Shown here: in pieces, positions 1 to 64,000 of the stretch | How positions within the stretch are numbered: position 1 is the stretch's first letter | Layout of the letters: every line of letters begins with the position of its first letter | NCBI GenBank assembly: GCA_963724765.1 | Contig: CAVRVY010000004.1 | Location: forward strand, 992,001-1,056,000 | Length of the DNA stretch: 64,000 nucleotides | Source of the DNA: an uncultured delta proteobacterium | GTDB lineage: Bacteria; Desulfobacterota; Binatia; Binatales; Binataceae | Reading direction: 5' to 3' | Translations under genes and position numbers: made by a program | The notes under the pieces: model-generated | The model's input: only the letters and a program-made list of their open reading frames with translations | Database searches by the model: none | What the model was told of the DNA's origin: nothing

Positions 1-2178
1 CTGCTGTTCCTCGGTTCGCCGCGCAGCATGCTGATTGTCATCACCTCGATACCGCTGTCGATTCTGACCGCGATCATCGCGCTCAAGCTGTCCGGCCAGA
101 CGATCAACACGATGACGCTCGGCGGAATCGCGCTGGCGGTCGGGATGCTGGTCGATGACGCCACGGTGGAAATCGAAAACATCCATCGCAACCACGCGCT
201 GAACAAGCCGTTGCTGGCGGCGATTCTCGACGGCGCCTCGCAGATCGCGACGCCGACCTTCGTCGGCACGCTCTCGATCTGCATCGTGTTTTTTCCGGTC
301 GTACTGCTGACCGGCGTCGCGAAGTTCCTGTTCACGCCGCTGGCGCTGGCGGTGGTGTTCGCGATGCTGACGTCGTATCTGCTGTCGCGCACCCTGGTGC
401 CTTCGATGGCGCGTTACCTGCTCCCCGACCTTCACGAGGAGCATCTCGGACAAGGCCGATGGGCCAATCTAGTGCGCGCGTTCGATCGCTCATTCGAGCG
501 CGTCAAGGAGCGCTACCGGGTCGCGCTGGCGACCTTCATCGGGCGGCGCGGCCTGGCGCTGACCTGCGTCGCGATCCTGATCGTGCTTTCGCTCGGCCTG
601 TTGCCGATCGTCGGCGAGGATTTCTTCCCGGTCGTCGATGCGGGCATGATGCGGCTGCACGTGCGCGCCCCCACCGGTACTCGTATCGAACACACCGAAT
701 ACCTCATTGACCAAATCGATCGTACCATTCGCACCATTATTCCGGCCGCCGAGCTCGAGAGCATCAGCGATAATATCGGCCTGCCTATTTCCTACGACCT
801 CGCCTTCTATCAGACCGACAGTATCGGCCCGCAGGATGCCGACGTGCTCATCCAGCTCAAGCCCAGCCATCGGCCGACCGCGATGTACGAACAGCGGATT
901 CGCAATGCGCTGGCGGCGAAGTATCCGGAGGTGACCGCCTATTTCCAGGCCGCCGACATCATCAGCCAGGTCCTGAACTTCGGTCTGCCCGCCGCTATCG
1001 ACGCACAGGTAAACGGCAACAGCCTCCAGAGCGATTACGATATCGCGCTGCGGCTCAAAGACCGCATGGCGCGCATTCCGGGAGTGGTCGACATGCGCAT
1101 CGCCGAGCCGCTCGACTATCCCAGCCTCGACGTCGAGGTGGATCGCACCAAGGCGCTTCAGTTCGGCATCACGCAGCAGCAGGTCGCCTCGAGCGTGCTC
1201 GCCTCGCTCTCCGGCGCGCAGCTCCTGCAGCCGAATTTCTGGCTCGATCCGGTTTCCGGGGTTAACTACAACGTCATCGCGCAGGCGCCGCAGCATCTGT
1301 TCGACTCGATCAGTGCGCTCCAGAATATCCCGCTCAGCACGACCGCAACTTCCTCGAGCGACATAACCGCTGGTTCGACGACCACCGGCGCGGCCGCAAC
1401 GCCCTCGCAACCGCAATTGCTCGGCAACCTCGCGACCGTCACTCACTCCTGGGATCCCGCCGTAGTCGCCCACTACACCGTGCAGCGCGTGGTGGATGTC
1501 GATTGCGCTGTAGCCGGCCGCGATCTCGGCGCAGTCACTTCCGCGGTGCAAAGGGAAATCGACCACCTGGGCAAGCTGCCCGCGGGCACCCAGGTCGTGA
1601 TTCGCGGCCAGAGCCAGGCGATGCGCGCGTCGTTCGTCACGCTCGGCGAAGGCCTGATCCTCGCGATCGTCCTCGTGTACCTGTTGATGGTCGCAAACTT
1701 TCAGTCGTGGCTCGAGCCGTTCATCATCATGATGGCGGTGCCGGGCGCGCTAGCGGGCGTGATCTGGATGCTGGTGCTGACGGGCACGACGATCAACGTC
1801 GAGTCGATGATGGGCGCGATCATGGCGGTCGGTGTCGGCGTCGCCAATGGCAACCTGCTCATCACCTTCGCCAACGAGTTGCGCGAGGACGGCTACGGCC
1901 CGGTCGCCGCGGCGATCGAGGCCGGGCGCATCCGCTTCCGCCCGATCATCATGACCGCGCTCGCGATGATCCTGGGGATGCTGCCGATGGCGCTCAGCCT
2001 GGGTTCGGGCTCCGAGCAGAACGCTCCGCTGGGACGCGCCGTGATCGGAGGGCTTTTCGTGGCAACGGTATCAACCCTGTTCGTGGTGCCGGCAGTCTAT
2101 TCGATATTCAGCCGTAACATGATCGGCAAACATCAACGCGACGCGGAGATCGAACAACTCACGCAGCCCCGCGCGTGA
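1..2178 (+). CDS. RND efflux transporter permease subunit (AcrB/AcrD/AcrF family), 5'-truncated by window edge
   Basis: Frame open from base 1; GMLVDDATVEIENI (TM4 DD motif), RFRPIIMT, multiple TM helices. Confidence 0.93.
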   Translation: MLFLGSPRSMLIVITSIPLSILTAIIALKLSGQTINTMTLGGIALAVGMLVDDATVEIENIHRNHALNKPLLAAILDGASQIATPTFVGTLSICIVFFPVVLLTGVAKFLFTPLALAVVFAMLTSYLLSRTLVPSMARYLLPDLHEEHLGQGRWANLVRAFDRSFERVKERYRVALATFIGRRGLALTCVAILIVLSLGLLPIVGEDFFPVVDAGMMRLHVRAPTGTRIEHTEYLIDQIDRTIRTIIPAAELESISDNIGLPISYDLAFYQTDSIGPQDADVLIQLKPSHRPTAMYEQRIRNALAAKYPEVTAYFQAADIISQVLNFGLPAAIDAQVNGNSLQSDYDIALRLKDRMARIPGVVDMRIAEPLDYPSLDVEVDRTKALQFGITQQQVASSVLASLSGAQLLQPNFWLDPVSGVNYNVIAQAPQHLFDSISALQNIPLSTTATSSSDITAGSTTTGAAATPSQPQLLGNLATVTHSWDPAVVAHYTVQRVVDVDCAVAGRDLGAVTSAVQREIDHLGKLPAGTQVVIRGQSQAMRASFVTLGEGLILAIVLVYLLMVANFQSWLEPFIIMMAVPGALAGVIWMLVLTGTTINVESMMGAIMAVGVGVANGNLLITFANELREDGYGPVAAAIEAGRIRFRPIIMTALAMILGMLPMALSLGSGSEQNAPLGRAVIGGLFVATVSTLFVVPAVYSIFSRNMIGKHQRDAEIEQLTQPRA

Positions 2179-2191
2179 AAGATGGCAACAG

Positions 2192-3328
2192 ATGGACGAC
2201 GACCCCAGGCAGTATACGGCCAAACCCTCCGGAAAATTATTTGTGGCCGGATGGATCGGCGCGATCGCGATCGTGGTAATCGCCACGGCCGGGCTCGTGC
2301 TCGCGCGCGAGCTATGGATCGGCCGCCAGACTACCGACCTGGCGCACCAGGCCGCGGCCGGACCGCACGTGCTGGTCGCGCAAGTTGGCCGCACGCCCGC
2401 CACGCGCGACGTCAAGCTGCCCGCGACCACGCGCGGCTTCGACGAGACTGAAATCTACGCCAAGGTGCCCGGCTATATTAGATCGATCCGGGTCGATAAG
2501 GGTGACCGCGTTCACGCGGGTGAATTGCTCGCGACAATCGAATCGCCGGAGACCGACCAGCAGGTCCGCAATGCGCTGGCCGCCTACCGGATCGCACAGC
2601 TGACCGACGATCGCAACCAGATTCTCGTCCGCCAGAGCGTGATCTCGCAGCAAGCCGCCGACGAATCGCGCGCGACGATGTTGCAGGCGAAGGCGACTCT
2701 GGCGCAGTCGGTCGCGCTGCAAGCGTACGAGCGGGTGACCGCGCCGTTCGACGCAATCGTGACGGCGCGCGACGTCGATCCCGGCCATCTGATTCCCGAG
2801 GCGACCAGCTCGACCGGCGTTGCCGACGCGATCGTGAGCGTCTCGCGGACGAAACCGTTGCGCGTGTACACCTACGTGCCGCAAAATATCGCGCTGTTCA
2901 TCCGCAACGGCGACAGCGCCGCGATCACGGTCAACGAATTTCCGCAGCGCAAGTTCACCGGCACCATCACCCGCCATCCGGAGGCGCTCTCGCCGGATTC
3001 GCGCACGATGCTGGTGGAGGTCGATCTGCCCAACACCGATGAGGCGCTGTGGCCCGGAATGTACGGCAGTGCGGAGTTCGTCGTTTCAGTTCCGGAAGGC
3101 GCGCCGCTGGTCCCTGACGACGCGCTGGTCTTCCGCAACGGCAAGGTATTCGTGCCGGTCGTGAAAGACAACGTGCTCCATCTGGCGCAAGTGAAGCTCG
3201 GCTACGACAACGGGACCGCTGTCGAGGTCGCCACCGGTATCGATCCCGACGCGCTCGTGGCGCTGAATGTCGGACAATCGGCGCGCGAGGGCGAGATCGT
3301 ACAGCCGGTGCGTCAAGCCGCCAACTAG
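2192..3328 (+). CDS. RND efflux periplasmic adaptor (membrane fusion protein)
   Basis: N-terminal TM anchor, lipoyl-like IYAKVPGYI..VDKGDRV, APFDAIV, SRTMLVEVDLPN; 13 nt after the RND gene. Confidence 0.92.
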   Translation: MDDDPRQYTAKPSGKLFVAGWIGAIAIVVIATAGLVLARELWIGRQTTDLAHQAAAGPHVLVAQVGRTPATRDVKLPATTRGFDETEIYAKVPGYIRSIRVDKGDRVHAGELLATIESPETDQQVRNALAAYRIAQLTDDRNQILVRQSVISQQAADESRATMLQAKATLAQSVALQAYERVTAPFDAIVTARDVDPGHLIPEATSSTGVADAIVSVSRTKPLRVYTYVPQNIALFIRNGDSAAITVNEFPQRKFTGTITRHPEALSPDSRTMLVEVDLPNTDEALWPGMYGSAEFVVSVPEGAPLVPDDALVFRNGKVFVPVVKDNVLHLAQVKLGYDNGTAVEVATGIDPDALVALNVGQSAREGEIVQPVRQAAN

Positions 3329-3354
3329 GCGGCGCGCGCAGAGCGCATCGCCGC

Positions 3355-4596
3355 TCAGTCCTTCGGCTCGCTTTCCTTCCAGCGTTTCATCAGCGTGTTC
3401 GAGGGCCGCGTCTCGTCGACCAGCTTCTTCGCGGTTTCGCGGCCGGCCGTGGGCAGGTTTTTCGGATCGAGCAGGCCGAGCTGGACCAGCGCGGTCGCCT
3501 GATCCCAGTGGATGTGTTCGTGCACGAGCTTGCCGCCGCGGAACTGCACGATCGCAACCGTCGGGATCTCGACGTACTTTCCGGTGGGCGCGAGACCGGG
3601 GAGGAGGAAGTCGAGCTCGATGTCGTGGGTGAAACAGAACACGAACTCGTCGACTACGCGGTCCGCTCCGACCGTGCGCGAGACCGGGATGAACTTCAGG
3701 TCTTTGGGCAGCTTGGGAATGAAGTGATTTCTATAGAAGCGGTAAAGCTCCTGCTGCCCGACGCCGCCGGTCATCGTCGGAACGTGATTGACGTAGGGCC
3801 GATCGACCATCGTGGCCATCGTGCCTTCGGCGTCGTGGTACTTGAACTCGAGATCGGCGTGCCGCTCCCAGAGCGCGCTCAGGTCGAAGCGCGGGCCAAT
3901 CGCGTGGCGCAACATCCCGATCGTGCGCGAGTGCGCGAGCGAGGCGGCAAAGCCATCATAAGCCGGACGCATGGAGTTGTTGAAGGCGTGATCTGCCCCA
4001 GGGTAAACGTAGACTTCAACGTCGTCCCGTTCCTTGAAGGCGGCGGCAACCGCGTCGCGCGCGGCGGCCGGCACGAAGCGGTCCAGCTCTCCAAAATGCA
4101 ATGCCATCGGACAGCGTATCGCGCCGGCCTCGTTGAGCCGCTTTTCGATTCCGACGCCGTAGTAGCTGACCGCCGCCTCGATATTGCATCGCGCGGCCGT
4201 CAGGTAGGCGAGCATCCCGCCCAGGCAAAAGCCGATCGCGCCGACCTTGCCGTTGCACTGCGGCATCGCGCGCAGGGCGCGCACCGTATCCGCGATGTCC
4301 TTGATCGCCTGGTCCGGATCGAAGCGCGCGAAAAAATCGAAAGCCGCCTTGATCTCGGCCTCCGAATAGCCAAGCTCGATGCCCGGCTGAATCCGCCAGA
4401 ACAGATCGGGCGCGATCGTGACGTAACCCTCCTCCGCATAACGGTCGGCGACTTCGCGTAGATGGCGGTTGACGCCAAAAATTTCCTGCAGCAACACCAA
4501 CCCCGGCCCGCGGCCGCCCTCGGGTAGCGCGAGGTAGGCGCCGAACACGCCGCCGTCGGCGGCGGTGACGCTCACGGTCTTCGATGTGATGCTCAT
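3355..4596 (-). CDS. Dienelactone hydrolase (carboxymethylenebutenolidase) fused to C-terminal SnoaL-like domain
   Basis: QEIFG, GFCLGG nucleophile motif, YPGADHAF; C-terminal PYVNHVPTMTGG...HEHIHWDQA SnoaL-type domain. Confidence 0.9.
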   Translation of the reverse strand: MSITSKTVSVTAADGGVFGAYLALPEGGRGPGLVLLQEIFGVNRHLREVADRYAEEGYVTIAPDLFWRIQPGIELGYSEAEIKAAFDFFARFDPDQAIKDIADTVRALRAMPQCNGKVGAIGFCLGGMLAYLTAARCNIEAAVSYYGVGIEKRLNEAGAIRCPMALHFGELDRFVPAAARDAVAAAFKERDDVEVYVYPGADHAFNNSMRPAYDGFAASLAHSRTIGMLRHAIGPRFDLSALWERHADLEFKYHDAEGTMATMVDRPYVNHVPTMTGGVGQQELYRFYRNHFIPKLPKDLKFIPVSRTVGADRVVDEFVFCFTHDIELDFLLPGLAPTGKYVEIPTVAIVQFRGGKLVHEHIHWDQATALVQLGLLDPKNLPTAGRETAKKLVDETRPSNTLMKRWKESEPKD

Positions 4597-4841
4597 GACA
4601 GTCGAACCCTCCTGTGCCGGCTAGGGAGGCGTCAGTCCGTACATCGAGTTCGGCAAGCCGCCCTGCTGCTCGCAAACGGTATGATCTATCTCGCCTTCGG
4701 CTCGAACTTGGGCGGCAAAATTTTTTCATAGTGGTTCTCATAGCGCAAATTTGCCCACGGCCCGCAGCGGGTGGAAATTCCCGCTACTAACGGCAGTGAC
4801 ACGCGCGCTACCGCATCAATTGAGCGCGCGCGCTGGAGAAC

Positions 4842-4889
4842 AAAAAAGCGCGCGCCGCATCTCTCATTTGAAAGCGATGCGGCGCGCGC
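4842..4889 (-). terminator. Rho-independent terminator of the Pro/Tyr/Gly-rich gene
   Basis: 14-bp stem GCGCGCGCCGCATC/GATGCGGCGCGCGC followed by T6 on the minus strand, 43 nt after the stop at 4933. Confidence 0.75.
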
Positions 4890-4932
4890 GGATTGCGCAG
4901 CGAACTCGATCAAGTCCGCCAAATATCAATCG

Positions 4933-5790
4933 TCACGGAGCCGACCTTGCGCCAAACAACGGCCCGAGCAGTGAGCCCAGACCTCCCATCGCGCCCGTGG
5001 ACGTGGGAGTGCCGTACGGCGAGCCGGCTGCCGCATTTGGATATCCCGCCTGCGGATAGGGCGCCGCCGATGGCGCCGAACCTCCGCCAAACAGCGGACC
5101 GAGCAGCGAACTCAAACCACCCGAGCCCGTCGCTCCAGGTGCCCCGTACGGTGAAGCGGCGGCGCCGTTCGGATAGCTCGAAGGCGGATATTCGGCTGCC
5201 GGATAGGGCTGCGCATACCCGGGAACTCCCGCGTTCGGATAACCCGATGGCGGGTACGCCGCTGATGGGTAAGGTTGCGCGTACCCGGAGCCCGATGGCG
5301 CATACTCCTGCATCGGCGATGCGTAGGCCGACGCCGGGGGCGCATAGGCGGATGCCGGTGGCGGATAGGGAGGTCCCTGAGGCTGCATGTAGGCCGGAGC
5401 TCCGTAGCCGGGGCCTTCGGCATGGCCACCTCCGGAAAGCTCGCGCCTCAGATGCTTGATTTCTCTCTTCCAATGCTTGGCGGCCGGCTCGTTGCCCGCC
5501 TGGCGCGCCTGGTTGTACTGCCGCTCGGCATAGTTGAGTTGGACCTCCAATTGATGCCGCTGGGCATAATTGGGCCCTCCCGGGTACTGCCCCGGCGGCG
5601 GTGGCATCGGCTGACCATATTGCTCGTTCTGCGCCGTGTACGCCTGATAGGCCGCGACGTCATTTGGGGGATCGTAGGGATCAGCAGCGGCGGCGGTCAC
5701 CATAATCGGCGCCGCCATCAGAATTAATCCAGCTAAGCCGGAGAGGATTGTCTGGCGCGAGAACCGATTGCGAGCGGAGGAGACGTTCAT
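4933..5790 (-). CDS. Secreted Pro/Tyr/Gly/Gln-rich low-complexity hypothetical protein
   Basis: GGAGG RBS before ATG 5790; signal-peptide-like N-terminus; short helical core; repeats YAQPYP..YPPS.YPN and GL(S/G)SLLGPLFG; own terminator. Confidence 0.7.
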   Translation of the reverse strand: MNVSSARNRFSRQTILSGLAGLILMAAPIMVTAAAADPYDPPNDVAAYQAYTAQNEQYGQPMPPPPGQYPGGPNYAQRHQLEVQLNYAERQYNQARQAGNEPAAKHWKREIKHLRRELSGGGHAEGPGYGAPAYMQPQGPPYPPPASAYAPPASAYASPMQEYAPSGSGYAQPYPSAAYPPSGYPNAGVPGYAQPYPAAEYPPSSYPNGAAASPYGAPGATGSGGLSSLLGPLFGGGSAPSAAPYPQAGYPNAAAGSPYGTPTSTGAMGGLGSLLGPLFGARSAP

Positions 5791-6069
5791 TGAGGGAACC
5801 TCCGGTTTCACATACGTATCCGGCAAATTGGGGTTTCCATTTTCGGTCGGCCATCGGAATTCTCAGGCTCGTCGCGCGCCTCAGCTTCGGGAATTCCGAC
5901 CGTCGGGTCCAAGAAAGCACCACAGAACGTTGGAGTTTGCCGCGAGGTCGAGACTCAGGCGTGAACGGGACCGGTTAGAGAACGGGTGCGCAAAAATTAG
6001 GACCCCGGGACCCCTGCGATGGAGGCGACCCGTTCGCGGCCTTGCGATACGCTAGGCTCTTTCCACGGG

Positions 6070-6222
6070 TCCCTGCCGAAAATCGGGTGGTCGCGAACCC
6101 CAGTGGCCGCAAAGCGGCACTCATGCTGAAAACCGCGCTTCAAGTGGATGAGAGCGCCAAGGAACGGGCACTATGGCCCGTTCGAATTGGCCTCAGGCGT
6201 ACGTCAACAACGCCAGCAGGGA
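6070..6222 (-). ncRNA. Candidate structured ncRNA (6S-like rod with central bubble)
   Basis: Ends UCCCUGCUG/CGGCAGGGA pair; internal stems GAACGGGC/GCCCGUUC, GGCGCUC/GAGUGCC, UGAAG/UUUCA; G-U pairs favour the minus strand. Confidence 0.4.
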
Positions 6223-6271
6223 AGTTGCTCGCCGAGAGAGTTATGGGCCGAAATGGCGAATCGCGCCCGCG

Positions 6272-6886
6272 TCAAGCGCGCGCCTTGCGCAGCTTGGCCC
6301 GCCGATCGGCTGGCGCGCCCTTGCGATGGAGTGAGCGGTTCGCGCCAGCAGTCAGCTTCGCGACAGTCGCCTTGGCTACCGTCGGCGTGATGGCCTCTGC
6401 CTTGGCTACCGGAGCGGGCACATCTTCCGCAACTGGCTGTACGACCGGCTGCGAAGCGGCCAACGCTGCCTGCTCGGCCCGCGCGATACGCGCCCGTTCG
6501 ATCGCCTCGAGCTTGCGAACCTTCCATTCGCGCAATCCGCGGCGCAGATACTCCGGATTGACGTCCAGCATCTCGCAGACGTTGTCAAAGGAGAACACCC
6601 ATTTCTTATCTTCCAGGGTGATCCATTCTTCGGCGTCGCGGAATAAACGTTGGCCTTTATTAGTGGAGGAGTCGATGCATTTCATAAAGCATTCGACCGC
6701 ATCCTCGAGCACGCTCAGCACCAGGCGCTTCTCGCCCTCAAGCAGATGCTTGCGGCGCATCGCCTCAAAGTATTGGATCGGCAAAAGCGTGTCGGGTTCA
6801 AACAATCCCGGCAGCTTTTCGTCCAATGTTTCCTTTTCCTGCATCTTCGCTCCTTGCTCCTGCCTCACCAGATCTTGTGCTCCCAC
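6272..6886 (-). CDS. Conserved-looking hypothetical protein with Ala/Lys/Arg-rich tail
   Basis: AAGGAGG RBS; globular helical core FEPDTLLP..EKRLVLSVLEDAV..DAEEWI..FSFDNVCEMLDVNPEYLRRGL. Confidence 0.8.
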   Translation of the reverse strand: MGAQDLVRQEQGAKMQEKETLDEKLPGLFEPDTLLPIQYFEAMRRKHLLEGEKRLVLSVLEDAVECFMKCIDSSTNKGQRLFRDAEEWITLEDKKWVFSFDNVCEMLDVNPEYLRRGLREWKVRKLEAIERARIARAEQAALAASQPVVQPVAEDVPAPVAKAEAITPTVAKATVAKLTAGANRSLHRKGAPADRRAKLRKARA

Positions 6887-6997
6887 CCCACGACCTCCTT
6901 GTGATGGACGCCATCATTAGACGTCCTATTCATCTAAATCGTTTCAGTCTGATCGTTTCAGAACTCTCATCTTTTAAGCACTTTCTTGTTACGGCAG

Positions 6998-7213
6998 TTA
7001 TTCGTCTTCGTTTTCTTCGTAAATTTCATTCCAGGCCATCTGGATCGCCTCCAGCTTGGATTCGCTGGACTCGGCCGGATCGTCGTCAAATTCATCCAGA
7101 TCCGCCACCCACTGTCGCAAATCGGTAAAGCGCACCTGAAGTGGGTTAATACCAGGATGATTTTCGGTCAGCACTTCGGCGATCTCCTGCGCCTGATCCC
7201 ATTTCAAGCCCAT
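6998..7213 (-). CDS. iscX: Fe-S cluster assembly protein IscX
   Basis: MGLKW..IAE.L...P..VRFTDL..WV..L.EFDDDP...LEAIQMAW; last gene of the isc operon. Confidence 0.93.
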   Translation of the reverse strand: MGLKWDQAQEIAEVLTENHPGINPLQVRFTDLRQWVADLDEFDDDPAESSESKLEAIQMAWNEIYEENEDE

Positions 7214-7293
7214 GTGCCGCATCTCCTCACTCAAAACCGCTTAATATCCGGCTGAAAAATGCTGCAAGTGCACAACAATTATGGCACCAATGC

Positions 7294-9156
7294 CTACGAC
7301 AGCTCCTCTACTGACTTCTTTTCGAGCGCCCGGCCTATCGCATAATCCATGATTCTCTCGGCAAATGGCGTCGTGAGCTGGTTTAGCTCTTCGACCAAAG
7401 CTGAAATATAAGCACGATCTGTACCATTTCGAGCCTCTTCCAGCTTCGACGCGCATTTCTCTATCTGCGCCCGCTCATCCGCCTCAATTAGCGACCTATA
7501 TTCCTCTAGCTGCTTCGTCAATGCGCCTAGCAGTTGGGCAGCATCGTTGCGCGCCACAATCAGCATCCGCTGCTCGAGATCCTGCTCGCCCAAATCAATC
7601 GATTCTTCAAGCATCCGTTCAATTTCTTCGTCGGTCAGCCCATAGCTCGGCTTGATGTCAACCGAATGCTCCCGCCCGGTGCGCTGGTCGCGCGCTGTGA
7701 CGTTGAGGATTCCGTTGGCGTCAATGAGAAAGGTGACCTCGATCCGCGGCAGGCCGGCCGGCTGCGGCTCGAGCGGTCCCAGCTTGAAACGCGCCAGCGA
7801 GCGGCAATCCGCGGCCAGTTCGCGTTCGCCCTGGACCACGTGGATATCGACATGAGTCTGATTATCGACCGCGGTCGTAAAACCCTCCGTCACGCTGGTC
7901 GGGATAGTGGTGTTGCGATGGATAAGGCGCTCCACCACGCCGCCCATCGTTTCGATTCCAAGCGACAGCGCCACCACGTCGAGCAGCAGCACGTCACCCT
8001 GCGAGCCCATCAGGACGCCTGCCTGCACGGCGGCTCCAACCGCCACCACGTGGTCCGGGTCGAGCGAGCATAGCGGCTCGCGTCCGAAGAGGTCCGCCAC
8101 CCGCCGGCGCACCAGCGGCATCCGGGTTGATCCACCCACCAGCACCACCGCGTCGATCTCGGAGGTTTTTAGCCGGGCGTCGGCGAGCGCCATTCGGCAT
8201 CGATCCAGCGCACGGCCGACCAGCGCGTCGGCCATCAGCTCGAACTCGGCGCGGCTGATGGTTTTGCGCACCTCGCGATCCGGCAATCCAAGCGTCATCT
8301 CGGCTTCACCGTGATCGCTAAGCCTCTTCTTGACCGCCTCGGCCGCGAGCCGCGCGCTGTTCCAGACGTGGCGATCGAGCCGCAGCTCGGGCGAAAGATC
8401 GGCGAGCAGCAGATCGACCAGCAACCGATCGAAGTCGTCGCCGCCCAGATGCGTGTCGCCATTGGTCGCAAGCACCTCGAAAATCCCGCCCTTGATGTTG
8501 AGGATCGAGATGTCAAACGTTCCACCGCCAAGGTCGAAGACTGCGACCCTCCCCTCGGCCATCTGATTCAGTCCGTAAGCGAGCGAGGCGGCGGTCGGCT
8601 CGTTGACCAGGCGCACGACGTCGAGTCCGGCAAGCCGGCCGGCGTCCTTGGTGGCCTGACGCTGGCCGTCGTTGAAATAAGCCGGGACCGTGACCACCAC
8701 GCGCTCGACTTTCTCGCCGAACGCGGCTTCGGCGCGGGTCTTGAGCGCGCGCAGAATCTCGGCGGAAATCTGCGCGGGGGTGAAAGCGCGTTTGCCGATC
8801 GCGAAGCGCACCACCGACCCCGTGAAATCGCCGAAGCTGTAGCGATGGCGGTCCTCGGCGGCAACCTCGTCGCCGCCCAGCCCCATGTAGCGCTTGACCG
8901 AACGCACCACGGCACCCGCCTCACCGCCCTCGAAGCCAGCGGCGTGGATGCGGCCGTCGCGTTCAACAGTCAGATGCGGCTCCATCGCAATCGCTCGCTC
9001 ACCCACGAAAATTTCGCCCTGAGGCGTTATCGCGACCACCGAGGGCAGCAACGGATTGCCGGTCTCGGGATCGGCGGCAAGCCGCGGGCGCTCGCCTTCC
9101 ATAACAGCGATCAGGCTGTTGGTGGTTCCGAGATCGATGCCGAATATGCGAGACAT
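7294..9156 (-). CDS. hscA: Fe-S assembly Hsp70 chaperone HscA
   Basis: [40 protein letters not shown]; follows hscB; start placed at MSRIFGID. Confidence 0.92.
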
Positions 9157-9214
9157 GGGTAATGATGCGCTCCGCGGCCGCCGCGCGGTCCGGAAAGCGG
9201 CTTGCGCTATTTCC

Positions 9215-9865
9215 TCAATTGGTCTTTGTATCGGCCGTGGCGCCATCTAGCGCGCGGTCGACGTCGCGAGTGAGCGTCCGCAGATAGGCGATTTTCGAAA
9301 GTGCGGATTTCAATTCGTTGACCAGTTCCTGACGCTCCCCCGCCCCACTGTCCCAGCGCGCAAAATTGCGCTCCAGCTCCTCCTGCGCCTTGGTTACCAG
9401 ACCCTCAAGCTCCGCGCGCCGCTCATTCATCGCCGCGGCGAGCGCGCTGGCGTTTCCGTTGTGCGTTCCGCGCAACTCCCCGAGCTGTTCCTGTATCTCG
9501 AATACCAGCTCCGCCAGCTCGGCCGGGACCCGCTTGTTGTTCTCGGCGAGCTTCTCGTCGATCAAATCCAGCCAATAACGCCCCCGGCTTGCCGGGTCAC
9601 GTAGGGTGCGGTAGCTGCGGGTCAAAAGCGCCGTGCTCTTGAGGCTCGCCTGTCTAACTGTGGGCGTCCCCGTCGCAAAATGGTCGGGATGAACGCGGCG
9701 GCCCGCCTCATGATAGATACGTTCGAGTTCACACGGATCGAGGGCGAGCTTGCGTGGGAGATCGAGCGCGGCGAAGAGATCGAGCTCAACGCCGAGCGGC
9801 GCCCCGCATTCGGGGCAAGTCAAACGCGGCTCGCTTTGCCGCGCGCATGAGGGGCATTGGACCAT
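9215..9865 (-). CDS. hscB: Co-chaperone HscB with N-terminal CxxC..CxxC domain
   Basis: J-domain HPD motif, YRTLRDP..R..Y; isc operon position. Confidence 0.9.
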
Positions 9866-9889
9866 CGCTACGCCTTGATTCCCACGTCG

Positions 9890-10204
9890 TCATACGACGA
9901 ACGATTCTCCGCATCCGCACGTCCGCTTGGCGTTGGGGTTGACCACCTTGAAGCCCGAGGCCATCAGTTCCTCGGAGTAGTCGAGTTCCGAACCGTTGAG
10001 ATAGAGGAAACTCTTCTTATCGACGATGAGCTGCGCGCCATCGCGCTCGAAAATCTTGTCGCGCTCCTTGGGATCGTCAAGCTCCATCCGGTATTGCAAG
10101 CCCGAGCATCCGCCGCCGACAACCTTCACCCGCAGACCCTTTCCCGGTTTCTCGGCCGAGAGCTGCTTGATCTTGGAGACCGCATTTTCAGACAGCAAAA
10201 TCAT
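9890..10204 (-). CDS. iscA: A-type Fe-S carrier IscA (HesB family)
   Basis: GGGCSGLQY and CGCGESF; ATG at 10204 (the ORF track over-extends it). Confidence 0.93.
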   Translation of the reverse strand: MILLSENAVSKIKQLSAEKPGKGLRVKVVGGGCSGLQYRMELDDPKERDKIFERDGAQLIVDKKSFLYLNGSELDYSEELMASGFKVVNPNAKRTCGCGESFVV

Positions 10205-10233
10205 TTTTTTAGCGCCGCACGCCCGGCTCACGC

Positions 10234-10680
10234 CTACGAGCCCTGAGCGGCCTTGCCAGCTTGCGCGCCGTTCCCGTCGCTGGCCTCGCCAGCCGCAGTT
10301 GCGCCCTTGCGGCTGCGCCAGTCGGTGATCGCCGCCTTTATAGCATCTTCGGCCAGCACCGAGCAGTGAATTTTCACCGGCGGAAGATTCAATTCCTTCA
10401 CAATCACGGTGTTCTTGATCGCCATCGCCTCGTCGATATGTTTGCCCTTGACCAGCTCGGTTACGTAGCTGGAGGAGGCGATCGCGCTGCCGCAGCCGAA
10501 GGTCTTGAAGCGCGCGTCCTCGATTACGCCGGTGTCGCTGATCCGGAGCTGAAGCTTCATCACGTCGCCGCATTCGGGCGCGCCGACCACGCCAGTGCCG
10601 ACGCCGGGATCGTCCTTGGCGAAGCTGCCGACGTTGCGCGGATTGTTATAGTGCTCGAGAACTTTATCTGAATAAGCCAT
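10234..10680 (-). CDS. iscU: Fe-S scaffold IscU
   Basis: MAYSDKV..HY.NPRNVG, APECGDVM, FKTFGCGSA, LPPVKIHCS. Confidence 0.97.
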   Translation of the reverse strand: MAYSDKVLEHYNNPRNVGSFAKDDPGVGTGVVGAPECGDVMKLQLRISDTGVIEDARFKTFGCGSAIASSSYVTELVKGKHIDEAMAIKNTVIVKELNLPPVKIHCSVLAEDAIKAAITDWRSRKGATAAGEASDGNGAQAGKAAQGS

Positions 10681-10695
10681 GACCCCTCCGGTCGC

Positions 10696-10741
10696 CTAGC
10701 CTCTGGTTACGCCCGCCACTAGCCTCTGGTTACGCCCGCCA
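10696..10741. repeat. Perfect 23-bp tandem duplication spanning the iscS stop codon
   Basis: CTAGCCTCTGGTTACGCCCGCCA at 10696-10718 and 10719-10741. Confidence 0.95.
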
Positions 10742-11947
10742 GTTGACGGATTTAAGATCGATTCCCTCGCGCGCCATCTCGTATAGCGGCGACATCTCGC
10801 GCAGCCGCTTGACCTCGCGCGAGACCCGCTCGGTTACGAAGTCGACTTCTTCCTCGGTGTTGAAGCGGCCCACTCCGAAACGGATCGAGCTATGTGCCAA
10901 TTCCTCGTTGGTGCCGAGCGCGCGAATCACGTACGACGGCTCCAGCGTGGCCGAGGTGCAGGCCGAGCCCGAACTCACCGCCACGTCGTTGACACCCATC
11001 AGCAGCGACTCGCCCTCGACGTAAGCGAAGCTGACGTTGAGATTGCCGGGCAGGCGCTCGGTCGGATGGCCGTTGAGATAGACTTCGTCGAGACGCTCGA
11101 ACAATCCCGCCTGCAGCTTGTCGCGCAGCGAACGCATCCGCGCCGCCTCGCTCTGCATCTCCTGGCCCGCAATTTCGCATGCCGCGCCGAAGCCCACGAT
11201 ACCCGGCACGTTGAGCGTGCCCGAGCGCATCCCGCGCTCATGGCCGCCGCCGTCGATAATCGGCGTCAGGCGCACGCGCGGCCCCTTGGCCCGCACATAC
11301 AAAGCGCCCACGCCCTTGGGTCCGTAAAGCTTATGCCCCGACATCGCGAGCAGGTCGATACCGTCGCGCTCGACATCGAGCGGAATCTTGCCCACCGCCT
11401 GCACCGCGTCGCAGTGGAAAATGATGCCGCGCTCCTTAGCGATGCGTCCGATCTCGCGGATCGGATGAATCGTCCCGACCTCGTTGTTGGCGTACATGAT
11501 CGAGATCAACATGGTCTTGTCGGTGATCGCGTTGCGCACGGCGTCCGGGTCGACCATCCCGTACTTGTCCACCGCAAGATAGGTCACGGTCGCCTTGCCC
11601 GCGCGCTCCAGCGCCCGGCAACTATCGAGCACCGCCTTGTGCTCGGTGACGCAGGTGATGATGTGGTTGCCCTTGTCCTTGTAGAACTCGACAACCCCCT
11701 TGATCGCCTCGTTGTCGGACTCGGTCGCGCCGCTGGTGAAAATGATCTCTTTGGATTTGGCGTTGATCAGCGTGGCTATTTGGTTGCGCGCCTTGTCGAC
11801 CGCCTCCTCAGCCTCCCATCCAAAGCTATGATTGCGGCTGGCCGCGTTGCCGAACTTCTGCGTGAAGTAGGGCAGCATCGCCTCGAGCACCCGCGGATCG
11901 ACCGGCGTCGTCGCGTGATTGTCCATGTATATCGGCAGCTTGACCAT
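10730..11947 (-). CDS. iscS: Cysteine desulfurase IscS
   Basis: [18 protein letters not shown] (PLP Lys), SSGSACTS (catalytic Cys), MSPLYEM. Confidence 0.97.
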
Positions 11948-12033
11948 CTATTACGAACCTTCTTGAGCGCGCACACTCACCCTGAAAACGGCACCGCAAC
12001 AGGCGGCACCGGATTAGTGGACTTACAAGGTCG

Positions 12034-12063
12034 AGTATACCGCGTAACCCGTTTTGCTGTCAA
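12034..12063 (-). promoter_or_regulatory. Sigma70-type promoter of the isc operon
   Basis: TTGACA-N18-TATACT on the minus strand, about 85 nt upstream of the iscS start. Confidence 0.6.
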
Positions 12064-12184
12064 ACGGGCTATAAGCCCGACCCTACTCGGGGACGGAGCG
12101 TTATAAGCCGCAGCGCGGATGAAGCTCGGATTCGGACGCCGCCAAGGGCATCCGTCTTACCGGGGCTTGACCGAGGCAGACGAC

Positions 12185-12997
12185 CTAGCTTACCGAAAGG
12201 TCAGAGGAGCGAGAACGGGATCGACGCTCGAAACCGCGGCTGAGAATAGCGCTTAGCTTACCCGGCACAACGATGATCCGCCGCCGCTCCTGGATCAGCA
12301 CTCCCTCCAGCGCGAAGCGTCTCAGGCAAACGCTGACCTTGGGACGCGAACCGCTCACCAGTTGCGCGATGTTGCGATGGCCGAAGCGCACGTTAATGAT
12401 CGTGCCGCGCGCGTCGGGCAGGCCAAATTTGTCGGCGAGGTCGAGCAGCGCAACCGCGATTCGTTCCTCGAGCGTCTGATCCACGAAACGGGATTGACGC
12501 ACCAGCAACGCCCACCAGCGGCCCATCGTCAGCCTCAACGCGAGGAGGAACTCGTCGTACTGCAGGCCAACTGTTTCGACCATGGCCTGGGCGCTGAGCA
12601 CGCCGACCTCGCACTCGGTGAACGCTTCGCATTCCAGATTGTGACGCAGGTCGGGCAGCAGCGTGGGAATACACACCACGTCGCCGGGGCCGAGCACCTC
12701 GAGCAAGACGCGTTCGTTCTTGCGGTTGACGGAAGTGAGGCGGGCGATGCCCGCGATCATGATGTGAATCGTATCGCCCAATTGCTTGCCGCTATAGATG
12801 AGCGCGCGCTTACGAAAGTGGCGCAGTCTGAGCTGGCCGCCCAGGACGCCTAGCTGTTCGGAGGAAAGTCCGCGCAGGCCCCTGAGGCCGGACAGATCGA
12901 GCCGCAATTTCCTGGCAACATTCGCGCTACGATTGCGGGCGAATTCGGCCGTGACGACCTTGCGCGCAGGTTTGATTGAGCTGGTCCGTTTCATCAA
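12185..12997 (-). CDS. Crp/Fnr family transcriptional regulator
   Basis: cNMP-like beta-barrel (LEVLGPGD), ERIAVALLDLADKFG, HTH HRNIAQLVSGSRPKVS. Confidence 0.88.
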   Translation of the reverse strand: MMKRTSSIKPARKVVTAEFARNRSANVARKLRLDLSGLRGLRGLSSEQLGVLGGQLRLRHFRKRALIYSGKQLGDTIHIMIAGIARLTSVNRKNERVLLEVLGPGDVVCIPTLLPDLRHNLECEAFTECEVGVLSAQAMVETVGLQYDEFLLALRLTMGRWWALLVRQSRFVDQTLEERIAVALLDLADKFGLPDARGTIINVRFGHRNIAQLVSGSRPKVSVCLRRFALEGVLIQERRRIIVVPGKLSAILSRGFERRSRSRSSDLSVS

Positions 12998-13023
12998 CCC
13001 CCTCTCAAGGGGACATTCTTAGT

Positions 13024-13037
13024 GTAACTGAGGTTAC
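13024..13037. promoter_or_regulatory. Palindromic operator GTAAC-N4-GTTAC (copy 1)
   Basis: GTAACTGAGGTTAC between the divergent Crp genes. Confidence 0.55.
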
Positions 13038-13160
13038 CGATCGCCGCCAGTCGGAGATCGACTCTCGAGCGCGCAATTTTCGGTCCTGGGTTTGGAGCGG
13101 CGCTTCACCAGATGAAAAATGTCGCGGCATTTACAAATCGCGCAATAAAACAGCACTTGA

Positions 13161-13176
13161 AGTAACCTTTGTTACT
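13161..13176. promoter_or_regulatory. Palindromic operator AGTAAC-N4-GTTACT (copy 2)
   Basis: AGTAACCTTTGTTACT; same arms and spacing as copy 1. Confidence 0.55.
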
Positions 13177-13404
13177 GTCTTCCGGCGCTTTTTTTCTATC
13201 GCCATACAGATTCCATTTCTGGGCTTTGCTAGATTTCTCCCGTCCTTCGTCGTCGCGCTAACGAGCGACGTCAACGAGCGATGATGACAGTCGAGAAGAT
13301 GCCACGGGCTGTTAAAAAAACGCCTCCTGACAACTCCTTCGTCCTGGATTGCACCTGCTCTTACAGTGCCCACTCGGGCGCGAGTCTTTGCCGGAGGCTG
13401 AGTC

Positions 13405-14124
13405 ATGCCAGTTGCGCATCCTGAAACGCTTTCGAGCTTCGACCTGCTGGGACGGCTGAAAGGCCTGTCTTGGCTTTCCGCCGCCCAACTCAAAGAACTG
13501 GACGCCGCGATGGCGGTCAGAAATGTCAAACGCGGCGGCGTCATTTTTCAGGAACTGGGCAGGCCCTCGGCGGACGTGCACATCCTGCTCGCCGGCGCGG
13601 CGCAGCTTAACCATCTCAACGGCGAGGGTCCCCGCGTGGTGGCGATGATGATGCCGGGAGTGATCTTCCGGCTGCCCCAGATGCCCCCGCAAGTCGGCCA
13701 TAACTTCGAGTGGGTGGCGCTTCACGATTGCAGGGTCGGCCGCCTGCCGATCGAACGGTACGTCGCGATCACCCTGGGGGTCGACTACGATGCCTATGCG
13801 CGGGTCGCCGAGCCGACGGAAAGCCGCATCGGACGCATCCTCGCCCGCTACCCCAGCTTTATCGGATTCGCCCTGCTGCAGCGCGTGGCGGTGGCATTGA
13901 TCGAACTGGCGGTCGAGTTCGGCGTGCAGAACCATCGCGGCGTAGTGCTCGGGATCGTGCCGACGCACAAACAACTCGCCGACCTGGTCGGCGCTTCGCG
14001 GCCCAAGGTCAGTGAAATCATGAACGACCTTCAGCGGCGCAAGGCGCTCTCGCGCGATGGACGCAAGCTCACGGTGGCGATGAAGCGGCTGGAGGCCATC
14101 GTCGCCAGCGGCGACAATACTTGA
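13405..14124 (+). CDS. Crp/Fnr family transcriptional regulator
   Basis: QRVAVALIELAVEFG, HTH THKQLADLVGASRPKVS; paralog of 12185..12997. Confidence 0.88.
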   Translation: MPVAHPETLSSFDLLGRLKGLSWLSAAQLKELDAAMAVRNVKRGGVIFQELGRPSADVHILLAGAAQLNHLNGEGPRVVAMMMPGVIFRLPQMPPQVGHNFEWVALHDCRVGRLPIERYVAITLGVDYDAYARVAEPTESRIGRILARYPSFIGFALLQRVAVALIELAVEFGVQNHRGVVLGIVPTHKQLADLVGASRPKVSEIMNDLQRRKALSRDGRKLTVAMKRLEAIVASGDNT

Positions 14125-14150
14125 TAACGCTGGCGCCGGCCTGGCTGCCC

Positions 14151-14673
14151 CTATCTACCTTTCCTTCGGATTGCTTTTCGCGGTTTGCTGTCCCGCGGCT
14201 TGAGCTCCAGGCGCCGCTCGTGAGTCCACTCTTCGTAACCGAGCTTGTACCACGAGCCGACGAGCCGGGCCAGTTGCGATGCAGCACCAGCAGCGTCACC
14301 ACCGTCACGCCCTTGGATAGAAACCATTCGTAGGCCGCTTCCAGCATCGGCTTCATCAGCCTGCGGCCGCGCCAGTTCTCTTCCAGGTAGGCATGGTTGA
14401 CATAGCCGCGCACCGGCGGCAGGTAGCCCTGATGGTCGCGCACGAGCCGCACCACAGATAGCCGATCAGACGGCCGTCGCCTGCGTCGGCGACCCAGAGC
14501 GCGTGATGGTCACGGGCGAGCACCGTCTTGAGCCACACCGGGGCCTGGCGTATCTCCTTCCAGTCAAATCGAGCCCGCTCATCGAGGGACTCGTGATAAA
14601 CCGCGATGGCGGCCACCAGCCGGGCGATTTCCATGACGTCCTCCTCGCGCGCCGGCCTCGTTTCAATTGCCAT
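14151..14673 (-). pseudogene. GNAT N-acetyltransferase broken by two frameshifts
   Basis: MAIETRPA...RLIGYLW / VRLVRD...AYLEENWRGRRL...VTLLVLHRN / WYKLGYEEW lie in different frames; shifts near 14453 and 14253. Confidence 0.75.
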
Positions 14674-14810
14674 CGCTAGTCCTTCTTCAAAACGGCGATA
14701 TCATTTATTGTTATATTGTAATCGAACGGTATTTAGACAATTAATCTTGGGCAAGTGCCGAACACGCCGGTAAATCGGACCAGGAAATCACCAAATCTGA
14801 AATCACTCTG

Positions 14811-16592
14811 ATGACAAACACAGCCGCGAGAAAAATTGCAACCGCAAACCGCTTTCTGTCCGAATGGGTGGCCGAGGTAGTCCGCCTGACCAAGCCGGAT
14901 CGAGTCGAATGGTGCGACGGCAGCGAAGAGGAACGCCAGCGTCTCTACAAGCAGGCGGTCGCCGCCGGCATACTGATTCCGCTGAACCAGCGCAAGCGGC
15001 CCGGCTGTTACCTGCATCGGTCCAATCCCAACGACGTCGCGCGCTCTGAGAACCTTACCTTCATTTGCACGCCGAACAAGGAAGACGCGGGGCCGACCAA
15101 CAACTGGATGGCGCCCGACGAAGCTTATGCGCGGCTGCGGGGATGGTTCGACGGTTCGATGCGCGGACGCACGATGTACGTCGTCCCCTATATCATGGGT
15201 CCGGCCGATTCCCCGTTCGCCAAGGTCGGCGTCGAGCTGACCGACAGCATCTACGTCGCGCTCAACATGGGATACATGACCCGGATGGGCACCGTCGCGC
15301 TCGACATGCTGGGCGCCTCCGACGACTTCAACCGCGGGCTCCATTCCACGCTCGATTGCGATCCGCAACGCCGCCTCATATGTCATTTTCCCCAGGACAA
15401 TACGATCTGGTCGGCCGGCAGCGGCTACGGCGGCAACGCGCTGCTCAGCAAGAAATGCTTCGCGCTGCGCATCGCAAGCTGGCTCGGCAAAAAAGAAGGC
15501 TGGCTGGCGGAGCACATGCTGATCCTGGGGTTGCAAAGCCCACAGGGTGAGACATCTTACGTCGCCGCGGCATTTCCCAGCGCCTGCGGCAAAACCAATC
15601 TCTCGATGCTTACGCCACCGCCCTCGTTTCGCGGCTGGAACGTAACGACCGTGGGTGACGACATCGCCTGGCTGCGCATCGGATCGGATGGCCGCCTTTG
15701 GGCGGTCAATCCCGAGGCCGGATATTTCGGCGTCGCGCCGGGAACCAATGTACGCTCGAATCCGAATGCGATGAAGATGGTTGAGCGGGATACGATCTTC
15801 ACCAACGTCGCGATGACCCCTGATGGAGACGTCTGGTGGGAGGGTATGGATGTCGAACCTCCCGAGGAACTCATCGATTGGCAGGGGCGGCTATGGCGCA
15901 AGGACTCGGGGCAACCCGCGGCGCATCCCAACAGCCGCTTCACCACGCCGATGCGCAACAATCCCGCACTTTCTCCGCAAGCGGATTCCCCACAGGGAGT
16001 GCCCATCTCCGCGATCGTCTTTGGCGGGCGGCGCGCCTCGACGGTTCCGCTGGTGCTTGAATCCTTCGATTGGAACCACGGCGTCTATCTGGGCGCGACC
16101 ATGGGCTCCGAGACGACAGCCGCCGCCACCGGCAAGGTCGGTATCGTACGCCGGGACCCGATGGCGATGCTACCGTTCTGCGGATACAACATGGGCAACT
16201 ATTTTACCCATTGGCTGGGAATGCAGGACCGACTGAAGCATCCGCCCAAGGTTTTCATGGTCAACTGGTTCAGAAAGGATCACGAGGGGCGGTTTATCTG
16301 GCCCGGCTACGGCGAGAATATCCGCGTCCTCAAATGGATCGTGGAGCGGGTGGCCGAACGTGCCGCGGCCGAGCGCTCAGCGGTGGGCCTCAGGCCGGCT
16401 GAAGGCGCGCTCGATCTCACGGGCCTCGAGATTGCCGGCGAAGCCCTCAAAGAGGCGATGGCCGTGAAGCCCGAGGATTGGGCTGCGGAACTCGATTCGC
16501 AGGAAGAGTTCTTCAAAAAGATTGGGGCGACCGTACCCGCGAAGATGGATGAGCAACGTAAAGCCCTGAGGGCAGGTTTGGAAATTCGCTAG
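14811..16592 (+). CDS. pckG: GTP-dependent phosphoenolpyruvate carboxykinase
   Basis: GSGYGGNALL.KKCFALRIAS, FPSACGKTN, VGDDIAW, AHPNSRF, DPMAMLPFCGY. Confidence 0.97.
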   Translation: MTNTAARKIATANRFLSEWVAEVVRLTKPDRVEWCDGSEEERQRLYKQAVAAGILIPLNQRKRPGCYLHRSNPNDVARSENLTFICTPNKEDAGPTNNWMAPDEAYARLRGWFDGSMRGRTMYVVPYIMGPADSPFAKVGVELTDSIYVALNMGYMTRMGTVALDMLGASDDFNRGLHSTLDCDPQRRLICHFPQDNTIWSAGSGYGGNALLSKKCFALRIASWLGKKEGWLAEHMLILGLQSPQGETSYVAAAFPSACGKTNLSMLTPPPSFRGWNVTTVGDDIAWLRIGSDGRLWAVNPEAGYFGVAPGTNVRSNPNAMKMVERDTIFTNVAMTPDGDVWWEGMDVEPPEELIDWQGRLWRKDSGQPAAHPNSRFTTPMRNNPALSPQADSPQGVPISAIVFGGRRASTVPLVLESFDWNHGVYLGATMGSETTAAATGKVGIVRRDPMAMLPFCGYNMGNYFTHWLGMQDRLKHPPKVFMVNWFRKDHEGRFIWPGYGENIRVLKWIVERVAERAAAERSAVGLRPAEGALDLTGLEIAGEALKEAMAVKPEDWAAELDSQEEFFKKIGATVPAKMDEQRKALRAGLEIR

Positions 16593-16613
16593 CTCGCCCG
16601 CCGGCCATACCTG

Positions 16614-16952
16614 TCAGCCGGCGAATGGACCCGGATGCTCGCGGTCGAATCGCACGACCAGCGGCCTGTGCTCGCTGCGTAGCGACTTCAGCGCCGCTTC
16701 GCGCGTCTGCTCGAACTCGCGCTCAAACCACGGGCCGAGCCGCACAAGCATCGCGCCCGCGTCGGTACCATCGGGCGCGCCCGCCGTATCAGCGATCGCG
16801 CGAACGATCGTGCACAGGAAACCGACCCGCTCCAGGCCGTCGGCGCGCTCGAAACCGAGCGTGAGCGTGATCTCGTCCCCTGTCATTGCGGGCGGCGCGG
16901 CGAGACTCAACCAGTAGAGGCCTCGCCCGGTGTTTAGTTCATACGGAGTCAC
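16614..16952 (-). CDS. Hypothetical protein
   Basis: 112-aa ORF with typical codon bias filling the gap after secF. Confidence 0.55.
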   Translation of the reverse strand: MTPYELNTGRGLYWLSLAAPPAMTGDEITLTLGFERADGLERVGFLCTIVRAIADTAGAPDGTDAGAMLVRLGPWFEREFEQTREAALKSLRSEHRPLVVRFDREHPGPFAG

Positions 16953-16997
16953 GGAAGTGCTGGCGTGCGAGACATCACGCCGGATGATCGCGAAACG

Positions 16998-17942
16998 CTA
17001 GGCCGCGCGCGTGACTGCGCCGCGGCCCCTGCCGCTGCGGCCCTTGCCCTCCCAGAACAGCACCACCGGGCCAGCGATATAAATCGACGAATAAGTCCCG
17101 GTGATGAAGCCGACCAGCAGGGTAAAGGCCGACGGACGCAGGATCGGACCGCCGAGCGCGAGCAGCGCGATCAGCACCGAGATCGCGGTGCCCGAGGTCA
17201 GGATGGTGCGCGAGAGCGTCTCGTTGATCGCGCGGTTCATGATCGCCGCGATCGGATCGCGCCGGCGCTTGGCCGCGTCCTCGCGTATCCGGTCCGACAC
17301 GATAATCGTGTCGTGCACCGAATAGCCGATGACCGTCAGCAGCGCGGCCAGCGTCGTCAGATCGAACTCCAGGCGCGAGATGACCAGCGCGCCGACCACC
17401 AGCAGCACGTCATGGATGAGCGCGATAACCGCGCCCGCGCCGAAGCTCCAGCTCACGCCGCGGAACTGCCAGGCGATGAAGCTGCCCATGAAGATGGTCG
17501 CGAAGATGACCGCCATGAAGCCGTCGCGGCGCAGATCGCGGCCGACCTTGGCGCCCACCGACTCGACCCGCAGCACTTGCACAGCGTCCGGCCCGTAGGC
17601 TTTGTCGAGCTGCGCTTCGAGCTTCTTGCCCAGGCTGCCGACGTTCTTCACTTTCTCGAAACGGACCAGGTACTGATGGCGGACGGCGGAGCCGAAGTCC
17701 TGCACCGTCACTTCGCCCAGGCCCATCGGCTCAAGGGCGCTGCGGATGTGCGCGCCGTCGGTGGCGCTCTTGAATTGCAGTTGCACCACGCTGCCGCCGA
17801 CGAAGTCGACGCCGTAGTTCAGTCCGACCGTTATCAGCAGGATTATCGACGCGAGGTTGATGAGGCTCGAAAGCGCGACGAAAAAATAGCGTTTGCCGAC
17901 GAAATCGAGGTCAATGTCGGGGCGAATTATCTGAAAGGACAT
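16998..17942 (-). CDS. secF: Protein translocase subunit SecF
   Basis: GVDFVGG, ESVGAKVG.DL, IHDV, GYSVHDTIIVSDRIRE, TLSRTILTS, GTYSSIYIA. Confidence 0.95.
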   Translation of the reverse strand: MSFQIIRPDIDLDFVGKRYFFVALSSLINLASIILLITVGLNYGVDFVGGSVVQLQFKSATDGAHIRSALEPMGLGEVTVQDFGSAVRHQYLVRFEKVKNVGSLGKKLEAQLDKAYGPDAVQVLRVESVGAKVGRDLRRDGFMAVIFATIFMGSFIAWQFRGVSWSFGAGAVIALIHDVLLVVGALVISRLEFDLTTLAALLTVIGYSVHDTIIVSDRIREDAAKRRRDPIAAIMNRAINETLSRTILTSGTAISVLIALLALGGPILRPSAFTLLVGFITGTYSSIYIAGPVVLFWEGKGRSGRGRGAVTRAA

Positions 17943-17985
17943 CGGTCCTGTATGGCTCCTCCGCCGCCTGCTACCGCGCGCGCCG

Positions 17986-18030
17986 GCAAAATATTATCGG
18001 CAAAATAATTATCAGCAAGATAATTATCGG
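17986..18030. repeat. Three tandem ~15-bp AT-rich direct repeats upstream of secF
   Basis: GCAAAATATTATCG / GCAAAATAATTATCA / GCAAGATAATTATCG. Confidence 0.85.
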
Positions 18031-18109
18031 TTTGATCCGATTAATAAAAGCACAGCCGCGCCCGCCACGCCAATCGCGTGCCTTGGCATTCGCTCGCGGC
18101 TCGCGGCGG

Positions 18110-18451
18110 TCAGGCGGCGACGGTGCGGGCCTTGCCGCACTTGCCGCACTGGTTGTTCTGGTTGTTGGGGTCTTCGATCAGGCCGTCGTCGAGCGAGTGG
18201 CAGACCTTCAGGCACTTGCCGCAGATGAAATAGATGCCGTCGATGGTCTTGTTGATGCGCTCGCGGTTTAAGATGCGGCCCTTGAGCTTCTCGATCCGGA
18301 TGCCCAGCAGTTCCTGGTATTGGCGCTTGATCTTGCGGCGGCCGGCTTCGTCCTTGGGAAGGTCGGCATCTTCATCGGCCTCGTCGGCCGAATCGGCAAA
18401 ACTCGGATACAGGTCGCGCTTGGCAGTCTTGCTCTTGCGAGTTCTGGCCAT
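18110..18451 (-). CDS. Small hypothetical protein with C-terminal Cys4 zinc-ribbon
   Basis: Strong GGAAGGAGG RBS; CGKC(LKVCH)...CGKC. Confidence 0.75.
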   Translation of the reverse strand: MARTRKSKTAKRDLYPSFADSADEADEDADLPKDEAGRRKIKRQYQELLGIRIEKLKGRILNRERINKTIDGIYFICGKCLKVCHSLDDGLIEDPNNQNNQCGKCGKARTVAA

Positions 18452-18472
18452 CGCTTTCTCTCCCTCCTTCCG

Positions 18473-18643
18473 CTAACGCGAGCGTGCGACGTAGCCGCAA
18501 TTCTTGTCGCACACCAGGAAAAAGCCGCGCCGGCCATAGCCGGCGAACATCGTGACCTTGCTCTCCGCGCCGCAACTCGGGCAGATGTGCTTGTAGGACA
18601 CATCGCGGCTCTTTTCCGCAGTCTTCGCTTTTTTCTCAGCCAT
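18473..18643 (-). CDS. 56-aa zinc-ribbon microprotein (absent from the ORF track)
   Basis: MAEKKAKTAEKSRDVSYKHICPSCGAESKVTMFAGYGRRGFFLVCDKNCGYVARSR*; GC3-rich codons; stop 21 nt before the next ATG. Confidence 0.7.
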   Translation of the reverse strand: MAEKKAKTAEKSRDVSYKHICPSCGAESKVTMFAGYGRRGFFLVCDKNCGYVARSR

Positions 18644-18921
18644 GACCGATGACGCTCTCTCTTTGGATTTTTAATTGTGATTGTGATTCGTGGACGGGCC
18701 TGCGTGGCGGCTACGCGCTCGGGTGCGCCCGGATGGGTGCGGGAACTGTTGCGGCCGCCGGCTCGTCCATAGCGCTTCGACAACGTTTCAACCGAATCAC
18801 TATACCATAACGCAAACGGCCCAAAACTATTCGGTCAATATGCCCTCCGGCCGTCGCGGCCCTCGCCGTCGGGCAGGAGGCGGGTTGCGCGCGCCGCGCC
18901 GAGCGTCTAAGCGTTAAGCGC

Positions 18922-19827
18922 TTGGAAGCAAAACTCAAACCCAACGACGCCGTCCTCTTCATCGATCGAAAGGGCCGCCGCTACCTCAAGATGCTGCGCC
19001 CCGGCACCCGCATCCTCATCCGCGGTGAGATTTCGGCCGACGATCTGATCGGCACCGACGAGGGTTCGCGCGTCAAGCTCAGCACCGGCGAGACTTTCCT
19101 GGTCCTGCGGCCCACCTACGCCGACCTGATCCCCCATCTGCCGCGCCAGGCCCAGGTCATCTATCCCAAGGATACCGGGCCGCTGCTGATTTGGGGCGAC
19201 GTCTTCCCGGGCGCCACGGTTATCGAGGGCGGCGTCGGCGCGGGCGCGCTGACCATCGCGCTGCTGCGCGCGGTCGGATCGGCCGGCCGCGTCATCTCAT
19301 ACGAACTGCGTGAAGACTTCGCCGCCGCCGCGCGGCGCAACGTCGCCGCGTTTTTCGGAGAGGCTCCAAACTGGACGCTCAAGCTCGGCGACATCTACGC
19401 CGGTTTCGCGGAGACCGGCGTCGACCGCCTCTTCCTCGATCTTGCCGAGCCGGGCCGCGCATTGGGCGTGGCGGCGCGGGCGCTGCGCGCAGGCGGCGTG
19501 CTGGTCTGCTACGTGCCGACCGCGATCCAACTGGGCGACACGGTCGCGGCGCTGGAGCGCGACGGCGGCTTCGGCGAAGTCGAATCGTTCGAGACCTTGC
19601 TGCGCAACTGGCACGTCAAGGGACTGAGCGTGCGCCCGGTGCATCGGATGGTCGCGCACTCAGGCTTCATCATCGTGTCGCGCCGCCTGGCCTCGCACTC
19701 GCAGGCCGGTGCGGAGCCGCTCGCGGCGCCAACCGAATCGCCCGTGCTCGACGACGGCGCCGCCATCGCTGACAAATCCGCTCCGTACGATGACCACGGC
19801 GATTCCGACGACGACGATCAGCGCTGA
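18922..19827 (+). CDS. trmI: tRNA (adenine58-N1)-methyltransferase TrmI (GCD14 family)
   Basis: PRQAQVIYPKD, EGGVGAGAL, SYELRED, FLDLAEP, RPVHRMVAHSGF. Confidence 0.92.
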   Translation: MEAKLKPNDAVLFIDRKGRRYLKMLRPGTRILIRGEISADDLIGTDEGSRVKLSTGETFLVLRPTYADLIPHLPRQAQVIYPKDTGPLLIWGDVFPGATVIEGGVGAGALTIALLRAVGSAGRVISYELREDFAAAARRNVAAFFGEAPNWTLKLGDIYAGFAETGVDRLFLDLAEPGRALGVAARALRAGGVLVCYVPTAIQLGDTVAALERDGGFGEVESFETLLRNWHVKGLSVRPVHRMVAHSGFIIVSRRLASHSQAGAEPLAAPTESPVLDDGAAIADKSAPYDDHGDSDDDDQR

Positions 19828-19947
19828 GGGGCGTGGTTGCTCATGGAACCGCCGGCACGCATGGGTCGTTAGAATATAAGAGGATGCAGCGCTGCGCCGC
19901 GACATTCACCGATCACTGCGGCGACGAGTTATCATGAGGCGAGCGTT

Positions 19948-20961
19948 GTGAATCGCAGAAGATTCATCAGGATCGCGGGCGGCGCAATCGCGCTGGCGGG
20001 CGCGCCGGGTGCTGCTCATGCGATTGCGGCCGCCGGTGCTCCCGCGGCCCCCGCTGGCGGATGGGGCGGTTTCACGCCCAACGCGGATTTCTATATTACG
20101 ACGTATGGCACGACGCCGCGCGTGGAGGCCGATCAGTGGCGGCTCAAGATTCACGGCCTGGTCAAGAGCCCGCTCGAACTCGACCTCGCGGCGGTCAAGG
20201 CGCTGCCGCCCGTCAATGAGACGCTGACCCTGGAGTGTATCGGCAATCCGCCCAACGGCACCGCGATCGGCAATGCTACGTGGACCGGTCCGAAGCTCGC
20301 CGCGCTGCTCGAGCGCGCGCGGCCCTCGGCCAAAGCGGTTTACGCGAAGCTCCGCGCCGCCGACGGCTATACGACCGGCATCCCGGTCAACGAGCTGATG
20401 CGCAAAGAAAACTTCCTGCCGTACCTTATGAACGGCGTGCCGTTGCCGCCCGAGCACGGCTATCCACTGCGTATATTCATTCCGGGCAAGTACGGAATGA
20501 AGCAGCCGAAATGGCTAACCGAAATAGAATTCGTCGACAAGCAATTTATCGGCTACTGGGAAGCGCGCGGATGGACCGACAGCGCGTGGCGCAAGGTGAA
20601 TTCCGGATTTTTCTACCCACGGGCCAACTATAGCCTGCTCGACGTGGTTGCGCCCGAGGCCAAGGTCAGGTCGCCGGTGGAGATGGTCGGATGGGCGCTG
20701 GCGGGGCCGTCAGGAATTCGGCGGGTTGACGTCTCGACCGACGACGGCAAGACCTGGAACGCAGCCGGGTTGAGCGCAAATCGCTCGCCCTATATCTGGA
20801 CGGTCTGGAAGTACCGCTTCGCGCCACCTGAGCGCGGTCGCTATCACGTCAGGGTGCGCGCGACCGACGGCGACGGCCGCTCGCAGCCGCCGATCGATCC
20901 CGACCGCGCCGCCGGAATGAGCGCGCAGGTCCGCCTCGCTCTGGCCGTAACGACGGATTGA
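19948..20961 (+). CDS. Tat-exported molybdopterin oxidoreductase (sulfite oxidase family)
   Basis: NRRRF twin-arginine signal, TLECIGN Mo-binding Cys, HGYPLR..PG.YGMK.PKW, C-terminal dimerisation domain. Confidence 0.88.
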   Translation: MNRRRFIRIAGGAIALAGAPGAAHAIAAAGAPAAPAGGWGGFTPNADFYITTYGTTPRVEADQWRLKIHGLVKSPLELDLAAVKALPPVNETLTLECIGNPPNGTAIGNATWTGPKLAALLERARPSAKAVYAKLRAADGYTTGIPVNELMRKENFLPYLMNGVPLPPEHGYPLRIFIPGKYGMKQPKWLTEIEFVDKQFIGYWEARGWTDSAWRKVNSGFFYPRANYSLLDVVAPEAKVRSPVEMVGWALAGPSGIRRVDVSTDDGKTWNAAGLSANRSPYIWTVWKYRFAPPERGRYHVRVRATDGDGRSQPPIDPDRAAGMSAQVRLALAVTTD

Positions 20962-21088
20962 GTGATCCCGCCGCGCCTGCGGCCGCGCGCACGTCGACGA
21001 ATTTATTGCCCCCTCTCTTTAGGAGACCGTTGGGTCGGGCGACAAAGATTTTTCATCTATCCCTGCTCTGGAGACCGCCGCGCCCCGC

Positions 21089-23539
21089 TCAGTGCGTGAA
21101 GAGCGATCCGAAGAAATTTCCCAGTGCGCCGAGGACTCCGTTGGTCGCCGGTGTCGGAGCCGCTCCAGGAGCGGTCGCGACGCCCGGCGGCGGCATCGCC
21201 GCGCCCGGACCCGCCACCAGCGTCGGCGCGGGCGCGAGGCCGCCATGCAACGGACAGATCTGCGTCGGCGCGGTACCGTTGAGGAACGGAACCGTGGCAG
21301 TTCGCGGGCACGCGCTCGTCGCGAGCCCCCCGCTTTGCGGATCGATCGTCGCCATCGTGATTCCCGCCGGCACCGCGAACGGCGGCGAGCCGGACGGCGT
21401 GACGCCGAGCATGAAACTTACCCACGCCGGTAGCGCTGCCGTGGCGCCCGAGGCGCCGAGGCTCTGCGGACGATCGAACCCCACCCACACGCCGCATACG
21501 ATCCGCGGCGTGTAACCGATGAAGTACGCGTCATGGAAGTCCTGCGTGGTGCCGGTTTTGCCGGCGGCCGGAAAGTCCAGCCCCATCTTTACCGCTCCCG
21601 CCCCGGTGCCCCATTTGATCACCTGCTCCAGCGCGCCGGTGATGAGGTAGGCGACCGGCGGACTGACGAGCACGAGCTCGTGCGGAGCGTGCTGGTAAAT
21701 CAGATGATCGTGCGCGTCGTAAACCGCCTCCAGCGCGTAAGGCGGCCGTGACACTCCGGCGGCGGCGAAGACCTGGTAGGCACCGGTCAACTCGAGCAGC
21801 GTGGTCTCGGCGGCGCCGATCGAAATCGGCAGCACCGCGGGAATGTCCTCGTTGATACCCATCTCGTGGGCCATCCCAACGATCGTGGACGGCCCCAGCA
21901 GGCTCCCCAGATAGGCAGTCGGCACGTTGAGCGATTCGGCCAGCGCCTCGACCACCGTCACCGTGCCCTGGTACGTGCGCTCGTAGTTGGCCGGAGTCCA
22001 TCCATTGAACGACATCGGACGGTCGGGCAATAAGGACGCGAGCGTGACCCGTTGGCTGATCGGCGAGCGCGACGGATCCAGTGCGCTCAGGTAGACGATC
22101 GGCTTGAAGGCCGAGCCGGGCTGGCGCTCGGCCTGCGTCACGCGGTTGAACTGGCTAATCGAATAGTCACGCCCCCCGACCATCGCGAGGATCGCACCGG
22201 TGCGCGCGTCGAGCGCGAGCAGCGAGCCCTCAAGCTCCTCGCCGCGCACGGTGCGGCGCAGATGCGGATGCTGCTTCTCCAGCCGCTTAAGATTCGATTC
22301 GACGCTCTCCGCCGCCGTCTGCTCCATCTCCGAATCCAACGTGGTGTAGACTTTTAGCCCGGCCAGGTTGCCGTCGAAACCCGGAATCCGCTCGACCTCG
22401 GCGATTACATAGTCGGTAAAATACGGCGCGCGGCGGAGCCCCGGCAGCCTGGCGATCTCGATCGGAACGGCGGCGGCCTCGGCATACTGGGCCGGGTCGA
22501 TCACACCGTCGCGGCGCATCACGCCGAGCACCGTGTCGCGGCGCGCGCGGCAGGCCTCGGGATGGCGCCGCGGATCGTACAGCGTCGGCGCCTGGATCAT
22601 CCCGATCAGTATCGCCGCCTCGCCCGGCGTGACCTCGTGCAGGTCCTTGTTGAAAAAATACCGCGCCGCCAGCGGCATCCCGGTGATCGGTGTGCCGTCG
22701 TACGCGCCCATCGGGACGTCGTTTATGTAGCGCTCGAGAATCTGGTTCTTGCTGAGCCGGATCTCGATCACCAGCGCCACTGCGAGTTCGCGCACCTTGC
22801 GCGTAAACGTACGCTCGTGGCGATCGATGAAGGTGCGCGCGAGTTGCTGTGTCAGGGTGCTCGCGCCCTGGCCCAGGTGATGCGATCGCAGGTCAGCGAT
22901 CGCGGCCTCGATCATCCGCACCGGGTCGAATCCCGGATGATAGTAGAAGTAGCGATCCTCGGTCGCGAGCAGGCCGCGCACCAGGTATGGCGGAAGATCG
23001 CTTAGTTGGATTTCGACCCGCTCGGGCGGCGCTCCGGGCAACAGGCGCCCGATGACCTCGGGCTCGATAATGGCCGCGGGCAGCGCCGCGCCGAAAGAGT
23101 CGGCCACGCCCTCTACCGCCGTGCCGGCGAGCGTCAGATGGACCAGCGCGGCCGGACGCTCGCGGATTCCTTCGCGAAAGCCGCGCAGGTAGATCGTGAC
23201 GCGGCCGGGCACGAGCGCATATTCGCCGGGATGCGCCGGCTCGAGGACGCGGGTGTAGCTGAGGCGCTCGATACGGTCGAGCAGATGAAGCTGGGCGAGG
23301 TCGTCGCCGCGCTCGATCTTGAGCGGCGCGGAGTAGATGGCCGAGGTAAGCGCGGCTTCGCGCTGTTCGATCAGCGCGGAAATCTCGCCATAGAGCTGCG
23401 CCAGGTAAAAGCCGCAGCCGAAGGCGAACAGCAGCAAGACGCCAGCGGCCGTCCGCCGCGGGCCAAGCCGCTTAAACATGCGGCGCAGCCGTCCTCCCGC
23501 CGCCGCCGATCCCCTCCCCCGCCTGCGTGCGCTAGCCAT
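21089..23539 (-). CDS. mrcB: Class A penicillin-binding protein (PBP1b type, transglycosylase-transpeptidase)
   Basis: TEDRYF, QGASTLTQQLAR, GSAFKP (SxxK), SLN, KTG; UB2H-like region after the TM anchor. Confidence 0.85.
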   Translation of the reverse strand: MASARRRGRGSAAAGGRLRRMFKRLGPRRTAAGVLLLFAFGCGFYLAQLYGEISALIEQREAALTSAIYSAPLKIERGDDLAQLHLLDRIERLSYTRVLEPAHPGEYALVPGRVTIYLRGFREGIRERPAALVHLTLAGTAVEGVADSFGAALPAAIIEPEVIGRLLPGAPPERVEIQLSDLPPYLVRGLLATEDRYFYYHPGFDPVRMIEAAIADLRSHHLGQGASTLTQQLARTFIDRHERTFTRKVRELAVALVIEIRLSKNQILERYINDVPMGAYDGTPITGMPLAARYFFNKDLHEVTPGEAAILIGMIQAPTLYDPRRHPEACRARRDTVLGVMRRDGVIDPAQYAEAAAVPIEIARLPGLRRAPYFTDYVIAEVERIPGFDGNLAGLKVYTTLDSEMEQTAAESVESNLKRLEKQHPHLRRTVRGEELEGSLLALDARTGAILAMVGGRDYSISQFNRVTQAERQPGSAFKPIVYLSALDPSRSPISQRVTLASLLPDRPMSFNGWTPANYERTYQGTVTVVEALAESLNVPTAYLGSLLGPSTIVGMAHEMGINEDIPAVLPISIGAAETTLLELTGAYQVFAAAGVSRPPYALEAVYDAHDHLIYQHAPHELVLVSPPVAYLITGALEQVIKWGTGAGAVKMGLDFPAAGKTGTTQDFHDAYFIGYTPRIVCGVWVGFDRPQSLGASGATAALPAWVSFMLGVTPSGSPPFAVPAGITMATIDPQSGGLATSACPRTATVPFLNGTAPTQICPLHGGLAPAPTLVAGPGAAMPPPGVATAPGAAPTPATNGVLGALGNFFGSLFTH

Positions 23540-23632
23540 CGCGCGTAATTTTCTCCAACAAGCGCCGGTCCCGGCCCGAGGCGGCGCATAGGCAGGATTA
23601 TATCCCGCGCAGCCGCGTCGACGCGAGTTACG

Positions 23633-24595
23633 CTAGGCGGACGGCGCTTGCGCGCGGGCTTCGTCCGCGCCGAGCGCCGCGAGCTGGCGCGCCAGCTCGC
23701 GCATCAGCGCAAGCCCGGCGACGCCGCGGCACTCGGCGAGCTCGATTATCGGCGCGTCGATGCGCCGACGCACCAGCGCGAGCGCGCGGCGCTCGCCGCC
23801 CGCGCGCCTAAGCTCGGCGTGCGCCAGGGCGGCGAGGCCGTCGAGATGCGGCGCGGCGGCGCGCAGCGCCGGCCGCCGCCGCAGACGCGCGAGCGCTCCC
23901 GCGTCGAAGCGCGGCTGGCGCGTGCGGTTGAAAATCACCGCGGCGACGTCGAGACCGAGGGTGCTGAGCGCCGCGTGCGTCTCAAGCGTCTCGCTTACCG
24001 CGAACGGCTCGGGCGAGGTCACGAGCACCACGCCACAGCGCGCGGGGTCGCGCAGCAACTCCGAGACGCGATCGGCCGTGCGGCCGACGATCCCCGCGCC
24101 AAAGGTCTCGCGCGCCGCCAGCGGCATCCGCAATACGCTCAACGCCTGCCCGGTTGCGGGAGCGTCGAGCACCACTAGGTCCCACGGCGGCGCGGGCGGC
24201 CGATACTCCAACTCGTGGTAGATTTTCCCGATCATGATCAGCTCGCGCAGCCCCGGCGCGGCCTCTACGAAGTAGCGGTAAGCGCCGCTGCTGACCACCG
24301 CCTTGAGCATCGCACGGCTCGGCATCACGGTGAACAGGTATTCTTCGAGCTGATGGGCCCCGTCGAGAACCACCGTCCACAAACCCGGTGCGGCTTCGGC
24401 CGGATCGAAACCGGGCTTACGCCCCATCGCGGTTGCGAGCGCGCCGAGCCGGTCGTATTCCATCGCGAGCACGCGGGCAGGGCGGGACTGACCGGCGGCG
24501 CGCAGCATCGCTAACGCGCCGCTCACGCTCGTGCGTCCGACACCGCCCTTACCGACGACGATCAGCGCGCGGCGTCTCAGTAGTTCGTCGATCAT
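23633..24595 (-). CDS. ArsA/Get3-family ATPase with degenerate Walker A
   Basis: GKGGVGRT, APGLREL..IGK, DAPATG, PEP..V.ET. Confidence 0.85.
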   Translation of the reverse strand: MIDELLRRRALIVVGKGGVGRTSVSGALAMLRAAGQSRPARVLAMEYDRLGALATAMGRKPGFDPAEAAPGLWTVVLDGAHQLEEYLFTVMPSRAMLKAVVSSGAYRYFVEAAPGLRELIMIGKIYHELEYRPPAPPWDLVVLDAPATGQALSVLRMPLAARETFGAGIVGRTADRVSELLRDPARCGVVLVTSPEPFAVSETLETHAALSTLGLDVAAVIFNRTRQPRFDAGALARLRRRPALRAAAPHLDGLAALAHAELRRAGGERRALALVRRRIDAPIIELAECRGVAGLALMRELARQLAALGADEARAQAPSA

Positions 24596-24622
24596 CTATC
24601 GATCATCGATGACACGCCATAC

Positions 24623-25483
24623 TTAGAGAAAGCGGCGGCCCTGGCGTTCGTCGGGCAGGTCTAGCCCGAGTGCCACAAGCTTGCGATCCACGTATTCCTT
24701 GTACGCCGCGCGAATCTCGGAATTGCCGACGCCCTTGAGGCCCCATTGGATAAAGCGCGGCGTGTTGGGCGAGTCGGAGCGGCCGAACATGTCGAGCGCC
24801 GCCGAATACCATTTCGGCAGCAGCGCCTGGGCGAGCGCTCGGCCGCGGCGCTCGGCGCAGATCGCCCTCAGAAAATGGTAGCCCATCTCGGAGTGGCCAA
24901 ACTCGTCGCGCTCGACCGTGCGCGAAATCTTGCGCAGCGGCGCATAGCTCGATTCGCGCCAGTCGCGGGCATGAAAGGCGCCGTTGAGATCGATCAGGAA
25001 GTGAAAGAAGGCGTCGTCGGCCCAGGTGTTCTTGGGCAGATGGAACGCGTAGTGCGCATAGGGCACATCGCGCAGCGCGAAGTCCGAGTCCAGGCCGACC
25101 GCGATCCGATGGAACATGATTGCGTGCTTGAGTTCCTCGGCCAGGTACTCCGACTTGACGAGCCGCGCCGCGGGATTGGGCGCCAGCGTCTCGGCCACCT
25201 CGATACACGTACCCATCAGGCCGAGAAAACTCTTGTTGCCGGCGCGCTCGCCCTCGTGGCGCAACATCTTCAGCAGCAGGCCGCGGTAGTCCTCGGGCAG
25301 ATCGTCGCCCTCCTCGAAGTTGTGCTCGGGGCGGTCGACCTTGCAGGAGAGATCGGGCAGCGGATCGCCCTGGGCATAAATATGCGTCCAGAACGGCCAC
25401 AGCCCGCCGCCGCGCACGCGTTCGCCGCGCTCGACCGCTTCGTCCTGCGCGATATCGTCTGGGTGCAAATCGTTGAGCGCCAT
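24623..25483 (-). CDS. PaaA/BoxB-like ferritin-fold di-iron oxygenase subunit
   Basis: EELKH and DEFGH ExxH motifs, FLIDLNG, SSYAPL, WY..ALDMFG, WGLK...N..IR; GAGG RBS before ATG 25483. Confidence 0.8.
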   Translation of the reverse strand: MALNDLHPDDIAQDEAVERGERVRGGGLWPFWTHIYAQGDPLPDLSCKVDRPEHNFEEGDDLPEDYRGLLLKMLRHEGERAGNKSFLGLMGTCIEVAETLAPNPAARLVKSEYLAEELKHAIMFHRIAVGLDSDFALRDVPYAHYAFHLPKNTWADDAFFHFLIDLNGAFHARDWRESSYAPLRKISRTVERDEFGHSEMGYHFLRAICAERRGRALAQALLPKWYSAALDMFGRSDSPNTPRFIQWGLKGVGNSEIRAAYKEYVDRKLVALGLDLPDERQGRRFL

Positions 25484-25536
25484 ATTGGCTTCCTCTGCTG
25501 GAATCGCTCGCTCGAATCTATCGCGCCGCGCCCCGC

Positions 25537-25824
25537 TCACGCAAAACGGGCCCTGGCGGCGGCGGCGCGTTCGGGATCGATCGCGCCGGCGCGTTCGGCC
25601 TGGAAGCCGCACGCGCATCCGGCCAGGCCCGCCGCGTAGAGATCCATTTCGCCGTCGGCCAGCTCGCGGGCCATCCCCGGCAGCAACTTATCGCCGACGC
25701 ATCCGAGCATTGCGCCGCATCGCGCGCATCGCAGCCGATAGTACGTGTCATAGGTGGCGACGCCTTCGATCGACACGCCGAGCGGTTCGTAGGCCGCGCG
25801 GATCTCATCAAGAATCGCGCTCAT
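25537..25824 (-). CDS. Small Cys-rich hypothetical protein (CxxC...C...CxC)
   Basis: 95 aa, translationally coupled to the ligase through a TGATG overlap. Confidence 0.75.
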   Translation of the reverse strand: MSAILDEIRAAYEPLGVSIEGVATYDTYYRLRCARCGAMLGCVGDKLLPGMARELADGEMDLYAAGLAGCACGFQAERAGAIDPERAAAARARFA

Positions 25825-27521
25825 CAAAGTTTACCGTTCGCTTTGCGGCTTGACGCCGCCTCTGCTTTTTTCGCGCCGATTTCGCGCGCCAGCCTGGCCA
25901 CGATGTCGGCGCGCAAATCCTTCTTCGAGATCTTCCCCACGGCGGTCATCGGAAAGCGCTCGACGATTTCCAGGCGCTCGGGAATCTTGAAGCGCGCGAT
26001 ACGCCGTCCTTCCAGATGGCGCGCCAGCTCCGCGAAGGTCAGGCTCCTGCCCGCACGCAGCACTACGTATGCGCAAGCGCGCTCGCCCAATACCTCGTCG
26101 GGCATCGCGACGATCGCCGCATTGAGCACCGCCGGATGCGACAGCACCCGGTCTTCCATTTCCTCGGCGCTGATCTTCTCGCCGCCGCGATTGATCACGT
26201 CCTTGCGCCGTCCTTCGACGACCAGGTTGCCGCTCGGATGCATCATCACGAGGTCGCCGGTGCGATAGAAGCCGTCAGGCGTGAACGCGCCGCGATTGTG
26301 TTCCTCGGCGCGGTAGTAACCGCGGGGCGTATAGGGCCCGCGGCAGAGCAGTTCGCCGACCTCGCCCGGCGCGACCTCGCGGCCGTCGTCGCCGATCACA
26401 CGCAGCTCGTCGTGATCGCAAATGGGACGGCCCTGCGTGTTGACGACCACTTCCTCGGGATCGCCGCGGCGCGTCGAACAGCACAGACCCTCGGCCATCC
26501 CATATACCTGCGTCACGACCGGGCCGATTTCGCTCAGGAGGCGGCGCGCAGGTTCGGGATTGAGCCGCTGGCCGCCTACCGCCAGCGATCGCAGCGAGGA
26601 AAAATCCGTCTGCGCAAAGCGCGGATCGTTGAGCCAGCTCACCGCCATCGCGGGCACCGCGCAGATCCAGGTCACGCGCTCGCGCTCGATCAGCGGGAAG
26701 ACCGTTTCGGCCTCGGGCGACGACGCCAGCACGATTCGCGCGCCGAGCAGAATCCCCGATTGCACCGCGCCCAGCAGCGGGAAGTTGTGCATCATCGGAA
26801 TCGCGACCAGCGCGACGCCGTCGCGGTCGAAGCCCGAGCACTCCGCCAGGCGCAACGAATTGTATAGATAGTCGTCGTGCGTGCGCGGGATCACCTTCGG
26901 CAGCCCGGTGCTGCCGCCCGAGAGCTGGAAGACCGCGATCTCGTGGCTTTGCGGGCGAAGCCGCGCTAGCGTGGACGGCACGATTCGCTCCTCGATTGGA
27001 TCATCGAGGAGGTCAGAGAGCAGTGTCATCCCGGCGCCCGCACGCGCGCCCATCACGAATACCTCGCGCATCGCCGGCAGCGCGTCGCGCAACTCGTCCG
27101 CCATCGCAACGTAATCGAAGCGCCTATAATCGGCAGGGATGAGCCAGGCGTAGGCGTCGGTGAAGCGCGCGAGATGTCCGATCTCAGTGTGGCGATGCGC
27201 CGGCAGAGTCGCGACGGGAATCGCGCCGGTCTTGAGACAAGCGAAGTAGGCGGCCACGCATTCAAGGCCATTGGGCAACTGGAAGATGACGCGCCGGCCC
27301 AACGCGACGCCGCGCTCGGCGAAATGGAGCGCGAGCCGCTCGACCATCGCGCCCAGCTCGCGGTAGGTGATGCGCCGCGTGCCGTCCACCACGGCCAGGC
27401 GTGCTGCGTTGTACGCGACCGATCGGTCGAAGTGCTCGCCAATCGACTGGCCGCGCCAGTAGCCCAGTTTTCTATACAGTTCCGCGGCCGACTCCGGCCA
27501 CGCCACCACGCCATCGAGCAT
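25824..27521 (-). CDS. Aryl acid adenylating enzyme (EntE/DhbE/MbtA-like AMP-binding ligase)
   Basis: QLSGGSTGLPKVIPRTHDDY, HNFPL, QVYGMAEG, YRTGD, RGGEKI, GKISKK. Confidence 0.9.
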   Translation of the reverse strand: MLDGVVAWPESAAELYRKLGYWRGQSIGEHFDRSVAYNAARLAVVDGTRRITYRELGAMVERLALHFAERGVALGRRVIFQLPNGLECVAAYFACLKTGAIPVATLPAHRHTEIGHLARFTDAYAWLIPADYRRFDYVAMADELRDALPAMREVFVMGARAGAGMTLLSDLLDDPIEERIVPSTLARLRPQSHEIAVFQLSGGSTGLPKVIPRTHDDYLYNSLRLAECSGFDRDGVALVAIPMMHNFPLLGAVQSGILLGARIVLASSPEAETVFPLIERERVTWICAVPAMAVSWLNDPRFAQTDFSSLRSLAVGGQRLNPEPARRLLSEIGPVVTQVYGMAEGLCCSTRRGDPEEVVVNTQGRPICDHDELRVIGDDGREVAPGEVGELLCRGPYTPRGYYRAEEHNRGAFTPDGFYRTGDLVMMHPSGNLVVEGRRKDVINRGGEKISAEEMEDRVLSHPAVLNAAIVAMPDEVLGERACAYVVLRAGRSLTFAELARHLEGRRIARFKIPERLEIVERFPMTAVGKISKKDLRADIVARLAREIGAKKAEAASSRKANGKL

Positions 27522-27697
27522 CAGCAGTTTCCCCGCCTTTCGTGACGTTCCATACGCGTGATTTCTTCGAGCAGCGTCAACTTAAAGTATCACTTTCAGA
27601 TTGAAATCCTGAGCGATCCTGGCCGCCAACGTCGCACCTTCCGCGCAGACTTCTAGCGCAACGCCGCCTCCGCGCGAAAGCGCCGACGGATGCGCGA

Positions 27698-28966
27698 TTG
27701 AACGCGCAGCCGGTTGCCCTGATAATCGCTGCCGGAAGAAGGAGGCTGATGCTCATGCGACACCGAATCATTGGAATGGTTGGGATTTTGCTCGCCGCTA
27801 CATTGAATGCCGCGGGCCCGGCGGCCGCTCACGCCGAGGACGTGCCGCTCGCAAGCTCGTTGCAGTTGGAGAACGTAATGCTGGTCGGCGGATGGCCGTC
27901 GGCGGGGCCGTTTATCCCAGTGATCGGCAACGGCAGCGCGCATCTCGCATACGAGTTTTATCTGACCAACTATGGCAAAAAGCCGGCCCGCCTCGTGTCG
28001 CTCCGAGTTCGCGGGGTCGGCGGCGCCGCCTTCGCAGCCACAATCGAGGGCGACGCACTCAAGTCTTCCTTCACGCCAGCAGCGCCGCAAAACCGCCTTA
28101 AACCTTACGATCCTGTTTTGCCGCCGGGCGCGAGCGGAGTGCTTTACGTCTTCCTCAATTTTCCCGGGCGCGAAACGCCGCGGCAGCTTGAGAATTCGAT
28201 TGTGGTCGAGGCCGACGGCGATCCGAAAAATGCGCAGCGGATTCCGCTCGGTGAATTTGCGATCAGAAATAGCGGTTCTGCGCTAATCGACGAACCGTTC
28301 ACGGGTGATCGATGGCTGGCCGCGAACGGGCCGTCCAACACCTCACCGCATCGGCGCGCGGTTATCGTGCTCAACGGCAAGCCGCGAGTGCCGGAGCGCT
28401 ACGCGATCGATTGGATAAAGCTCGGGGAGGACGGCAACAGCTATTCCGGCGATCAGTACAAGAATTCCAGCTACCACGCCTACGACGTGCCGATACTGGC
28501 CGTCGCCGATGGAAAAATCGTAACCGTCAAAGACGGGCTTCCCGAAAACGTACCCCACACCGAGAAACTGGCGGTCACGATGACGCTCGTCAGCGTGGCG
28601 GGCAATCACATCGTCGAGGACATCGGCGGCGGCCTATACGTCGGCTATGCGCACATCATTCCTGGCACCATTACGGTCAAAGCCGGCGAGCTGGTTCATC
28701 GCGGACAGGTCCTCGGACGTCTCGGCAACTCCGGCAACTCGTCCGAGCCGCATCTCCATCTGCAGGTATGCGACGCGCCGTCGTTTTTGATCTGCGAAGG
28801 CGTCCCGATGGAGTTCAAGCGGATGAGCCTCACCAAGTATCGTATCGAGAAGCGCGGCGAGACGCCGATAAAACTCACCATCGAGGGAACGCACGACGTA
28901 TCGGGCGAAGAACCGATGGAAGACGAACTGGCGAATTTCCCTGCGACCAATCTGCCCTCGAAATAA
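27698..28966 (+). CDS. Secreted M23 family metallopeptidase (start uncertain)
   Basis: Signal peptide; RYAIDW, AVADG, GNHI, YAHI, GNSGNSSEPHLH. Confidence 0.85.
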   Translation: MNAQPVALIIAAGRRRLMLMRHRIIGMVGILLAATLNAAGPAAAHAEDVPLASSLQLENVMLVGGWPSAGPFIPVIGNGSAHLAYEFYLTNYGKKPARLVSLRVRGVGGAAFAATIEGDALKSSFTPAAPQNRLKPYDPVLPPGASGVLYVFLNFPGRETPRQLENSIVVEADGDPKNAQRIPLGEFAIRNSGSALIDEPFTGDRWLAANGPSNTSPHRRAVIVLNGKPRVPERYAIDWIKLGEDGNSYSGDQYKNSSYHAYDVPILAVADGKIVTVKDGLPENVPHTEKLAVTMTLVSVAGNHIVEDIGGGLYVGYAHIIPGTITVKAGELVHRGQVLGRLGNSGNSSEPHLHLQVCDAPSFLICEGVPMEFKRMSLTKYRIEKRGETPIKLTIEGTHDVSGEEPMEDELANFPATNLPSK

Positions 28967-29051
28967 CCCGAGCCGTATCTGCGGTGCAGGCCTTACGCGC
29001 GACGCCGCCGCATCCGCGGCGGCGCGAGCCATATACGTCGCGTCGTGAGAC

Positions 29052-30029
29052 CTACCAGCGCAGCAGGTTGGCGCCCCAGGTCAGGCCGCCGCCGCAGGCG
29101 TTGAGCATCACGAGATCGTTGTCGTGAATGCGGTTGGCTTCGAGCGCCTCGTCCAGCGCAATTGGCACCGAGGCGGCCGAGGTGTTGCCGTAGCGATCGA
29201 TATTGGTGAAGACCTTGTCCTGGGGGACCCCCAGACGATCGGCGACCGCGTTGAGGATGCGGATGTTGGCCTGGTGCGGCACCATGAGCGCGACCTCGTC
29301 CAGTCGCACGCCCGCCCGCTCGGCCACCTTGAGCGTGATATCGGCCATCGAGCGCACCGCGATCTTGAACAGTTCGGGCCCCTTCATCTTGATCGCGTCG
29401 TCGGGCAAGCGCCGCACCTCGGAGTCAAGCGTCGCGCGCACTCCCGTCGATCGCACCGAAAGCAGATGCCAGTACTCTCCCGAGGCGCGCAGCAGGCTCG
29501 CGAGCACGCCGCGCGGCCCCGGCTCGGAGACCATCACCGCCGCCCCCGCGCCATCGCCGAACAGCACGGACACGGCACGATCGTTCCAGTCAACCATGGT
29601 CGAAAGCGCATCGGTACCGACCAGCAGCACGCGCGAGTAATCGCCCGCGCGCATCGCGTTGTCGGCAACGTTGAGTGCGTAGACGAAGCCCGAGCAGGCC
29701 GCGGCGACGTCGTAGGCCGGAATCGAGTCGACGCCCAGGCGATGCTGGAGCTGGCAGGCAAACGATGGAAAGCCGAATTCGGAGGAGACCGTGCCGACGA
29801 TGATCGCGTCGAGCTCGGCGGGCCGCATCCCGGCGCGCTCGAGCGCGATACCGCTGGCGGCGGCGGCGATATCGACCAGCGATTCTTCGCTGGACATCAC
29901 ATAGCGCTGCGCGATTCCGGTGCGCGTGCGCACCCATTCGTCGGAGGTGTCCACGATTCGTGCAAGCTCATGATTGGTAACCGCGGTGCGCGGCAGCGCG
30001 CGCCCGGTCGCGACGATTCGCGATCCCAT
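29052..30029 (-). CDS. fabH: 3-oxoacyl-ACP synthase III
   Basis: DTSDEW...RTGI, AACSGF, PHQAN, GNTSAAS, GGGLTWG. Confidence 0.95.
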   Translation of the reverse strand: MGSRIVATGRALPRTAVTNHELARIVDTSDEWVRTRTGIAQRYVMSSEESLVDIAAAASGIALERAGMRPAELDAIIVGTVSSEFGFPSFACQLQHRLGVDSIPAYDVAAACSGFVYALNVADNAMRAGDYSRVLLVGTDALSTMVDWNDRAVSVLFGDGAGAAVMVSEPGPRGVLASLLRASGEYWHLLSVRSTGVRATLDSEVRRLPDDAIKMKGPELFKIAVRSMADITLKVAERAGVRLDEVALMVPHQANIRILNAVADRLGVPQDKVFTNIDRYGNTSAASVPIALDEALEANRIHDNDLVMLNACGGGLTWGANLLRW

Positions 30030-30033
30030 CTTC

Positions 30034-31299
30034 CTACTTCCCGCTAAGCTCGACCGCGGGCCTGAAGGCCAGCGTGGTGTTGGTGCCGCCGAACCCGAAC
30101 GAATTGTTCAGCGCGAGGCGAATTTTCGCGGGCCGCGGCCGGTTGGGCACGTAATCGAGGTCGCATTCCGGGTCGGGATGCTCGTAGTTGATCGTCGGCG
30201 GCACCATCCCACGTTCGATCGCGAGCACCGTGTAGACCGACTCGATCGCGCCGGCCGCGCCCAGCGTATGGCCGGTCATCGACTTGGTCGAGCTCACTGC
30301 GATCTTGGCCGCGCGTTCGCCGAAGACATGCTTGATCGCCTGGGTCTCGGCGGCGTCGCCCTGCGGCGTGGAGGTCCCATGCGCATTGATATAGTCAACC
30401 TGGTTGGGATCGAGTTCGCCGTCCTGCAGGCACAGCATCATGCAGCGTCCGGCGCCCTGCCCCTCCGGCGAGGGCGAGGTCATGTGATAGGCGTCGCCGT
30501 TGGCAGCGTAGCCGGCGACCTCGGCCAGGATGTTGGCGCCGCGCTGAATTGCCGCCTCGCGTTCCTCCAGGATGAGCGCCGCGGCGCCCTCGGACATCAC
30601 GAAGCCGTCGCGCTCGGCGTCGAAGGGACGGCTTGCAGCCTCCGGCGCGTCGTTGCGTGTCGATAGCGCGCGCATCGCAATGAAGCCGCCGATGCCGAGC
30701 GAGGTCAGCGCCGCTTCCGCGCCACCGGTGATCGCGGCGTCGATATAGCCGTCGCGGATCATCCGGTAGGCTTCGCCCACCGCGTGGCTACCCGACGCGC
30801 AGGCGCTGGTAGTGGCCAGGTTGATGCCGCGCGCGCCATAGCGGATCGCAATCTGCCCCGGCGCCAGGTTGCTGATCAGCTTGGGGATAAAAAAGGGCGT
30901 GATTCTTTTGAGCCGGGTATCGAGAAACAGCAGGTGGTTTTCCTCGATCGTCAGGAGGCCGCCGATTCCAACTCCGACCAGCACACCGACCCGATCGGCG
31001 TTGCTCTCGTCGATCTTGAGCGCCGACTGGCGCATCGCCTGCTCGGCCGCGCCCACCGCGTACTGGATGAAAAGGTCCATCTTCTTGACGTCCTTCTTCT
31101 CGATCCAGTCATAGGGATCGAAGTCACGCACTTCGCCCGCGATACGGGCGGCGAAGTCGGAAACGTCGAAGCGGGTTATCGGCCCGATTCCCGAGCGCCC
31201 CGCCATCAGGGCTTCCCAGTTCTTCTCGATTCCCGTACCTAGCGGCGTGACCAGGCCCAAGCCGGTTACCACCACACGGCGATCACCGATGCGTCTCAT
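30034..31299 (-). CDS. fabF: 3-oxoacyl-ACP synthase II
   Basis: [37 protein letters not shown]. Confidence 0.96.
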
Positions 31300-31529
31300 C
31301 TAAGCCCGATGCTCCTAAAGTGGGTCATTATAACTCCCCATCTTGTATCAGAAGGCGCGTCACTTCTACATCATCCTCCCGCATCATCATCGACAGGCCC
31401 GTTGACCAGGGTTTCCACCACTCCGCAGCGCCTGCGATTCGGCCCGATTTCGCAACCAACCGCCGCCGCATCCCGGCGGCAGCTTCAGATTTCCTTGCAA
31501 CGCGACTCCGATGAGTAAAAAATTGGGCT

Positions 31530-31898
31530 GTGCCCCCCGATGACCTATCGCTCGACCCGTTCCTCAAACTCGCGGACAATTTGGGCGAACTCGAGGTCAC
31601 TATCGGCGCGCGCGCGCGGCCGGCCGTCGCCGAACTCCGCCAGCGCCTGCGCGCGGCGGTCGCCAGCCGCGAGCGTGGCGACCTGCCCGGCTCGCTGGAG
31701 CAACTGGGGAGCGCGATGGAGCGTCTCGCGGCGATCGCGAGCGAACTCGATCCTGTAGAAGGCGCGATGATGCGGATGGTGGCGCAGCGCTTCACCGAGG
31801 CGCTCAAGCTGGGCGACAAGGGCGTCGCCAAGGAGGCCGTCAACCTGATGCGCCACAAGTCCGGCGACCCCAAGGACGAGGACAACTCTAAGTGGTGA
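31530..31898 (+). CDS. Hypothetical alpha-helical protein
   Basis: 122-aa ORF with good codon bias upstream of tkt. Confidence 0.65.
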   Translation: MPPDDLSLDPFLKLADNLGELEVTIGARARPAVAELRQRLRAAVASRERGDLPGSLEQLGSAMERLAAIASELDPVEGAMMRMVAQRFTEALKLGDKGVAKEAVNLMRHKSGDPKDEDNSKW

Positions 31899-31997
31899 CT
31901 CGCCGCGCGACGGCGTTTCGCGGGCGACCTGAGTAAAGACGAAAGATAAAACCCTGACGGCCGCCGGCGGTCGTCCTCGACAACAATTGGAGTTAAC

Positions 31998-34028
31998 GTG
32001 GCGACCGCAACTCAAACCAAGGCCCCGGAATCGAATCTCGATCAACTTTGCATCAACTCGATCCGGGTGCTCGCGATCGACGCGGTGCAGAAAGCCAACT
32101 CGGGCCATCCCGGGATGCCGATGGGGATGGCGCCAATCGCGTACCTCTTGTGGACGCGCTTCATGCGTTACAACCCGGCCAACCCGCACTGGTTCGGGCG
32201 CGACCGTTTCGTGCTCTCGGCCGGGCACGGCTCGATGCTGCTGTACGCGATGCTCTATCTGACCGGCTATGATTTGCCGCTCGAACAGATCAAACATTTC
32301 CGCCAACTCGGCAGCATCACGCCCGGCCATCCGGAGTACGGCCTCACGCCCGGCGTCGAGACCACCACCGGGCCGCTCGGCCAGGGCTTCGGCAACGGAA
32401 TCGGGATCGCGCTGGCGGCGAAGCATCTGCGCACCCGCTTCGAACGCGACAGCTCAGGACTATTCGACCATCGCGTCTTCGGCATCTGCAGCGACGGCGA
32501 CCTGATGGAGGGCGTGGCGAGCGAGGCGGCCTCGATCGCCGGACATCTCGGCCTCGGCAACATCGTCTACGTTTACGACGACAACCACATCACGATCGAC
32601 GGTGGCACCGACCTGTCATTCGACGAGAATGTATGCGAGCGCTTCAACGCCTACGGCTGGCATACCCAGGGCGTCGACGACGCCAACGATCTCGCCGCGG
32701 TTTCGCGCGCGATCGAAAACGCGATCGCCGAGCAGCACCGTCCCTCGCTCATCCGCGTGCGATCGCATATCGGCTACGGCAGTCCGAACCGCCAGGACAC
32801 CTCGAAAGCGCACGGCCAGGCGCTCGGGGTCGAAGAGGTCAAGCTGACCAAGCGCTTCTACGGTTGGCCCGAGGAGCCGGCTTTTTACGTCCCCGATGAG
32901 GCGCTCAAGCATTTTCGCGATTGCGGCGCGCGCGGGCGCGAGCATGAATCCGAATGGAACGGCCGCTTCGAGGGTTACGCCAAGGCGCATGCGGGCGAGG
33001 TCGCGGAATTGAAATCGATGCTGGCGGGTGAACTGCCAAGCGGATGGGACGCCGAACTACCGCAGTTCACGCCCAAGGACACGCTGGCCACGCGCGAGTC
33101 GGGTTCACGCGCCGAGCAGGCGATCGCGAAGAAAGTCTGGAACCTGTTCGGCGGCGCGGCCGACCTCAACGAATCAACTTTCGTCGATGTGATCGGCGGC
33201 GGCGAATTCGAGCGCCACGACTATGCGGGACGCAATCTTCACTTCGGCATCCGCGAGCATGGGATGTGCGCGATCTTAAACGGCGTCGCGCTGCACGGCG
33301 GCTTCATCCCTTACGGCTCGAGCTTCCTCATCTTCACCGACTATTGCCGGCCCTCGCTCAGGCTGGCGGCGCTGATGGGTATCCACGTGATTTACGTCTT
33401 CACCCACGATTCGATCGGGCTGGGCGAAGACGGCCCGACCCACCAGCCGGTAGAGCAACTTTCGGGCCTGCGCGCGATCCCGAATTTCACGGTGATTCGG
33501 CCAGGCGACGCCAACGAGGCCGCCGAGGCGTGGCGCGCCGCGATGACGCATCGGGGCGGCCCAGTGCTGCTGGCGCTGAGCCGCCAAAAGCTTCCGACGC
33601 TGGACCGCGCCGCGATGGCGCCGGCGCGCGAACTCGCTCGCGGAGCCTACGTGCTCAACGAGACCAAGGGGCGCGGCGCGGAGATAATTTTGATGGCGAG
33701 CGGGTCCGAGCTGCACCTCGCGGTCGGCGCCGCAAAGGAACTCGAAAAGCGCGGCCACGCGGTGCGCGTGGTCAGCATGCCGAGCATGGAGCTGTTCGAA
33801 AAACAGGAGGCGGCTTATCGCGACTCGGTCCTGCCGCCGTCGATTCGGCGGCGGCTCGCGATCGAAGCGGCCTCGCCGATGTCGTGGTATCGATGGGTCG
33901 GGCTTGAGGGCGACGTGCTCGGGATGACGACCTTCGGCGCCTCGGGCCCGTATCAGGACGTGCTCAAGCACTTCGGCTTCACCGTGGAAAACACGGTGGA
34001 CCGCGCGCTCAAGTTGCTCGCGCGGTGA
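31998..34028 (+). CDS. tkt: Transketolase
   Basis: SGHPG, RDRFVLSAGH, GPLGQG, DGDLMEG, FGIREH, HDSIGLGEDGPTHQP. Confidence 0.97.
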   Translation: MATATQTKAPESNLDQLCINSIRVLAIDAVQKANSGHPGMPMGMAPIAYLLWTRFMRYNPANPHWFGRDRFVLSAGHGSMLLYAMLYLTGYDLPLEQIKHFRQLGSITPGHPEYGLTPGVETTTGPLGQGFGNGIGIALAAKHLRTRFERDSSGLFDHRVFGICSDGDLMEGVASEAASIAGHLGLGNIVYVYDDNHITIDGGTDLSFDENVCERFNAYGWHTQGVDDANDLAAVSRAIENAIAEQHRPSLIRVRSHIGYGSPNRQDTSKAHGQALGVEEVKLTKRFYGWPEEPAFYVPDEALKHFRDCGARGREHESEWNGRFEGYAKAHAGEVAELKSMLAGELPSGWDAELPQFTPKDTLATRESGSRAEQAIAKKVWNLFGGAADLNESTFVDVIGGGEFERHDYAGRNLHFGIREHGMCAILNGVALHGGFIPYGSSFLIFTDYCRPSLRLAALMGIHVIYVFTHDSIGLGEDGPTHQPVEQLSGLRAIPNFTVIRPGDANEAAEAWRAAMTHRGGPVLLALSRQKLPTLDRAAMAPARELARGAYVLNETKGRGAEIILMASGSELHLAVGAAKELEKRGHAVRVVSMPSMELFEKQEAAYRDSVLPPSIRRRLAIEAASPMSWYRWVGLEGDVLGMTTFGASGPYQDVLKHFGFTVENTVDRALKLLAR

Positions 34029-34114
34029 ACCGGCTATCGGAAACGTCCTGAGAACTATTTCATTTTATCGCAATGAGGGCGTAGTCCGAATCGACATTGC
34101 TGTACGTTGAAGGG

Positions 34115-34319
34115 CCCTCACCCTAGCCCTCCCCGCGTACAACCGCGGGCGAGGGCATGAAAAAGAAGCGGTAGAGAAAGGACGGCGTCGACCGCGCTGG
34201 CCTTTTTGAAATAGCCGATACTGCCAGCGGTGAAGTCACGCGTCAGCAATCAAAACGAACCGCCCGCACCTTTCTGAGCCCTCGCCCACATTATTTGTGG
34301 GAGAGGGTGTCGGTGAGGG
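34115..34319. repeat. Inverted pair of REP-like palindromic elements (CCCTCACCC..CCCTC(T/C)CC..GGG(C/A)GAGGG)
   Basis: 34115-34155 CCCTCACCCTAGCCCTCCCCGC..GCGGGCGAGGG; reverse copy at about 34279-34319 reads CCCTCACCGACACCCTCTCCCAC..GTGGGCGAGGG on the minus strand. Confidence 0.75.
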
Positions 34320-34410
34320 TCCATTGTTGTTCAGCGCGCTGGCGCGGGTGGCGCGCTTTGCGCTAGTTTTCTTGTAACGTCCACTTCACTTGTGACGCCC
34401 ACTTTATCGG

Positions 34411-35160
34411 ATGGTCATGGCCGAACCGAAGCTCATCATCCTGGACGACGCGCAGTCGCTCTACGTGCACGCGGCGGAGGAGATCGCGCACTTTGCCGGC
34501 GAAGCAATCTGCATGCACGCCGAATTCACGTTATGCCTTACCGGCGGATCGACCCCCGCAACAACTTATGAACTGTTGGCCGAGCGCTTCCGCCTGAGCG
34601 TCGATTGGAAAGAGGTGCAGCTCTTCTGGGGCGACGAGCGATGCGTCCCGCCGCAGGACCCGGCGAGCAATTTCGGGATGGCCAACCGCACCATGCTGAG
34701 CCGTCTCGGCCTGGGACCCGATCAGATTCATCGGATGCGCGGCGAAGACCCGCCCGAGCAGGCCGCGCTCGCCTACGAGCAAGAGTTGAGGGCGTCCTTC
34801 GGGATCGATGAGGGCGAATTTCCGCGCTTCAACCTGACGCTGCTCGGCCTGGGCGACAACGTCCACGTCGCGTCGCTATTTCCCGGCCATCCGGCGCTCC
34901 ACGAGCGCGAGCGTATCGCGGTCGCGGTCGAGGTCGACGCTCCGCAGCGCCATCGCGTGACGCTCACGCCGCCCGTGCTCAACAACTCGGCCCGCGTGAT
35001 GTTCCTGGTCGAAGGCGAGGGCAAGGCGGCGGCGGTAAAGAGCGCGCTCGAGGGTCCGCGCGACCCCGACCGCTTTCCCGCGCAAATCATCGACCCGCCC
35101 CACGGCGAGGTCATCTGGCTGCTCGACCGCGCGGCCGCCTCCCTGCTCTCGCACACCTGA
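34411..35160 (+). CDS. pgl: 6-phosphogluconolactonase
   Basis: [34 protein letters not shown]. Confidence 0.94.
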
Positions 35161-35238
35161 CTCTGCTGGCGTACGGCCCTGCCGACGCCCGAGACAGCGC
35201 TGAAGGTCGTCTCGACAGTCCCGCGCGGCTAACGCACA

Positions 35239-35886
35239 ATGATGAACATGGGATTCATTTCGCGCCACACGATCGGAGTCCTGGTCGTCCTGGTGATCGC
35301 GGGTTGGGCGCTGTTTTACGTTCCGACCACGCCGTCCTACGCCGTCTACCAGCTCAAACAGGCGATCGATGCGCGCGACGGCGCGACCGCTGCGACCTTC
35401 GTCGACTTTTCCAGTGTAGTCAAGAACGCCGGCTACGAGATGCTGCAGCAGAACTCGAAAGCCAACGATGTCATCACCGCGCTGGTCGGCAAGGGCGCGG
35501 TCGACCTGCTGAGCGCGCCGATGGCCGCCGGAGTGCAGCAATGGGCCACGCAACAGGTGAACAGCGGCGCCAGGCAGGTGCAGATGCCGGCCGGAGCCGT
35601 GGCGGCCGCAATCGTGCTGCTCCATCATTCGGACGATGCGGCGTGGACCGATTTCCGCGACGACAAGGGCGTGCAATGGAACATCCGCATGGCGCGCGAG
35701 AACGGCCGCTGGCGAATTGTCGAGGTCAAGAACGTCCAGCAACTCCTGCAGCACTTTCAGCAGCAAAAGGGGATGGGCGGTCCATCGGCAACGCCGCCGG
35801 ACACAGGTGCTCCGGGCGCCGCGCCCCCTGAGGCCGCGCCCCCTGAGGCCGCGCCTCCAGGTGGCGGCGCATCTACATCCCCCTAG
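35239..35886 (+). CDS. DUF2939-like membrane-anchored protein with AAPPE-repeat tail
   Basis: TM anchor then [13 protein letters not shown]......VDF; W+IV C-terminal strand; 15-bp repeat GCCGCGCCCCCTGAG at 35818-35860. Confidence 0.65.
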
Positions 35887-35924
35887 CCTTGCTCTACGAT
35901 CGCCCTGGTCTTGCTCTCCAGTTT

Positions 35925-36103
35925 TGATTTTCGTGATCAGCAGCGACACCTGCACCGGCGCCACGCTTAACGCGAAGCAAAGCTGCACGGTCGAGGTCGC
36001 GTTTAGTCCGACGGAACGGCAGGCCGGGTGAAGAGCCAGCTTACGGTGACCACCGACGCCCAGGGCCAGCACGCACCCCTTTCCGGCGACGCAACTCCCT
36101 GAC
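35925..36103 (+). pseudogene. Remnant of a choice-of-anchor D / ASH-type Ig-like domain
   Basis: [29 protein letters not shown] pattern, then frameshifted [12 protein letters not shown]...PLSGDA*; no start codon. Confidence 0.6.
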
Positions 36104-36241
36104 CCACGCGCAGTGTGCCGCGTCCGTAACGAGTTTGCGGGCGCGGCGCACTGGCGCACCGGCCGCGCCACAAGAACGCGAGCCGGCGCACGACCCGGTG
36201 CAATCGACAATACGGCGTTAACAATCGTGCCGCGGGGCGCG

Positions 36242-36270
36242 TTTACAGGGCGGGCGACGGCAGCTACACT
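36242..36270 (+). promoter_or_regulatory. Sigma70-type promoter of typA
   Basis: TTTACA-N17-TACACT about 50 nt upstream of ATG 36320. Confidence 0.55.
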
Positions 36271-36319
36271 GGAACCTGGCGCGGCCGCCTCGGCCGCGCC
36301 GTTTAATATCAGTCCCCCA

Positions 36320-38176
36320 ATGCGACGACAGGATATCCGCAATATCGCCATCGTGGCCCACGTCGACCACGGTAAAACCACTTTGGTTGACGCGCTGCTG
36401 CGCCAGTCGGGCGTCTTCCGCGCCAACGAACATGTTGCCGAGCGGGTGATGGATTCGTTCGCGCTCGAGCGGGAGCGCGGCATCACCATCATGGCCAAGA
36501 ACACGTCGATCGCCTGGCATGACGTGCGCATCAATATCGTCGATACGCCCGGTCACTCCGACTTCGGCGGAGAGGTGGAACGCACGCTCGCGATGGTCGA
36601 CGGCATTTTGTTGCTGGTCGACGCCTCCGAGGGGCCATTGCCGCAGACCCGCTTCGTGCTACGCAAAGCGCTCGAGGCCGGCCTCTCCACAGTGCTCTGC
36701 ATCAACAAGATCGACCGCCCCGACGCACGTCCGGCCGAGGTGCTCGACGAGGTTTACGACCTGTTCATCGACCTCGGCGCCAACGAAGACCAGCTCGATT
36801 TTCCGATTCTCTATACCAATGCCCGCGCGGGCATCGCCTTCACCCGGCCCGGCGGCACGGGCGAAAACCTTGCGCCGCTGTTCGAGGCCATCATCAGCCA
36901 TCTACCGGGACCCGAGGTCGACCCCGAAGCGCCGTTGCAATTCCAGGCCAACAACATTGACTACGACGAATACGTAGGACGCCTGGCGATCGGCCGGGTG
37001 GTCGCGGGCACGATCAACGCGGGTGGAACGTACGCGCTGTGTCGCGCCGACGGGTCGCGTGAGTCGTGCAAGGTGGCGCATCTCTACGGATGGCGCGGGC
37101 TGAAGCGGGCCGAGCTGTCATCGGCTGACGCGGGCGACGTGGTGATGGTGGCGGGGCTCGAGGACATCGAGATCGGCGAGACCATCACCGATCCTGAAAA
37201 TCCGCGGCCGCTTCCCGGCATCAGAATCGACGAACCGACCGTGGCGATGACCTTTTCGGTCAACAACGCGCCGTGGGCCGGACGCGAGGGGCAGTTCGTC
37301 ACTTCGCGCAAACTGGGAGCGCGGATCGAGCTCGAAACGCGCCGCAACGTGAGCATTCGCGTCGAGCCGTCGGGCGCGGATTCGTGGCGCGTGCTGGGGC
37401 GCGGCGAGCTGGCGCTGGCGGTGATCGTCGAGACGATGCGCCGCGAGGGTTACGAGCTGCAGGTCTCCAAGCCGACCGTCGTAACTCGCAGCTCTGGCGG
37501 CGAGCTGCTCGAGCCGATGGAATTTCTGGTGATCGACATTCCCGAAGAGCACATCGGGCTCGTGACCCAGCTCCTCTCCGCGCGCAAGGGCCGGATGCGC
37601 ACCATGACGACGCATCAGAGCGGCCGGGTGCGGCTGGAGTACGACGTTCCGGCGCGCGGGCTGATTGGCTTTCGCGGGCGCTTCCTCGCCGATACGCGCG
37701 GGACCGGAGTGATGCACTCGGTGTTCAACGGCTATGCGCCATGGTGCGGCGCGATTCGCTCGCGCCAAAACGGCGCGATGATCTCCGATCGCGAAGGGAT
37801 CGCGACTCCCTACGCCATTTTTCATCTCCAGGAGCGCGGGATCTTCTTCATCCCGGCCGGCGAGCCGGTGTACGAGGGCATGATCCTCGGCGAATATGCG
37901 CGCGAGACCAACCTGCCGGTCAACGTATGCCGTGAAAAAAAGCTCACCAACATACGCGCCGCCGGGCATGACGAGGCCGTGCGGCTGAGCCCGCCGCGGC
38001 TGATGACGCTCGACACGGCGCTTGAGTGGATCGACGAAGAAGAACTGGTCGAGCTCACGCCGCGCTCGGTCCGGTTGCGCAATCGTGTGCTCAAAACCGG
38101 GCTGCGCGGCAAGCATCGCGCGGGCTGGCTTGAGACCGCCGGGGCCGGCGCGGCCGAAGCCGCCGAAAGCGAATAA
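36320..38176 (+). CDS. typA: Translational GTPase TypA/BipA
   Basis: [56 protein letters not shown]. Confidence 0.96.
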
Positions 38177-38260
38177 GTCTCGCGCGCGCTCGGCCGGTTT
38201 TAGTTGCCGCGGCAGACGCTTAAGTTCTAGACGCGTCATAGGTTCAAGACCGGGTTCCGG

Positions 38261-41200
38261 ATGAGACTTGTGCGCGCCGCCGCGATCGCCCTGCTCTTTC
38301 TCGCCGCGATGCTGTTGGTGGCGGCTGCGGTCGTGGTGCACAACCAGGCGCGCCTCATCAACCTGGTCCTCCAGCACATTCAGGAACGCAGCGGTTACCA
38401 GATTGTCGCCAGTGACGCGCGGCTGCACGTCGGCACGCATCTTAGTGTATTCCTCGAGCATCCGAGCATCCTGCACGACGGGCGCGAGCTGATACGTTCC
38501 GAGCGCGTCCGCGTCTACCTGAGCTACCACGCGCTCATCTGGAACAACGGGCTGCCGCTGCGCGCGTTGGTAATCGTGCGTCCGGAGTTGCGTGCCCCCG
38601 CCACCTCGGCCGCACTCGGCCCCCAGCTGCTGCCACGTCCTGACACCGCGGCGGTGCGGGCGGTGGCGCAGGAGTTTCGCGAGTTCTCCGGTCTCGTCGA
38701 GCGCGTCACGATTGCCGATGCCCGAGTCAGCGACGCCGCCGGCCAGCCGCTGTTGGAAAAGTTCTCGATGACAGCGGCGCCGCGGCGCAGGCACGCGAAG
38801 ATCTGGAATATCGGCTTCTTCGCGCCGCAGGTTCACACAGCGCTGAGTGGGCTCGAACTAAGCGGCCGGATGAGCATCGACACCGTTCCGCACGCCACCG
38901 GTCAGACCCTCTCTGACGGCGAACTGTGGTTCTGGAACGGGCGGCTTAAGCGCGACGCTGGCGCCGGGGTGACGGTCAATGGACTGGTCCATGGCGACGC
39001 GACCTTCGCGTTGCGCGACAACGGCGAGCTTGACGGTCGCGGCAACGTCGCGATCGACCAGTTCGGAGCCAGCGGTACGCGCCTGGGCAAGCCGATCGAT
39101 CTGGGCAACTGCTCGCTCAAAACGATCTACGCCGTTTCCACCGCACGAATAGCCCTGGTCGACGTGGAAACGCGCGTGGGAAAGTCGACCGCCGCTTCCG
39201 GCGACGTCACGCTCAACGATCCGTTCAAGGCGAACGCAACGCTCCTCGCGCATCTGAACGCTGTTGAAATCGACCTCGCCACGCTCAAGGCGCGGCTCGA
39301 TACGACACGCGCCCTGCCCAAGCCGCTGGCCTGGCTGGCGGCCGCGCTTATCTCGGGGCGGGTGACGGTCGATGGAGCGACGTATCGGGGCGAGTTGCGG
39401 AACCTCGCATGGAGTGCGGCGTCGCTATCGAAGGCGTTGCAGCTCTCGGTTCGCCTCGACGCCGTGAGCCTGAAGCTGTCCAACACGGCGGCCCTGCCGG
39501 CGCTATCGCGGGCGAACGCACAATTGTCCTACGCGAAGGGGCGCGTGACGCTTGCGCAAGGATCGGCGGCGTTGGGACGTTCGTCGTTTGAGCAGCTTAG
39601 CGGCAGCGCCGATTTCGGATCCGGCCATCGGCAGTTGCGCTATCAGCTCAAGGCCACCGGCACGCTCGACCTCGATGAACTCTACCCGGCTGCGATGCAG
39701 CTTTCTCCGGCCCTTGCAGCCAAGGCCGCCAAGCATATAGACCGGCTGTCCGGCAACGCGACGGTACGGGTCACCGCGTCGGGATCCCTCGATACCGAAG
39801 CGCCCGCGCCGCCCGCAAAATACCTGGCGAAAGTCGACACCAGCGGTGTGAACCTGACCGCCAGGGATTTGCCGCAGCCGATCGCGCTGGTCGGCGGCAG
39901 CGTGACGCTTACGCCGGGCAATATCGAGCTCAGCCGCGTGATGGCCGCGGTCGCTAAGCCCAAAGTGCCGGGCGACGTCTCGGTTAACGGAAATCTCGCG
40001 TTCGCTGGCGGAAAGATTAGCCTGCGCCAAATCGCCGTCGAGCTGCATCAGATCGATGTACAGCAATGGCTGCCGCTGATAGTCGATCCTGATGATATCG
40101 CGGCGCGCGGGCCGCTCGGCGGCACGCTTACGATCGTGCGCGAGCCGAGCCGCAGCCACGGCATCCGCGCCAACGGCCGGCTAACGATGGGCGCGGGCGA
40201 GGTCCAGCTGGGCTTTCTGCGCGCACCGATCGTGGCGCAATCGGCGACGCTCAGCTTCGACGGCCGCGGACTGCTGCTGGCGATCGTCGGAGCAAAGCTG
40301 CAGGGCGCGCCGTTCGATTTCTCGCTCGGTGTCGCAGACCTCGACAAACCCGTGCTCAGAATCGTCGCGAACGCCGGGCGGCTTGACCTCGAAGTGATGA
40401 AGTTCATCCGCCTGCCGTGGGCTCCCAGCCCTCCCGCGAATTTTTTTCCGGTGCCAGTGGTCGGTCATATCGAGGCCGCCCATGCGAGGCTCGAGCGCCT
40501 GACGATGTCGCGCGCGAGATGTGACTTCAATCGCGAGCTGAACGGCGACTGGAGCGTGCGTAATTTCACCGCCACCATGTTCGACGGGCACGCCGAAATG
40601 GAGTTCTCCGGACGCGGCCGCGACGACTGGATTAACGTCAAGGGCCGCCTCAACGGAGTTCTGGTCGGGCCGCTTTTCACGCTCGCAGATCCGGCCGCTC
40701 AGCCGCCGCTCAACGGCCGGCTCAAGGCAACGGGCGACCTGTGGGCCAACTCCAACACCGATTTCTTCAACACGCTGGCGGGAACCTTGTCATTCGAAGT
40801 AACCGACGGCGTGCTGCACAAATTCGCGCTGCTCTCGCGCATCCTGGGTCTCGTCGATCTCAAGACCTGGCTCTCGGCCAAGGTGCCTGACCCACGCGTC
40901 AACGGAGTTCCATTTCAGACGCTGACAGCCGACTTCAAGGGCCGCGACGGCGAGTTCTACAGCGACAACCTGCTCCTGCGCGGCCCGGTGATGAACATTT
41001 CGGCGCTCGGGCACATGCGTCTGGCCGACAGCCACGTCGATATGCAGGTCGGCATGGTGCCGTTCAAGACGGTTAACTGGCTGGTGGCTAAAGTGCCGCT
41101 AATCGGCGGCGGACTCTCCAGCGACCACTTTGTCGCAGCCTACTTCCACGTCACTGGCCCGCTCAGCAATCCTCGTGTCGTTCCCCAGCCGATAACTTCG

Positions 41201-41284
41201 GTGGCGTATTTTCTGACCAACGTGCTCAAGCTCCCGCTCAATATCATCAAAGGGATCGGCCACAATGGGGGCAGCGGAAACTGA
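38261..41284 (+). CDS. AsmA/YhdP-like envelope-spanning protein
   Basis: N-terminal TM, 1007-aa beta-rich body, C-terminal KVPLIG...YFHVTGPLSNPRV. Confidence 0.78.
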   Translation: MRLVRAAAIALLFLAAMLLVAAAVVVHNQARLINLVLQHIQERSGYQIVASDARLHVGTHLSVFLEHPSILHDGRELIRSERVRVYLSYHALIWNNGLPLRALVIVRPELRAPATSAALGPQLLPRPDTAAVRAVAQEFREFSGLVERVTIADARVSDAAGQPLLEKFSMTAAPRRRHAKIWNIGFFAPQVHTALSGLELSGRMSIDTVPHATGQTLSDGELWFWNGRLKRDAGAGVTVNGLVHGDATFALRDNGELDGRGNVAIDQFGASGTRLGKPIDLGNCSLKTIYAVSTARIALVDVETRVGKSTAASGDVTLNDPFKANATLLAHLNAVEIDLATLKARLDTTRALPKPLAWLAAALISGRVTVDGATYRGELRNLAWSAASLSKALQLSVRLDAVSLKLSNTAALPALSRANAQLSYAKGRVTLAQGSAALGRSSFEQLSGSADFGSGHRQLRYQLKATGTLDLDELYPAAMQLSPALAAKAAKHIDRLSGNATVRVTASGSLDTEAPAPPAKYLAKVDTSGVNLTARDLPQPIALVGGSVTLTPGNIELSRVMAAVAKPKVPGDVSVNGNLAFAGGKISLRQIAVELHQIDVQQWLPLIVDPDDIAARGPLGGTLTIVREPSRSHGIRANGRLTMGAGEVQLGFLRAPIVAQSATLSFDGRGLLLAIVGAKLQGAPFDFSLGVADLDKPVLRIVANAGRLDLEVMKFIRLPWAPSPPANFFPVPVVGHIEAAHARLERLTMSRARCDFNRELNGDWSVRNFTATMFDGHAEMEFSGRGRDDWINVKGRLNGVLVGPLFTLADPAAQPPLNGRLKATGDLWANSNTDFFNTLAGTLSFEVTDGVLHKFALLSRILGLVDLKTWLSAKVPDPRVNGVPFQTLTADFKGRDGEFYSDNLLLRGPVMNISALGHMRLADSHVDMQVGMVPFKTVNWLVAKVPLIGGGLSSDHFVAAYFHVTGPLSNPRVVPQPITSVAYFLTNVLKLPLNIIKGIGHNGGSGN

Positions 41285-41292
41285 GTGGCGCG

Positions 41293-42120
41293 ATGCGCTC
41301 GCGCGACACCGTCTCGGCGCTAGCTAAGCCGCGGCCTGCCGTGCGCTCGCGAGCGATGGCCGGATCGATCCGTAACATTACTCTGCGCAGCGTTACTCTG
41401 ATCGTCTTTTGCCGCGAGCCGCTCCCGGGCCATACCAAAACCCGGCTCATCCCGCGCCTGGGCGCCGCCAATGCGGCCGCGCTGGCCGGCGCTTTCATCC
41501 TCGATGCGCTGGCCAAATGCCGCGCGCTTGCTCCCGGGCGAATCGTGATCGCCGGCAGCGCGCCGAACGGGGCCGAAAACAGCCGCTACCTGCGCCGCGC
41601 CGCGCACCGCTTCGGTGCTGAACTCGTCGATCAGGGCACCGGAAACCTCGGCGCGCGGATGGCGCGGGCGCTCGAGCCGTATCGCGCCGGTGGCGCGGTG
41701 CTCTTTGGCACCGACACGCCGTCGCTGCCGCCGCGGCTGATTGGGCGAAGCGTCGCGTTGCTGGCGCGCGCCCCGGTGGTGATCGCGCCCAGCCTCGACG
41801 GCGGATATTACCTGGTAGGCGTGCGCGGCCCGATGCCGGAGATCTTTCGCGCGATCGCCTGGGGACGCTCCAACGTGCTGCGCGAAACCGTCGCGCGACT
41901 GCGCCGCGGCGGCACGCGCTACGCGCTCGGCCCCGCGTGGTACGACGTCGATCGCTGGAGCGACGTCGCGTTGCTTGCCGCACATCTGGAGGGGATGCAG
42001 ATGCGCGCCGCCTCAAGCGCGAGGCGGCGCCGCGATGCGCAACCGCCCTCGCCGTCTCATCCGTGTCCCGCGACCGCGAGAGTTCTGCAGCGGCTTGGAC
42101 TGTTGCGCGCGGGCCGCTAG
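41293..42120 (+). CDS. DUF2064/TIGR04282 glycosyltransferase-A-like protein
   Basis: REPLPG.TKTRL, QG.GNLGARM, GTDTP, PSLDGGYYLVG, WYDVD. Confidence 0.88.
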   Translation: MRSRDTVSALAKPRPAVRSRAMAGSIRNITLRSVTLIVFCREPLPGHTKTRLIPRLGAANAAALAGAFILDALAKCRALAPGRIVIAGSAPNGAENSRYLRRAAHRFGAELVDQGTGNLGARMARALEPYRAGGAVLFGTDTPSLPPRLIGRSVALLARAPVVIAPSLDGGYYLVGVRGPMPEIFRAIAWGRSNVLRETVARLRRGGTRYALGPAWYDVDRWSDVALLAAHLEGMQMRAASSARRRRDAQPPSPSHPCPATARVLQRLGLLRAGR

Positions 42121-42132
42121 AGTACCAGCGCT

Positions 42133-42519
42133 GTGCCCGCGTCGGAGACGAGAATCGTGTTGGTCACGGCCGGCACCGAACGGCAGGCGCGCGCGATTGC
42201 GCGAGCGCTGGTCGATGATCGTTTGGCGGCATGCGTCAATATCGTTGGACCGATACGCTCGGTGTACCGATGGGGCGACGCGGTCGAGGACGAGCCAGAA
42301 TTTCTCCTGCTCATCAAGACCCGCGCAAGCCTGCTCGGCCGCGTGGAGAGCCGTGTGATCGAACTGCACAGCTACGAGGTTCCCGAAGTGCTGGTGCTTG
42401 CGCCGAGCGACGGCTCGGCACCCTACCTCGCATGGCTCCTCGAATCGACCGAGTCGAAACCGGTGCGTGCCAAGGCGGGCGTAACACGCGGGCGGGGTAG
42501 ACGCGGCAGACACGAATAG
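42133..42519 (+). CDS. cutA: Divalent cation tolerance protein CutA
   Basis: LAACVN, SVYRW, LLIKT, HSYEVPE, YLAW. Confidence 0.93.
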   Translation: MPASETRIVLVTAGTERQARAIARALVDDRLAACVNIVGPIRSVYRWGDAVEDEPEFLLLIKTRASLLGRVESRVIELHSYEVPEVLVLAPSDGSAPYLAWLLESTESKPVRAKAGVTRGRGRRGRHE

Positions 42520-42532
42520 AGACACGCGCGCG

Positions 42533-43615
42533 ATGTTCCGCAAAGCAATTCATAAGATGGCGCCCTACGTGCCGGGCGAGCAGCCGCGGCTAGGCCAGCG
42601 CCTGGTCAAGCTCAATACCAACGAGAACCCATATCCACCCTCGCCACGAGTGCGCAAGGCGGTGGCGCACGCGGCGCTCGGCCAGGCGCTGCGGCTTTAT
42701 CCCGCGCCGCAGGCCGACGCCTTCGTCGCGGCCGCTGCGCGCCGCTATCACTTTGCCGAGCGCATGATTGTAGCCGGCAACGGCTCGGACGAGTTGCTGG
42801 CGATGCTGTTCCGGGCGACGCTCGGACCCGGCGACCGGGTGGCGTGGGCGACTCCAACCTACTCGCTCTACGACACGCTGGCGGAGGTGCAGGAGGCGCG
42901 CGTAATCGCGCCGCCACTCGGTCCCGATTTCGAGCTGCCGCTGGAGGCGCTGGCACACGCGCGCGCCCGCCTAACGGTCGTCTGCAATCCCAACTCGCCC
43001 TCGGGCACGCTCACGCCGCGCCGCACGCTCGCGCACCTGGCGCGCCTGCTCAACGGCCGCCTGCTCGCGATCGACGAGGCCTACGTCGACTTCGCCGAGG
43101 AAAACGCGCTCGACCTGGTGCGGCGGCTACCCAACGTCCTGGTGCTGCGCTCGCTCTCGAAGTCGTACTCGCTGGCCGGGATGAGGCTCGGGCTATGCTT
43201 CGCCCATCCCGATATCATCGAGCAACTCGGCAAGGTCAAGGATTCCTACAACCTGAGCCGCCTGGCGATTGCCGCTGGCGCCGCGGCGCTGGACGACAAC
43301 GCCTGGATGCTGCGCAATGTCGAGCGCGTCAAGCGCACGCGCGCCACGGCCACGCGCCGCTTGCTCAAAATGGGGTTCGCGGTGCCGCCATCGTCGGCCA
43401 ATTTCGTGTTGGCGCGGATGCCCGGCCGCGACCTCGGCCCGATGGTGGCGGAATTGCGCAAGCGCGGCGTGCTGGTGCGCCACTTCCGTGCATGGCCCGA
43501 CGCGATCAGGATTTCGATCGGCACACCGGCCGAGATGGCCGCGTTATTCAAGGTGCTCGCGCCGCTCGCCGCCGCTCTGACGGCCTCGCGGCGCAATGGA
43601 CGCGTGCGGAGCTAG
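42533..43615 (+). CDS. hisC: Histidinol-phosphate aminotransferase
   Basis: YVPGEQP, KLNTNENPY, GNGSDE, NPNSPSG, DEAY, RSLSKSYSLAGMR. Confidence 0.93.
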   Translation: MFRKAIHKMAPYVPGEQPRLGQRLVKLNTNENPYPPSPRVRKAVAHAALGQALRLYPAPQADAFVAAAARRYHFAERMIVAGNGSDELLAMLFRATLGPGDRVAWATPTYSLYDTLAEVQEARVIAPPLGPDFELPLEALAHARARLTVVCNPNSPSGTLTPRRTLAHLARLLNGRLLAIDEAYVDFAEENALDLVRRLPNVLVLRSLSKSYSLAGMRLGLCFAHPDIIEQLGKVKDSYNLSRLAIAAGAAALDDNAWMLRNVERVKRTRATATRRLLKMGFAVPPSSANFVLARMPGRDLGPMVAELRKRGVLVRHFRAWPDAIRISIGTPAEMAALFKVLAPLAAALTASRRNGRVRS

Positions 43616-43712
43616 CCGCATCGTGGCCCAGTCTCAGCCGGCGCGCGCGCAGTGCACAATTCCAACCGATGCGGCGAGCGTAAGAAGGAGCGCGTAGCGC
43701 GCGAAGTATGCG

Positions 43713-44372
43713 ATGGGCCGGCTGGGGCAGATGTTCTCCAGGTTCCGTTCCGCGCGCGCCGGCTCCGAGAGCCCGCCCGAGAAGCCCGAGGAGTGGCGCG
43801 AGATGCGATGGGTAGTGGCAGGCCTGGGCAACCCCGGCGATCAGTACCATCGCTCAGGCCACAATATCGGCTTCACGGTCATCGACCGCCTGGCCGAAAG
43901 ATGCGGCGCGAGCCTGGATCGGCGCAAGTTCAAAGGAATCTCCGGCGAGGCCAGAATCGGCGCGGACACCGTCATCCTGGTTAAGCCACAGACCTATTAC
44001 AATTTGAGCGGAGAATGTGTCGCGGCTATTCTCGGCTACTACAAAATTCCCGCCGAGCGTTTGATCGTCGTGCACGACGAAATCGATCTCGAGCCGCGCC
44101 AGCTCCGGCTCAAACGCGGCGGCGGTGACGCCGGCAACCGCGGCGTACGTTCAATCGCCGCCATCCTCGGCAGCCCCGAGTTCGTCCGCGTGCGGGTCGG
44201 AATCGGACGGCCCGCGCCCGGCCTGGAAGCCAAGGACCACGTGCTCCACGCGATGAGCCGCACGGAGCTCGAAGCCTTCAAGGCTTCGATCGAGCGTGCG
44301 GCCGAAGCGGTCGAAGCAGTGATTACCAGCGGTCTGGAGCGCGCGATGAACCTGTACAACCAGCGGGCCTGA
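43713..44372 (+). CDS. pth: Peptidyl-tRNA hydrolase (alternative start 43803)
   Basis: GLGNPG, HNIGF, KPQTY, HDEID, RVRVGIGRP. Confidence 0.9.
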   Translation: MGRLGQMFSRFRSARAGSESPPEKPEEWREMRWVVAGLGNPGDQYHRSGHNIGFTVIDRLAERCGASLDRRKFKGISGEARIGADTVILVKPQTYYNLSGECVAAILGYYKIPAERLIVVHDEIDLEPRQLRLKRGGGDAGNRGVRSIAAILGSPEFVRVRVGIGRPAPGLEAKDHVLHAMSRTELEAFKASIERAAEAVEAVITSGLERAMNLYNQRA

Positions 44373-44384
44373 GCGCCGCGCGCG

Positions 44385-45299
44385 CTATACCGGCGCAGGC
44401 TTGCGCGGCGACGGTGCGAGACTTGCGCGATGGCCCCAGATGCTCGGGGCCTCGTGCTTTTGCACCTGCCAGGTCGCGTCGTCGACGATCCGCGCGCCCC
44501 ATCCGTACTCGACCTCGAAGCCAGACGGCGTGCGCAGGTAGAACGACATCATGTGATCGTTGGTGTGGCGCCCAATCGTGCCGGAAATTTCGACGCCCTG
44601 GTCCTGGCAGAGATAGTAAGTCGATCCAACGTCGTCCACGTGACGGCACTGCAGCATGAAATGCATCAAGCGCTTGGGCGCCGGGATGACGCCGAAGGCG
44701 ATCGAGTGATGGCGCGGGTTGCAGTGCATGAAGGTCAGGCTGATCGAATCGCCGCCGCGACGCGACCGCATGTCGATGAAGTCGCTGATCTTGAGGCCCA
44801 GCAGGTCGCGGTAGAAGCGCAGGCTCTTGGCCGAATCGTCCACGCGCACCACGATATGGCCCATCCCCAGCTCCCCGGTGACGAAGCCGGAAAGCGGCCG
44901 CGACGATTTGAACGGATGCTCGAAAGTCATCAGCGGCCCGAAATAAATCTCGGTCGGGATGCCGCTTGGGTCCTTGAGCTTCAGGTACTCGACCACGCGC
45001 CGCGCGCGCGCCTCCTGCGGTGTGGCCGCCGTGACCTCTACCCCGTCGGCCCGCAGCCGGGCGGCGATTTCGTTGAGCGCCGCCTGGTCGCGGACCTCCC
45101 ATCCGATGAACGCGAGGTCGTCGGCGCCGCCCGGCTGCAGGATGAATCGATGGTGGTACTCGTCCATCCTGAGAAACGTCGAGCCGTCCGCGTCGGCGCC
45201 GTTGACCTCCAGGCCGAGCACGTTGGTGGCGAAGTGCTCCCATAGCGCCAAGTCACTGACGCCGATACCCAGGTAGCCCAGTTGTGTCACACTCGCCAT
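44385..45299 (-). CDS. Type I extradiol ring-cleavage dioxygenase (BphC/HsaC-like, VOC fold)
   Basis: LGYLGI, GMGHIV, CNPRHHS, LMHFM, GRHTND, SFY..TPSGFEVEYG. Confidence 0.92.
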   Translation of the reverse strand: MASVTQLGYLGIGVSDLALWEHFATNVLGLEVNGADADGSTFLRMDEYHHRFILQPGGADDLAFIGWEVRDQAALNEIAARLRADGVEVTAATPQEARARRVVEYLKLKDPSGIPTEIYFGPLMTFEHPFKSSRPLSGFVTGELGMGHIVVRVDDSAKSLRFYRDLLGLKISDFIDMRSRRGGDSISLTFMHCNPRHHSIAFGVIPAPKRLMHFMLQCRHVDDVGSTYYLCQDQGVEISGTIGRHTNDHMMSFYLRTPSGFEVEYGWGARIVDDATWQVQKHEAPSIWGHRASLAPSPRKPAPV

Positions 45300-45355
45300 C
45301 GCGCTCTCCTATCGCGCTCTTCCTGAGCCGGCGCCGTCGCGAACGATCCGCCCGG

Positions 45356-46456
45356 TCACAGGCTCAAGTGGTAAAGCTCGGCGACGTTGTCGTGGAGGAT
45401 CTGGTTCTTTTCATCCTCGCTCAGCTCCGCCGTGTGCTTCTTGAGCAGTTCCTGCGACCAGGGCCAGGTCGAATCGCTGTGCGGGAAGTCGTTGGCCCAC
45501 ATCAGGCGGCGGAAGTTGCACATGTCCTTCATCTTGAAGGCTACCCAGTCGTCCTGGAACGTCAAATAGATATTCTCGCGAAAATACTCACTGGGCATCT
45601 TTGAGATCGTGCCGGCGGTGAGCCAGTAGCGATGGCGGTCGTAGGCGTGATCCATCCGATACATATAATGCGGCGCCCAGCCGGCGTCCGCCTCGACACA
45701 CACGATCTTGAGCCTGGGATGGCGCTCGAAGACGCCGCTTAAGATGAGCGTCCCGATGATGTCTTGGTTGCCGCGGATGATCGACATGAAGCTGTTGAGC
45801 TTGGGCCCGCGGCCGCGGCCAACCGCGTCATCGCGGCTGGTCAGGATGTGGAAGCTGAGCGGCAGGCCGAGGTCGATCGCGGCCTCCCAGAATGGATCGT
45901 AGATCGGGCTGTCGTAGTCCTCGACCTGCGGATTGCCCGGCATCATCACGCCTTTGAGGCCCAAATCCTTGATGCGCCGGAGGTCCGCGATACCCTCCTC
46001 GACCGAGCGCATCGCGGTCTGTCCCGTGCCGATGAGGCGGTCCGGATGAGCCGAGCAATAGCCGGCGACCCACTGGTTGTAAGCGTCGAAGCAGGCCTTC
46101 TTGTAATCGTAGTCCTTGTGATTGCAGAGCAACATCCCGACCGTCGGATAGATGATTTCGGCGGCGACGCCGTCGCGGTCCTGGTCGGCCATCCGCGCCT
46201 CGGGGTCCCACCCGCCGCGATGCAGCTCCTCGAACTTGACGCCGAGGAGCGTCAATTCGTGGGCGGCCTTGCCGGCGGCCGCGATCAACCCCATCGGAAT
46301 CGGCCGCGACATCCCATCGATCATGAACAGGTCGCCCTTGCGATCGTCGCGCACCATGTGCGGGGCGCGATCCCTGAACTTGGGATCGATGTAATCGATA
46401 TAGGCGTTTGGCGGTTCGGTGATATGCGAATCCGCAGAGATAATGGGTTTTTGCAT
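45356..46456 (-). CDS. Amidohydrolase_2 family protein
   Basis: SADSH, DQDRDGV.AE..YPT, SFHI, FERHPRL, WANDFPH.DSTWP. Confidence 0.9.
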   Translation of the reverse strand: MQKPIISADSHITEPPNAYIDYIDPKFRDRAPHMVRDDRKGDLFMIDGMSRPIPMGLIAAAGKAAHELTLLGVKFEELHRGGWDPEARMADQDRDGVAAEIIYPTVGMLLCNHKDYDYKKACFDAYNQWVAGYCSAHPDRLIGTGQTAMRSVEEGIADLRRIKDLGLKGVMMPGNPQVEDYDSPIYDPFWEAAIDLGLPLSFHILTSRDDAVGRGRGPKLNSFMSIIRGNQDIIGTLILSGVFERHPRLKIVCVEADAGWAPHYMYRMDHAYDRHRYWLTAGTISKMPSEYFRENIYLTFQDDWVAFKMKDMCNFRRLMWANDFPHSDSTWPWSQELLKKHTAELSEDEKNQILHDNVAELYHLSL

Positions 46457-46706
46457 CTTCCTTCCTCGTGAAGGCTCCGGGCGGAGCCTGGGATACAGAC
46501 GTGTTCCGTTCCTATAGTGAGTTTTACTAGACGGGAGCGGCGTTTACAACGAATTGCGCGCGCTCAATCGGCCCGCGGCTAGCGTGGGCGCTTGCGGCTG
46601 CGATATAACTGGTCGTGGATTCAGGCCCCTTCCGGATTTCCCTATTCACGTGCCGGACGCAAAACACGGCGTACCGGCCGGGCTCAATGAGAGATTCGCG
46701 CTGGAA

Positions 46707-46739
46707 GAGATTTCGGGCGAGATTTCGGGAGAGATTTAG
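46707..46739. repeat. 12-bp tandem repeat immediately before a start codon
   Basis: GAGATTTCGGGC GAGATTTCGGGA GAGATTTAG then ATG. Confidence 0.8.
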
Positions 46740-48434
46740 ATGGACTACGACCTCAAGATAACGGGCGGTACGATAATCGACGGCACCGGATCCCCAGCGC
46801 GCGACGGCGACGTCGCGATCAAAGACGGCAAGATTGCCGCCGTAGGCGAGGCTCCCGGCAAAGCGGCCGCGACCGTCGAGGCGCGCGGCCGCGTGGTCGC
46901 CCCCGGCTTCGTCGACATCCACACGCACTACGATGCGCAAATTCTGTGGGACCGCATGATGACCATTTCGCCATGGCACGGAGTGACCACGGTGGTGATG
47001 GGCAATTGCGGCTTCGGCGTCGCGCCGACCCGCCCCGAGCATCGCGGACTCATCATGCGCACGCTCGAGAAAGTCGAAGGGATGAGCCTCGACGCGCTGG
47101 AGGCGGGACTGGGTTACGAATGGCCGTTCGAGACCTTCGAGCAGTACCTCGACGCGGTCGAAAAACGCGGCTCGGTGATCAATGTCGGAGCGCTGATCGG
47201 ACATACGCCGACGCGGCTGTACGTGATGGGCGAGGAATCCGTGGAACGGCCGGCCAATGAAGGCGAGGTCGCCCAGATGCGCGAGATTGTGCGGCGCGGA
47301 ATCCGCGCCGGCGCGGTGGGCTTTGCCACCTCCAAGTCGCCCACCCACGTCGGCTATAGCGGCAAGCCGGTGCCCAGCCGCAAGGCGGAAATGAGCGAGA
47401 TAACTGCGCTGGCGAGCGTGCTCGCCGAAGAAAAGAGCGGCGTGATCCAGGCCACGGTCGGCCGCGAACTGTTCCTCAAGGAATTCGCCGACCTGTTTCG
47501 CGCGACCGGCCGCACCATCACCTGGACCGCGCTGCTGCCCGGGATGACCGGATCCAACGACGGCCATCGCCGCCTGCTCGCGCAGTCGCAGGAGTTGTCC
47601 GACCAGGGGATGAACATCGTGCCGCAGGTCGCATGCCGGCCGCTCAACTTCGAGATGACGCTCAAGGAGCCTTTCATCTTCGAGAGCCTCGCGATGTTCA
47701 AGCAGATTTCGGAAGCTGACTTCGACGGCAAAACGAAAATCTATTCCGACCCCGAGTTCCGCGCGATGTTCAAGGCCAAGACCGGGATAAACTCGGCGGG
47801 CCGCTTTGCCGACCGATGGGAGCGTAGCTGGGTCTCGCACTATCCGGGGCGCCCGGAGCTCGAGGAAAGCAACCTCGCCGAACTCGCGCGCGAGCGCGGC
47901 GTCGATCCGATCGACCTGATGCTCGACATCGGGCTCGAAACCAAACTTGAAGCGCGATTCCGGATGGCATTGTTCAATTACGAGGAAGACGAGGTAATCG
48001 CATTGCTTAACGGCAAGGGTACGGTAGTCGGGCTTTCCGACGCGGGCGCGCATGCGAGCCAGCTTTGCGATGCATGCTTCTCGACCTACCTGATGGGGCA
48101 CTGGGTGCGCGAGCGCAAGGCGATTCCGATCGAACGCGCGGTATGGATGCTGACGGCGCGGCCGGCGGAAGTCTTCGCGCTGAGCGACCGCGGGCGGCTC
48201 GTGCCGGAATTGGCGGGCGACGTGGTGGTGTTCGACCCGGACAAAATCGGATGCTCGCGGCTGCGCCGGGTCAATGATCTTCCGTCGGGCGCGGACCGGC
48301 TGGTCGCCGACGCCTACGGGATCGACGCCGTGATCGTCAATGGCAAGGTCATCCGACGCGAAGGACGCGACATGGTCGCGCCGGACGGGCCGCTGCCAGG
48401 CCGCCTGCTGCGTCACGGACGCGCATCGGCCTGA
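46740..48434 (+). CDS. N-acyl-D-amino-acid deacylase family amidohydrolase
   Basis: IIDGTG, PGFVDIHTHYDAQ, HGVTTVVMGNCG, SDAGAH. Confidence 0.9.
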   Translation: MDYDLKITGGTIIDGTGSPARDGDVAIKDGKIAAVGEAPGKAAATVEARGRVVAPGFVDIHTHYDAQILWDRMMTISPWHGVTTVVMGNCGFGVAPTRPEHRGLIMRTLEKVEGMSLDALEAGLGYEWPFETFEQYLDAVEKRGSVINVGALIGHTPTRLYVMGEESVERPANEGEVAQMREIVRRGIRAGAVGFATSKSPTHVGYSGKPVPSRKAEMSEITALASVLAEEKSGVIQATVGRELFLKEFADLFRATGRTITWTALLPGMTGSNDGHRRLLAQSQELSDQGMNIVPQVACRPLNFEMTLKEPFIFESLAMFKQISEADFDGKTKIYSDPEFRAMFKAKTGINSAGRFADRWERSWVSHYPGRPELEESNLAELARERGVDPIDLMLDIGLETKLEARFRMALFNYEEDEVIALLNGKGTVVGLSDAGAHASQLCDACFSTYLMGHWVRERKAIPIERAVWMLTARPAEVFALSDRGRLVPELAGDVVVFDPDKIGCSRLRRVNDLPSGADRLVADAYGIDAVIVNGKVIRREGRDMVAPDGPLPGRLLRHGRASA

Positions 48435-48552
48435 GCGAATCGACCGGCACGCGTCGAAACATCATCGTTGCGTAGAAATATCATAGTAAACATGGGGCTA
48501 TGGTGAGAAAATCGGCGATCCGCGCATCGCGGTCCGCCGATTCCATGCGCTG

Positions 48553-49029
48553 ATGTTTTCACCTTCCTACGACTCGCTCGCGCCGCTCGACGCGATCCTG
48601 AACGCGACGGCGGCAATACTGCTGCTGGCCGGATATATCGCGATCCGCCGCCATCACGTGCACGTCCATCGCGCTTGCATGATTAGCGCATTCACCGTGT
48701 CGGTGGCTTTCTTCATTTCCTACTGCATTTACCATTACCATGTGGGCGACGTGCGTTTCGGCGGCCAGGGTTTGATCCGGCCGGTCTATTTCTCGATTCT
48801 CGTTTCGCACATCATCCTTGCGGTCGTGATCGTGCCGCTCGCATTGATCACGCTCGGCCGCGCGCTGCGCGGCCGCTTCGCGCGGCATCGGCGAATCGCT
48901 CGCTGGACGTGGCCAATCTGGATGTACGTCTCGCTGACCGGCGTGGTGGTCTACCTGATGGTGTATTGGCTGTACCCGCATCTGCCGCCCGCGGCGACGA
49001 CGGCGGCCGCCATCACCGCGCCGCGATGA
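48553..49029 (+). CDS. DUF420 membrane protein
   Basis: H...M.SAF, Y.IYH, SHI.LA, HRRIARWT.PIW.YVS.TG..VY. Confidence 0.88.
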   Translation: MFSPSYDSLAPLDAILNATAAILLLAGYIAIRRHHVHVHRACMISAFTVSVAFFISYCIYHYHVGDVRFGGQGLIRPVYFSILVSHIILAVVIVPLALITLGRALRGRFARHRRIARWTWPIWMYVSLTGVVVYLMVYWLYPHLPPAATTAAAITAPR

Positions 49030-49086
49030 GTTGGCAGGGGCGGGGCGCGCCGCCGCCATCGGCGTCGCGCCCTGCCCCTGCCAACT
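49029..49086 (+). terminator. Long hairpin after the DUF420 gene
   Basis: 21-bp arms AGTTGGCAGGGGCGGGGCGCG / CGCGCCCTGCCCCTGCCAACT with one G-U pair on the plus strand. Confidence 0.55.
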
Positions 49087-49100
49087 GAGGTCGGGAACGA

Positions 49101-49146
49101 AGCAAACACGGCCGCGGCGCCCGAAGGCGCCGCGGCCGTGTTTGCT
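49101..49146 (-). terminator. Perfect 21-bp hairpin with cUUCGg loop ending the TetR-LLM-hydrolase operon
   Basis: AGCAAACACGGCCGCGGCGCC-CGAA-GGCGCCGCGGCCGTGTTTGCT. Confidence 0.75.
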
Positions 49147-49169
49147 AAACTATCCCGCTGACGGCGCGC

Positions 49170-49955
49170 TCAGCTCTTGAGAAACTCCGTCACCACCTTG
49201 TCGAACTCGGCCGGCTGCTCGTACATCACCATGTGTCCGGCTTCCTTGATCGTGTGCACGCGGCTGTTGCGGATGTGTTTCTTAAACTCGCGCGCATATA
49301 CGGGCGGGATCACCTTGTCGGATTCGCCCCACAGCAGCAGCGTCGGCGCGGCGATCCGATAGGCGCGTTTTTTCAGCCCGCGATCAGGAATCGGCCACAG
49401 GAACTTGCTCGCCGTCGAAAAGCGCTTGGTGCGCTCGACGTACATCGCGGTCACCAGTTCCTGGTCGTCCCACGGCATCGCAAGCATCATCTGCGCCAGC
49501 GGCGACTTGGGATCGTGGAACAGCATCGCCGGCAGATCGTCCAGATCGGTGGCGAATAGATCGGGGATCGGATCGTTTTCGAGCCAGAAGCCGGCCGCCC
49601 CGACCAGCACCAGCTTCTTCGCCCGCCGCGTGTCGAGCGCCGCCACTTCCGCCGCCAGCATCCCGCCCATCGAGTGGCCGACAATGTTGGCGCTGGGAAT
49701 TTTCAGCTCGTCCATCAGCTCATGGTAAAACAGAGCCGCGTCGATCACGTCGTCGATATGCTCGCCGCCGGTCGATTCGCCGTAGCCCGGCAGATGCGGC
49801 GCGTAAACCTTGAAATTGCGGCCGAGGTCTTCGAGGAACGGGTCGGCTCCTGTGAGTCCGCCCGCGCCATGAAGAAACAGCAGCGGCTCGCCCTTGCCAG
49901 TGACTTCCATCTCGACGGAAAACTTCCCGTCGCACAGTTTCTGATGTGTTTTCAT
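49170..49955 (-). CDS. Alpha/beta fold hydrolase
   Basis: LHGAGG, GHSMGG, WGESD, AGH; overlaps the LLM stop codon. Confidence 0.9.
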   Translation of the reverse strand: MKTHQKLCDGKFSVEMEVTGKGEPLLFLHGAGGLTGADPFLEDLGRNFKVYAPHLPGYGESTGGEHIDDVIDAALFYHELMDELKIPSANIVGHSMGGMLAAEVAALDTRRAKKLVLVGAAGFWLENDPIPDLFATDLDDLPAMLFHDPKSPLAQMMLAMPWDDQELVTAMYVERTKRFSTASKFLWPIPDRGLKKRAYRIAAPTLLLWGESDKVIPPVYAREFKKHIRNSRVHTIKEAGHMVMYEQPAEFDKVVTEFLKS

Positions 49956-51253
49956 TACTTCACTGAACTCCTGGTTTCGGACGCGTTCGGCTTCCGCGTC
50001 TTGCCGTTGGTCATTGGAGGCTCGAACGAAATCGGCGCCGGCATCGCCATCTCATTGGCCGGCAGGCGCTTGGGCGACCACTTGTCCTCGAAGCCGGTCC
50101 ACAGGTCGCGCATATGCGGCATCACTTCGCGCGCGAACAACTCGGTGCTCTTGCGCACCAGCTCGGGCGGCATCGAACCGATTTGCTGCAGGATCATCAG
50201 GTGGCCGCAGTTGAGGCTCTTGAGCGCCTCGCGCAGACGATCACGCACGGTGGCCGGCGAGCCGGCGATCACGTAACCGTCGTTGATGAAGTCCTTCCAG
50301 GTAAGGCCTTCGCGGGTGATCGAGGCGTTCTTGCCGACCTGGCCGGTCAGCCCCGCCTTGATCGTGCTGGGCGTGCGGTAGCCCGGCGCGTCGGCGAAGC
50401 CGGGATAGACGTGCAGGCAGCGATTGTAGAAGTAATCCATGTGCGAAGCGTAGTCGCGCTCGGCCTGCTCGTCGGTCTCCGAGACCGCAACTACCTGGGC
50501 GAAGCCGAGGCTGTAGGGATTGAGCTCCTTGCCCTTCTTCGCCATCACGTTCCAATATCCGTCGGCGACCTTCTTGCCGGCCTTGTAACCGAAGAACGAC
50601 AGGAACGAGTACTGGTAGTCGTGATCGGCGACGAAGTCCCAGGTCTCGACCGAGCCGCCGCCGGGAATCCAGACCGGCGGATGGGGCTGCTGGAGCGGCT
50701 TGGGCCACAAATTGACGTAGCGCAGCTTGGTGAACTTGCCGTTGAAGGAGAACTGATCCTTTTCCTTCCACGCGCGGATAATCAGATCGTGCGCCTCGAA
50801 GTACTTCTCGCGCAGCGTGGCCGGGACCTCGCCGTAGCAAAAGTTGGTGTCCATCGAGGTGCCGACTGGAAATCCGGCCACCAGGCGCCCGCCGCTCAGC
50901 ACGTCCAGCATCGCGAATTCCTCGGCCACCCGCACCGGCGGGTTGTACAGCGCGATCGAGTTGCCGAGCACGACCAGGTTGGCGTTATGCGTGCGCCGGG
51001 TCAGCGCCGCCGCCATGATATTCGGCGAGGGCATCATGCCGTAGGCGTTCTGATGATGCTCGTTGACGCCGAGGCCGTCGAAGCCCATGTGGTCGGCGAA
51101 CTCGAGCTGATCGAGGTAGTCGTTGTACAGCCGATGGCCGACCTTGGGATCGTAGAGGTCGCGCGGGATATCAACCCACACGCTGTGATACTTCTTCTTG
51201 AAGTCGTCGGGCAGGAAACGGTAGGGCATCAGGTGAAACCACGTAAATTTCAT
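49955..51253 (-). CDS. LLM-class flavin-dependent monooxygenase
   Basis: NEHH, PSPN, RVAEEFAMLD..SGGR, PKPLQQPHPP, GSPATV. Confidence 0.92.
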   Translation of the reverse strand: MKFTWFHLMPYRFLPDDFKKKYHSVWVDIPRDLYDPKVGHRLYNDYLDQLEFADHMGFDGLGVNEHHQNAYGMMPSPNIMAAALTRRTHNANLVVLGNSIALYNPPVRVAEEFAMLDVLSGGRLVAGFPVGTSMDTNFCYGEVPATLREKYFEAHDLIIRAWKEKDQFSFNGKFTKLRYVNLWPKPLQQPHPPVWIPGGGSVETWDFVADHDYQYSFLSFFGYKAGKKVADGYWNVMAKKGKELNPYSLGFAQVVAVSETDEQAERDYASHMDYFYNRCLHVYPGFADAPGYRTPSTIKAGLTGQVGKNASITREGLTWKDFINDGYVIAGSPATVRDRLREALKSLNCGHLMILQQIGSMPPELVRKSTELFAREVMPHMRDLWTGFEDKWSPKRLPANEMAMPAPISFEPPMTNGKTRKPNASETRSSVK

Positions 51254-51300
51254 AAGCCAATCTCCTTTGGAGAGTGCGGTCCTTATTTAATCATGCACGC

Positions 51301-52149
51301 CTAATCATCCAGCGGCGATATGCTCCGGCGCGTCTGCATCGTGCGCTCCGCCGCTCCGTCAGGTAGATCCGTGAAAGCGCCGCCGCGCCAAGTCTTGCCG
51401 ACCTTGCCAGCATTGACGCTGCGCCTCCCGCGCGCGGGCGGCGCTGACGGCAAGGGCAATGATTTGACCGGGCCGGCATTCGAGCGCCGGGGCCGCTGGG
51501 CAGCGGCCTCTGCGGCGGCCAGCTGGAACTCGAAGGTCTCCTCCAGCAACCGCGCCGCCTCGAGCCCGGTTATATCCCGGAAAATTTTCACGTCGTCCAT
51601 CAGCAGGAACGCGCCATTGAGCGCAGCCCATATCACGGTCGCCGCGCGCGTGGCGTCGGCGCTGGAGGTGCGCGCCCCGGTGGCGTTCAACCAGCGCTTG
51701 ACCGAATCGCGATAAAGCTCGAAGCACTCGCGGCCAAGCTTTCGGACTTGCTCGAAATGCTCCAGCTCTTCGGCGCGCGACAGGCGCAGCGACAGCTTGC
51801 TGAAGGTGACCGAGAGCTGGGCGAGGAACAGTCCGCGCGACTCGCGCAGGTAGTCGAAGTAGGCGTTGCCGATCGCGCGCACTTCGTCGCGCGGCTTGAG
51901 GCCGCGCGCATGGATTTCCAGATAGCGCTCGCGCAGCTTGCCAATCCGCCCGGCCATCAGACTGACGAAAAGATCGTCGCGCGAGAAGAAATAAAGATAG
52001 ATGGTCCCGACGGCGACCTCGGCCTGGCGCGCGACCATCTCGACCGTGGCGCCGTCGACGCCGTGCTCGGCGAAGACCTGCGCCGCGGCGGTGAGGATGG
52101 TCTCGCGCCGGGCGAGACGCTCGCGCTCCTTGCGCTCGCGAACGCTCAT
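51301..52149 (-). CDS. TetR/AcrR family regulator
   Basis: RERKERE..RR..IL.AA..VF...G....TVE.VA..AEVAVGTIYLYF. Confidence 0.9.
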   Translation of the reverse strand: MSVRERKERERLARRETILTAAAQVFAEHGVDGATVEMVARQAEVAVGTIYLYFFSRDDLFVSLMAGRIGKLRERYLEIHARGLKPRDEVRAIGNAYFDYLRESRGLFLAQLSVTFSKLSLRLSRAEELEHFEQVRKLGRECFELYRDSVKRWLNATGARTSSADATRAATVIWAALNGAFLLMDDVKIFRDITGLEAARLLEETFEFQLAAAEAAAQRPRRSNAGPVKSLPLPSAPPARGRRSVNAGKVGKTWRGGAFTDLPDGAAERTMQTRRSISPLDD

Positions 52150-52157
52150 ACTGTCTG

Positions 52158-52173
52158 CTGAATCTTCATTCAG
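52158..52173. promoter_or_regulatory. Probable TetR autoregulatory operator
   Basis: Palindrome CTGAAT-CTTC-ATTCAG 8 nt upstream of the TetR ATG; TTGACA on the minus strand at 52210-52215. Confidence 0.6.
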
Positions 52174-52342
52174 TTTCTGAAGCAGACTTCTACCGCCAAA
52201 CCATCCGAGTGTCAAACACCAGAAGACGCCCCTTGCCGTAACCAAGCAAGTCGCTGGCAGGCTGGCAAACAGAGGGGAATGAGGGTCGACCAACTAGGAT
52301 AAGGATCCTAAGCAATTCTAGGCCGCGCGGGCCGAATCGATT

Positions 52343-52490
52343 GCCGCCAACCGCGAGTTTATCCAAGGAATCGCGACTCGCTAAAGCGCCTCTATCGCCA
52401 CGGCGACGACATCACCATTTTCGGCGGCTTCGGCGGCCTGGAGCGCGGATGGGCCGAGACTGGGCCGCGCCTCGATTGGGCGACGCCTCG
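52343..52490 (+). pseudogene. Fragment of an NTF2/SnoaL-like (YybH-type) gene
   Basis: AANREFIQG / LKRLYRHGDDITIFGGFGGLERGWAETGPRLDWA across a frameshift; no start, truncated. Confidence 0.55.
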
Positions 52491-52657
52491 TGCATCGGCA
52501 TGCTGATCCGCTGGTCGAGCGCCGCAAGCCGTCTTGAGCGTCTCTCGCACCCTCTCGCGGTACTATCTTTATCTGACAACTAGGAGGAACGTAGGCAAAC
52601 TCGAGTTTGGCCGCACCGGTGAGGGGCAGATCGTTTCCGGCAGAACGGAGGCGCATC

Positions 52658-54082
52658 ATGGCTGATCAGCAGGTGACCACGACGCGAGGCGCCAGCCTCA
52701 CAACCGCCGTTCTCAAGGAATCCACCATCCAGGACTTTAAAGCCAGCCTGCGGGGAGCGCTGCTGCGCCCCGCAGAGACGGGCTATGATGATGCGCGCAG
52801 GATCTGGAACGGAATGATCGACAAGCGGCCCGCGCTGATTGCGCGCTGCCGTGGAGTTGCCGACGTCATCAACTCCGTCCGCTTCGCTCGCACGCACGAT
52901 CTTCTGGTGGCTGTGCGAGGTGGAGGCCACAACGTCGCCGGCAACGCGGTATGCGACGGCGGGCTGATGATCGATTTGTCGCCGATGAAAGACGTGCGAG
53001 TCGATTCTGCACGCTGCACAGCCTCAGCCGCGTCCGGCCTTATCTGGGGAGAGTTCGACCACGCGACGCAAGCCTTCGGTCTGGCCACTACCGGGGGCCA
53101 GATCTCTACGACCGGTATCGCCGGCCTTACCCTCGGCGGCGGATGGGGCTACCTGGCGCGCCGGCACGGTCTGACCTGCGACAACTTGCTCTCGGTCGAT
53201 CTCGTAACGGCCGACGGCGAACTCCTCACCGCCAGCGCCACTGACCACGCGGACCTCTTCTGGGGCATGCGGGGCGGCGGTGGGAATTTTGGCGTCGCCA
53301 CTTCATTTGAGTATCAACTCCATCCGGTTGGCTCGGTGCTGGCCGGCATCGTGGCCTACCCCATCGCCAAAGCAACCGAGACTCTCAGGTTCTTCCGTGA
53401 GGTCACCGGTGCGGCGCCCGATGAACTGGCCTCCGCGATCATTCTTGTCACGTTTCCGGACGGGACTCCGGTCGTCGCAATGGTCGTCTGTTACAATGGG
53501 CCAGTGGAGGAAGGGAAGCGGGTCCTGAAACCTCTCAGAACAATCGGCTCGCCGCTGATGGATCAGATTAACTCCATGCCTTACGCGGCGGCGCAGAAGC
53601 TGATCGACGGTTTTTATCCGCCCGGGCTCCAGAATTACTGGAAATCGAGCCTCCTGACGGAAATCAGCGATAAGGCGATAGACACCATGGTGGCGCACTG
53701 CGCCAGGCGGCCCTCGCCGATGTGCCACGGGCTAATCGAACATCAGCTAGGCGGTGCGGTGAGCCGCGTGGACCACGAGGCAACCGCGTTCAATCATCGG
53801 GATGTACAGTACAGCTTTATGAGTATTGGGGAATGCGCTACTTCGGCCGAGGCCCCGAGTTGCGTGCGATGGTCACGCGAGTTCTGGGCCGCGATGCAAC
53901 CATACTCGACCGGCAGCGTGTATGTTAACTATCTGGGCCAGGAGGCCGACGAAGGCCCCGACCGGATTAGGGCCGCCTATGGCACCGAGAAATACCAACG
54001 TCTCGTGGCGTTGAAGAACAAGTACGACCCAACCAACTTGTTCCGGCTGAACCAGAACATCAGGCCGAGCGTGGCTGCTTAG
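52658..54082 (+). CDS. FAD-binding oxidoreductase (FAD_binding_4 + BBE; 6-hydroxy-D-nicotine oxidase-like)
   Basis: WNGMIDKRP, RGGGHN, TLGGG.G, RGGGGNFGV, YVNY, KYDP.N.FR.NQNI. Confidence 0.92.
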   Translation: MADQQVTTTRGASLTTAVLKESTIQDFKASLRGALLRPAETGYDDARRIWNGMIDKRPALIARCRGVADVINSVRFARTHDLLVAVRGGGHNVAGNAVCDGGLMIDLSPMKDVRVDSARCTASAASGLIWGEFDHATQAFGLATTGGQISTTGIAGLTLGGGWGYLARRHGLTCDNLLSVDLVTADGELLTASATDHADLFWGMRGGGGNFGVATSFEYQLHPVGSVLAGIVAYPIAKATETLRFFREVTGAAPDELASAIILVTFPDGTPVVAMVVCYNGPVEEGKRVLKPLRTIGSPLMDQINSMPYAAAQKLIDGFYPPGLQNYWKSSLLTEISDKAIDTMVAHCARRPSPMCHGLIEHQLGGAVSRVDHEATAFNHRDVQYSFMSIGECATSAEAPSCVRWSREFWAAMQPYSTGSVYVNYLGQEADEGPDRIRAAYGTEKYQRLVALKNKYDPTNLFRLNQNIRPSVAA

Positions 54083-54103
54083 ATCGGCACTAACAACTCA
54101 CGC

Positions 54104-55594
54104 CTAGCGATGGAATTCCTCCAGCTTGCTGATGTCGAACAGCTTGTCGACGTGATTGACGTCGGCATCGGGATAGCCGCCGCCGAACGCGGGAAAGATC
54201 GTGGCGCGCTTGTTGTCGTAGTCAACCGCGACCAGCCCCTGGAGTCCGGCCGCCTGCACGCCATGGTTGAGCTCGGCCCAATGTTCGTAGTCCTCACTCC
54301 AGCGGAGCGTGTAGGTGAGCGACTTGAACAGGTTCTGTTTGCGGTCGAACATCAGCGCCATCCAGGGGTGCCAGTCCTCGGCGTCCCAGAACATGATCAC
54401 GCTGCTGTAGGGATGGTGCTGTTCTTTGGGCGTGCGCTCGACCACCGCGAAGCGCCGTACCGACCATACGTCGTCGGGCACGATGCCGTTGGGACCGTAG
54501 TAGTGTGGATAGTCGTATTTGGAATCCATCACGCACAGCAGGTTGCGCCAGCCGAGGAACTTGAAGTTCCAGCGCACGGGGCGGGCGGAAAAGGTGTTGA
54601 AGTCCTCCTCGGTCTGTTCGGTTCCGACCAATGAATCCGATTTGACCTCGACCGAGATGCGCCGCACGCGCCGCAATTGCGGATCGTACGCCCACGCGTC
54701 ATCGCTGCGGTACGGATCGTTGTAGCGATAGGTGATGAACACCTGGCCGCGCACGTCGTAGGGCTCGAAGAAGCCCTCGAACTCCTTCCAGAAATATTCC
54801 TTGGCGTCAGGCACCGGCAGCACGCCGCCCTCGGCGGCGCGCTGCGCCAGGTGGCTATAATAGGTACGCTGGTAGAAGCTGCTGAGCGTCTTGCCGAAGG
54901 TGCCGCCGCCGCCGAAGTACTTGGCCGCATCGGTCGGCATTGTGCTCTGGAAATGCTGCCCGCCGGTCCAGGTGACCGGCGGCGATTCGATTACGTTGGG
55001 CGCGGAGCCCTCATGACTGCCGCCGAAGCCGTCAAAGATGAACATGAAATTGAGATCGAGCGGCCCGTAATTCTGCCAGCGGTACTCGAAATTCCAGACC
55101 GCCTTTTGTCCTGATCGCGGATCGGCGGGGTCAAGCGACGCATTCGAGAAGGGCTGGCCGCAGACGTAGTTGTCGACCGTGCCGTCGCTCTTGAGCTTCA
55201 CCTGCGCCTGGTACTTCTCGGTGCAGTCGGCGTAGTCCTTGCGCGGCATGTGGCTGCGCGCCGCCACGATCTCCATCCTGAGCTGGGGAAAGTTGAGCTG
55301 GTCGACGTAGACGGGTGGCACGAACGGACGTATCCGCTCCAGGTCCTTGACGGTCAGGACGTCGCCGGGCTTGAAGTCGGGCTTGGCGGTCGCGTTCTGA
55401 GTGAGCCACTGCTGCACGGTTTGCCGGGTCGCCGGAGCGGCCTGCGCGGCGGCCGTCGCGGCGCTCACGGCGCATCCGGCCACGAAAACAAGCGCAAACG
55501 TCAGCGCGCGCATGGCCCGCGGGCGAAATCCTCCAGCGTACGCAAATCCTGCCGACCGCCAGCCGACGCTGCTCATCCGAAATTCTCTCGTCAC
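54104..55594 (-). CDS. DUF1329 family periplasmic protein (start uncertain)
   Basis: Signal peptide, GQPF, P.DVRG, DD.WAY.P.LRRVRR, HPYS...FWD.E. Confidence 0.82.
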   Translation of the reverse strand: MTREFRMSSVGWRSAGFAYAGGFRPRAMRALTFALVFVAGCAVSAATAAAQAAPATRQTVQQWLTQNATAKPDFKPGDVLTVKDLERIRPFVPPVYVDQLNFPQLRMEIVAARSHMPRKDYADCTEKYQAQVKLKSDGTVDNYVCGQPFSNASLDPADPRSGQKAVWNFEYRWQNYGPLDLNFMFIFDGFGGSHEGSAPNVIESPPVTWTGGQHFQSTMPTDAAKYFGGGGTFGKTLSSFYQRTYYSHLAQRAAEGGVLPVPDAKEYFWKEFEGFFEPYDVRGQVFITYRYNDPYRSDDAWAYDPQLRRVRRISVEVKSDSLVGTEQTEEDFNTFSARPVRWNFKFLGWRNLLCVMDSKYDYPHYYGPNGIVPDDVWSVRRFAVVERTPKEQHHPYSSVIMFWDAEDWHPWMALMFDRKQNLFKSLTYTLRWSEDYEHWAELNHGVQAAGLQGLVAVDYDNKRATIFPAFGGGYPDADVNHVDKLFDISKLEEFHR

Positions 55595-55860
55595 TTAGCC
55601 ATTCTCCTTCGATGCAAACCGATCGGAACAATTCAATCCATCTAATCCGTATCGCGCCGCGCGTCCAGCGGAACGCGGCAGACCATCGCGAAGGCCTACG
55701 CGAAATTAGCGCGTGGCTTTCCGCCTCATCACGCCGATTATAAAGTGGTGATGCGGCCGAAACGCGAATCAACATACATGGTTCAAAGAAATCGCCGCGA
55801 GCTTCTTTATCTGAACGGCGATTACCGGAGCTTGGCGCAAGGCTGCGTGGAGAGACCCAG

Positions 55861-56292
55861 GTGAAGCAGAAGCTGCAGGAAGACCTCAGGGCGTCGATGA
55901 AGAGCGGCGATAAGTTGCGCACCATGACGCTGCGCGGCGTGTTGGCCGAAATCACGCGGGTCGAAAAGGACGTCCGGCGCGAAGCCAACGAGACCGAGAT
56001 CGTTCAGATCATCAAGCGCGAGCGGGCGCGCCGCGATGAAACGCTGGGCTTCGCGCTCCAAGGCGGACGCGCCGACCTGGTCGCGCAAAACGAGGAGGAG
56101 GCGCGGGTACTCGACTCCTACCTGCCGGCGGCGCTTGACGAGAACGAGTTGCGCGCGGCGATCGCCGAGCAGGTCGCGGCCGGGGTGAAACAGGTGGGTC
56201 CGTTGATGAAGGCGCTCAAGGAGCGCTTCGGAGCGCAGCTCGACGGACGGGTCGCGAGTCAGCTGGTCAAGGAGGCGCTCGCGCCCAAATGA
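55861..56292 (+). CDS. GatB/YqeY domain protein
   Basis: L..DLRASMKS.D, GRADL, E..VL.SYLP, G..MK, DG...SQLVK. Confidence 0.9.
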   Translation: MKQKLQEDLRASMKSGDKLRTMTLRGVLAEITRVEKDVRREANETEIVQIIKRERARRDETLGFALQGGRADLVAQNEEEARVLDSYLPAALDENELRAAIAEQVAAGVKQVGPLMKALKERFGAQLDGRVASQLVKEALAPK

Positions 56293-56334
56293 ACGGCCGG
56301 CTGGTGAGCGGCTATCTTCAGGAGATGGCGGGAC

Positions 56335-57525
56335 ATGGCGCAGGGTAAAATCGAACCGTTTAAGATCGAGGTCTCCGACGAGGTGCTGACCGACCTCCGC
56401 GCGCGCCTGGAGCGCACGCGCTTGCCCGACGAAGTGCCCGGCTCGGCGTGGGACTATGGCGCCAACCTCGCCTACCTGCGCGAGCTTATCGAGTACTGGC
56501 GCACGCGCTACGACTGGCGCGCGCACGAACGCGAGCTCAACCGCTTTGCGCACTTCCGCGCCGAAGCCGGCGGCGAGGACCTTCACTTCATCCACGAGCG
56601 CGGACGCGGCCCTAACCCCAAGCCGCTGCTGCTGCTGCACGGATGGCCGGGGTCGGTGTACGAGTTCATGGATCTGATCCCGCGGCTGACCGATCCGGCG
56701 GCGCACGGCGGCGACGCGCGCGACTCATTCACGGTGGTCGCACCGTCGCTGCCGGGCTACGGCTTTTCCGCCCATCCGCGCACGCGCGCGATGAACATCC
56801 AGGCCATCGCCGACATCATGTTTAAGCTGATGAACGGGGCGCTCGGCTACGATCGTTTCGGCGCGCAGGGGGGAGATTGGGGCGCGGCGATAACCTCGCG
56901 CCTGGGCGAAGTCTACGGCCAGCATCTCTACGGCATCCACATCAACATGGTCGCGGTGGGAGCAGCCGAGGGGCGGCGCCCGGCCGAACTGAACGACGCG
57001 GAGAAAGTCTTTCTCGGCGACCTCGAACGTTTTCGCCGCGACGAGACCGGCTATCAATGGATCCAGGGCACCAAGCCGCAGACCCTGGCGTACGCGCTCA
57101 ACGACTCGCCGGCGGGGCTTGCGGCATGGATCGTCGAGAAGTTCCGCACCTGGAGCGATTGCCACGGCAACATCGAGCGCCGCTTCAGCAAGGATCAGTT
57201 GCTGACCAACGTGATGATCTACTGGGTGACGGGAACGATAAATTCATCGACGCGGCTGTACTACGAGGCGCGCCATCATCCGTGGCATCTGAAGCCCGAC
57301 ACGCGAATCGAAACGCCGACGGCGGTCGCCAATTTCCCCGCCGAGCTGATGCGGCCGCCGCGGAGCTGGGCCGAGCGCGCCTACAATATCGTGCGCTGGA
57401 CGGTGATGCCGTCGGGCGGCCATTTCGCTGCAATGGAAGAGCCGGCGCTGCTCGCCGACGACATCCGCGCATTCTTCCGCGAGCTGAGCCGTTCTTCCGC
57501 GAGCGGAGATAAGAGCGCGCGCTAA
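56335..57525 (+). CDS. Epoxide hydrolase (EHN + alpha/beta hydrolase)
   Basis: PFKI...L.DLR.RL, YDWR..E..LN, HGWPGS, QGGDWG, DSPAGL, GGHFAA.E. Confidence 0.94.
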   Translation: MAQGKIEPFKIEVSDEVLTDLRARLERTRLPDEVPGSAWDYGANLAYLRELIEYWRTRYDWRAHERELNRFAHFRAEAGGEDLHFIHERGRGPNPKPLLLLHGWPGSVYEFMDLIPRLTDPAAHGGDARDSFTVVAPSLPGYGFSAHPRTRAMNIQAIADIMFKLMNGALGYDRFGAQGGDWGAAITSRLGEVYGQHLYGIHINMVAVGAAEGRRPAELNDAEKVFLGDLERFRRDETGYQWIQGTKPQTLAYALNDSPAGLAAWIVEKFRTWSDCHGNIERRFSKDQLLTNVMIYWVTGTINSSTRLYYEARHHPWHLKPDTRIETPTAVANFPAELMRPPRSWAERAYNIVRWTVMPSGGHFAAMEEPALLADDIRAFFRELSRSSASGDKSAR

Positions 57526-57555
57526 GCCAAAGCGATCGCGACCGGGCGTGCTCGA

Positions 57556-58512
57556 TCAGGGAAAGGTCCGGGGGTAGCCGTAGGACGGCGCGTAAGGCGC
57601 CGCCCCATAGGGGTTGTAGGGCATGCTGCCATACGGCGTACTGCCATAGGGGCTGTATGGCGATCCGTACGGAGAGGCGCCATAGGGCGATCCGCCGTAC
57701 GGCGAGCCGTAGGTCGGCGGATAACCGCCGCCGCCCATCCCAAAGCTGCTGCCGCTGCCCACGCCCAGCATGCCGATCAGCGGCACGATCGCGGTCAGCG
57801 CGCTCGGGCTCGGTTGACTGCTCTGCATGTATTGACGCTGCTGTTGGGCCTGCTGCGTCTGGTCCTCGTAGCTCTGTACGCTGCCGAGCTCATTGCCGGA
57901 AGATCCAGACGTCCCGGAAGCCCCGGTCGAACCATAGGCGCCCGACGCGCCGCCCTGCGGCATAGCCGGCGCCGAGCCGCTCGCACCCGAGGCGAGCTCG
58001 GGCCGCACGGCGATTCGGTTGATCACCGGGGCATTGGGGTTATGCAAATACTGGCGCGCCTTGTCCGCCGCGTCCTGCTTGCCGAAGTCGCTCGCCACGA
58101 AGCCATAAAGGATGATTTGCCGATTGCCACTATCGTTGGTCAGCACTTGCGCGCCGACCAGCGGGAGACGATGGCTCTGTAGATAGCTCGTGAGTGTACC
58201 GCTCTGAGCGGTGTCGTTGGTGTAGCCCGGCGGGACCGCGCCACCGTCGGCGGGGTCATTCGCGCCATAACCCCTCGGAGCGGCCGCCGCCGCGGCGCCG
58301 GCGGAACTATAACTGCTCGACGAAGAACCGTTGGAGGAATAGCCGCTGCTGGAGGAAAAGCTCGTCGGCGGCATTCCAGCGCCGAACGAAAGACCGCTTG
58401 ACGAAGAGGTGCTCGAGGTCGGCACCGTCATGCAAGCCGACATCGCGATCGCGCCGAGGCTGCATAACATCATAGCGGCGATCCACACGATGCGACTCAT
58501 AGGATCGATCAT
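57556..58512 (-). CDS. Putative lipoprotein with BON-like core and Ser/Gly and SPYG low-complexity regions
   Basis: Lipobox-like MSAC; core LPLVGAQV...LYGFVASDFGK.DA...VINRI.V; tail (SPYG)n. Confidence 0.7.
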   Translation of the reverse strand: MIDPMSRIVWIAAMMLCSLGAIAMSACMTVPTSSTSSSSGLSFGAGMPPTSFSSSSGYSSNGSSSSSYSSAGAAAAAAPRGYGANDPADGGAVPPGYTNDTAQSGTLTSYLQSHRLPLVGAQVLTNDSGNRQIILYGFVASDFGKQDAADKARQYLHNPNAPVINRIAVRPELASGASGSAPAMPQGGASGAYGSTGASGTSGSSGNELGSVQSYEDQTQQAQQQRQYMQSSQPSPSALTAIVPLIGMLGVGSGSSFGMGGGGYPPTYGSPYGGSPYGASPYGSPYSPYGSTPYGSMPYNPYGAAPYAPSYGYPRTFP

Positions 58513-58628
58513 ATTCCCGCGGCACCGTTTCGCAATAGGCGCAAATCCGCGCCGCCCGCACGGCAGCCCACTCGGAACTTAGTCGAACTTGGTCAACCGC
58601 CGCGCACCGTGCTAGCCTCGTCGGCGCA

Positions 58629-59204
58629 GTGAGCCAAGCGATGAAACCGGTTCAGTATTTGAGGCGTTCGCACGGGTGGACGGCCGCAGCGAGCGCTTTC
58701 TTGCTCGCGGGCTGCGCCGGTGTCGCGGCCGGATGCTTCACGGACAAGCGCCCGACTCAAGTGATGGTCACGCCTGTCACGACCGCCATCCACCCGGCCA
58801 AGCCTCCTGACTGCGACATGCCGGTCCTCACCACGGAGCCGACGGTGGCCTATGAGCAGGTCGCTATCGTCGAGGCGTGGGCCGACGTCAATGAGGAGCC
58901 GGCCAAGGTGCTGCCTGAACTCAGGCGTCAGGCGTGCGCTACCGGCGCCGAGGCGCTATTGATCGTCGGCGGCAAGAAGCAGGATGTGAAGTCGCTGCTC
59001 TACGGCGTCACGCCCAACGAGAGTGAAACCAAGGTCACCGCGGCAAACCGTACTCCCAACCAGGCTGGAGATTACATCAATAGCATGCAGTATAAGCCGA
59101 AGGTCGGAGAACAAGGGCATACCGGCTACTACATCGAGGCTCTCGCGATCGACTATGCGGCGGGCGCCAACACCGCCGCCGCGGGCCGGCCCTCCAAACC
59201 ATAG
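58629..59204 (+). CDS. Hypothetical lipoprotein
   Basis: LAGC/AAGC lipobox; P..AYEQVAIVE...LRRQACATGAEAL. Confidence 0.65.
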   Translation: MSQAMKPVQYLRRSHGWTAAASAFLLAGCAGVAAGCFTDKRPTQVMVTPVTTAIHPAKPPDCDMPVLTTEPTVAYEQVAIVEAWADVNEEPAKVLPELRRQACATGAEALLIVGGKKQDVKSLLYGVTPNESETKVTAANRTPNQAGDYINSMQYKPKVGEQGHTGYYIEALAIDYAAGANTAAAGRPSKP

Positions 59205-59225
59205 CGGGCTGCTAATGCGCGCGGA

Positions 59226-59963
59226 TTATTGAGAACCGTTCTGCGCCGAATCAGGCGTGACATTGAATCTGACCAACTCGACCCGATCCATCTCAGGACC
59301 TGTGGGACCGCCTTCGAGCGCCACCGTCTTTATCAGGCCGACGTTGGGCGCGTACCAATCGAGATAGGTGAGCTGCAGATGTTGTTTCTTCTGAGCGTAC
59401 ATCCCGCCCTGATAAGTGGCCTGGGTCTCGATACGGATGCAATTGTTGAAATGGCCCGCGGGCGTTTCGATCTGCTTGGTCTCGGCGAAGGTCCGATGAT
59501 TCTGGTTGATGTTGAAGGACCCGGAGAGATGTCCGTACGGAAAAATGACGTTGGTCCAGGTTAGATTTGGCGCAAGCTGCAGCGGCAGAAACTGAGCCTC
59601 TTCGGAGCGCCCCCATGATGGCGCCATTATGGTCTTCTGGTCGTAGTCGAGCGCGGACAGCCGCGCTATAAAACCGTCCTTGGCGTAATACACCAGCGGG
59701 CGAGTGCCGCCCCGCGCGAGGCTATAGGACTCGTCAACCACCGATCCGGTGAGCTTGAGGGCGGGGACATACTTCACACCGATCACCCGATCGGTGATCT
59801 GGTACTGAGTGCCTTGGCTCTTGGCGAAGATCTGGTAGGTCCAGGTCGAATTTGGCGTTAGCGGGAAATAATTGGTTCCCGATCCGATCCCGCCCGATTT
59901 GCAACCTCCAAGTGGCGCTATCGCCAGCGCGACAACCACTACCAGGCCAACCAATCGGCTCAT
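59226..59963 (-). CDS. Hypothetical lipoprotein (DUF3108/TapB-like beta-rich)
   Basis: LGGC lipobox, YFPL...WTY, ETPAG.F.NC, WYAPNVGLIK. Confidence 0.7.
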   Translation of the reverse strand: MSRLVGLVVVVALAIAPLGGCKSGGIGSGTNYFPLTPNSTWTYQIFAKSQGTQYQITDRVIGVKYVPALKLTGSVVDESYSLARGGTRPLVYYAKDGFIARLSALDYDQKTIMAPSWGRSEEAQFLPLQLAPNLTWTNVIFPYGHLSGSFNINQNHRTFAETKQIETPAGHFNNCIRIETQATYQGGMYAQKKQHLQLTYLDWYAPNVGLIKTVALEGGPTGPEMDRVELVRFNVTPDSAQNGSQ

Positions 59964-60324
59964 CGCAGGACTGCCCTCCTCGGAAATGATGGCTGCGCGC
60001 CTTTAGACGTCTGAACGTTGTATGGACGTGCCCAGGACAATGCTCTTTGAGGCCGGCTTGCGCGTTCCCTCAAGGCACGCCGCCGCGCTCGCTGAGCGTA
60101 TATAAAGGCTCGGACGGTTGGCAAGCCGTGAAAGCGCCGCCCGCCCTTGGAGTATCGGCGCATCGAGAATGCCGGATTGCGAACGCCGCCGTGCGGTCAC
60201 TGGACACGCTCGATGCTACCGCATTACAGATGGCTTCAGGAGCATCGCGAATCGAACGTCACGAAAATGACCTTGCTTCTCCGAGACCGCGCGAGTGAAA
60301 AAGTTCAGCCAGGAGAAACTGCCG

Positions 60325-61194
60325 ATGGCAAAAAATGTGAACGCAAAAAAAGTCAATGTCTGCCTGACCTTCGACTTCGACGCGATCTCGGTCTGGATCG
60401 GCAATTTCCACGCCTCCTCGCCCAGCGCAATCTCGCGCGGCGAATTTGGCGTGGTGGGCGCCAAGCGACTGCTCGACCTGCTGCGCGAGTGGAAAATCCC
60501 CTCGACCTGGTTCGTCCCCGGCCATACCGCCGACACCTATCCCGAGGCGGTCGCGCAAATCGCCGCCGCAGGCCACGAGATTGGCCATCACGGCTACCGC
60601 CACGAGCGCCTGGGCTCGCCCGAAGAGGAGATACGCGACTTCGACATGGCGATAGCATCGCTCAAAAGGGTCACCGGCCAGAACCCGGTCGGTTACCGCT
60701 CGCCCGCCGCGGGGCTCACGCCGCGCACTCTCGGATTGCTGGTCGGGCATGGGATGCTCTACGACAGCAGCATGATGGGCGACGACTTCACGCCCTACTA
60801 TTGCAGGGTCGGCGACCAAGCCCCCAAGGACAGCGCCTTCATCTTCGGCCGCCCGACCGAAGTCGTGGAATTGCCGTTTACCTGGGGGCTCGACGACTTC
60901 GTTGCCTTCGAGCACGTGTGGACCCGCAACGGCATCAACCCGGGTATCGCCTCGCCGTCGCGGATCTACGAGGTATGGGCGGGCGACTTCGACTATCTCT
61001 ACGACCGGCTTGGCGAGGGCACCTACATCCTGACGCTGCATCCGCAGTGCATCGGCCGCGGCCATCGCCTGCTGATGCTCGAGCGGCTCATCGACCATAT
61101 TCGCAGCCGCGACGGAATCAGGTTCAAGACGATGCGTGACGTCGCGGATGAGTTCAAACAGTCCCGGCCACCGGGGCCTCCTGCTCGCACCTGA
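60325..61194 (+). CDS. Polysaccharide deacetylase (CE4, PuuE/PgdA-like)
   Basis: TFDFDA, TWFVPG, HEIGHHGY.H, GYRSP, YDSS.M.DD, LHPQ.IGR. Confidence 0.9.
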   Translation: MAKNVNAKKVNVCLTFDFDAISVWIGNFHASSPSAISRGEFGVVGAKRLLDLLREWKIPSTWFVPGHTADTYPEAVAQIAAAGHEIGHHGYRHERLGSPEEEIRDFDMAIASLKRVTGQNPVGYRSPAAGLTPRTLGLLVGHGMLYDSSMMGDDFTPYYCRVGDQAPKDSAFIFGRPTEVVELPFTWGLDDFVAFEHVWTRNGINPGIASPSRIYEVWAGDFDYLYDRLGEGTYILTLHPQCIGRGHRLLMLERLIDHIRSRDGIRFKTMRDVADEFKQSRPPGPPART

Positions 61195-61524
61195 CCGCTC
61201 GCAAAATCCGGCCAATCCGATCATGCGCGCGCTCCGTATTTATGGATGACGATTTACCGCGGCGCCATGGAACCGGCGCGATGGAACCAGAAAGACCGCC
61301 GCGGTGTTATCGCACCAGAGGATGGATTAACGGGCCGGGCGTGCCTCACTGCAATGGGGAGTCAACTGCGACTAAAAAATGGGGATCCGCCGCGTTGGCT
61401 TTCTCCCCGGCGCAAGCGCCGCGATTAGTGTACGTGGCTGAGGGCGCCCGGCCCTTTGCACCATCAGCGCACCTCCGCCCTTCGCGGCGCTCTCGCCCAG
61501 GGTCAGGCTGCGATGCGATGACTC

Positions 61525-62403
61525 TTATTTCGGGCGGCGCGATTTTTCGCCCGTCGCCAGATGAAGCTCGGCTATCGGGTTCAGTCCCACCGTCCAGTTG
61601 ACGTTGCGCTTGAAGACTTCCATGTCGTGGCCGGGGACCACGCGCGGCAGCTTGTCTCCGATAATTCCGGTCATCTTCTCGAACACCTGCATCACGTTCC
61701 ACGGATTTCCCTGGATATAGCCCGGCGGCCACATCTTCTCGAGATTCGCGTACCAGTACACGCAATCGCCCGCCACGATATGTGGGCCCGAAGAGGTTTC
61801 GATCTCCACCCACTGCGAACCGAAGGTGTGCGATTGCGAGGCCAGCCGGCAGGTGATGCCCGGCGCCACTTCGCGGTCGCCGTCGAGCAAGGTTACCCGG
61901 CCCGCGGCGATCGCCTCGTCGAAGCGGTCGAAGTTCTCCCAGTTGATCGATGACAGCGCCCACGAGCCAGGGCCCGCCGTCTTGATTAGCTCGCCGCGGC
62001 GAAGCCGCGTCCAGCCGTTGTACTCTTCGCGCTGGACGTAAACCTTGGCCCTGGGAAAGGCGACCACGTTGCCCGCATGGTCCGCATGCATGTGGGTCAG
62101 GATGACGGTATCGACATCCTCGGGACGAAACCCGACCTTGCCGACCACGACGTCGGGCCATTCGATATCGGTGAACATCCCCGAAAGTTTGTCTTCGGCC
62201 GAGGCGAAGCCGCTCTCCCCGAACCCGGTATCGATCGCGATCACTCGCCGTTCTTTGCTCCCCGGCGCCGAGACCACCAGCGTGTAGAGCATCGGGATTT
62301 CGAACGTTCCGGTGTTGCTGGCGATCGGCGACCCGCCCATGAAATCGCCCGACACCTTGGTGCGCGCGTAGCCAAGGACCCAGATGGAATAGTCAACGGC
62401 CAT
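61525..62403 (-). CDS. Metallo-beta-lactamase-fold hydrolase (AHL-lactonase-like)
   Basis: IDTG, THMHADH (HxHxDH), SHTFG, AGD, PGHD. Confidence 0.88.
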   Translation of the reverse strand: MAVDYSIWVLGYARTKVSGDFMGGSPIASNTGTFEIPMLYTLVVSAPGSKERRVIAIDTGFGESGFASAEDKLSGMFTDIEWPDVVVGKVGFRPEDVDTVILTHMHADHAGNVVAFPRAKVYVQREEYNGWTRLRRGELIKTAGPGSWALSSINWENFDRFDEAIAAGRVTLLDGDREVAPGITCRLASQSHTFGSQWVEIETSSGPHIVAGDCVYWYANLEKMWPPGYIQGNPWNVMQVFEKMTGIIGDKLPRVVPGHDMEVFKRNVNWTVGLNPIAELHLATGEKSRRPK

Positions 62404-62464
62404 CGAACTTTCCCCCAACGTTTAAGCGCCCGCGGCGCGATCCACGCCTGGTAACGTGACACGC

Positions 62465-63298
62465 TCAGGCCGTGAACTCGACCACCGCCGCTCCGCTGCC
62501 CCAAATCGAGCCGTAGCCGAGCACCTTGCCTTTGACCTTGCTCGTGACGCGTCCGGAACCGATCGCGCCCATAAGCCAGTAATAACTCTTGAATTGCATA
62601 TCGGCGCCGGTCTTTGCCGCATACTCGGGCACCAGGTCCATCGCGTCCATGGCTTTTCCGGCGGCTATCAGATCGAGCAGCTTGCGGTTTCCGGCATCGT
62701 CCTCTTCGTTGACAATCCGATCTTCGTCGTCGGAAATCTCGCGCGTGAAATAATGGCCCGAAAGGCCGGTCGACGCGACCACTACGGCGCGCCGGCCGAG
62801 CGCGCACACCGCGTCGGCGGCGGCTTGACCGAGCTTCAATTCCTCGTCGCGTCCCGAATAGATGTTGCATGAGATACAGACGACGGGGATTTCATTTTTC
62901 GGATTGAGAAAGTTAAGCGCCACCAGCGTTCCGGTGTCCACCGGGAAACCTTCGTAGTCCACCGGACGCACCTGGAGGCCGGCGGCCATGCCGAGATCGA
63001 TCGTCCTGCGCGCGAGTTCGAGATCAGTGCGAAAGTCGTACGGCAAGTTGCCGAGGTCGTACCAGTTCTCATCGACGTGCAGCCCCGTCGGATTCGGGCG
63101 CGCCTGCACCAGGTGGCCGAGCACGGAAACCCACTGCGTACTGAAGATGACCAGCACGTCGGGCCGCGCCTCCTGTGCGTTGGCGCCGGCCACACGGCAG
63201 GCGTCGCGTAACTCGCGGCGGGCCGCCGACTCGGTCGGCAGCATCACGTGCGGCAGGCCCGGCATTATGTAGCCCTTGACGATTTGGCCCTCAGGCAT
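62465..63298 (-). CDS. amnA: 2-aminophenol 1,6-dioxygenase alpha-subunit-like (LigB family)
   Basis: PDVL..STQW, HVDENWY, YEGFPVDTGT, EDRI.NEEDD, GYG...GSGAAV.EF. Confidence 0.8.
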   Translation of the reverse strand: MPEGQIVKGYIMPGLPHVMLPTESAARRELRDACRVAGANAQEARPDVLVIFSTQWVSVLGHLVQARPNPTGLHVDENWYDLGNLPYDFRTDLELARRTIDLGMAAGLQVRPVDYEGFPVDTGTLVALNFLNPKNEIPVVCISCNIYSGRDEELKLGQAAADAVCALGRRAVVVASTGLSGHYFTREISDDEDRIVNEEDDAGNRKLLDLIAAGKAMDAMDLVPEYAAKTGADMQFKSYYWLMGAIGSGRVTSKVKGKVLGYGSIWGSGAAVVEFTA

Positions 63299-64000
63299 GG
63301 GCGTCTGCTCCGCTATCGTTGGGCTGCGCCGAGAGGTCCCATTCGACCACCGCGTTGCCGGTCGCGATCACACTCCAGTAGCCGTGCACGCGCGCCGGGA
63401 TCTTCGGAAAACCCATCGCCGCGAGCATCCAGAACAGTCCTCCTGACTTGACCTCGGCGCCGGTCTTCTCGATGAACTCGGGCAGCACGCTGAGCAGCTC
63501 GTCCATCCTGCCCTCGCGCATCAGGCGCAGCACGCGCATGTCCCATAAATAGTTGTCGTGACTGAAGACGTGCTCCTTGCTCATGTCCTCCGGCAGGTTC
63601 GGATCGGGTTCACGATCGAAATGAAAATGCGAGAGCGTATTGCTCGCGGCCAGCACTGCCCGCCGGCCGGTCTTCTCGATCGCGCGGCGCGTTGCGCGCC
63701 CCAGCTTGTACATCTCCTCGATCCCGACGCCGAGCGAGAAGTAGTAGGGCGAATTGTTCGCCGAGAGGCTCAGAATAGGTATATCCCAGCCGGGATTGAG
63801 CATATGAGAAGTGACTATCGTGCCGTAGTCGAGGCGGAAGTTCGGATTGGTCATCTTGCGCGCGATGAGGCCCTCGGCGCGCGCCTCATCGTAAACCGCG
63901 TCGGCCAGCTCGACGTCGATCGCGGTGTCGAAGTTGTAGCGAAAGAGATGCGGAAAGATGGGATCGACCGAGAGGCCCTTAAGCCGCGGCACGCGGGTGA
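63291..64000 (-). CDS. amnB: 2-aminophenol 1,6-dioxygenase beta-subunit-like, 5'-truncated by window edge
   Basis: SVDPIFP..FRY, NPNFRLDYGT, SANNSPYY, ASNTLSH.HF, PEDMSKE, AEVKSG, TGNAV.EW. Confidence 0.85.
   Translation of the reverse strand, partial: TRVPRLKGLSVDPIFPHLFRYNFDTAIDVELADAVYDEARAEGLIARKMTNPNFRLDYGTIVTSHMLNPGWDIPILSLSANNSPYYFSLGVGIEEMYKLGRATRRAIEKTGRRAVLAASNTLSHFHFDREPDPNLPEDMSKEHVFSHDNYLWDMRVLRLMREGRMDELLSVLPEFIEKTGAEVKSGGLFWMLAAMGFPKIPARVHGYWSVIATGNAVVEWDLSAQPNDSGADAHA

Follow-up and report, generated by a model that had tools for sequence, protein, structure and literature searches.

The previously undescribed 95-residue four-cysteine protein and the PaaA-like di-iron protein encoded next to it form a conserved, obligately linked pair. 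Both belong to a compact four-gene operon of a soil bacterium, on the minus strand of the window (the whole stretch of 64,000 nucleotides that was analysed), in the order EntE-like ligase, small Cys protein, di-iron protein and ArsA/Get3-like ATPase. We give a probability of about one half to the following reading: the operon encodes a two-part di-iron oxygenase, in which the small protein is a metal-binding partner module of a new kind, along with a substrate-activating enzyme. The features are as follows.

25824..27521, minus strand: divergent EntE/DhbE-family aryl-acid adenylating ligase, 565 aa (AMP-binding, AMP-binding_C, TIGR02275)
26769..26789, minus strand: acyl-pocket motif HNFPLLG of the ligase, residues 245-251 (aligned to HNYPLSS of DhbE and HNFALAC of 5wm2)
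26472..26492, minus strand: pocket motif EGLCCST of the ligase, residues 344-350, with Cys-Cys for the Val-Asn of DhbE (alignment to DhbE)
25537..25824, minus strand: 95-aa Cys4 protein, new family, partner of the di-iron protein (outside all Pfam and NCBIfam families, 83 homologs, AF2 model, fusions)
25717..25728, minus strand: first Cys pair C33-A-R-C36, in a beta-hairpin turn (alignment and AF2 model)
25609..25617, minus strand: second Cys pair C70-A-C72, in the loop ahead of helix 74-82 (alignment and AF2 model)
24623..25483, minus strand: divergent PaaA-like ferritin-like di-iron oxygenase subunit, 286 aa (PF05138, TIGR02156, PaaA structure and fold matches)
25124..25138, minus strand: first ExxH, E117/H120 in EELKH (residues 116-120), invariant in 25 sequences, aligned with DEAGH of PaaA
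24893..24907, minus strand: second ExxH, E194/H197 in DEFGH (residues 193-197), invariant in 25 sequences, aligned with EESFH of PaaA
23633..24595, minus strand: ArsA/Get3/BagA-like P-loop ATPase, 320 aa, a Binataceae-specific addition (PF02374, NF053622, 6bs3_A)
24527..24553, minus strand: deviant Walker A motif GKGGVGRTS of the ATPase, with Arg for the Lys of ArsA/Get3/Rv3679

Operon layout and conservation of its genes

The stop codon of the ligase overlaps the ATG of the small ORF (TGATG, at the junction CTTTGATGAGC), and the two genes are translationally coupled. The stop of the small ORF lies 53 nt before the di-iron ATG (25483), which is preceded by a ribosome-binding-like stretch, GAGGAAG, and 27 nt separate the di-iron stop from the ATPase ATG (24595). 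The gene order, the overlap and both gaps agree base for base with the earlier note. Housekeeping genes surround the operon within the window, and a core or biosynthetic role therefore fits as well as catabolism.

Conservation was assessed on 76 loci from Binataceae and Rokubacteria/Methylomirabilota. In 66 of them the di-iron gene comes directly after the small gene, in the same orientation; in three more it is nearby in a different order, and two loci stop at contig ends. In 15 of the 66 the two genes are a single uninterrupted ORF, the small protein being N-terminal and the linker variable (about 10-25 residues). These fusions occur in some Rokubacteria/Methylomirabilota, and others are found in protein libraries (P0211, P0212, P0215). 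In a set of 41 related genomes, the 16 that have the small protein are also those that have the di-iron ortholog, and one genome (G010) is devoid of both. In two loci (L034 and L039) the small gene precedes not a PaaA-like gene but one for a heme-oxygenase-like di-iron enzyme (PF14518, 39.6 bits), in both cases with an enoyl-CoA hydratase as neighbour. That the small protein accompanies both the PaaA-like and the HDO-like di-iron fold, which are unrelated, is easier to understand if it has a generic redox or metal-delivery role than if it is a co-evolved structural subunit.

The flanking genes are less constant. A ligase ortholog stands directly upstream of the small gene in only 36 of the 76 loci and is missing in 28 that have at least 2 kb of upstream sequence. 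Five genomes that carry the pair contain no ortholog-level ligase match, the best being 31-38% identical. In five ligase-free loci the neighbours include a UbiD/VdcC-type aryl-acid decarboxylase and another acyl-CoA ligase. The ATPase gene follows the di-iron gene in 21 of the 76 loci, all of Binataceae type, and is missing in 41 with at least 2 kb of downstream sequence. The conserved unit is thus narrower than the ligase, small and di-iron gene trio of the earlier note: co-conservation holds for the small/di-iron pair, and extends to the ligase in only part of the loci.

The di-iron protein and its relatives

The di-iron protein shares the ferritin-like fold of PaaA, from the PaaABCE phenylacetyl-CoA 1,2-epoxidase (PDB 3pvr, 3pw8, 4ii4). 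It matches PF05138 with 54.5 bits (cut-off 28.5) and PaaA structures at E about 1e-9; hhalign pairs it with E. coli PaaA at 96.9% probability and 23% identity (19-23% over the PaaA comparisons), and Foldseek with the fusion model retrieves PaaA 3pw8_C as best match (E 4.7e-8). BoxB and PaaC rank after PaaA among the sequence and fold matches, and the BoxB model does not match the protein at E <= 0.01. Both ExxH motifs announced by the earlier note are present. Residues H76/E77/E79, E117, H120, D165, E194 and H197 are invariant in 25 sequences, so that all six metal ligands of the PaaA-type centre are kept and align with those of PaaA (E, ExxH, D, ExxH). A C-terminal stretch of PaaA, FGxxD/SPN...W-LK, is also kept.

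The family is nevertheless distinct from PaaA. An N-terminal extension, WPFW...GDPLP, is specific to it, and the "lysine bridge" residue K68 of PaaA, described in PMC4498308, aligns at low confidence with an invariant Tyr. TIGR02156 gives 56.6 bits, far under its cut-off of 280. This score, the 23% identity and the absence of PaaB from the whole genome (97% complete) place the protein outside canonical PaaA, among which the earlier note had considered that it might nest. Canonical PaaA was found in none of 121 genomes of the phylum. Sequence conservation within the family is 67-94% across two phyla. Stand-alone PaaA-like paralogs of other Binatia, 28-37% identical, adjoin AMP ligases, ECH, a hot-dog dehydratase, ETF or Mo-hydroxylases.

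The partners also differ. Paa systems rely on PaaB, PaaC, PaaD and PaaE, which are missing here, and have no obligate Cys4 partner, whereas this protein has one. BoxB/BoxA, the benzoyl-CoA 2,3-epoxidase, shows a likeness in this respect: according to PMC4498308, BoxB is a single di-iron protein that acts on aryl-CoA without PaaB/C-type subunits, its reductant being supplied by a loosely associated iron-sulfur protein. But BoxB has about 470 aa against 286, and BoxA is a [4Fe-4S]/FAD reductase where this operon has a 95-aa Cys4 protein. The genome has its own, separate true BoxB (692.8 bits, cut-off 499.1), located with BoxC on the same contig about 18 kb past the window end, roughly 55 kb from the operon; no BoxA match in the genome reaches the cut-off (best 30 bits). 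The claim that no carrier, Paa or BoxA genes lie nearby therefore stands, with BoxB and BoxC on the same contig as a qualification. The window contains no PP-binding match, the nearest being at C4:924207, about 68 kb ahead of the window start.

The small four-cysteine protein

The small protein has 83 homologs at E <= 0.01 and is present in 15 of the 16 other genomes of the genus; its ORF is thus no chance frame. Of its cysteines (C33-x-x-C36, C42, C70-x-C72), four are invariant across 88 sequences (C33, C36, C70 and C72) and C42 is variable, which answers the doubt of the earlier note as to homologs with conserved Cys. In the AF2 model (pLDDT 94.3) the CxxC hairpin and the other pair of Cys, immediately ahead of a helix, form a treble-clef-like arrangement. 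No family of Pfam or NCBIfam was matched, and no remote sequence relative or fold match appeared beyond weak echoes. The sequence echoes are zinc modules, i.e. the HVO_0758 mu-protein (E 0.012), Yippee/Yippee-Mis18 and zinc ribbons; those of the fold are BIR domains (Z 2.4-2.8), MsrB and the zinc sites of cereblon. The protein is unrelated to E. coli PaaB and PaaD (hhalign probabilities 0.3 and 5.8).

The fusions and the four invariant Cys give good support to the earlier proposal that this protein is a metal-binding subunit. The companion proposal of a rubredoxin-like electron carrier finds no support in sequence or fold: there is no Pfam match, the second motif is CxC and not CPxC, and rubredoxin is absent from the fold matches; nor was a canonical rubredoxin found in the genome. 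Given this lack of similarity, the CxC motif and weak echoes that all point to zinc modules, a structural zinc site is at least as likely as a redox iron site.

The most serious alternative keeps the same components and takes the small protein as a purely structural zinc finger, either a subunit for assembly or stability in place of PaaB/PaaC or a surface on which a separate reductase docks; the di-iron site would then receive its electrons straight from a ferredoxin or reductase whose gene lies elsewhere. The treble-clef-like model, the zinc echoes of sequence and fold, and a CxC atypical of rubredoxin make it a real though lesser possibility. However, zinc and iron sites look alike in sequence, and the partnership with two unrelated di-iron folds is against it.

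PaaABCDE-like oxygenases of antimycin biosynthesis act on carrier-protein-bound substrates. By analogy, the small protein could be an adaptor or carrier that holds the activated aryl group or channels it from the ligase to the di-iron active site, either without a covalent bond or through a thioester of Cys. In favour of this, the small gene is placed between the genes of the two enzymes and shares bases with the stop codon of the ligase, 15 loci encode a fusion with the oxygenase, and one in-frame ligase-small fusion (P0241, on two contigs) puts the small protein where A-domains bear a carrier domain. But one extra base in the TGATG overlap, whether natural or an assembly error, could have produced P0241. 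Moreover, the protein has no similarity to PP-binding domains, no Ser, Lys or Thr in it is invariant, the only invariant nucleophiles are four Cys that look like one metal site, and at least 28 loci have the pair but no ligase. We consider this role unlikely.

Less likely still, the pair would be a rubrerythrin-like peroxide or oxygen reductase, or an iron-handling protein, and its linkage to the ligase incidental. Rubrerythrin and rubredoxin-dependent di-iron enzymes carry a Cys4 mononuclear metal module on a di-iron four-helix-bundle protein. The pair shares this logic, its fused forms having the Cys4 domain N-terminally, and the housekeeping surroundings and very high conservation would suit such a function. 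The di-iron domain, however, is PaaA-type with the larger body of that type, in sequence as in fold it stands nearest to epoxidases of CoA thioesters, not to rubrerythrins or ferritins, and linkage to ligases and CoA-processing enzymes recurs.

The ligase, the ATPase and the proposed chemistry

EntE-type enzymes normally load carrier proteins; here the vicinity has neither an aryl carrier protein nor an NRPS. The ligase (AMP-binding, 234.8 bits, and AMP-binding_C) is similar over its full length to EntE/DhbE/CahJ (PDB 1md9, 5wm2, 7tyb; E about 1e-150), the best solved relatives being the salicylate-AMP ligase 5wm2 (E 1.7e-154) and DhbE 1md9 (E 8.7e-152). The HNF Asn-Phe and the ANL core motifs are conserved, whereas the TIGR02275 DHB-AMP ligase score (559.5 bits) is under the cut-off of 723.55 and one residue is deleted after the pocket loop. 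Alignment to 1md9 and 5wm2 bears out the earlier remark that HNFPLLG has Gly for the usual Ser or Cys: this Gly aligns with Ser of DhbE and Cys of 5wm2. The position is Ala or Gly in close Binataceae orthologs, while Rokubacteria orthologs read HNFPLAC. The description of the pocket as salicylate-like holds only in part: three further positions set it apart from salicylate and DHB enzymes alike (Gln to Ala, Val-Asn to Cys-Cys); the second Cys of EGLCCST is found in every ortholog showing the motif. These residues suggest a substrate that is neither plain salicylate nor 2,3-DHB.

Ordinary known systems, i.e. a canonical phenylacetyl- or benzoyl-CoA epoxidase subunit with distant partners, or an enzyme that loads DHB or salicylate for siderophores and has no connection with its neighbours, are very improbable and largely refuted: automatic library names ("PaaA", "PaaI", "2,3-dihydroxybenzoate-AMP ligase") and NRPS/PKS genes elsewhere in the genome speak for them, but every equivalog model is far under its cut-off, PaaB and canonical PaaA are missing, the true BoxB is separate, tens of kb lie between the operon and the closest carrier domain, and the pocket departs from DHB/salicylate enzymes at four positions.

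The fourth gene product belongs to the ArsA/Get3 P-loop family (PF02374, 71 bits) and its nearest structure is Rv3679 (6bs3_A, E 5.1e-14). It differs from Rv3679/BagA in its NF053622 BagA score (84.5 bits, cut-off 400), in the Lys to Arg change of Walker A (14 of 14 full-length orthologs) and in having no BagB-like partner adjacent.

In the two-part oxygenase that we favour, the ligase would adenylate an ortho-substituted aromatic acid and, by a predicted CoA-ligase activity, pass it to CoA; with O2, the di-iron enzyme would then hydroxylate the aromatic ring of this aryl-thioester or convert it to an epoxide. The small protein, seated on the di-iron subunit, would bind one metal ion (Fe or Zn) with its Cys4. 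It may stand in for the PaaB/PaaC/PaaE or BoxA partners that this enzyme lacks in the genome, most likely as the entry point for electrons that a general reductase of the cell supplies, a function comparable to that of rubrerythrin's rubredoxin domain; the neighbourhoods of the loci contain no conserved reductase. The ATPase would be a lineage-specific accessory outside the core, perhaps for maturation.

An EntE-like aryl-AMP ligase feeding an aryl-CoA ring hydroxylase outside siderophore synthesis has a parallel in Streptomyces sp. WA46, whose CoA-dependent salicylate-to-gentisate pathway comprises a salicylyl-AMP ligase and a salicylyl-CoA 5-hydroxylase (PMC4600096). The passage that summarises this pathway does not describe the hydroxylase as a di-iron protein; furthermore, no gentisate 1,2-dioxygenase of the present genome is over the cut-off (56 bits against 442) and the ligase pocket is not of the plain-salicylate type. 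Aryl-CoA oxygenation is the most likely chemistry, judging from family resemblance (about 20% identity to PaaA) and neighbourhood. The earlier interpretation as a whole is partly supported, nothing found in the tests it named refuting it outright. The conserved core joins a protein remotely related to the ring oxygenase of phenylacetyl-CoA with an undescribed Cys protein, as a pair or, in some relatives, as a fusion, and looks like a new minimal form of aromatic-acid oxygenase.

Operon layout and surroundings

The four genes of the operon lie head-to-tail on the minus strand, with spacings of -4, 53 and 27 nt. Every coordinate that an earlier note, made from the sequence alone, had proposed for them proved correct on re-examination.

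Genes of the operon (positions in the window)
27521-25824, minus strand: gene 1, ligase, an ANL-family adenylating enzyme of 565 aa; its best models are DHB-AMP ligases
25824-25537, minus strand: gene 2, small protein with four conserved cysteines (Cys4), 95 aa; its ATG lies inside TGATG
25483-24623, minus strand: gene 3, di-iron protein, 286 aa; matches PaaA_PaaC
24595-23633, minus strand: gene 4, ATPase, 320 aa; ArsA/Get3-like, nearest to M. tuberculosis Rv3679/BagA

The gene of a class A penicillin-binding protein (PBP1) is found 93 nt beyond the ATPase gene. Upstream of the operon and on the opposite strand come an M23 peptidase gene, then fabH and fabF, and the gene content of the window is otherwise mostly housekeeping. 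The names that homologs carry assign the source organism to Binataceae. Promoter and terminator scans inside the operon gave no signal exceeding that of shuffled sequences.

Genes of the aromatic-catabolism type are scattered in the window (44385-46456, 49170-52293, 56335-57525 and 62465-63992), none being contiguous with the operon. They encode a BphC-like extradiol dioxygenase and an amidohydrolase_2; a luciferase-like monooxygenase, an alpha/beta hydrolase and a TetR protein; an epoxide hydrolase; and two LigB-type dioxygenases. At 7294-11947, about 12 kb from the operon, is a cluster for iron-sulfur assembly of the ISC type (HscA-like Hsp70, NifU_N/IscU, IscS-like aminotransferase).

The small Cys4 protein and its PaaA-like partner

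One genome per species was scanned by pattern, which gave 76 loci in Binataceae and Rokubacteria/Methylomirabilota, besides single contigs labelled otherwise; genes in the flanks of these loci were chosen with a GC3-based picker, the DNA being GC-rich. At 66 of the 76 a PaaA-like gene directly follows the small gene on the same strand. It is close to the small gene but in a different order at three others (L037, L048 and L056), two loci have a contig end at the flank of the small gene, and no PaaA-like gene was found in the flanks of L023, L034, L035, L039 and L040. For 15 of the 66 paired loci the two genes form one uninterrupted ORF in which the small protein is the N-terminal domain, and a variable linker leads from its GCxCG to the di-iron protein's WPFW stretch; such fused forms are also present in the protein libraries. 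Among 41 related genomes the di-iron ortholog occurs in the same 16 that carry the small protein. One genome (G010) has neither, and in two (G002 and G003) the di-iron ortholog is broken into pieces. Gene fusion and strict co-occurrence are strong evidence of joint action, so the small and di-iron proteins very probably form one complex (we put this at about 0.85). Judged by gene order, the conserved unit is the small gene with the di-iron gene. The earlier note had expected three co-conserved genes; this stands for the small and di-iron genes (66/76 adjacent) but not for the ligase, an ortholog of which is adjacent in only 36 of the 76 loci.

Two irregular arrangements were also seen. In L015 and L019 an insertion of about 770-780 nt with an opposite-strand ORF of 97-109 aa separates the two genes. 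In one genome the di-iron ortholog (G006:C42:155760-156641, 68% identical) carries two in-frame TGA codons, the result of gene decay or else of an error in assembly.

The protein-library search returned 83 homologs of the small protein at E <= 0.01, with identities of 58-92%. It is present in 15 of the 16 other genomes of the genus, and the query found it in 0 of 8 genomes from the other genera of the family and 0 of 16 from the class. A profile built from 88 sequences and run against 1.84 billion representatives recovered only 40 proteins at E <= 0.001; those looked at, a set without the weak long matches P0234, P0237 and P0239, belong to this same family, whole or as fragments. C33, C36, C70 and C72 are invariant in the 88 sequences while C42 varies, which bears out the supposition that the small ORF has homologs with conserved cysteines. 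By this conservation the small ORF is a real protein family, narrowly distributed.

This family has no Pfam or NCBIfam match; Pfam at E <= 10 gives weak echoes of zinc modules and nothing else. The earlier note had seen in it a possible new rubredoxin-like carrier, a likeness that does not hold at the sequence level: PF00301 gives no match, and the motifs are CxxCG and CxCG, versus CxxCG...CPxCG in rubredoxin. The AlphaFold2 model (pLDDT 94.3, pTM 0.83) consists of a helix, a three-stranded sheet and four helices; C33 and C36 are placed at a hairpin turn, C70 and C72 in a loop preceding helix 74-82. With this model, Foldseek gave no convincing match (best E 0.34). A wide VIA-align search had as its best match cyanophycin synthetase (Z 4.6, rmsd 3.0, 60 residues aligned) and a second VIA-align search reached Z 3.4 at best, both unconvincing; these weak results do not establish the fold as new. 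Rubredoxin is absent among the fold matches listed by Foldseek and VIA-align. An Atlas search gave only unnamed clusters at 0.91-0.93, then weak zinc-ribbon leads at 0.88-0.89, and the weak echoes of the small protein in sequence and fold are all zinc-binding modules. Comparison by hhalign with E. coli PaaB yields a probability of 0.3%, and that with PaaD 5.8% over only a 10-residue CxxC stretch. On these alignments the small protein has no kinship with either E. coli subunit.

The di-iron family is unusually conserved: in two uncultured soil phyla its members share 67-94% identity with the protein of the window, 120 alignment columns are invariant, and the best 120 of its 518 library matches are all at least 70% identical. 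The invariant residues include H76-E77-G78-E79, E116-E117-L-K-H120, D165 and E191-R-D-E194-x-G-H197. The PaaA-type ligand set (Glu, ExxH, Asp, ExxH) is thereby complete and aligns with the motifs of PaaA. Because these motifs are invariant and so aligned, the di-iron protein is predicted to be a catalytic-type subunit and not a ligand-less one of the PaaC type. The lysine bridge of PaaA, as described in PMC4498308, joins Lys68 with Glu49, Glu72 and Asp126; a HMMER alignment, weak over the helix concerned, places Lys68 on the invariant Y113 of the di-iron protein.

By sequence (E ~1e-9) and by profile (96.9%, 23% identity) no known protein is closer than PaaA, which is also the first fold match (probability 1.00, E 4.7e-8), followed by SSO1313, BoxB and PaaC. 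The fold prediction of a natural fusion, L063 (mean pLDDT 69.8, ligand helices below 50), serves for family assignment and not for domain packing. The di-iron protein passes PF05138 PaaA_PaaC (54.5 bits, gathering threshold 28.5), falls far below the cut-off of the PaaA equivalog TIGR02156 (56.6 bits versus 280), and at 286 aa has no match at E <= 0.01 to the BoxB model TIGR03225 (cut-off 499 bits, ~470 aa). It is, by curated models, neither canonical PaaA nor BoxB. The TIGR02156 score and the absence of PaaB from the genome containing the window agree with the view, already put forward from the sequence alone, that the protein lies outside canonical PaaA. In a quick, poorly resolved tree with few references (one PaaA and one PaaC from E. 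coli, one BoxB from the same genome as the window) the orthologs group together and stand apart from E. coli PaaA and PaaC, from BoxB and from Binatia paralogs (SH-aLRT 83), deeper branches being unresolved and the paralog rows L099, L100 and L102 to be disregarded.

Other Binatia loci (L096-L102) carry stand-alone PaaA-like paralogs of 240-260 aa with 28-37% identity, none having a small Cys4 gene. These adjoin subunits of xanthine-dehydrogenase-family Mo-hydroxylases (3 loci), ETF alpha/beta, AMP ligases, and enoyl-CoA hydratase or hot-dog dehydratase.

The usual partners were also sought outside the operon, which itself has no PaaB, PaaC or PaaE gene. In the genome containing the window (97% complete) no PaaB (PF06243) and no canonical rubredoxin were found, and the best BoxA score is 30 bits, below the cut-off. 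Apart from the di-iron protein and BoxB, PF05138 matches there only a distant paralog of 334 aa, encoded on a different contig. The locus L089, at 1073192-1077332 of the contig bearing the window (C4) and about 18 kb past the window end, encodes a true BoxB (692.8 bits) together with BoxC, an AMP ligase gene being adjacent; since no BoxA exceeds the cut-off, the canonical benzoyl-CoA epoxidase of this genome also lacks its usual reductase. A search of 121 genomes sampled from the phylum turned up no canonical PaaA.

The ligase, the ATPase and other neighbours

The best solved relatives of the ligase are the salicylate-AMP ligase 5wm2 (E 1.7e-154) and DhbE 1md9. With TIGR02275 it scores 559.5 bits, under the cut-off of 723.55; by this measure it belongs to the EntE family but not to the curated DHB class. 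The residues of the DHB/salicylate pocket, which we take from DhbE to be Asn-Tyr/Phe, Ser/Cys, Gln, Val and Val/Leu-Asn, were assigned to alignment positions accordingly. The salicylate-like pocket proposed earlier is retained in part: Asn-Phe is kept as in salicylate enzymes, but in the window ligase Ser/Cys is changed to Gly, Gln to Ala and Val-Asn to Cys-Cys. Among the orthologs the Ser/Cys position is Gly in the window and L020, Ala in close relatives and Cys in Rokubacteria (HNFPLAC), the Gln of LQVGG becomes Ala, Cys or Ile, and Val/Leu-Asn becomes Cys-Cys or Leu-Cys. As the pocket keeps Asn-Phe yet differs elsewhere, the acid is probably an ortho-substituted aromatic one, not plain salicylate or DHB. 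No aryl carrier protein or NRPS acceptor is encoded with the ligase: PP-binding has no match inside the window, and its 11 matches in the genome are elsewhere, the nearest at C4:924207. A salicylate-to-gentisate pathway was considered and dropped, gentisate 1,2-dioxygenase remaining under its cut-off throughout this genome.

At 36 of the 76 loci the gene immediately upstream of the small gene encodes a ligase ortholog of at least 55% identity; only fragments are seen in L012, L043, L053 and L085, and 28 loci whose upstream sequence extends to 2 kb or more have no ligase. Five genomes were examined in which the pair, mostly fused, has no ligase beside it; their best match genome-wide is 31-38% identical, true orthologs being 61-95% identical. 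Across these loci the ligase is a frequent partner of the pair, not an obligatory one. P0241 (657 aa, on 2 contigs) is an in-frame fusion of the ligase with the small protein; this is weak evidence, because one base inserted in the TGATG overlap would yield such a fusion.

At L043 the small gene is immediately preceded by a remnant of 48 residues (7716-7859) that shares 65% identity with the ligase, and the present genes of the locus include those of a UbiD-type decarboxylase and of another ligase. This suggests that the ancestral ligase was lost there.

At 21 of the 76 loci, all of Binataceae type, the ATPase gene comes after the di-iron gene; the ATPase is absent in 41 loci having at least 2 kb of downstream sequence. 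Its linkage to the operon is kept where the next gene switches from PBP1 to methylmalonyl-CoA mutase. It exceeds the threshold of PF02374 (71 bits, 24.3 required) and stays under those of TIGR00345 (72.1 versus 135) and of the BagA model (84.5 versus 400). Its Walker A motif, GKGGVGRTS (window 24527-24553, residues 15-23), has Arg replacing the canonical Lys of GKGGVGKT. The form GKGGVGR[TS]S occurs in 14 of 14 full-length orthologs, Rv3679 having GKGGTGKS. The conservation of this replacement in all 14 suggests that the chemistry of the BagA-like ATPase is altered or lost.

Other neighbours differ between lineages. At 10-12 Binataceae loci an alpha/beta hydrolase and a luciferase-like monooxygenase are encoded upstream of the ligase; the window operon lacks both, and the similar pair at 49170-51253 of the window, with identities of only 37% and 31%, are paralogs of these genes. 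A divergently oriented gene for a UbiD/VdcC-type decarboxylase, together with another acyl-CoA ligase, is found at five Rokubacteria loci. Twelve Rokubacteria loci (L055, L061, L062, L066, L069, L070, L071, L073, L077, L080, L082 and L085) have, upstream of the pair and divergently transcribed, a gene for a protein of ~236 aa whose only match, to the biotin-protein-ligase C-terminal model BPL_C, is weak (26.9 bits). It recurs where the EntE-like ligase is absent, with the exceptions of L070 and L085, where a ligase or fragment is present.

Two of the loci without a PaaA-like gene, L034 (7099-9051) and L039 (5727-7584), are 84-87% identical and share the gene order enoyl-CoA hydratase, small protein, heme-oxygenase-like "iron-containing redox enzyme" (PF14518, 39.6 bits). 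This order suggests that the small protein can serve a second, unrelated di-iron fold, the heme-oxygenase-like one, as well. Genes of the extradiol dioxygenase and amidohydrolase_2 types lie nearby.

Proposed mode of action and significance

Aerobic "hybrid" degradation of aromatic compounds through CoA thioesters has two known multi-component di-iron systems, PaaABCE and BoxAB. In the operon, the ligase would form an aryl thioester, most simply with CoA, and the di-iron protein would activate O2 and oxygenate the ring after the manner of PaaA and BoxB. The Cys4 module, bound or fused N-terminally, would stand in for the missing partner subunits; bound iron would make it the point at which electrons enter, bound zinc a structural or docking element. 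Electrons would be supplied by a general reductase encoded elsewhere, and the ATPase would be an accessory confined to one lineage. That the pair carries out aryl-thioester oxygenation is in our estimate an even chance; a redox role of the four cysteines is a tentative proposal, somewhat less probable than its opposite.

A bolder reading joins several claims and is, as a whole, rather unlikely. In it, a redox (or iron-delivery) module of a new class, the Cys4 protein, would be dedicated to di-iron oxygenases of two unrelated folds, the PaaA-type ferritin-like one and the heme-oxygenase-like one. Together with the PaaA-like protein it would make up a self-contained ring oxygenase for aryl thioesters, smaller than any other known. 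In Binataceae it would further belong to a channelling ligase-adaptor-oxygenase unit with a re-purposed siderophore-type adenylating enzyme, at which the rare ligase-small fusion hints.

The mode of action proposed for the pair is like that of PaaABCE and BoxAB, but by the membership tests of these families the pair falls outside both. Its domain logic is similar to that of rubrerythrin, without homology. The pair appears to be a third, sharply distinct branch of the PaaA/BoxB enzyme superfamily; what is new is the family-specific partner module, and what is known is the oxygenase superfamily that it joins. A literature search, subscription journals lying outside it, found no description of the pair, and the Binatota genome paper (PMC8262859) makes no mention of the operon genes in its main text.

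The analysis corrects public annotation, in which hundreds of these proteins are auto-named "PaaA", "PaaI" or "DHB-AMP ligase" and the small gene frequently goes without a name or a gene call; library searches gave 83 small proteins versus 518 di-iron matches. The fixed partner of the di-iron protein is a protein family without known relative or fold match. If this partner carries electrons or iron, it would represent a new solution to the general problem of reducing or loading di-iron oxygenases. The natural fusions would provide a simple single-chain enzyme for study and biocatalysis.
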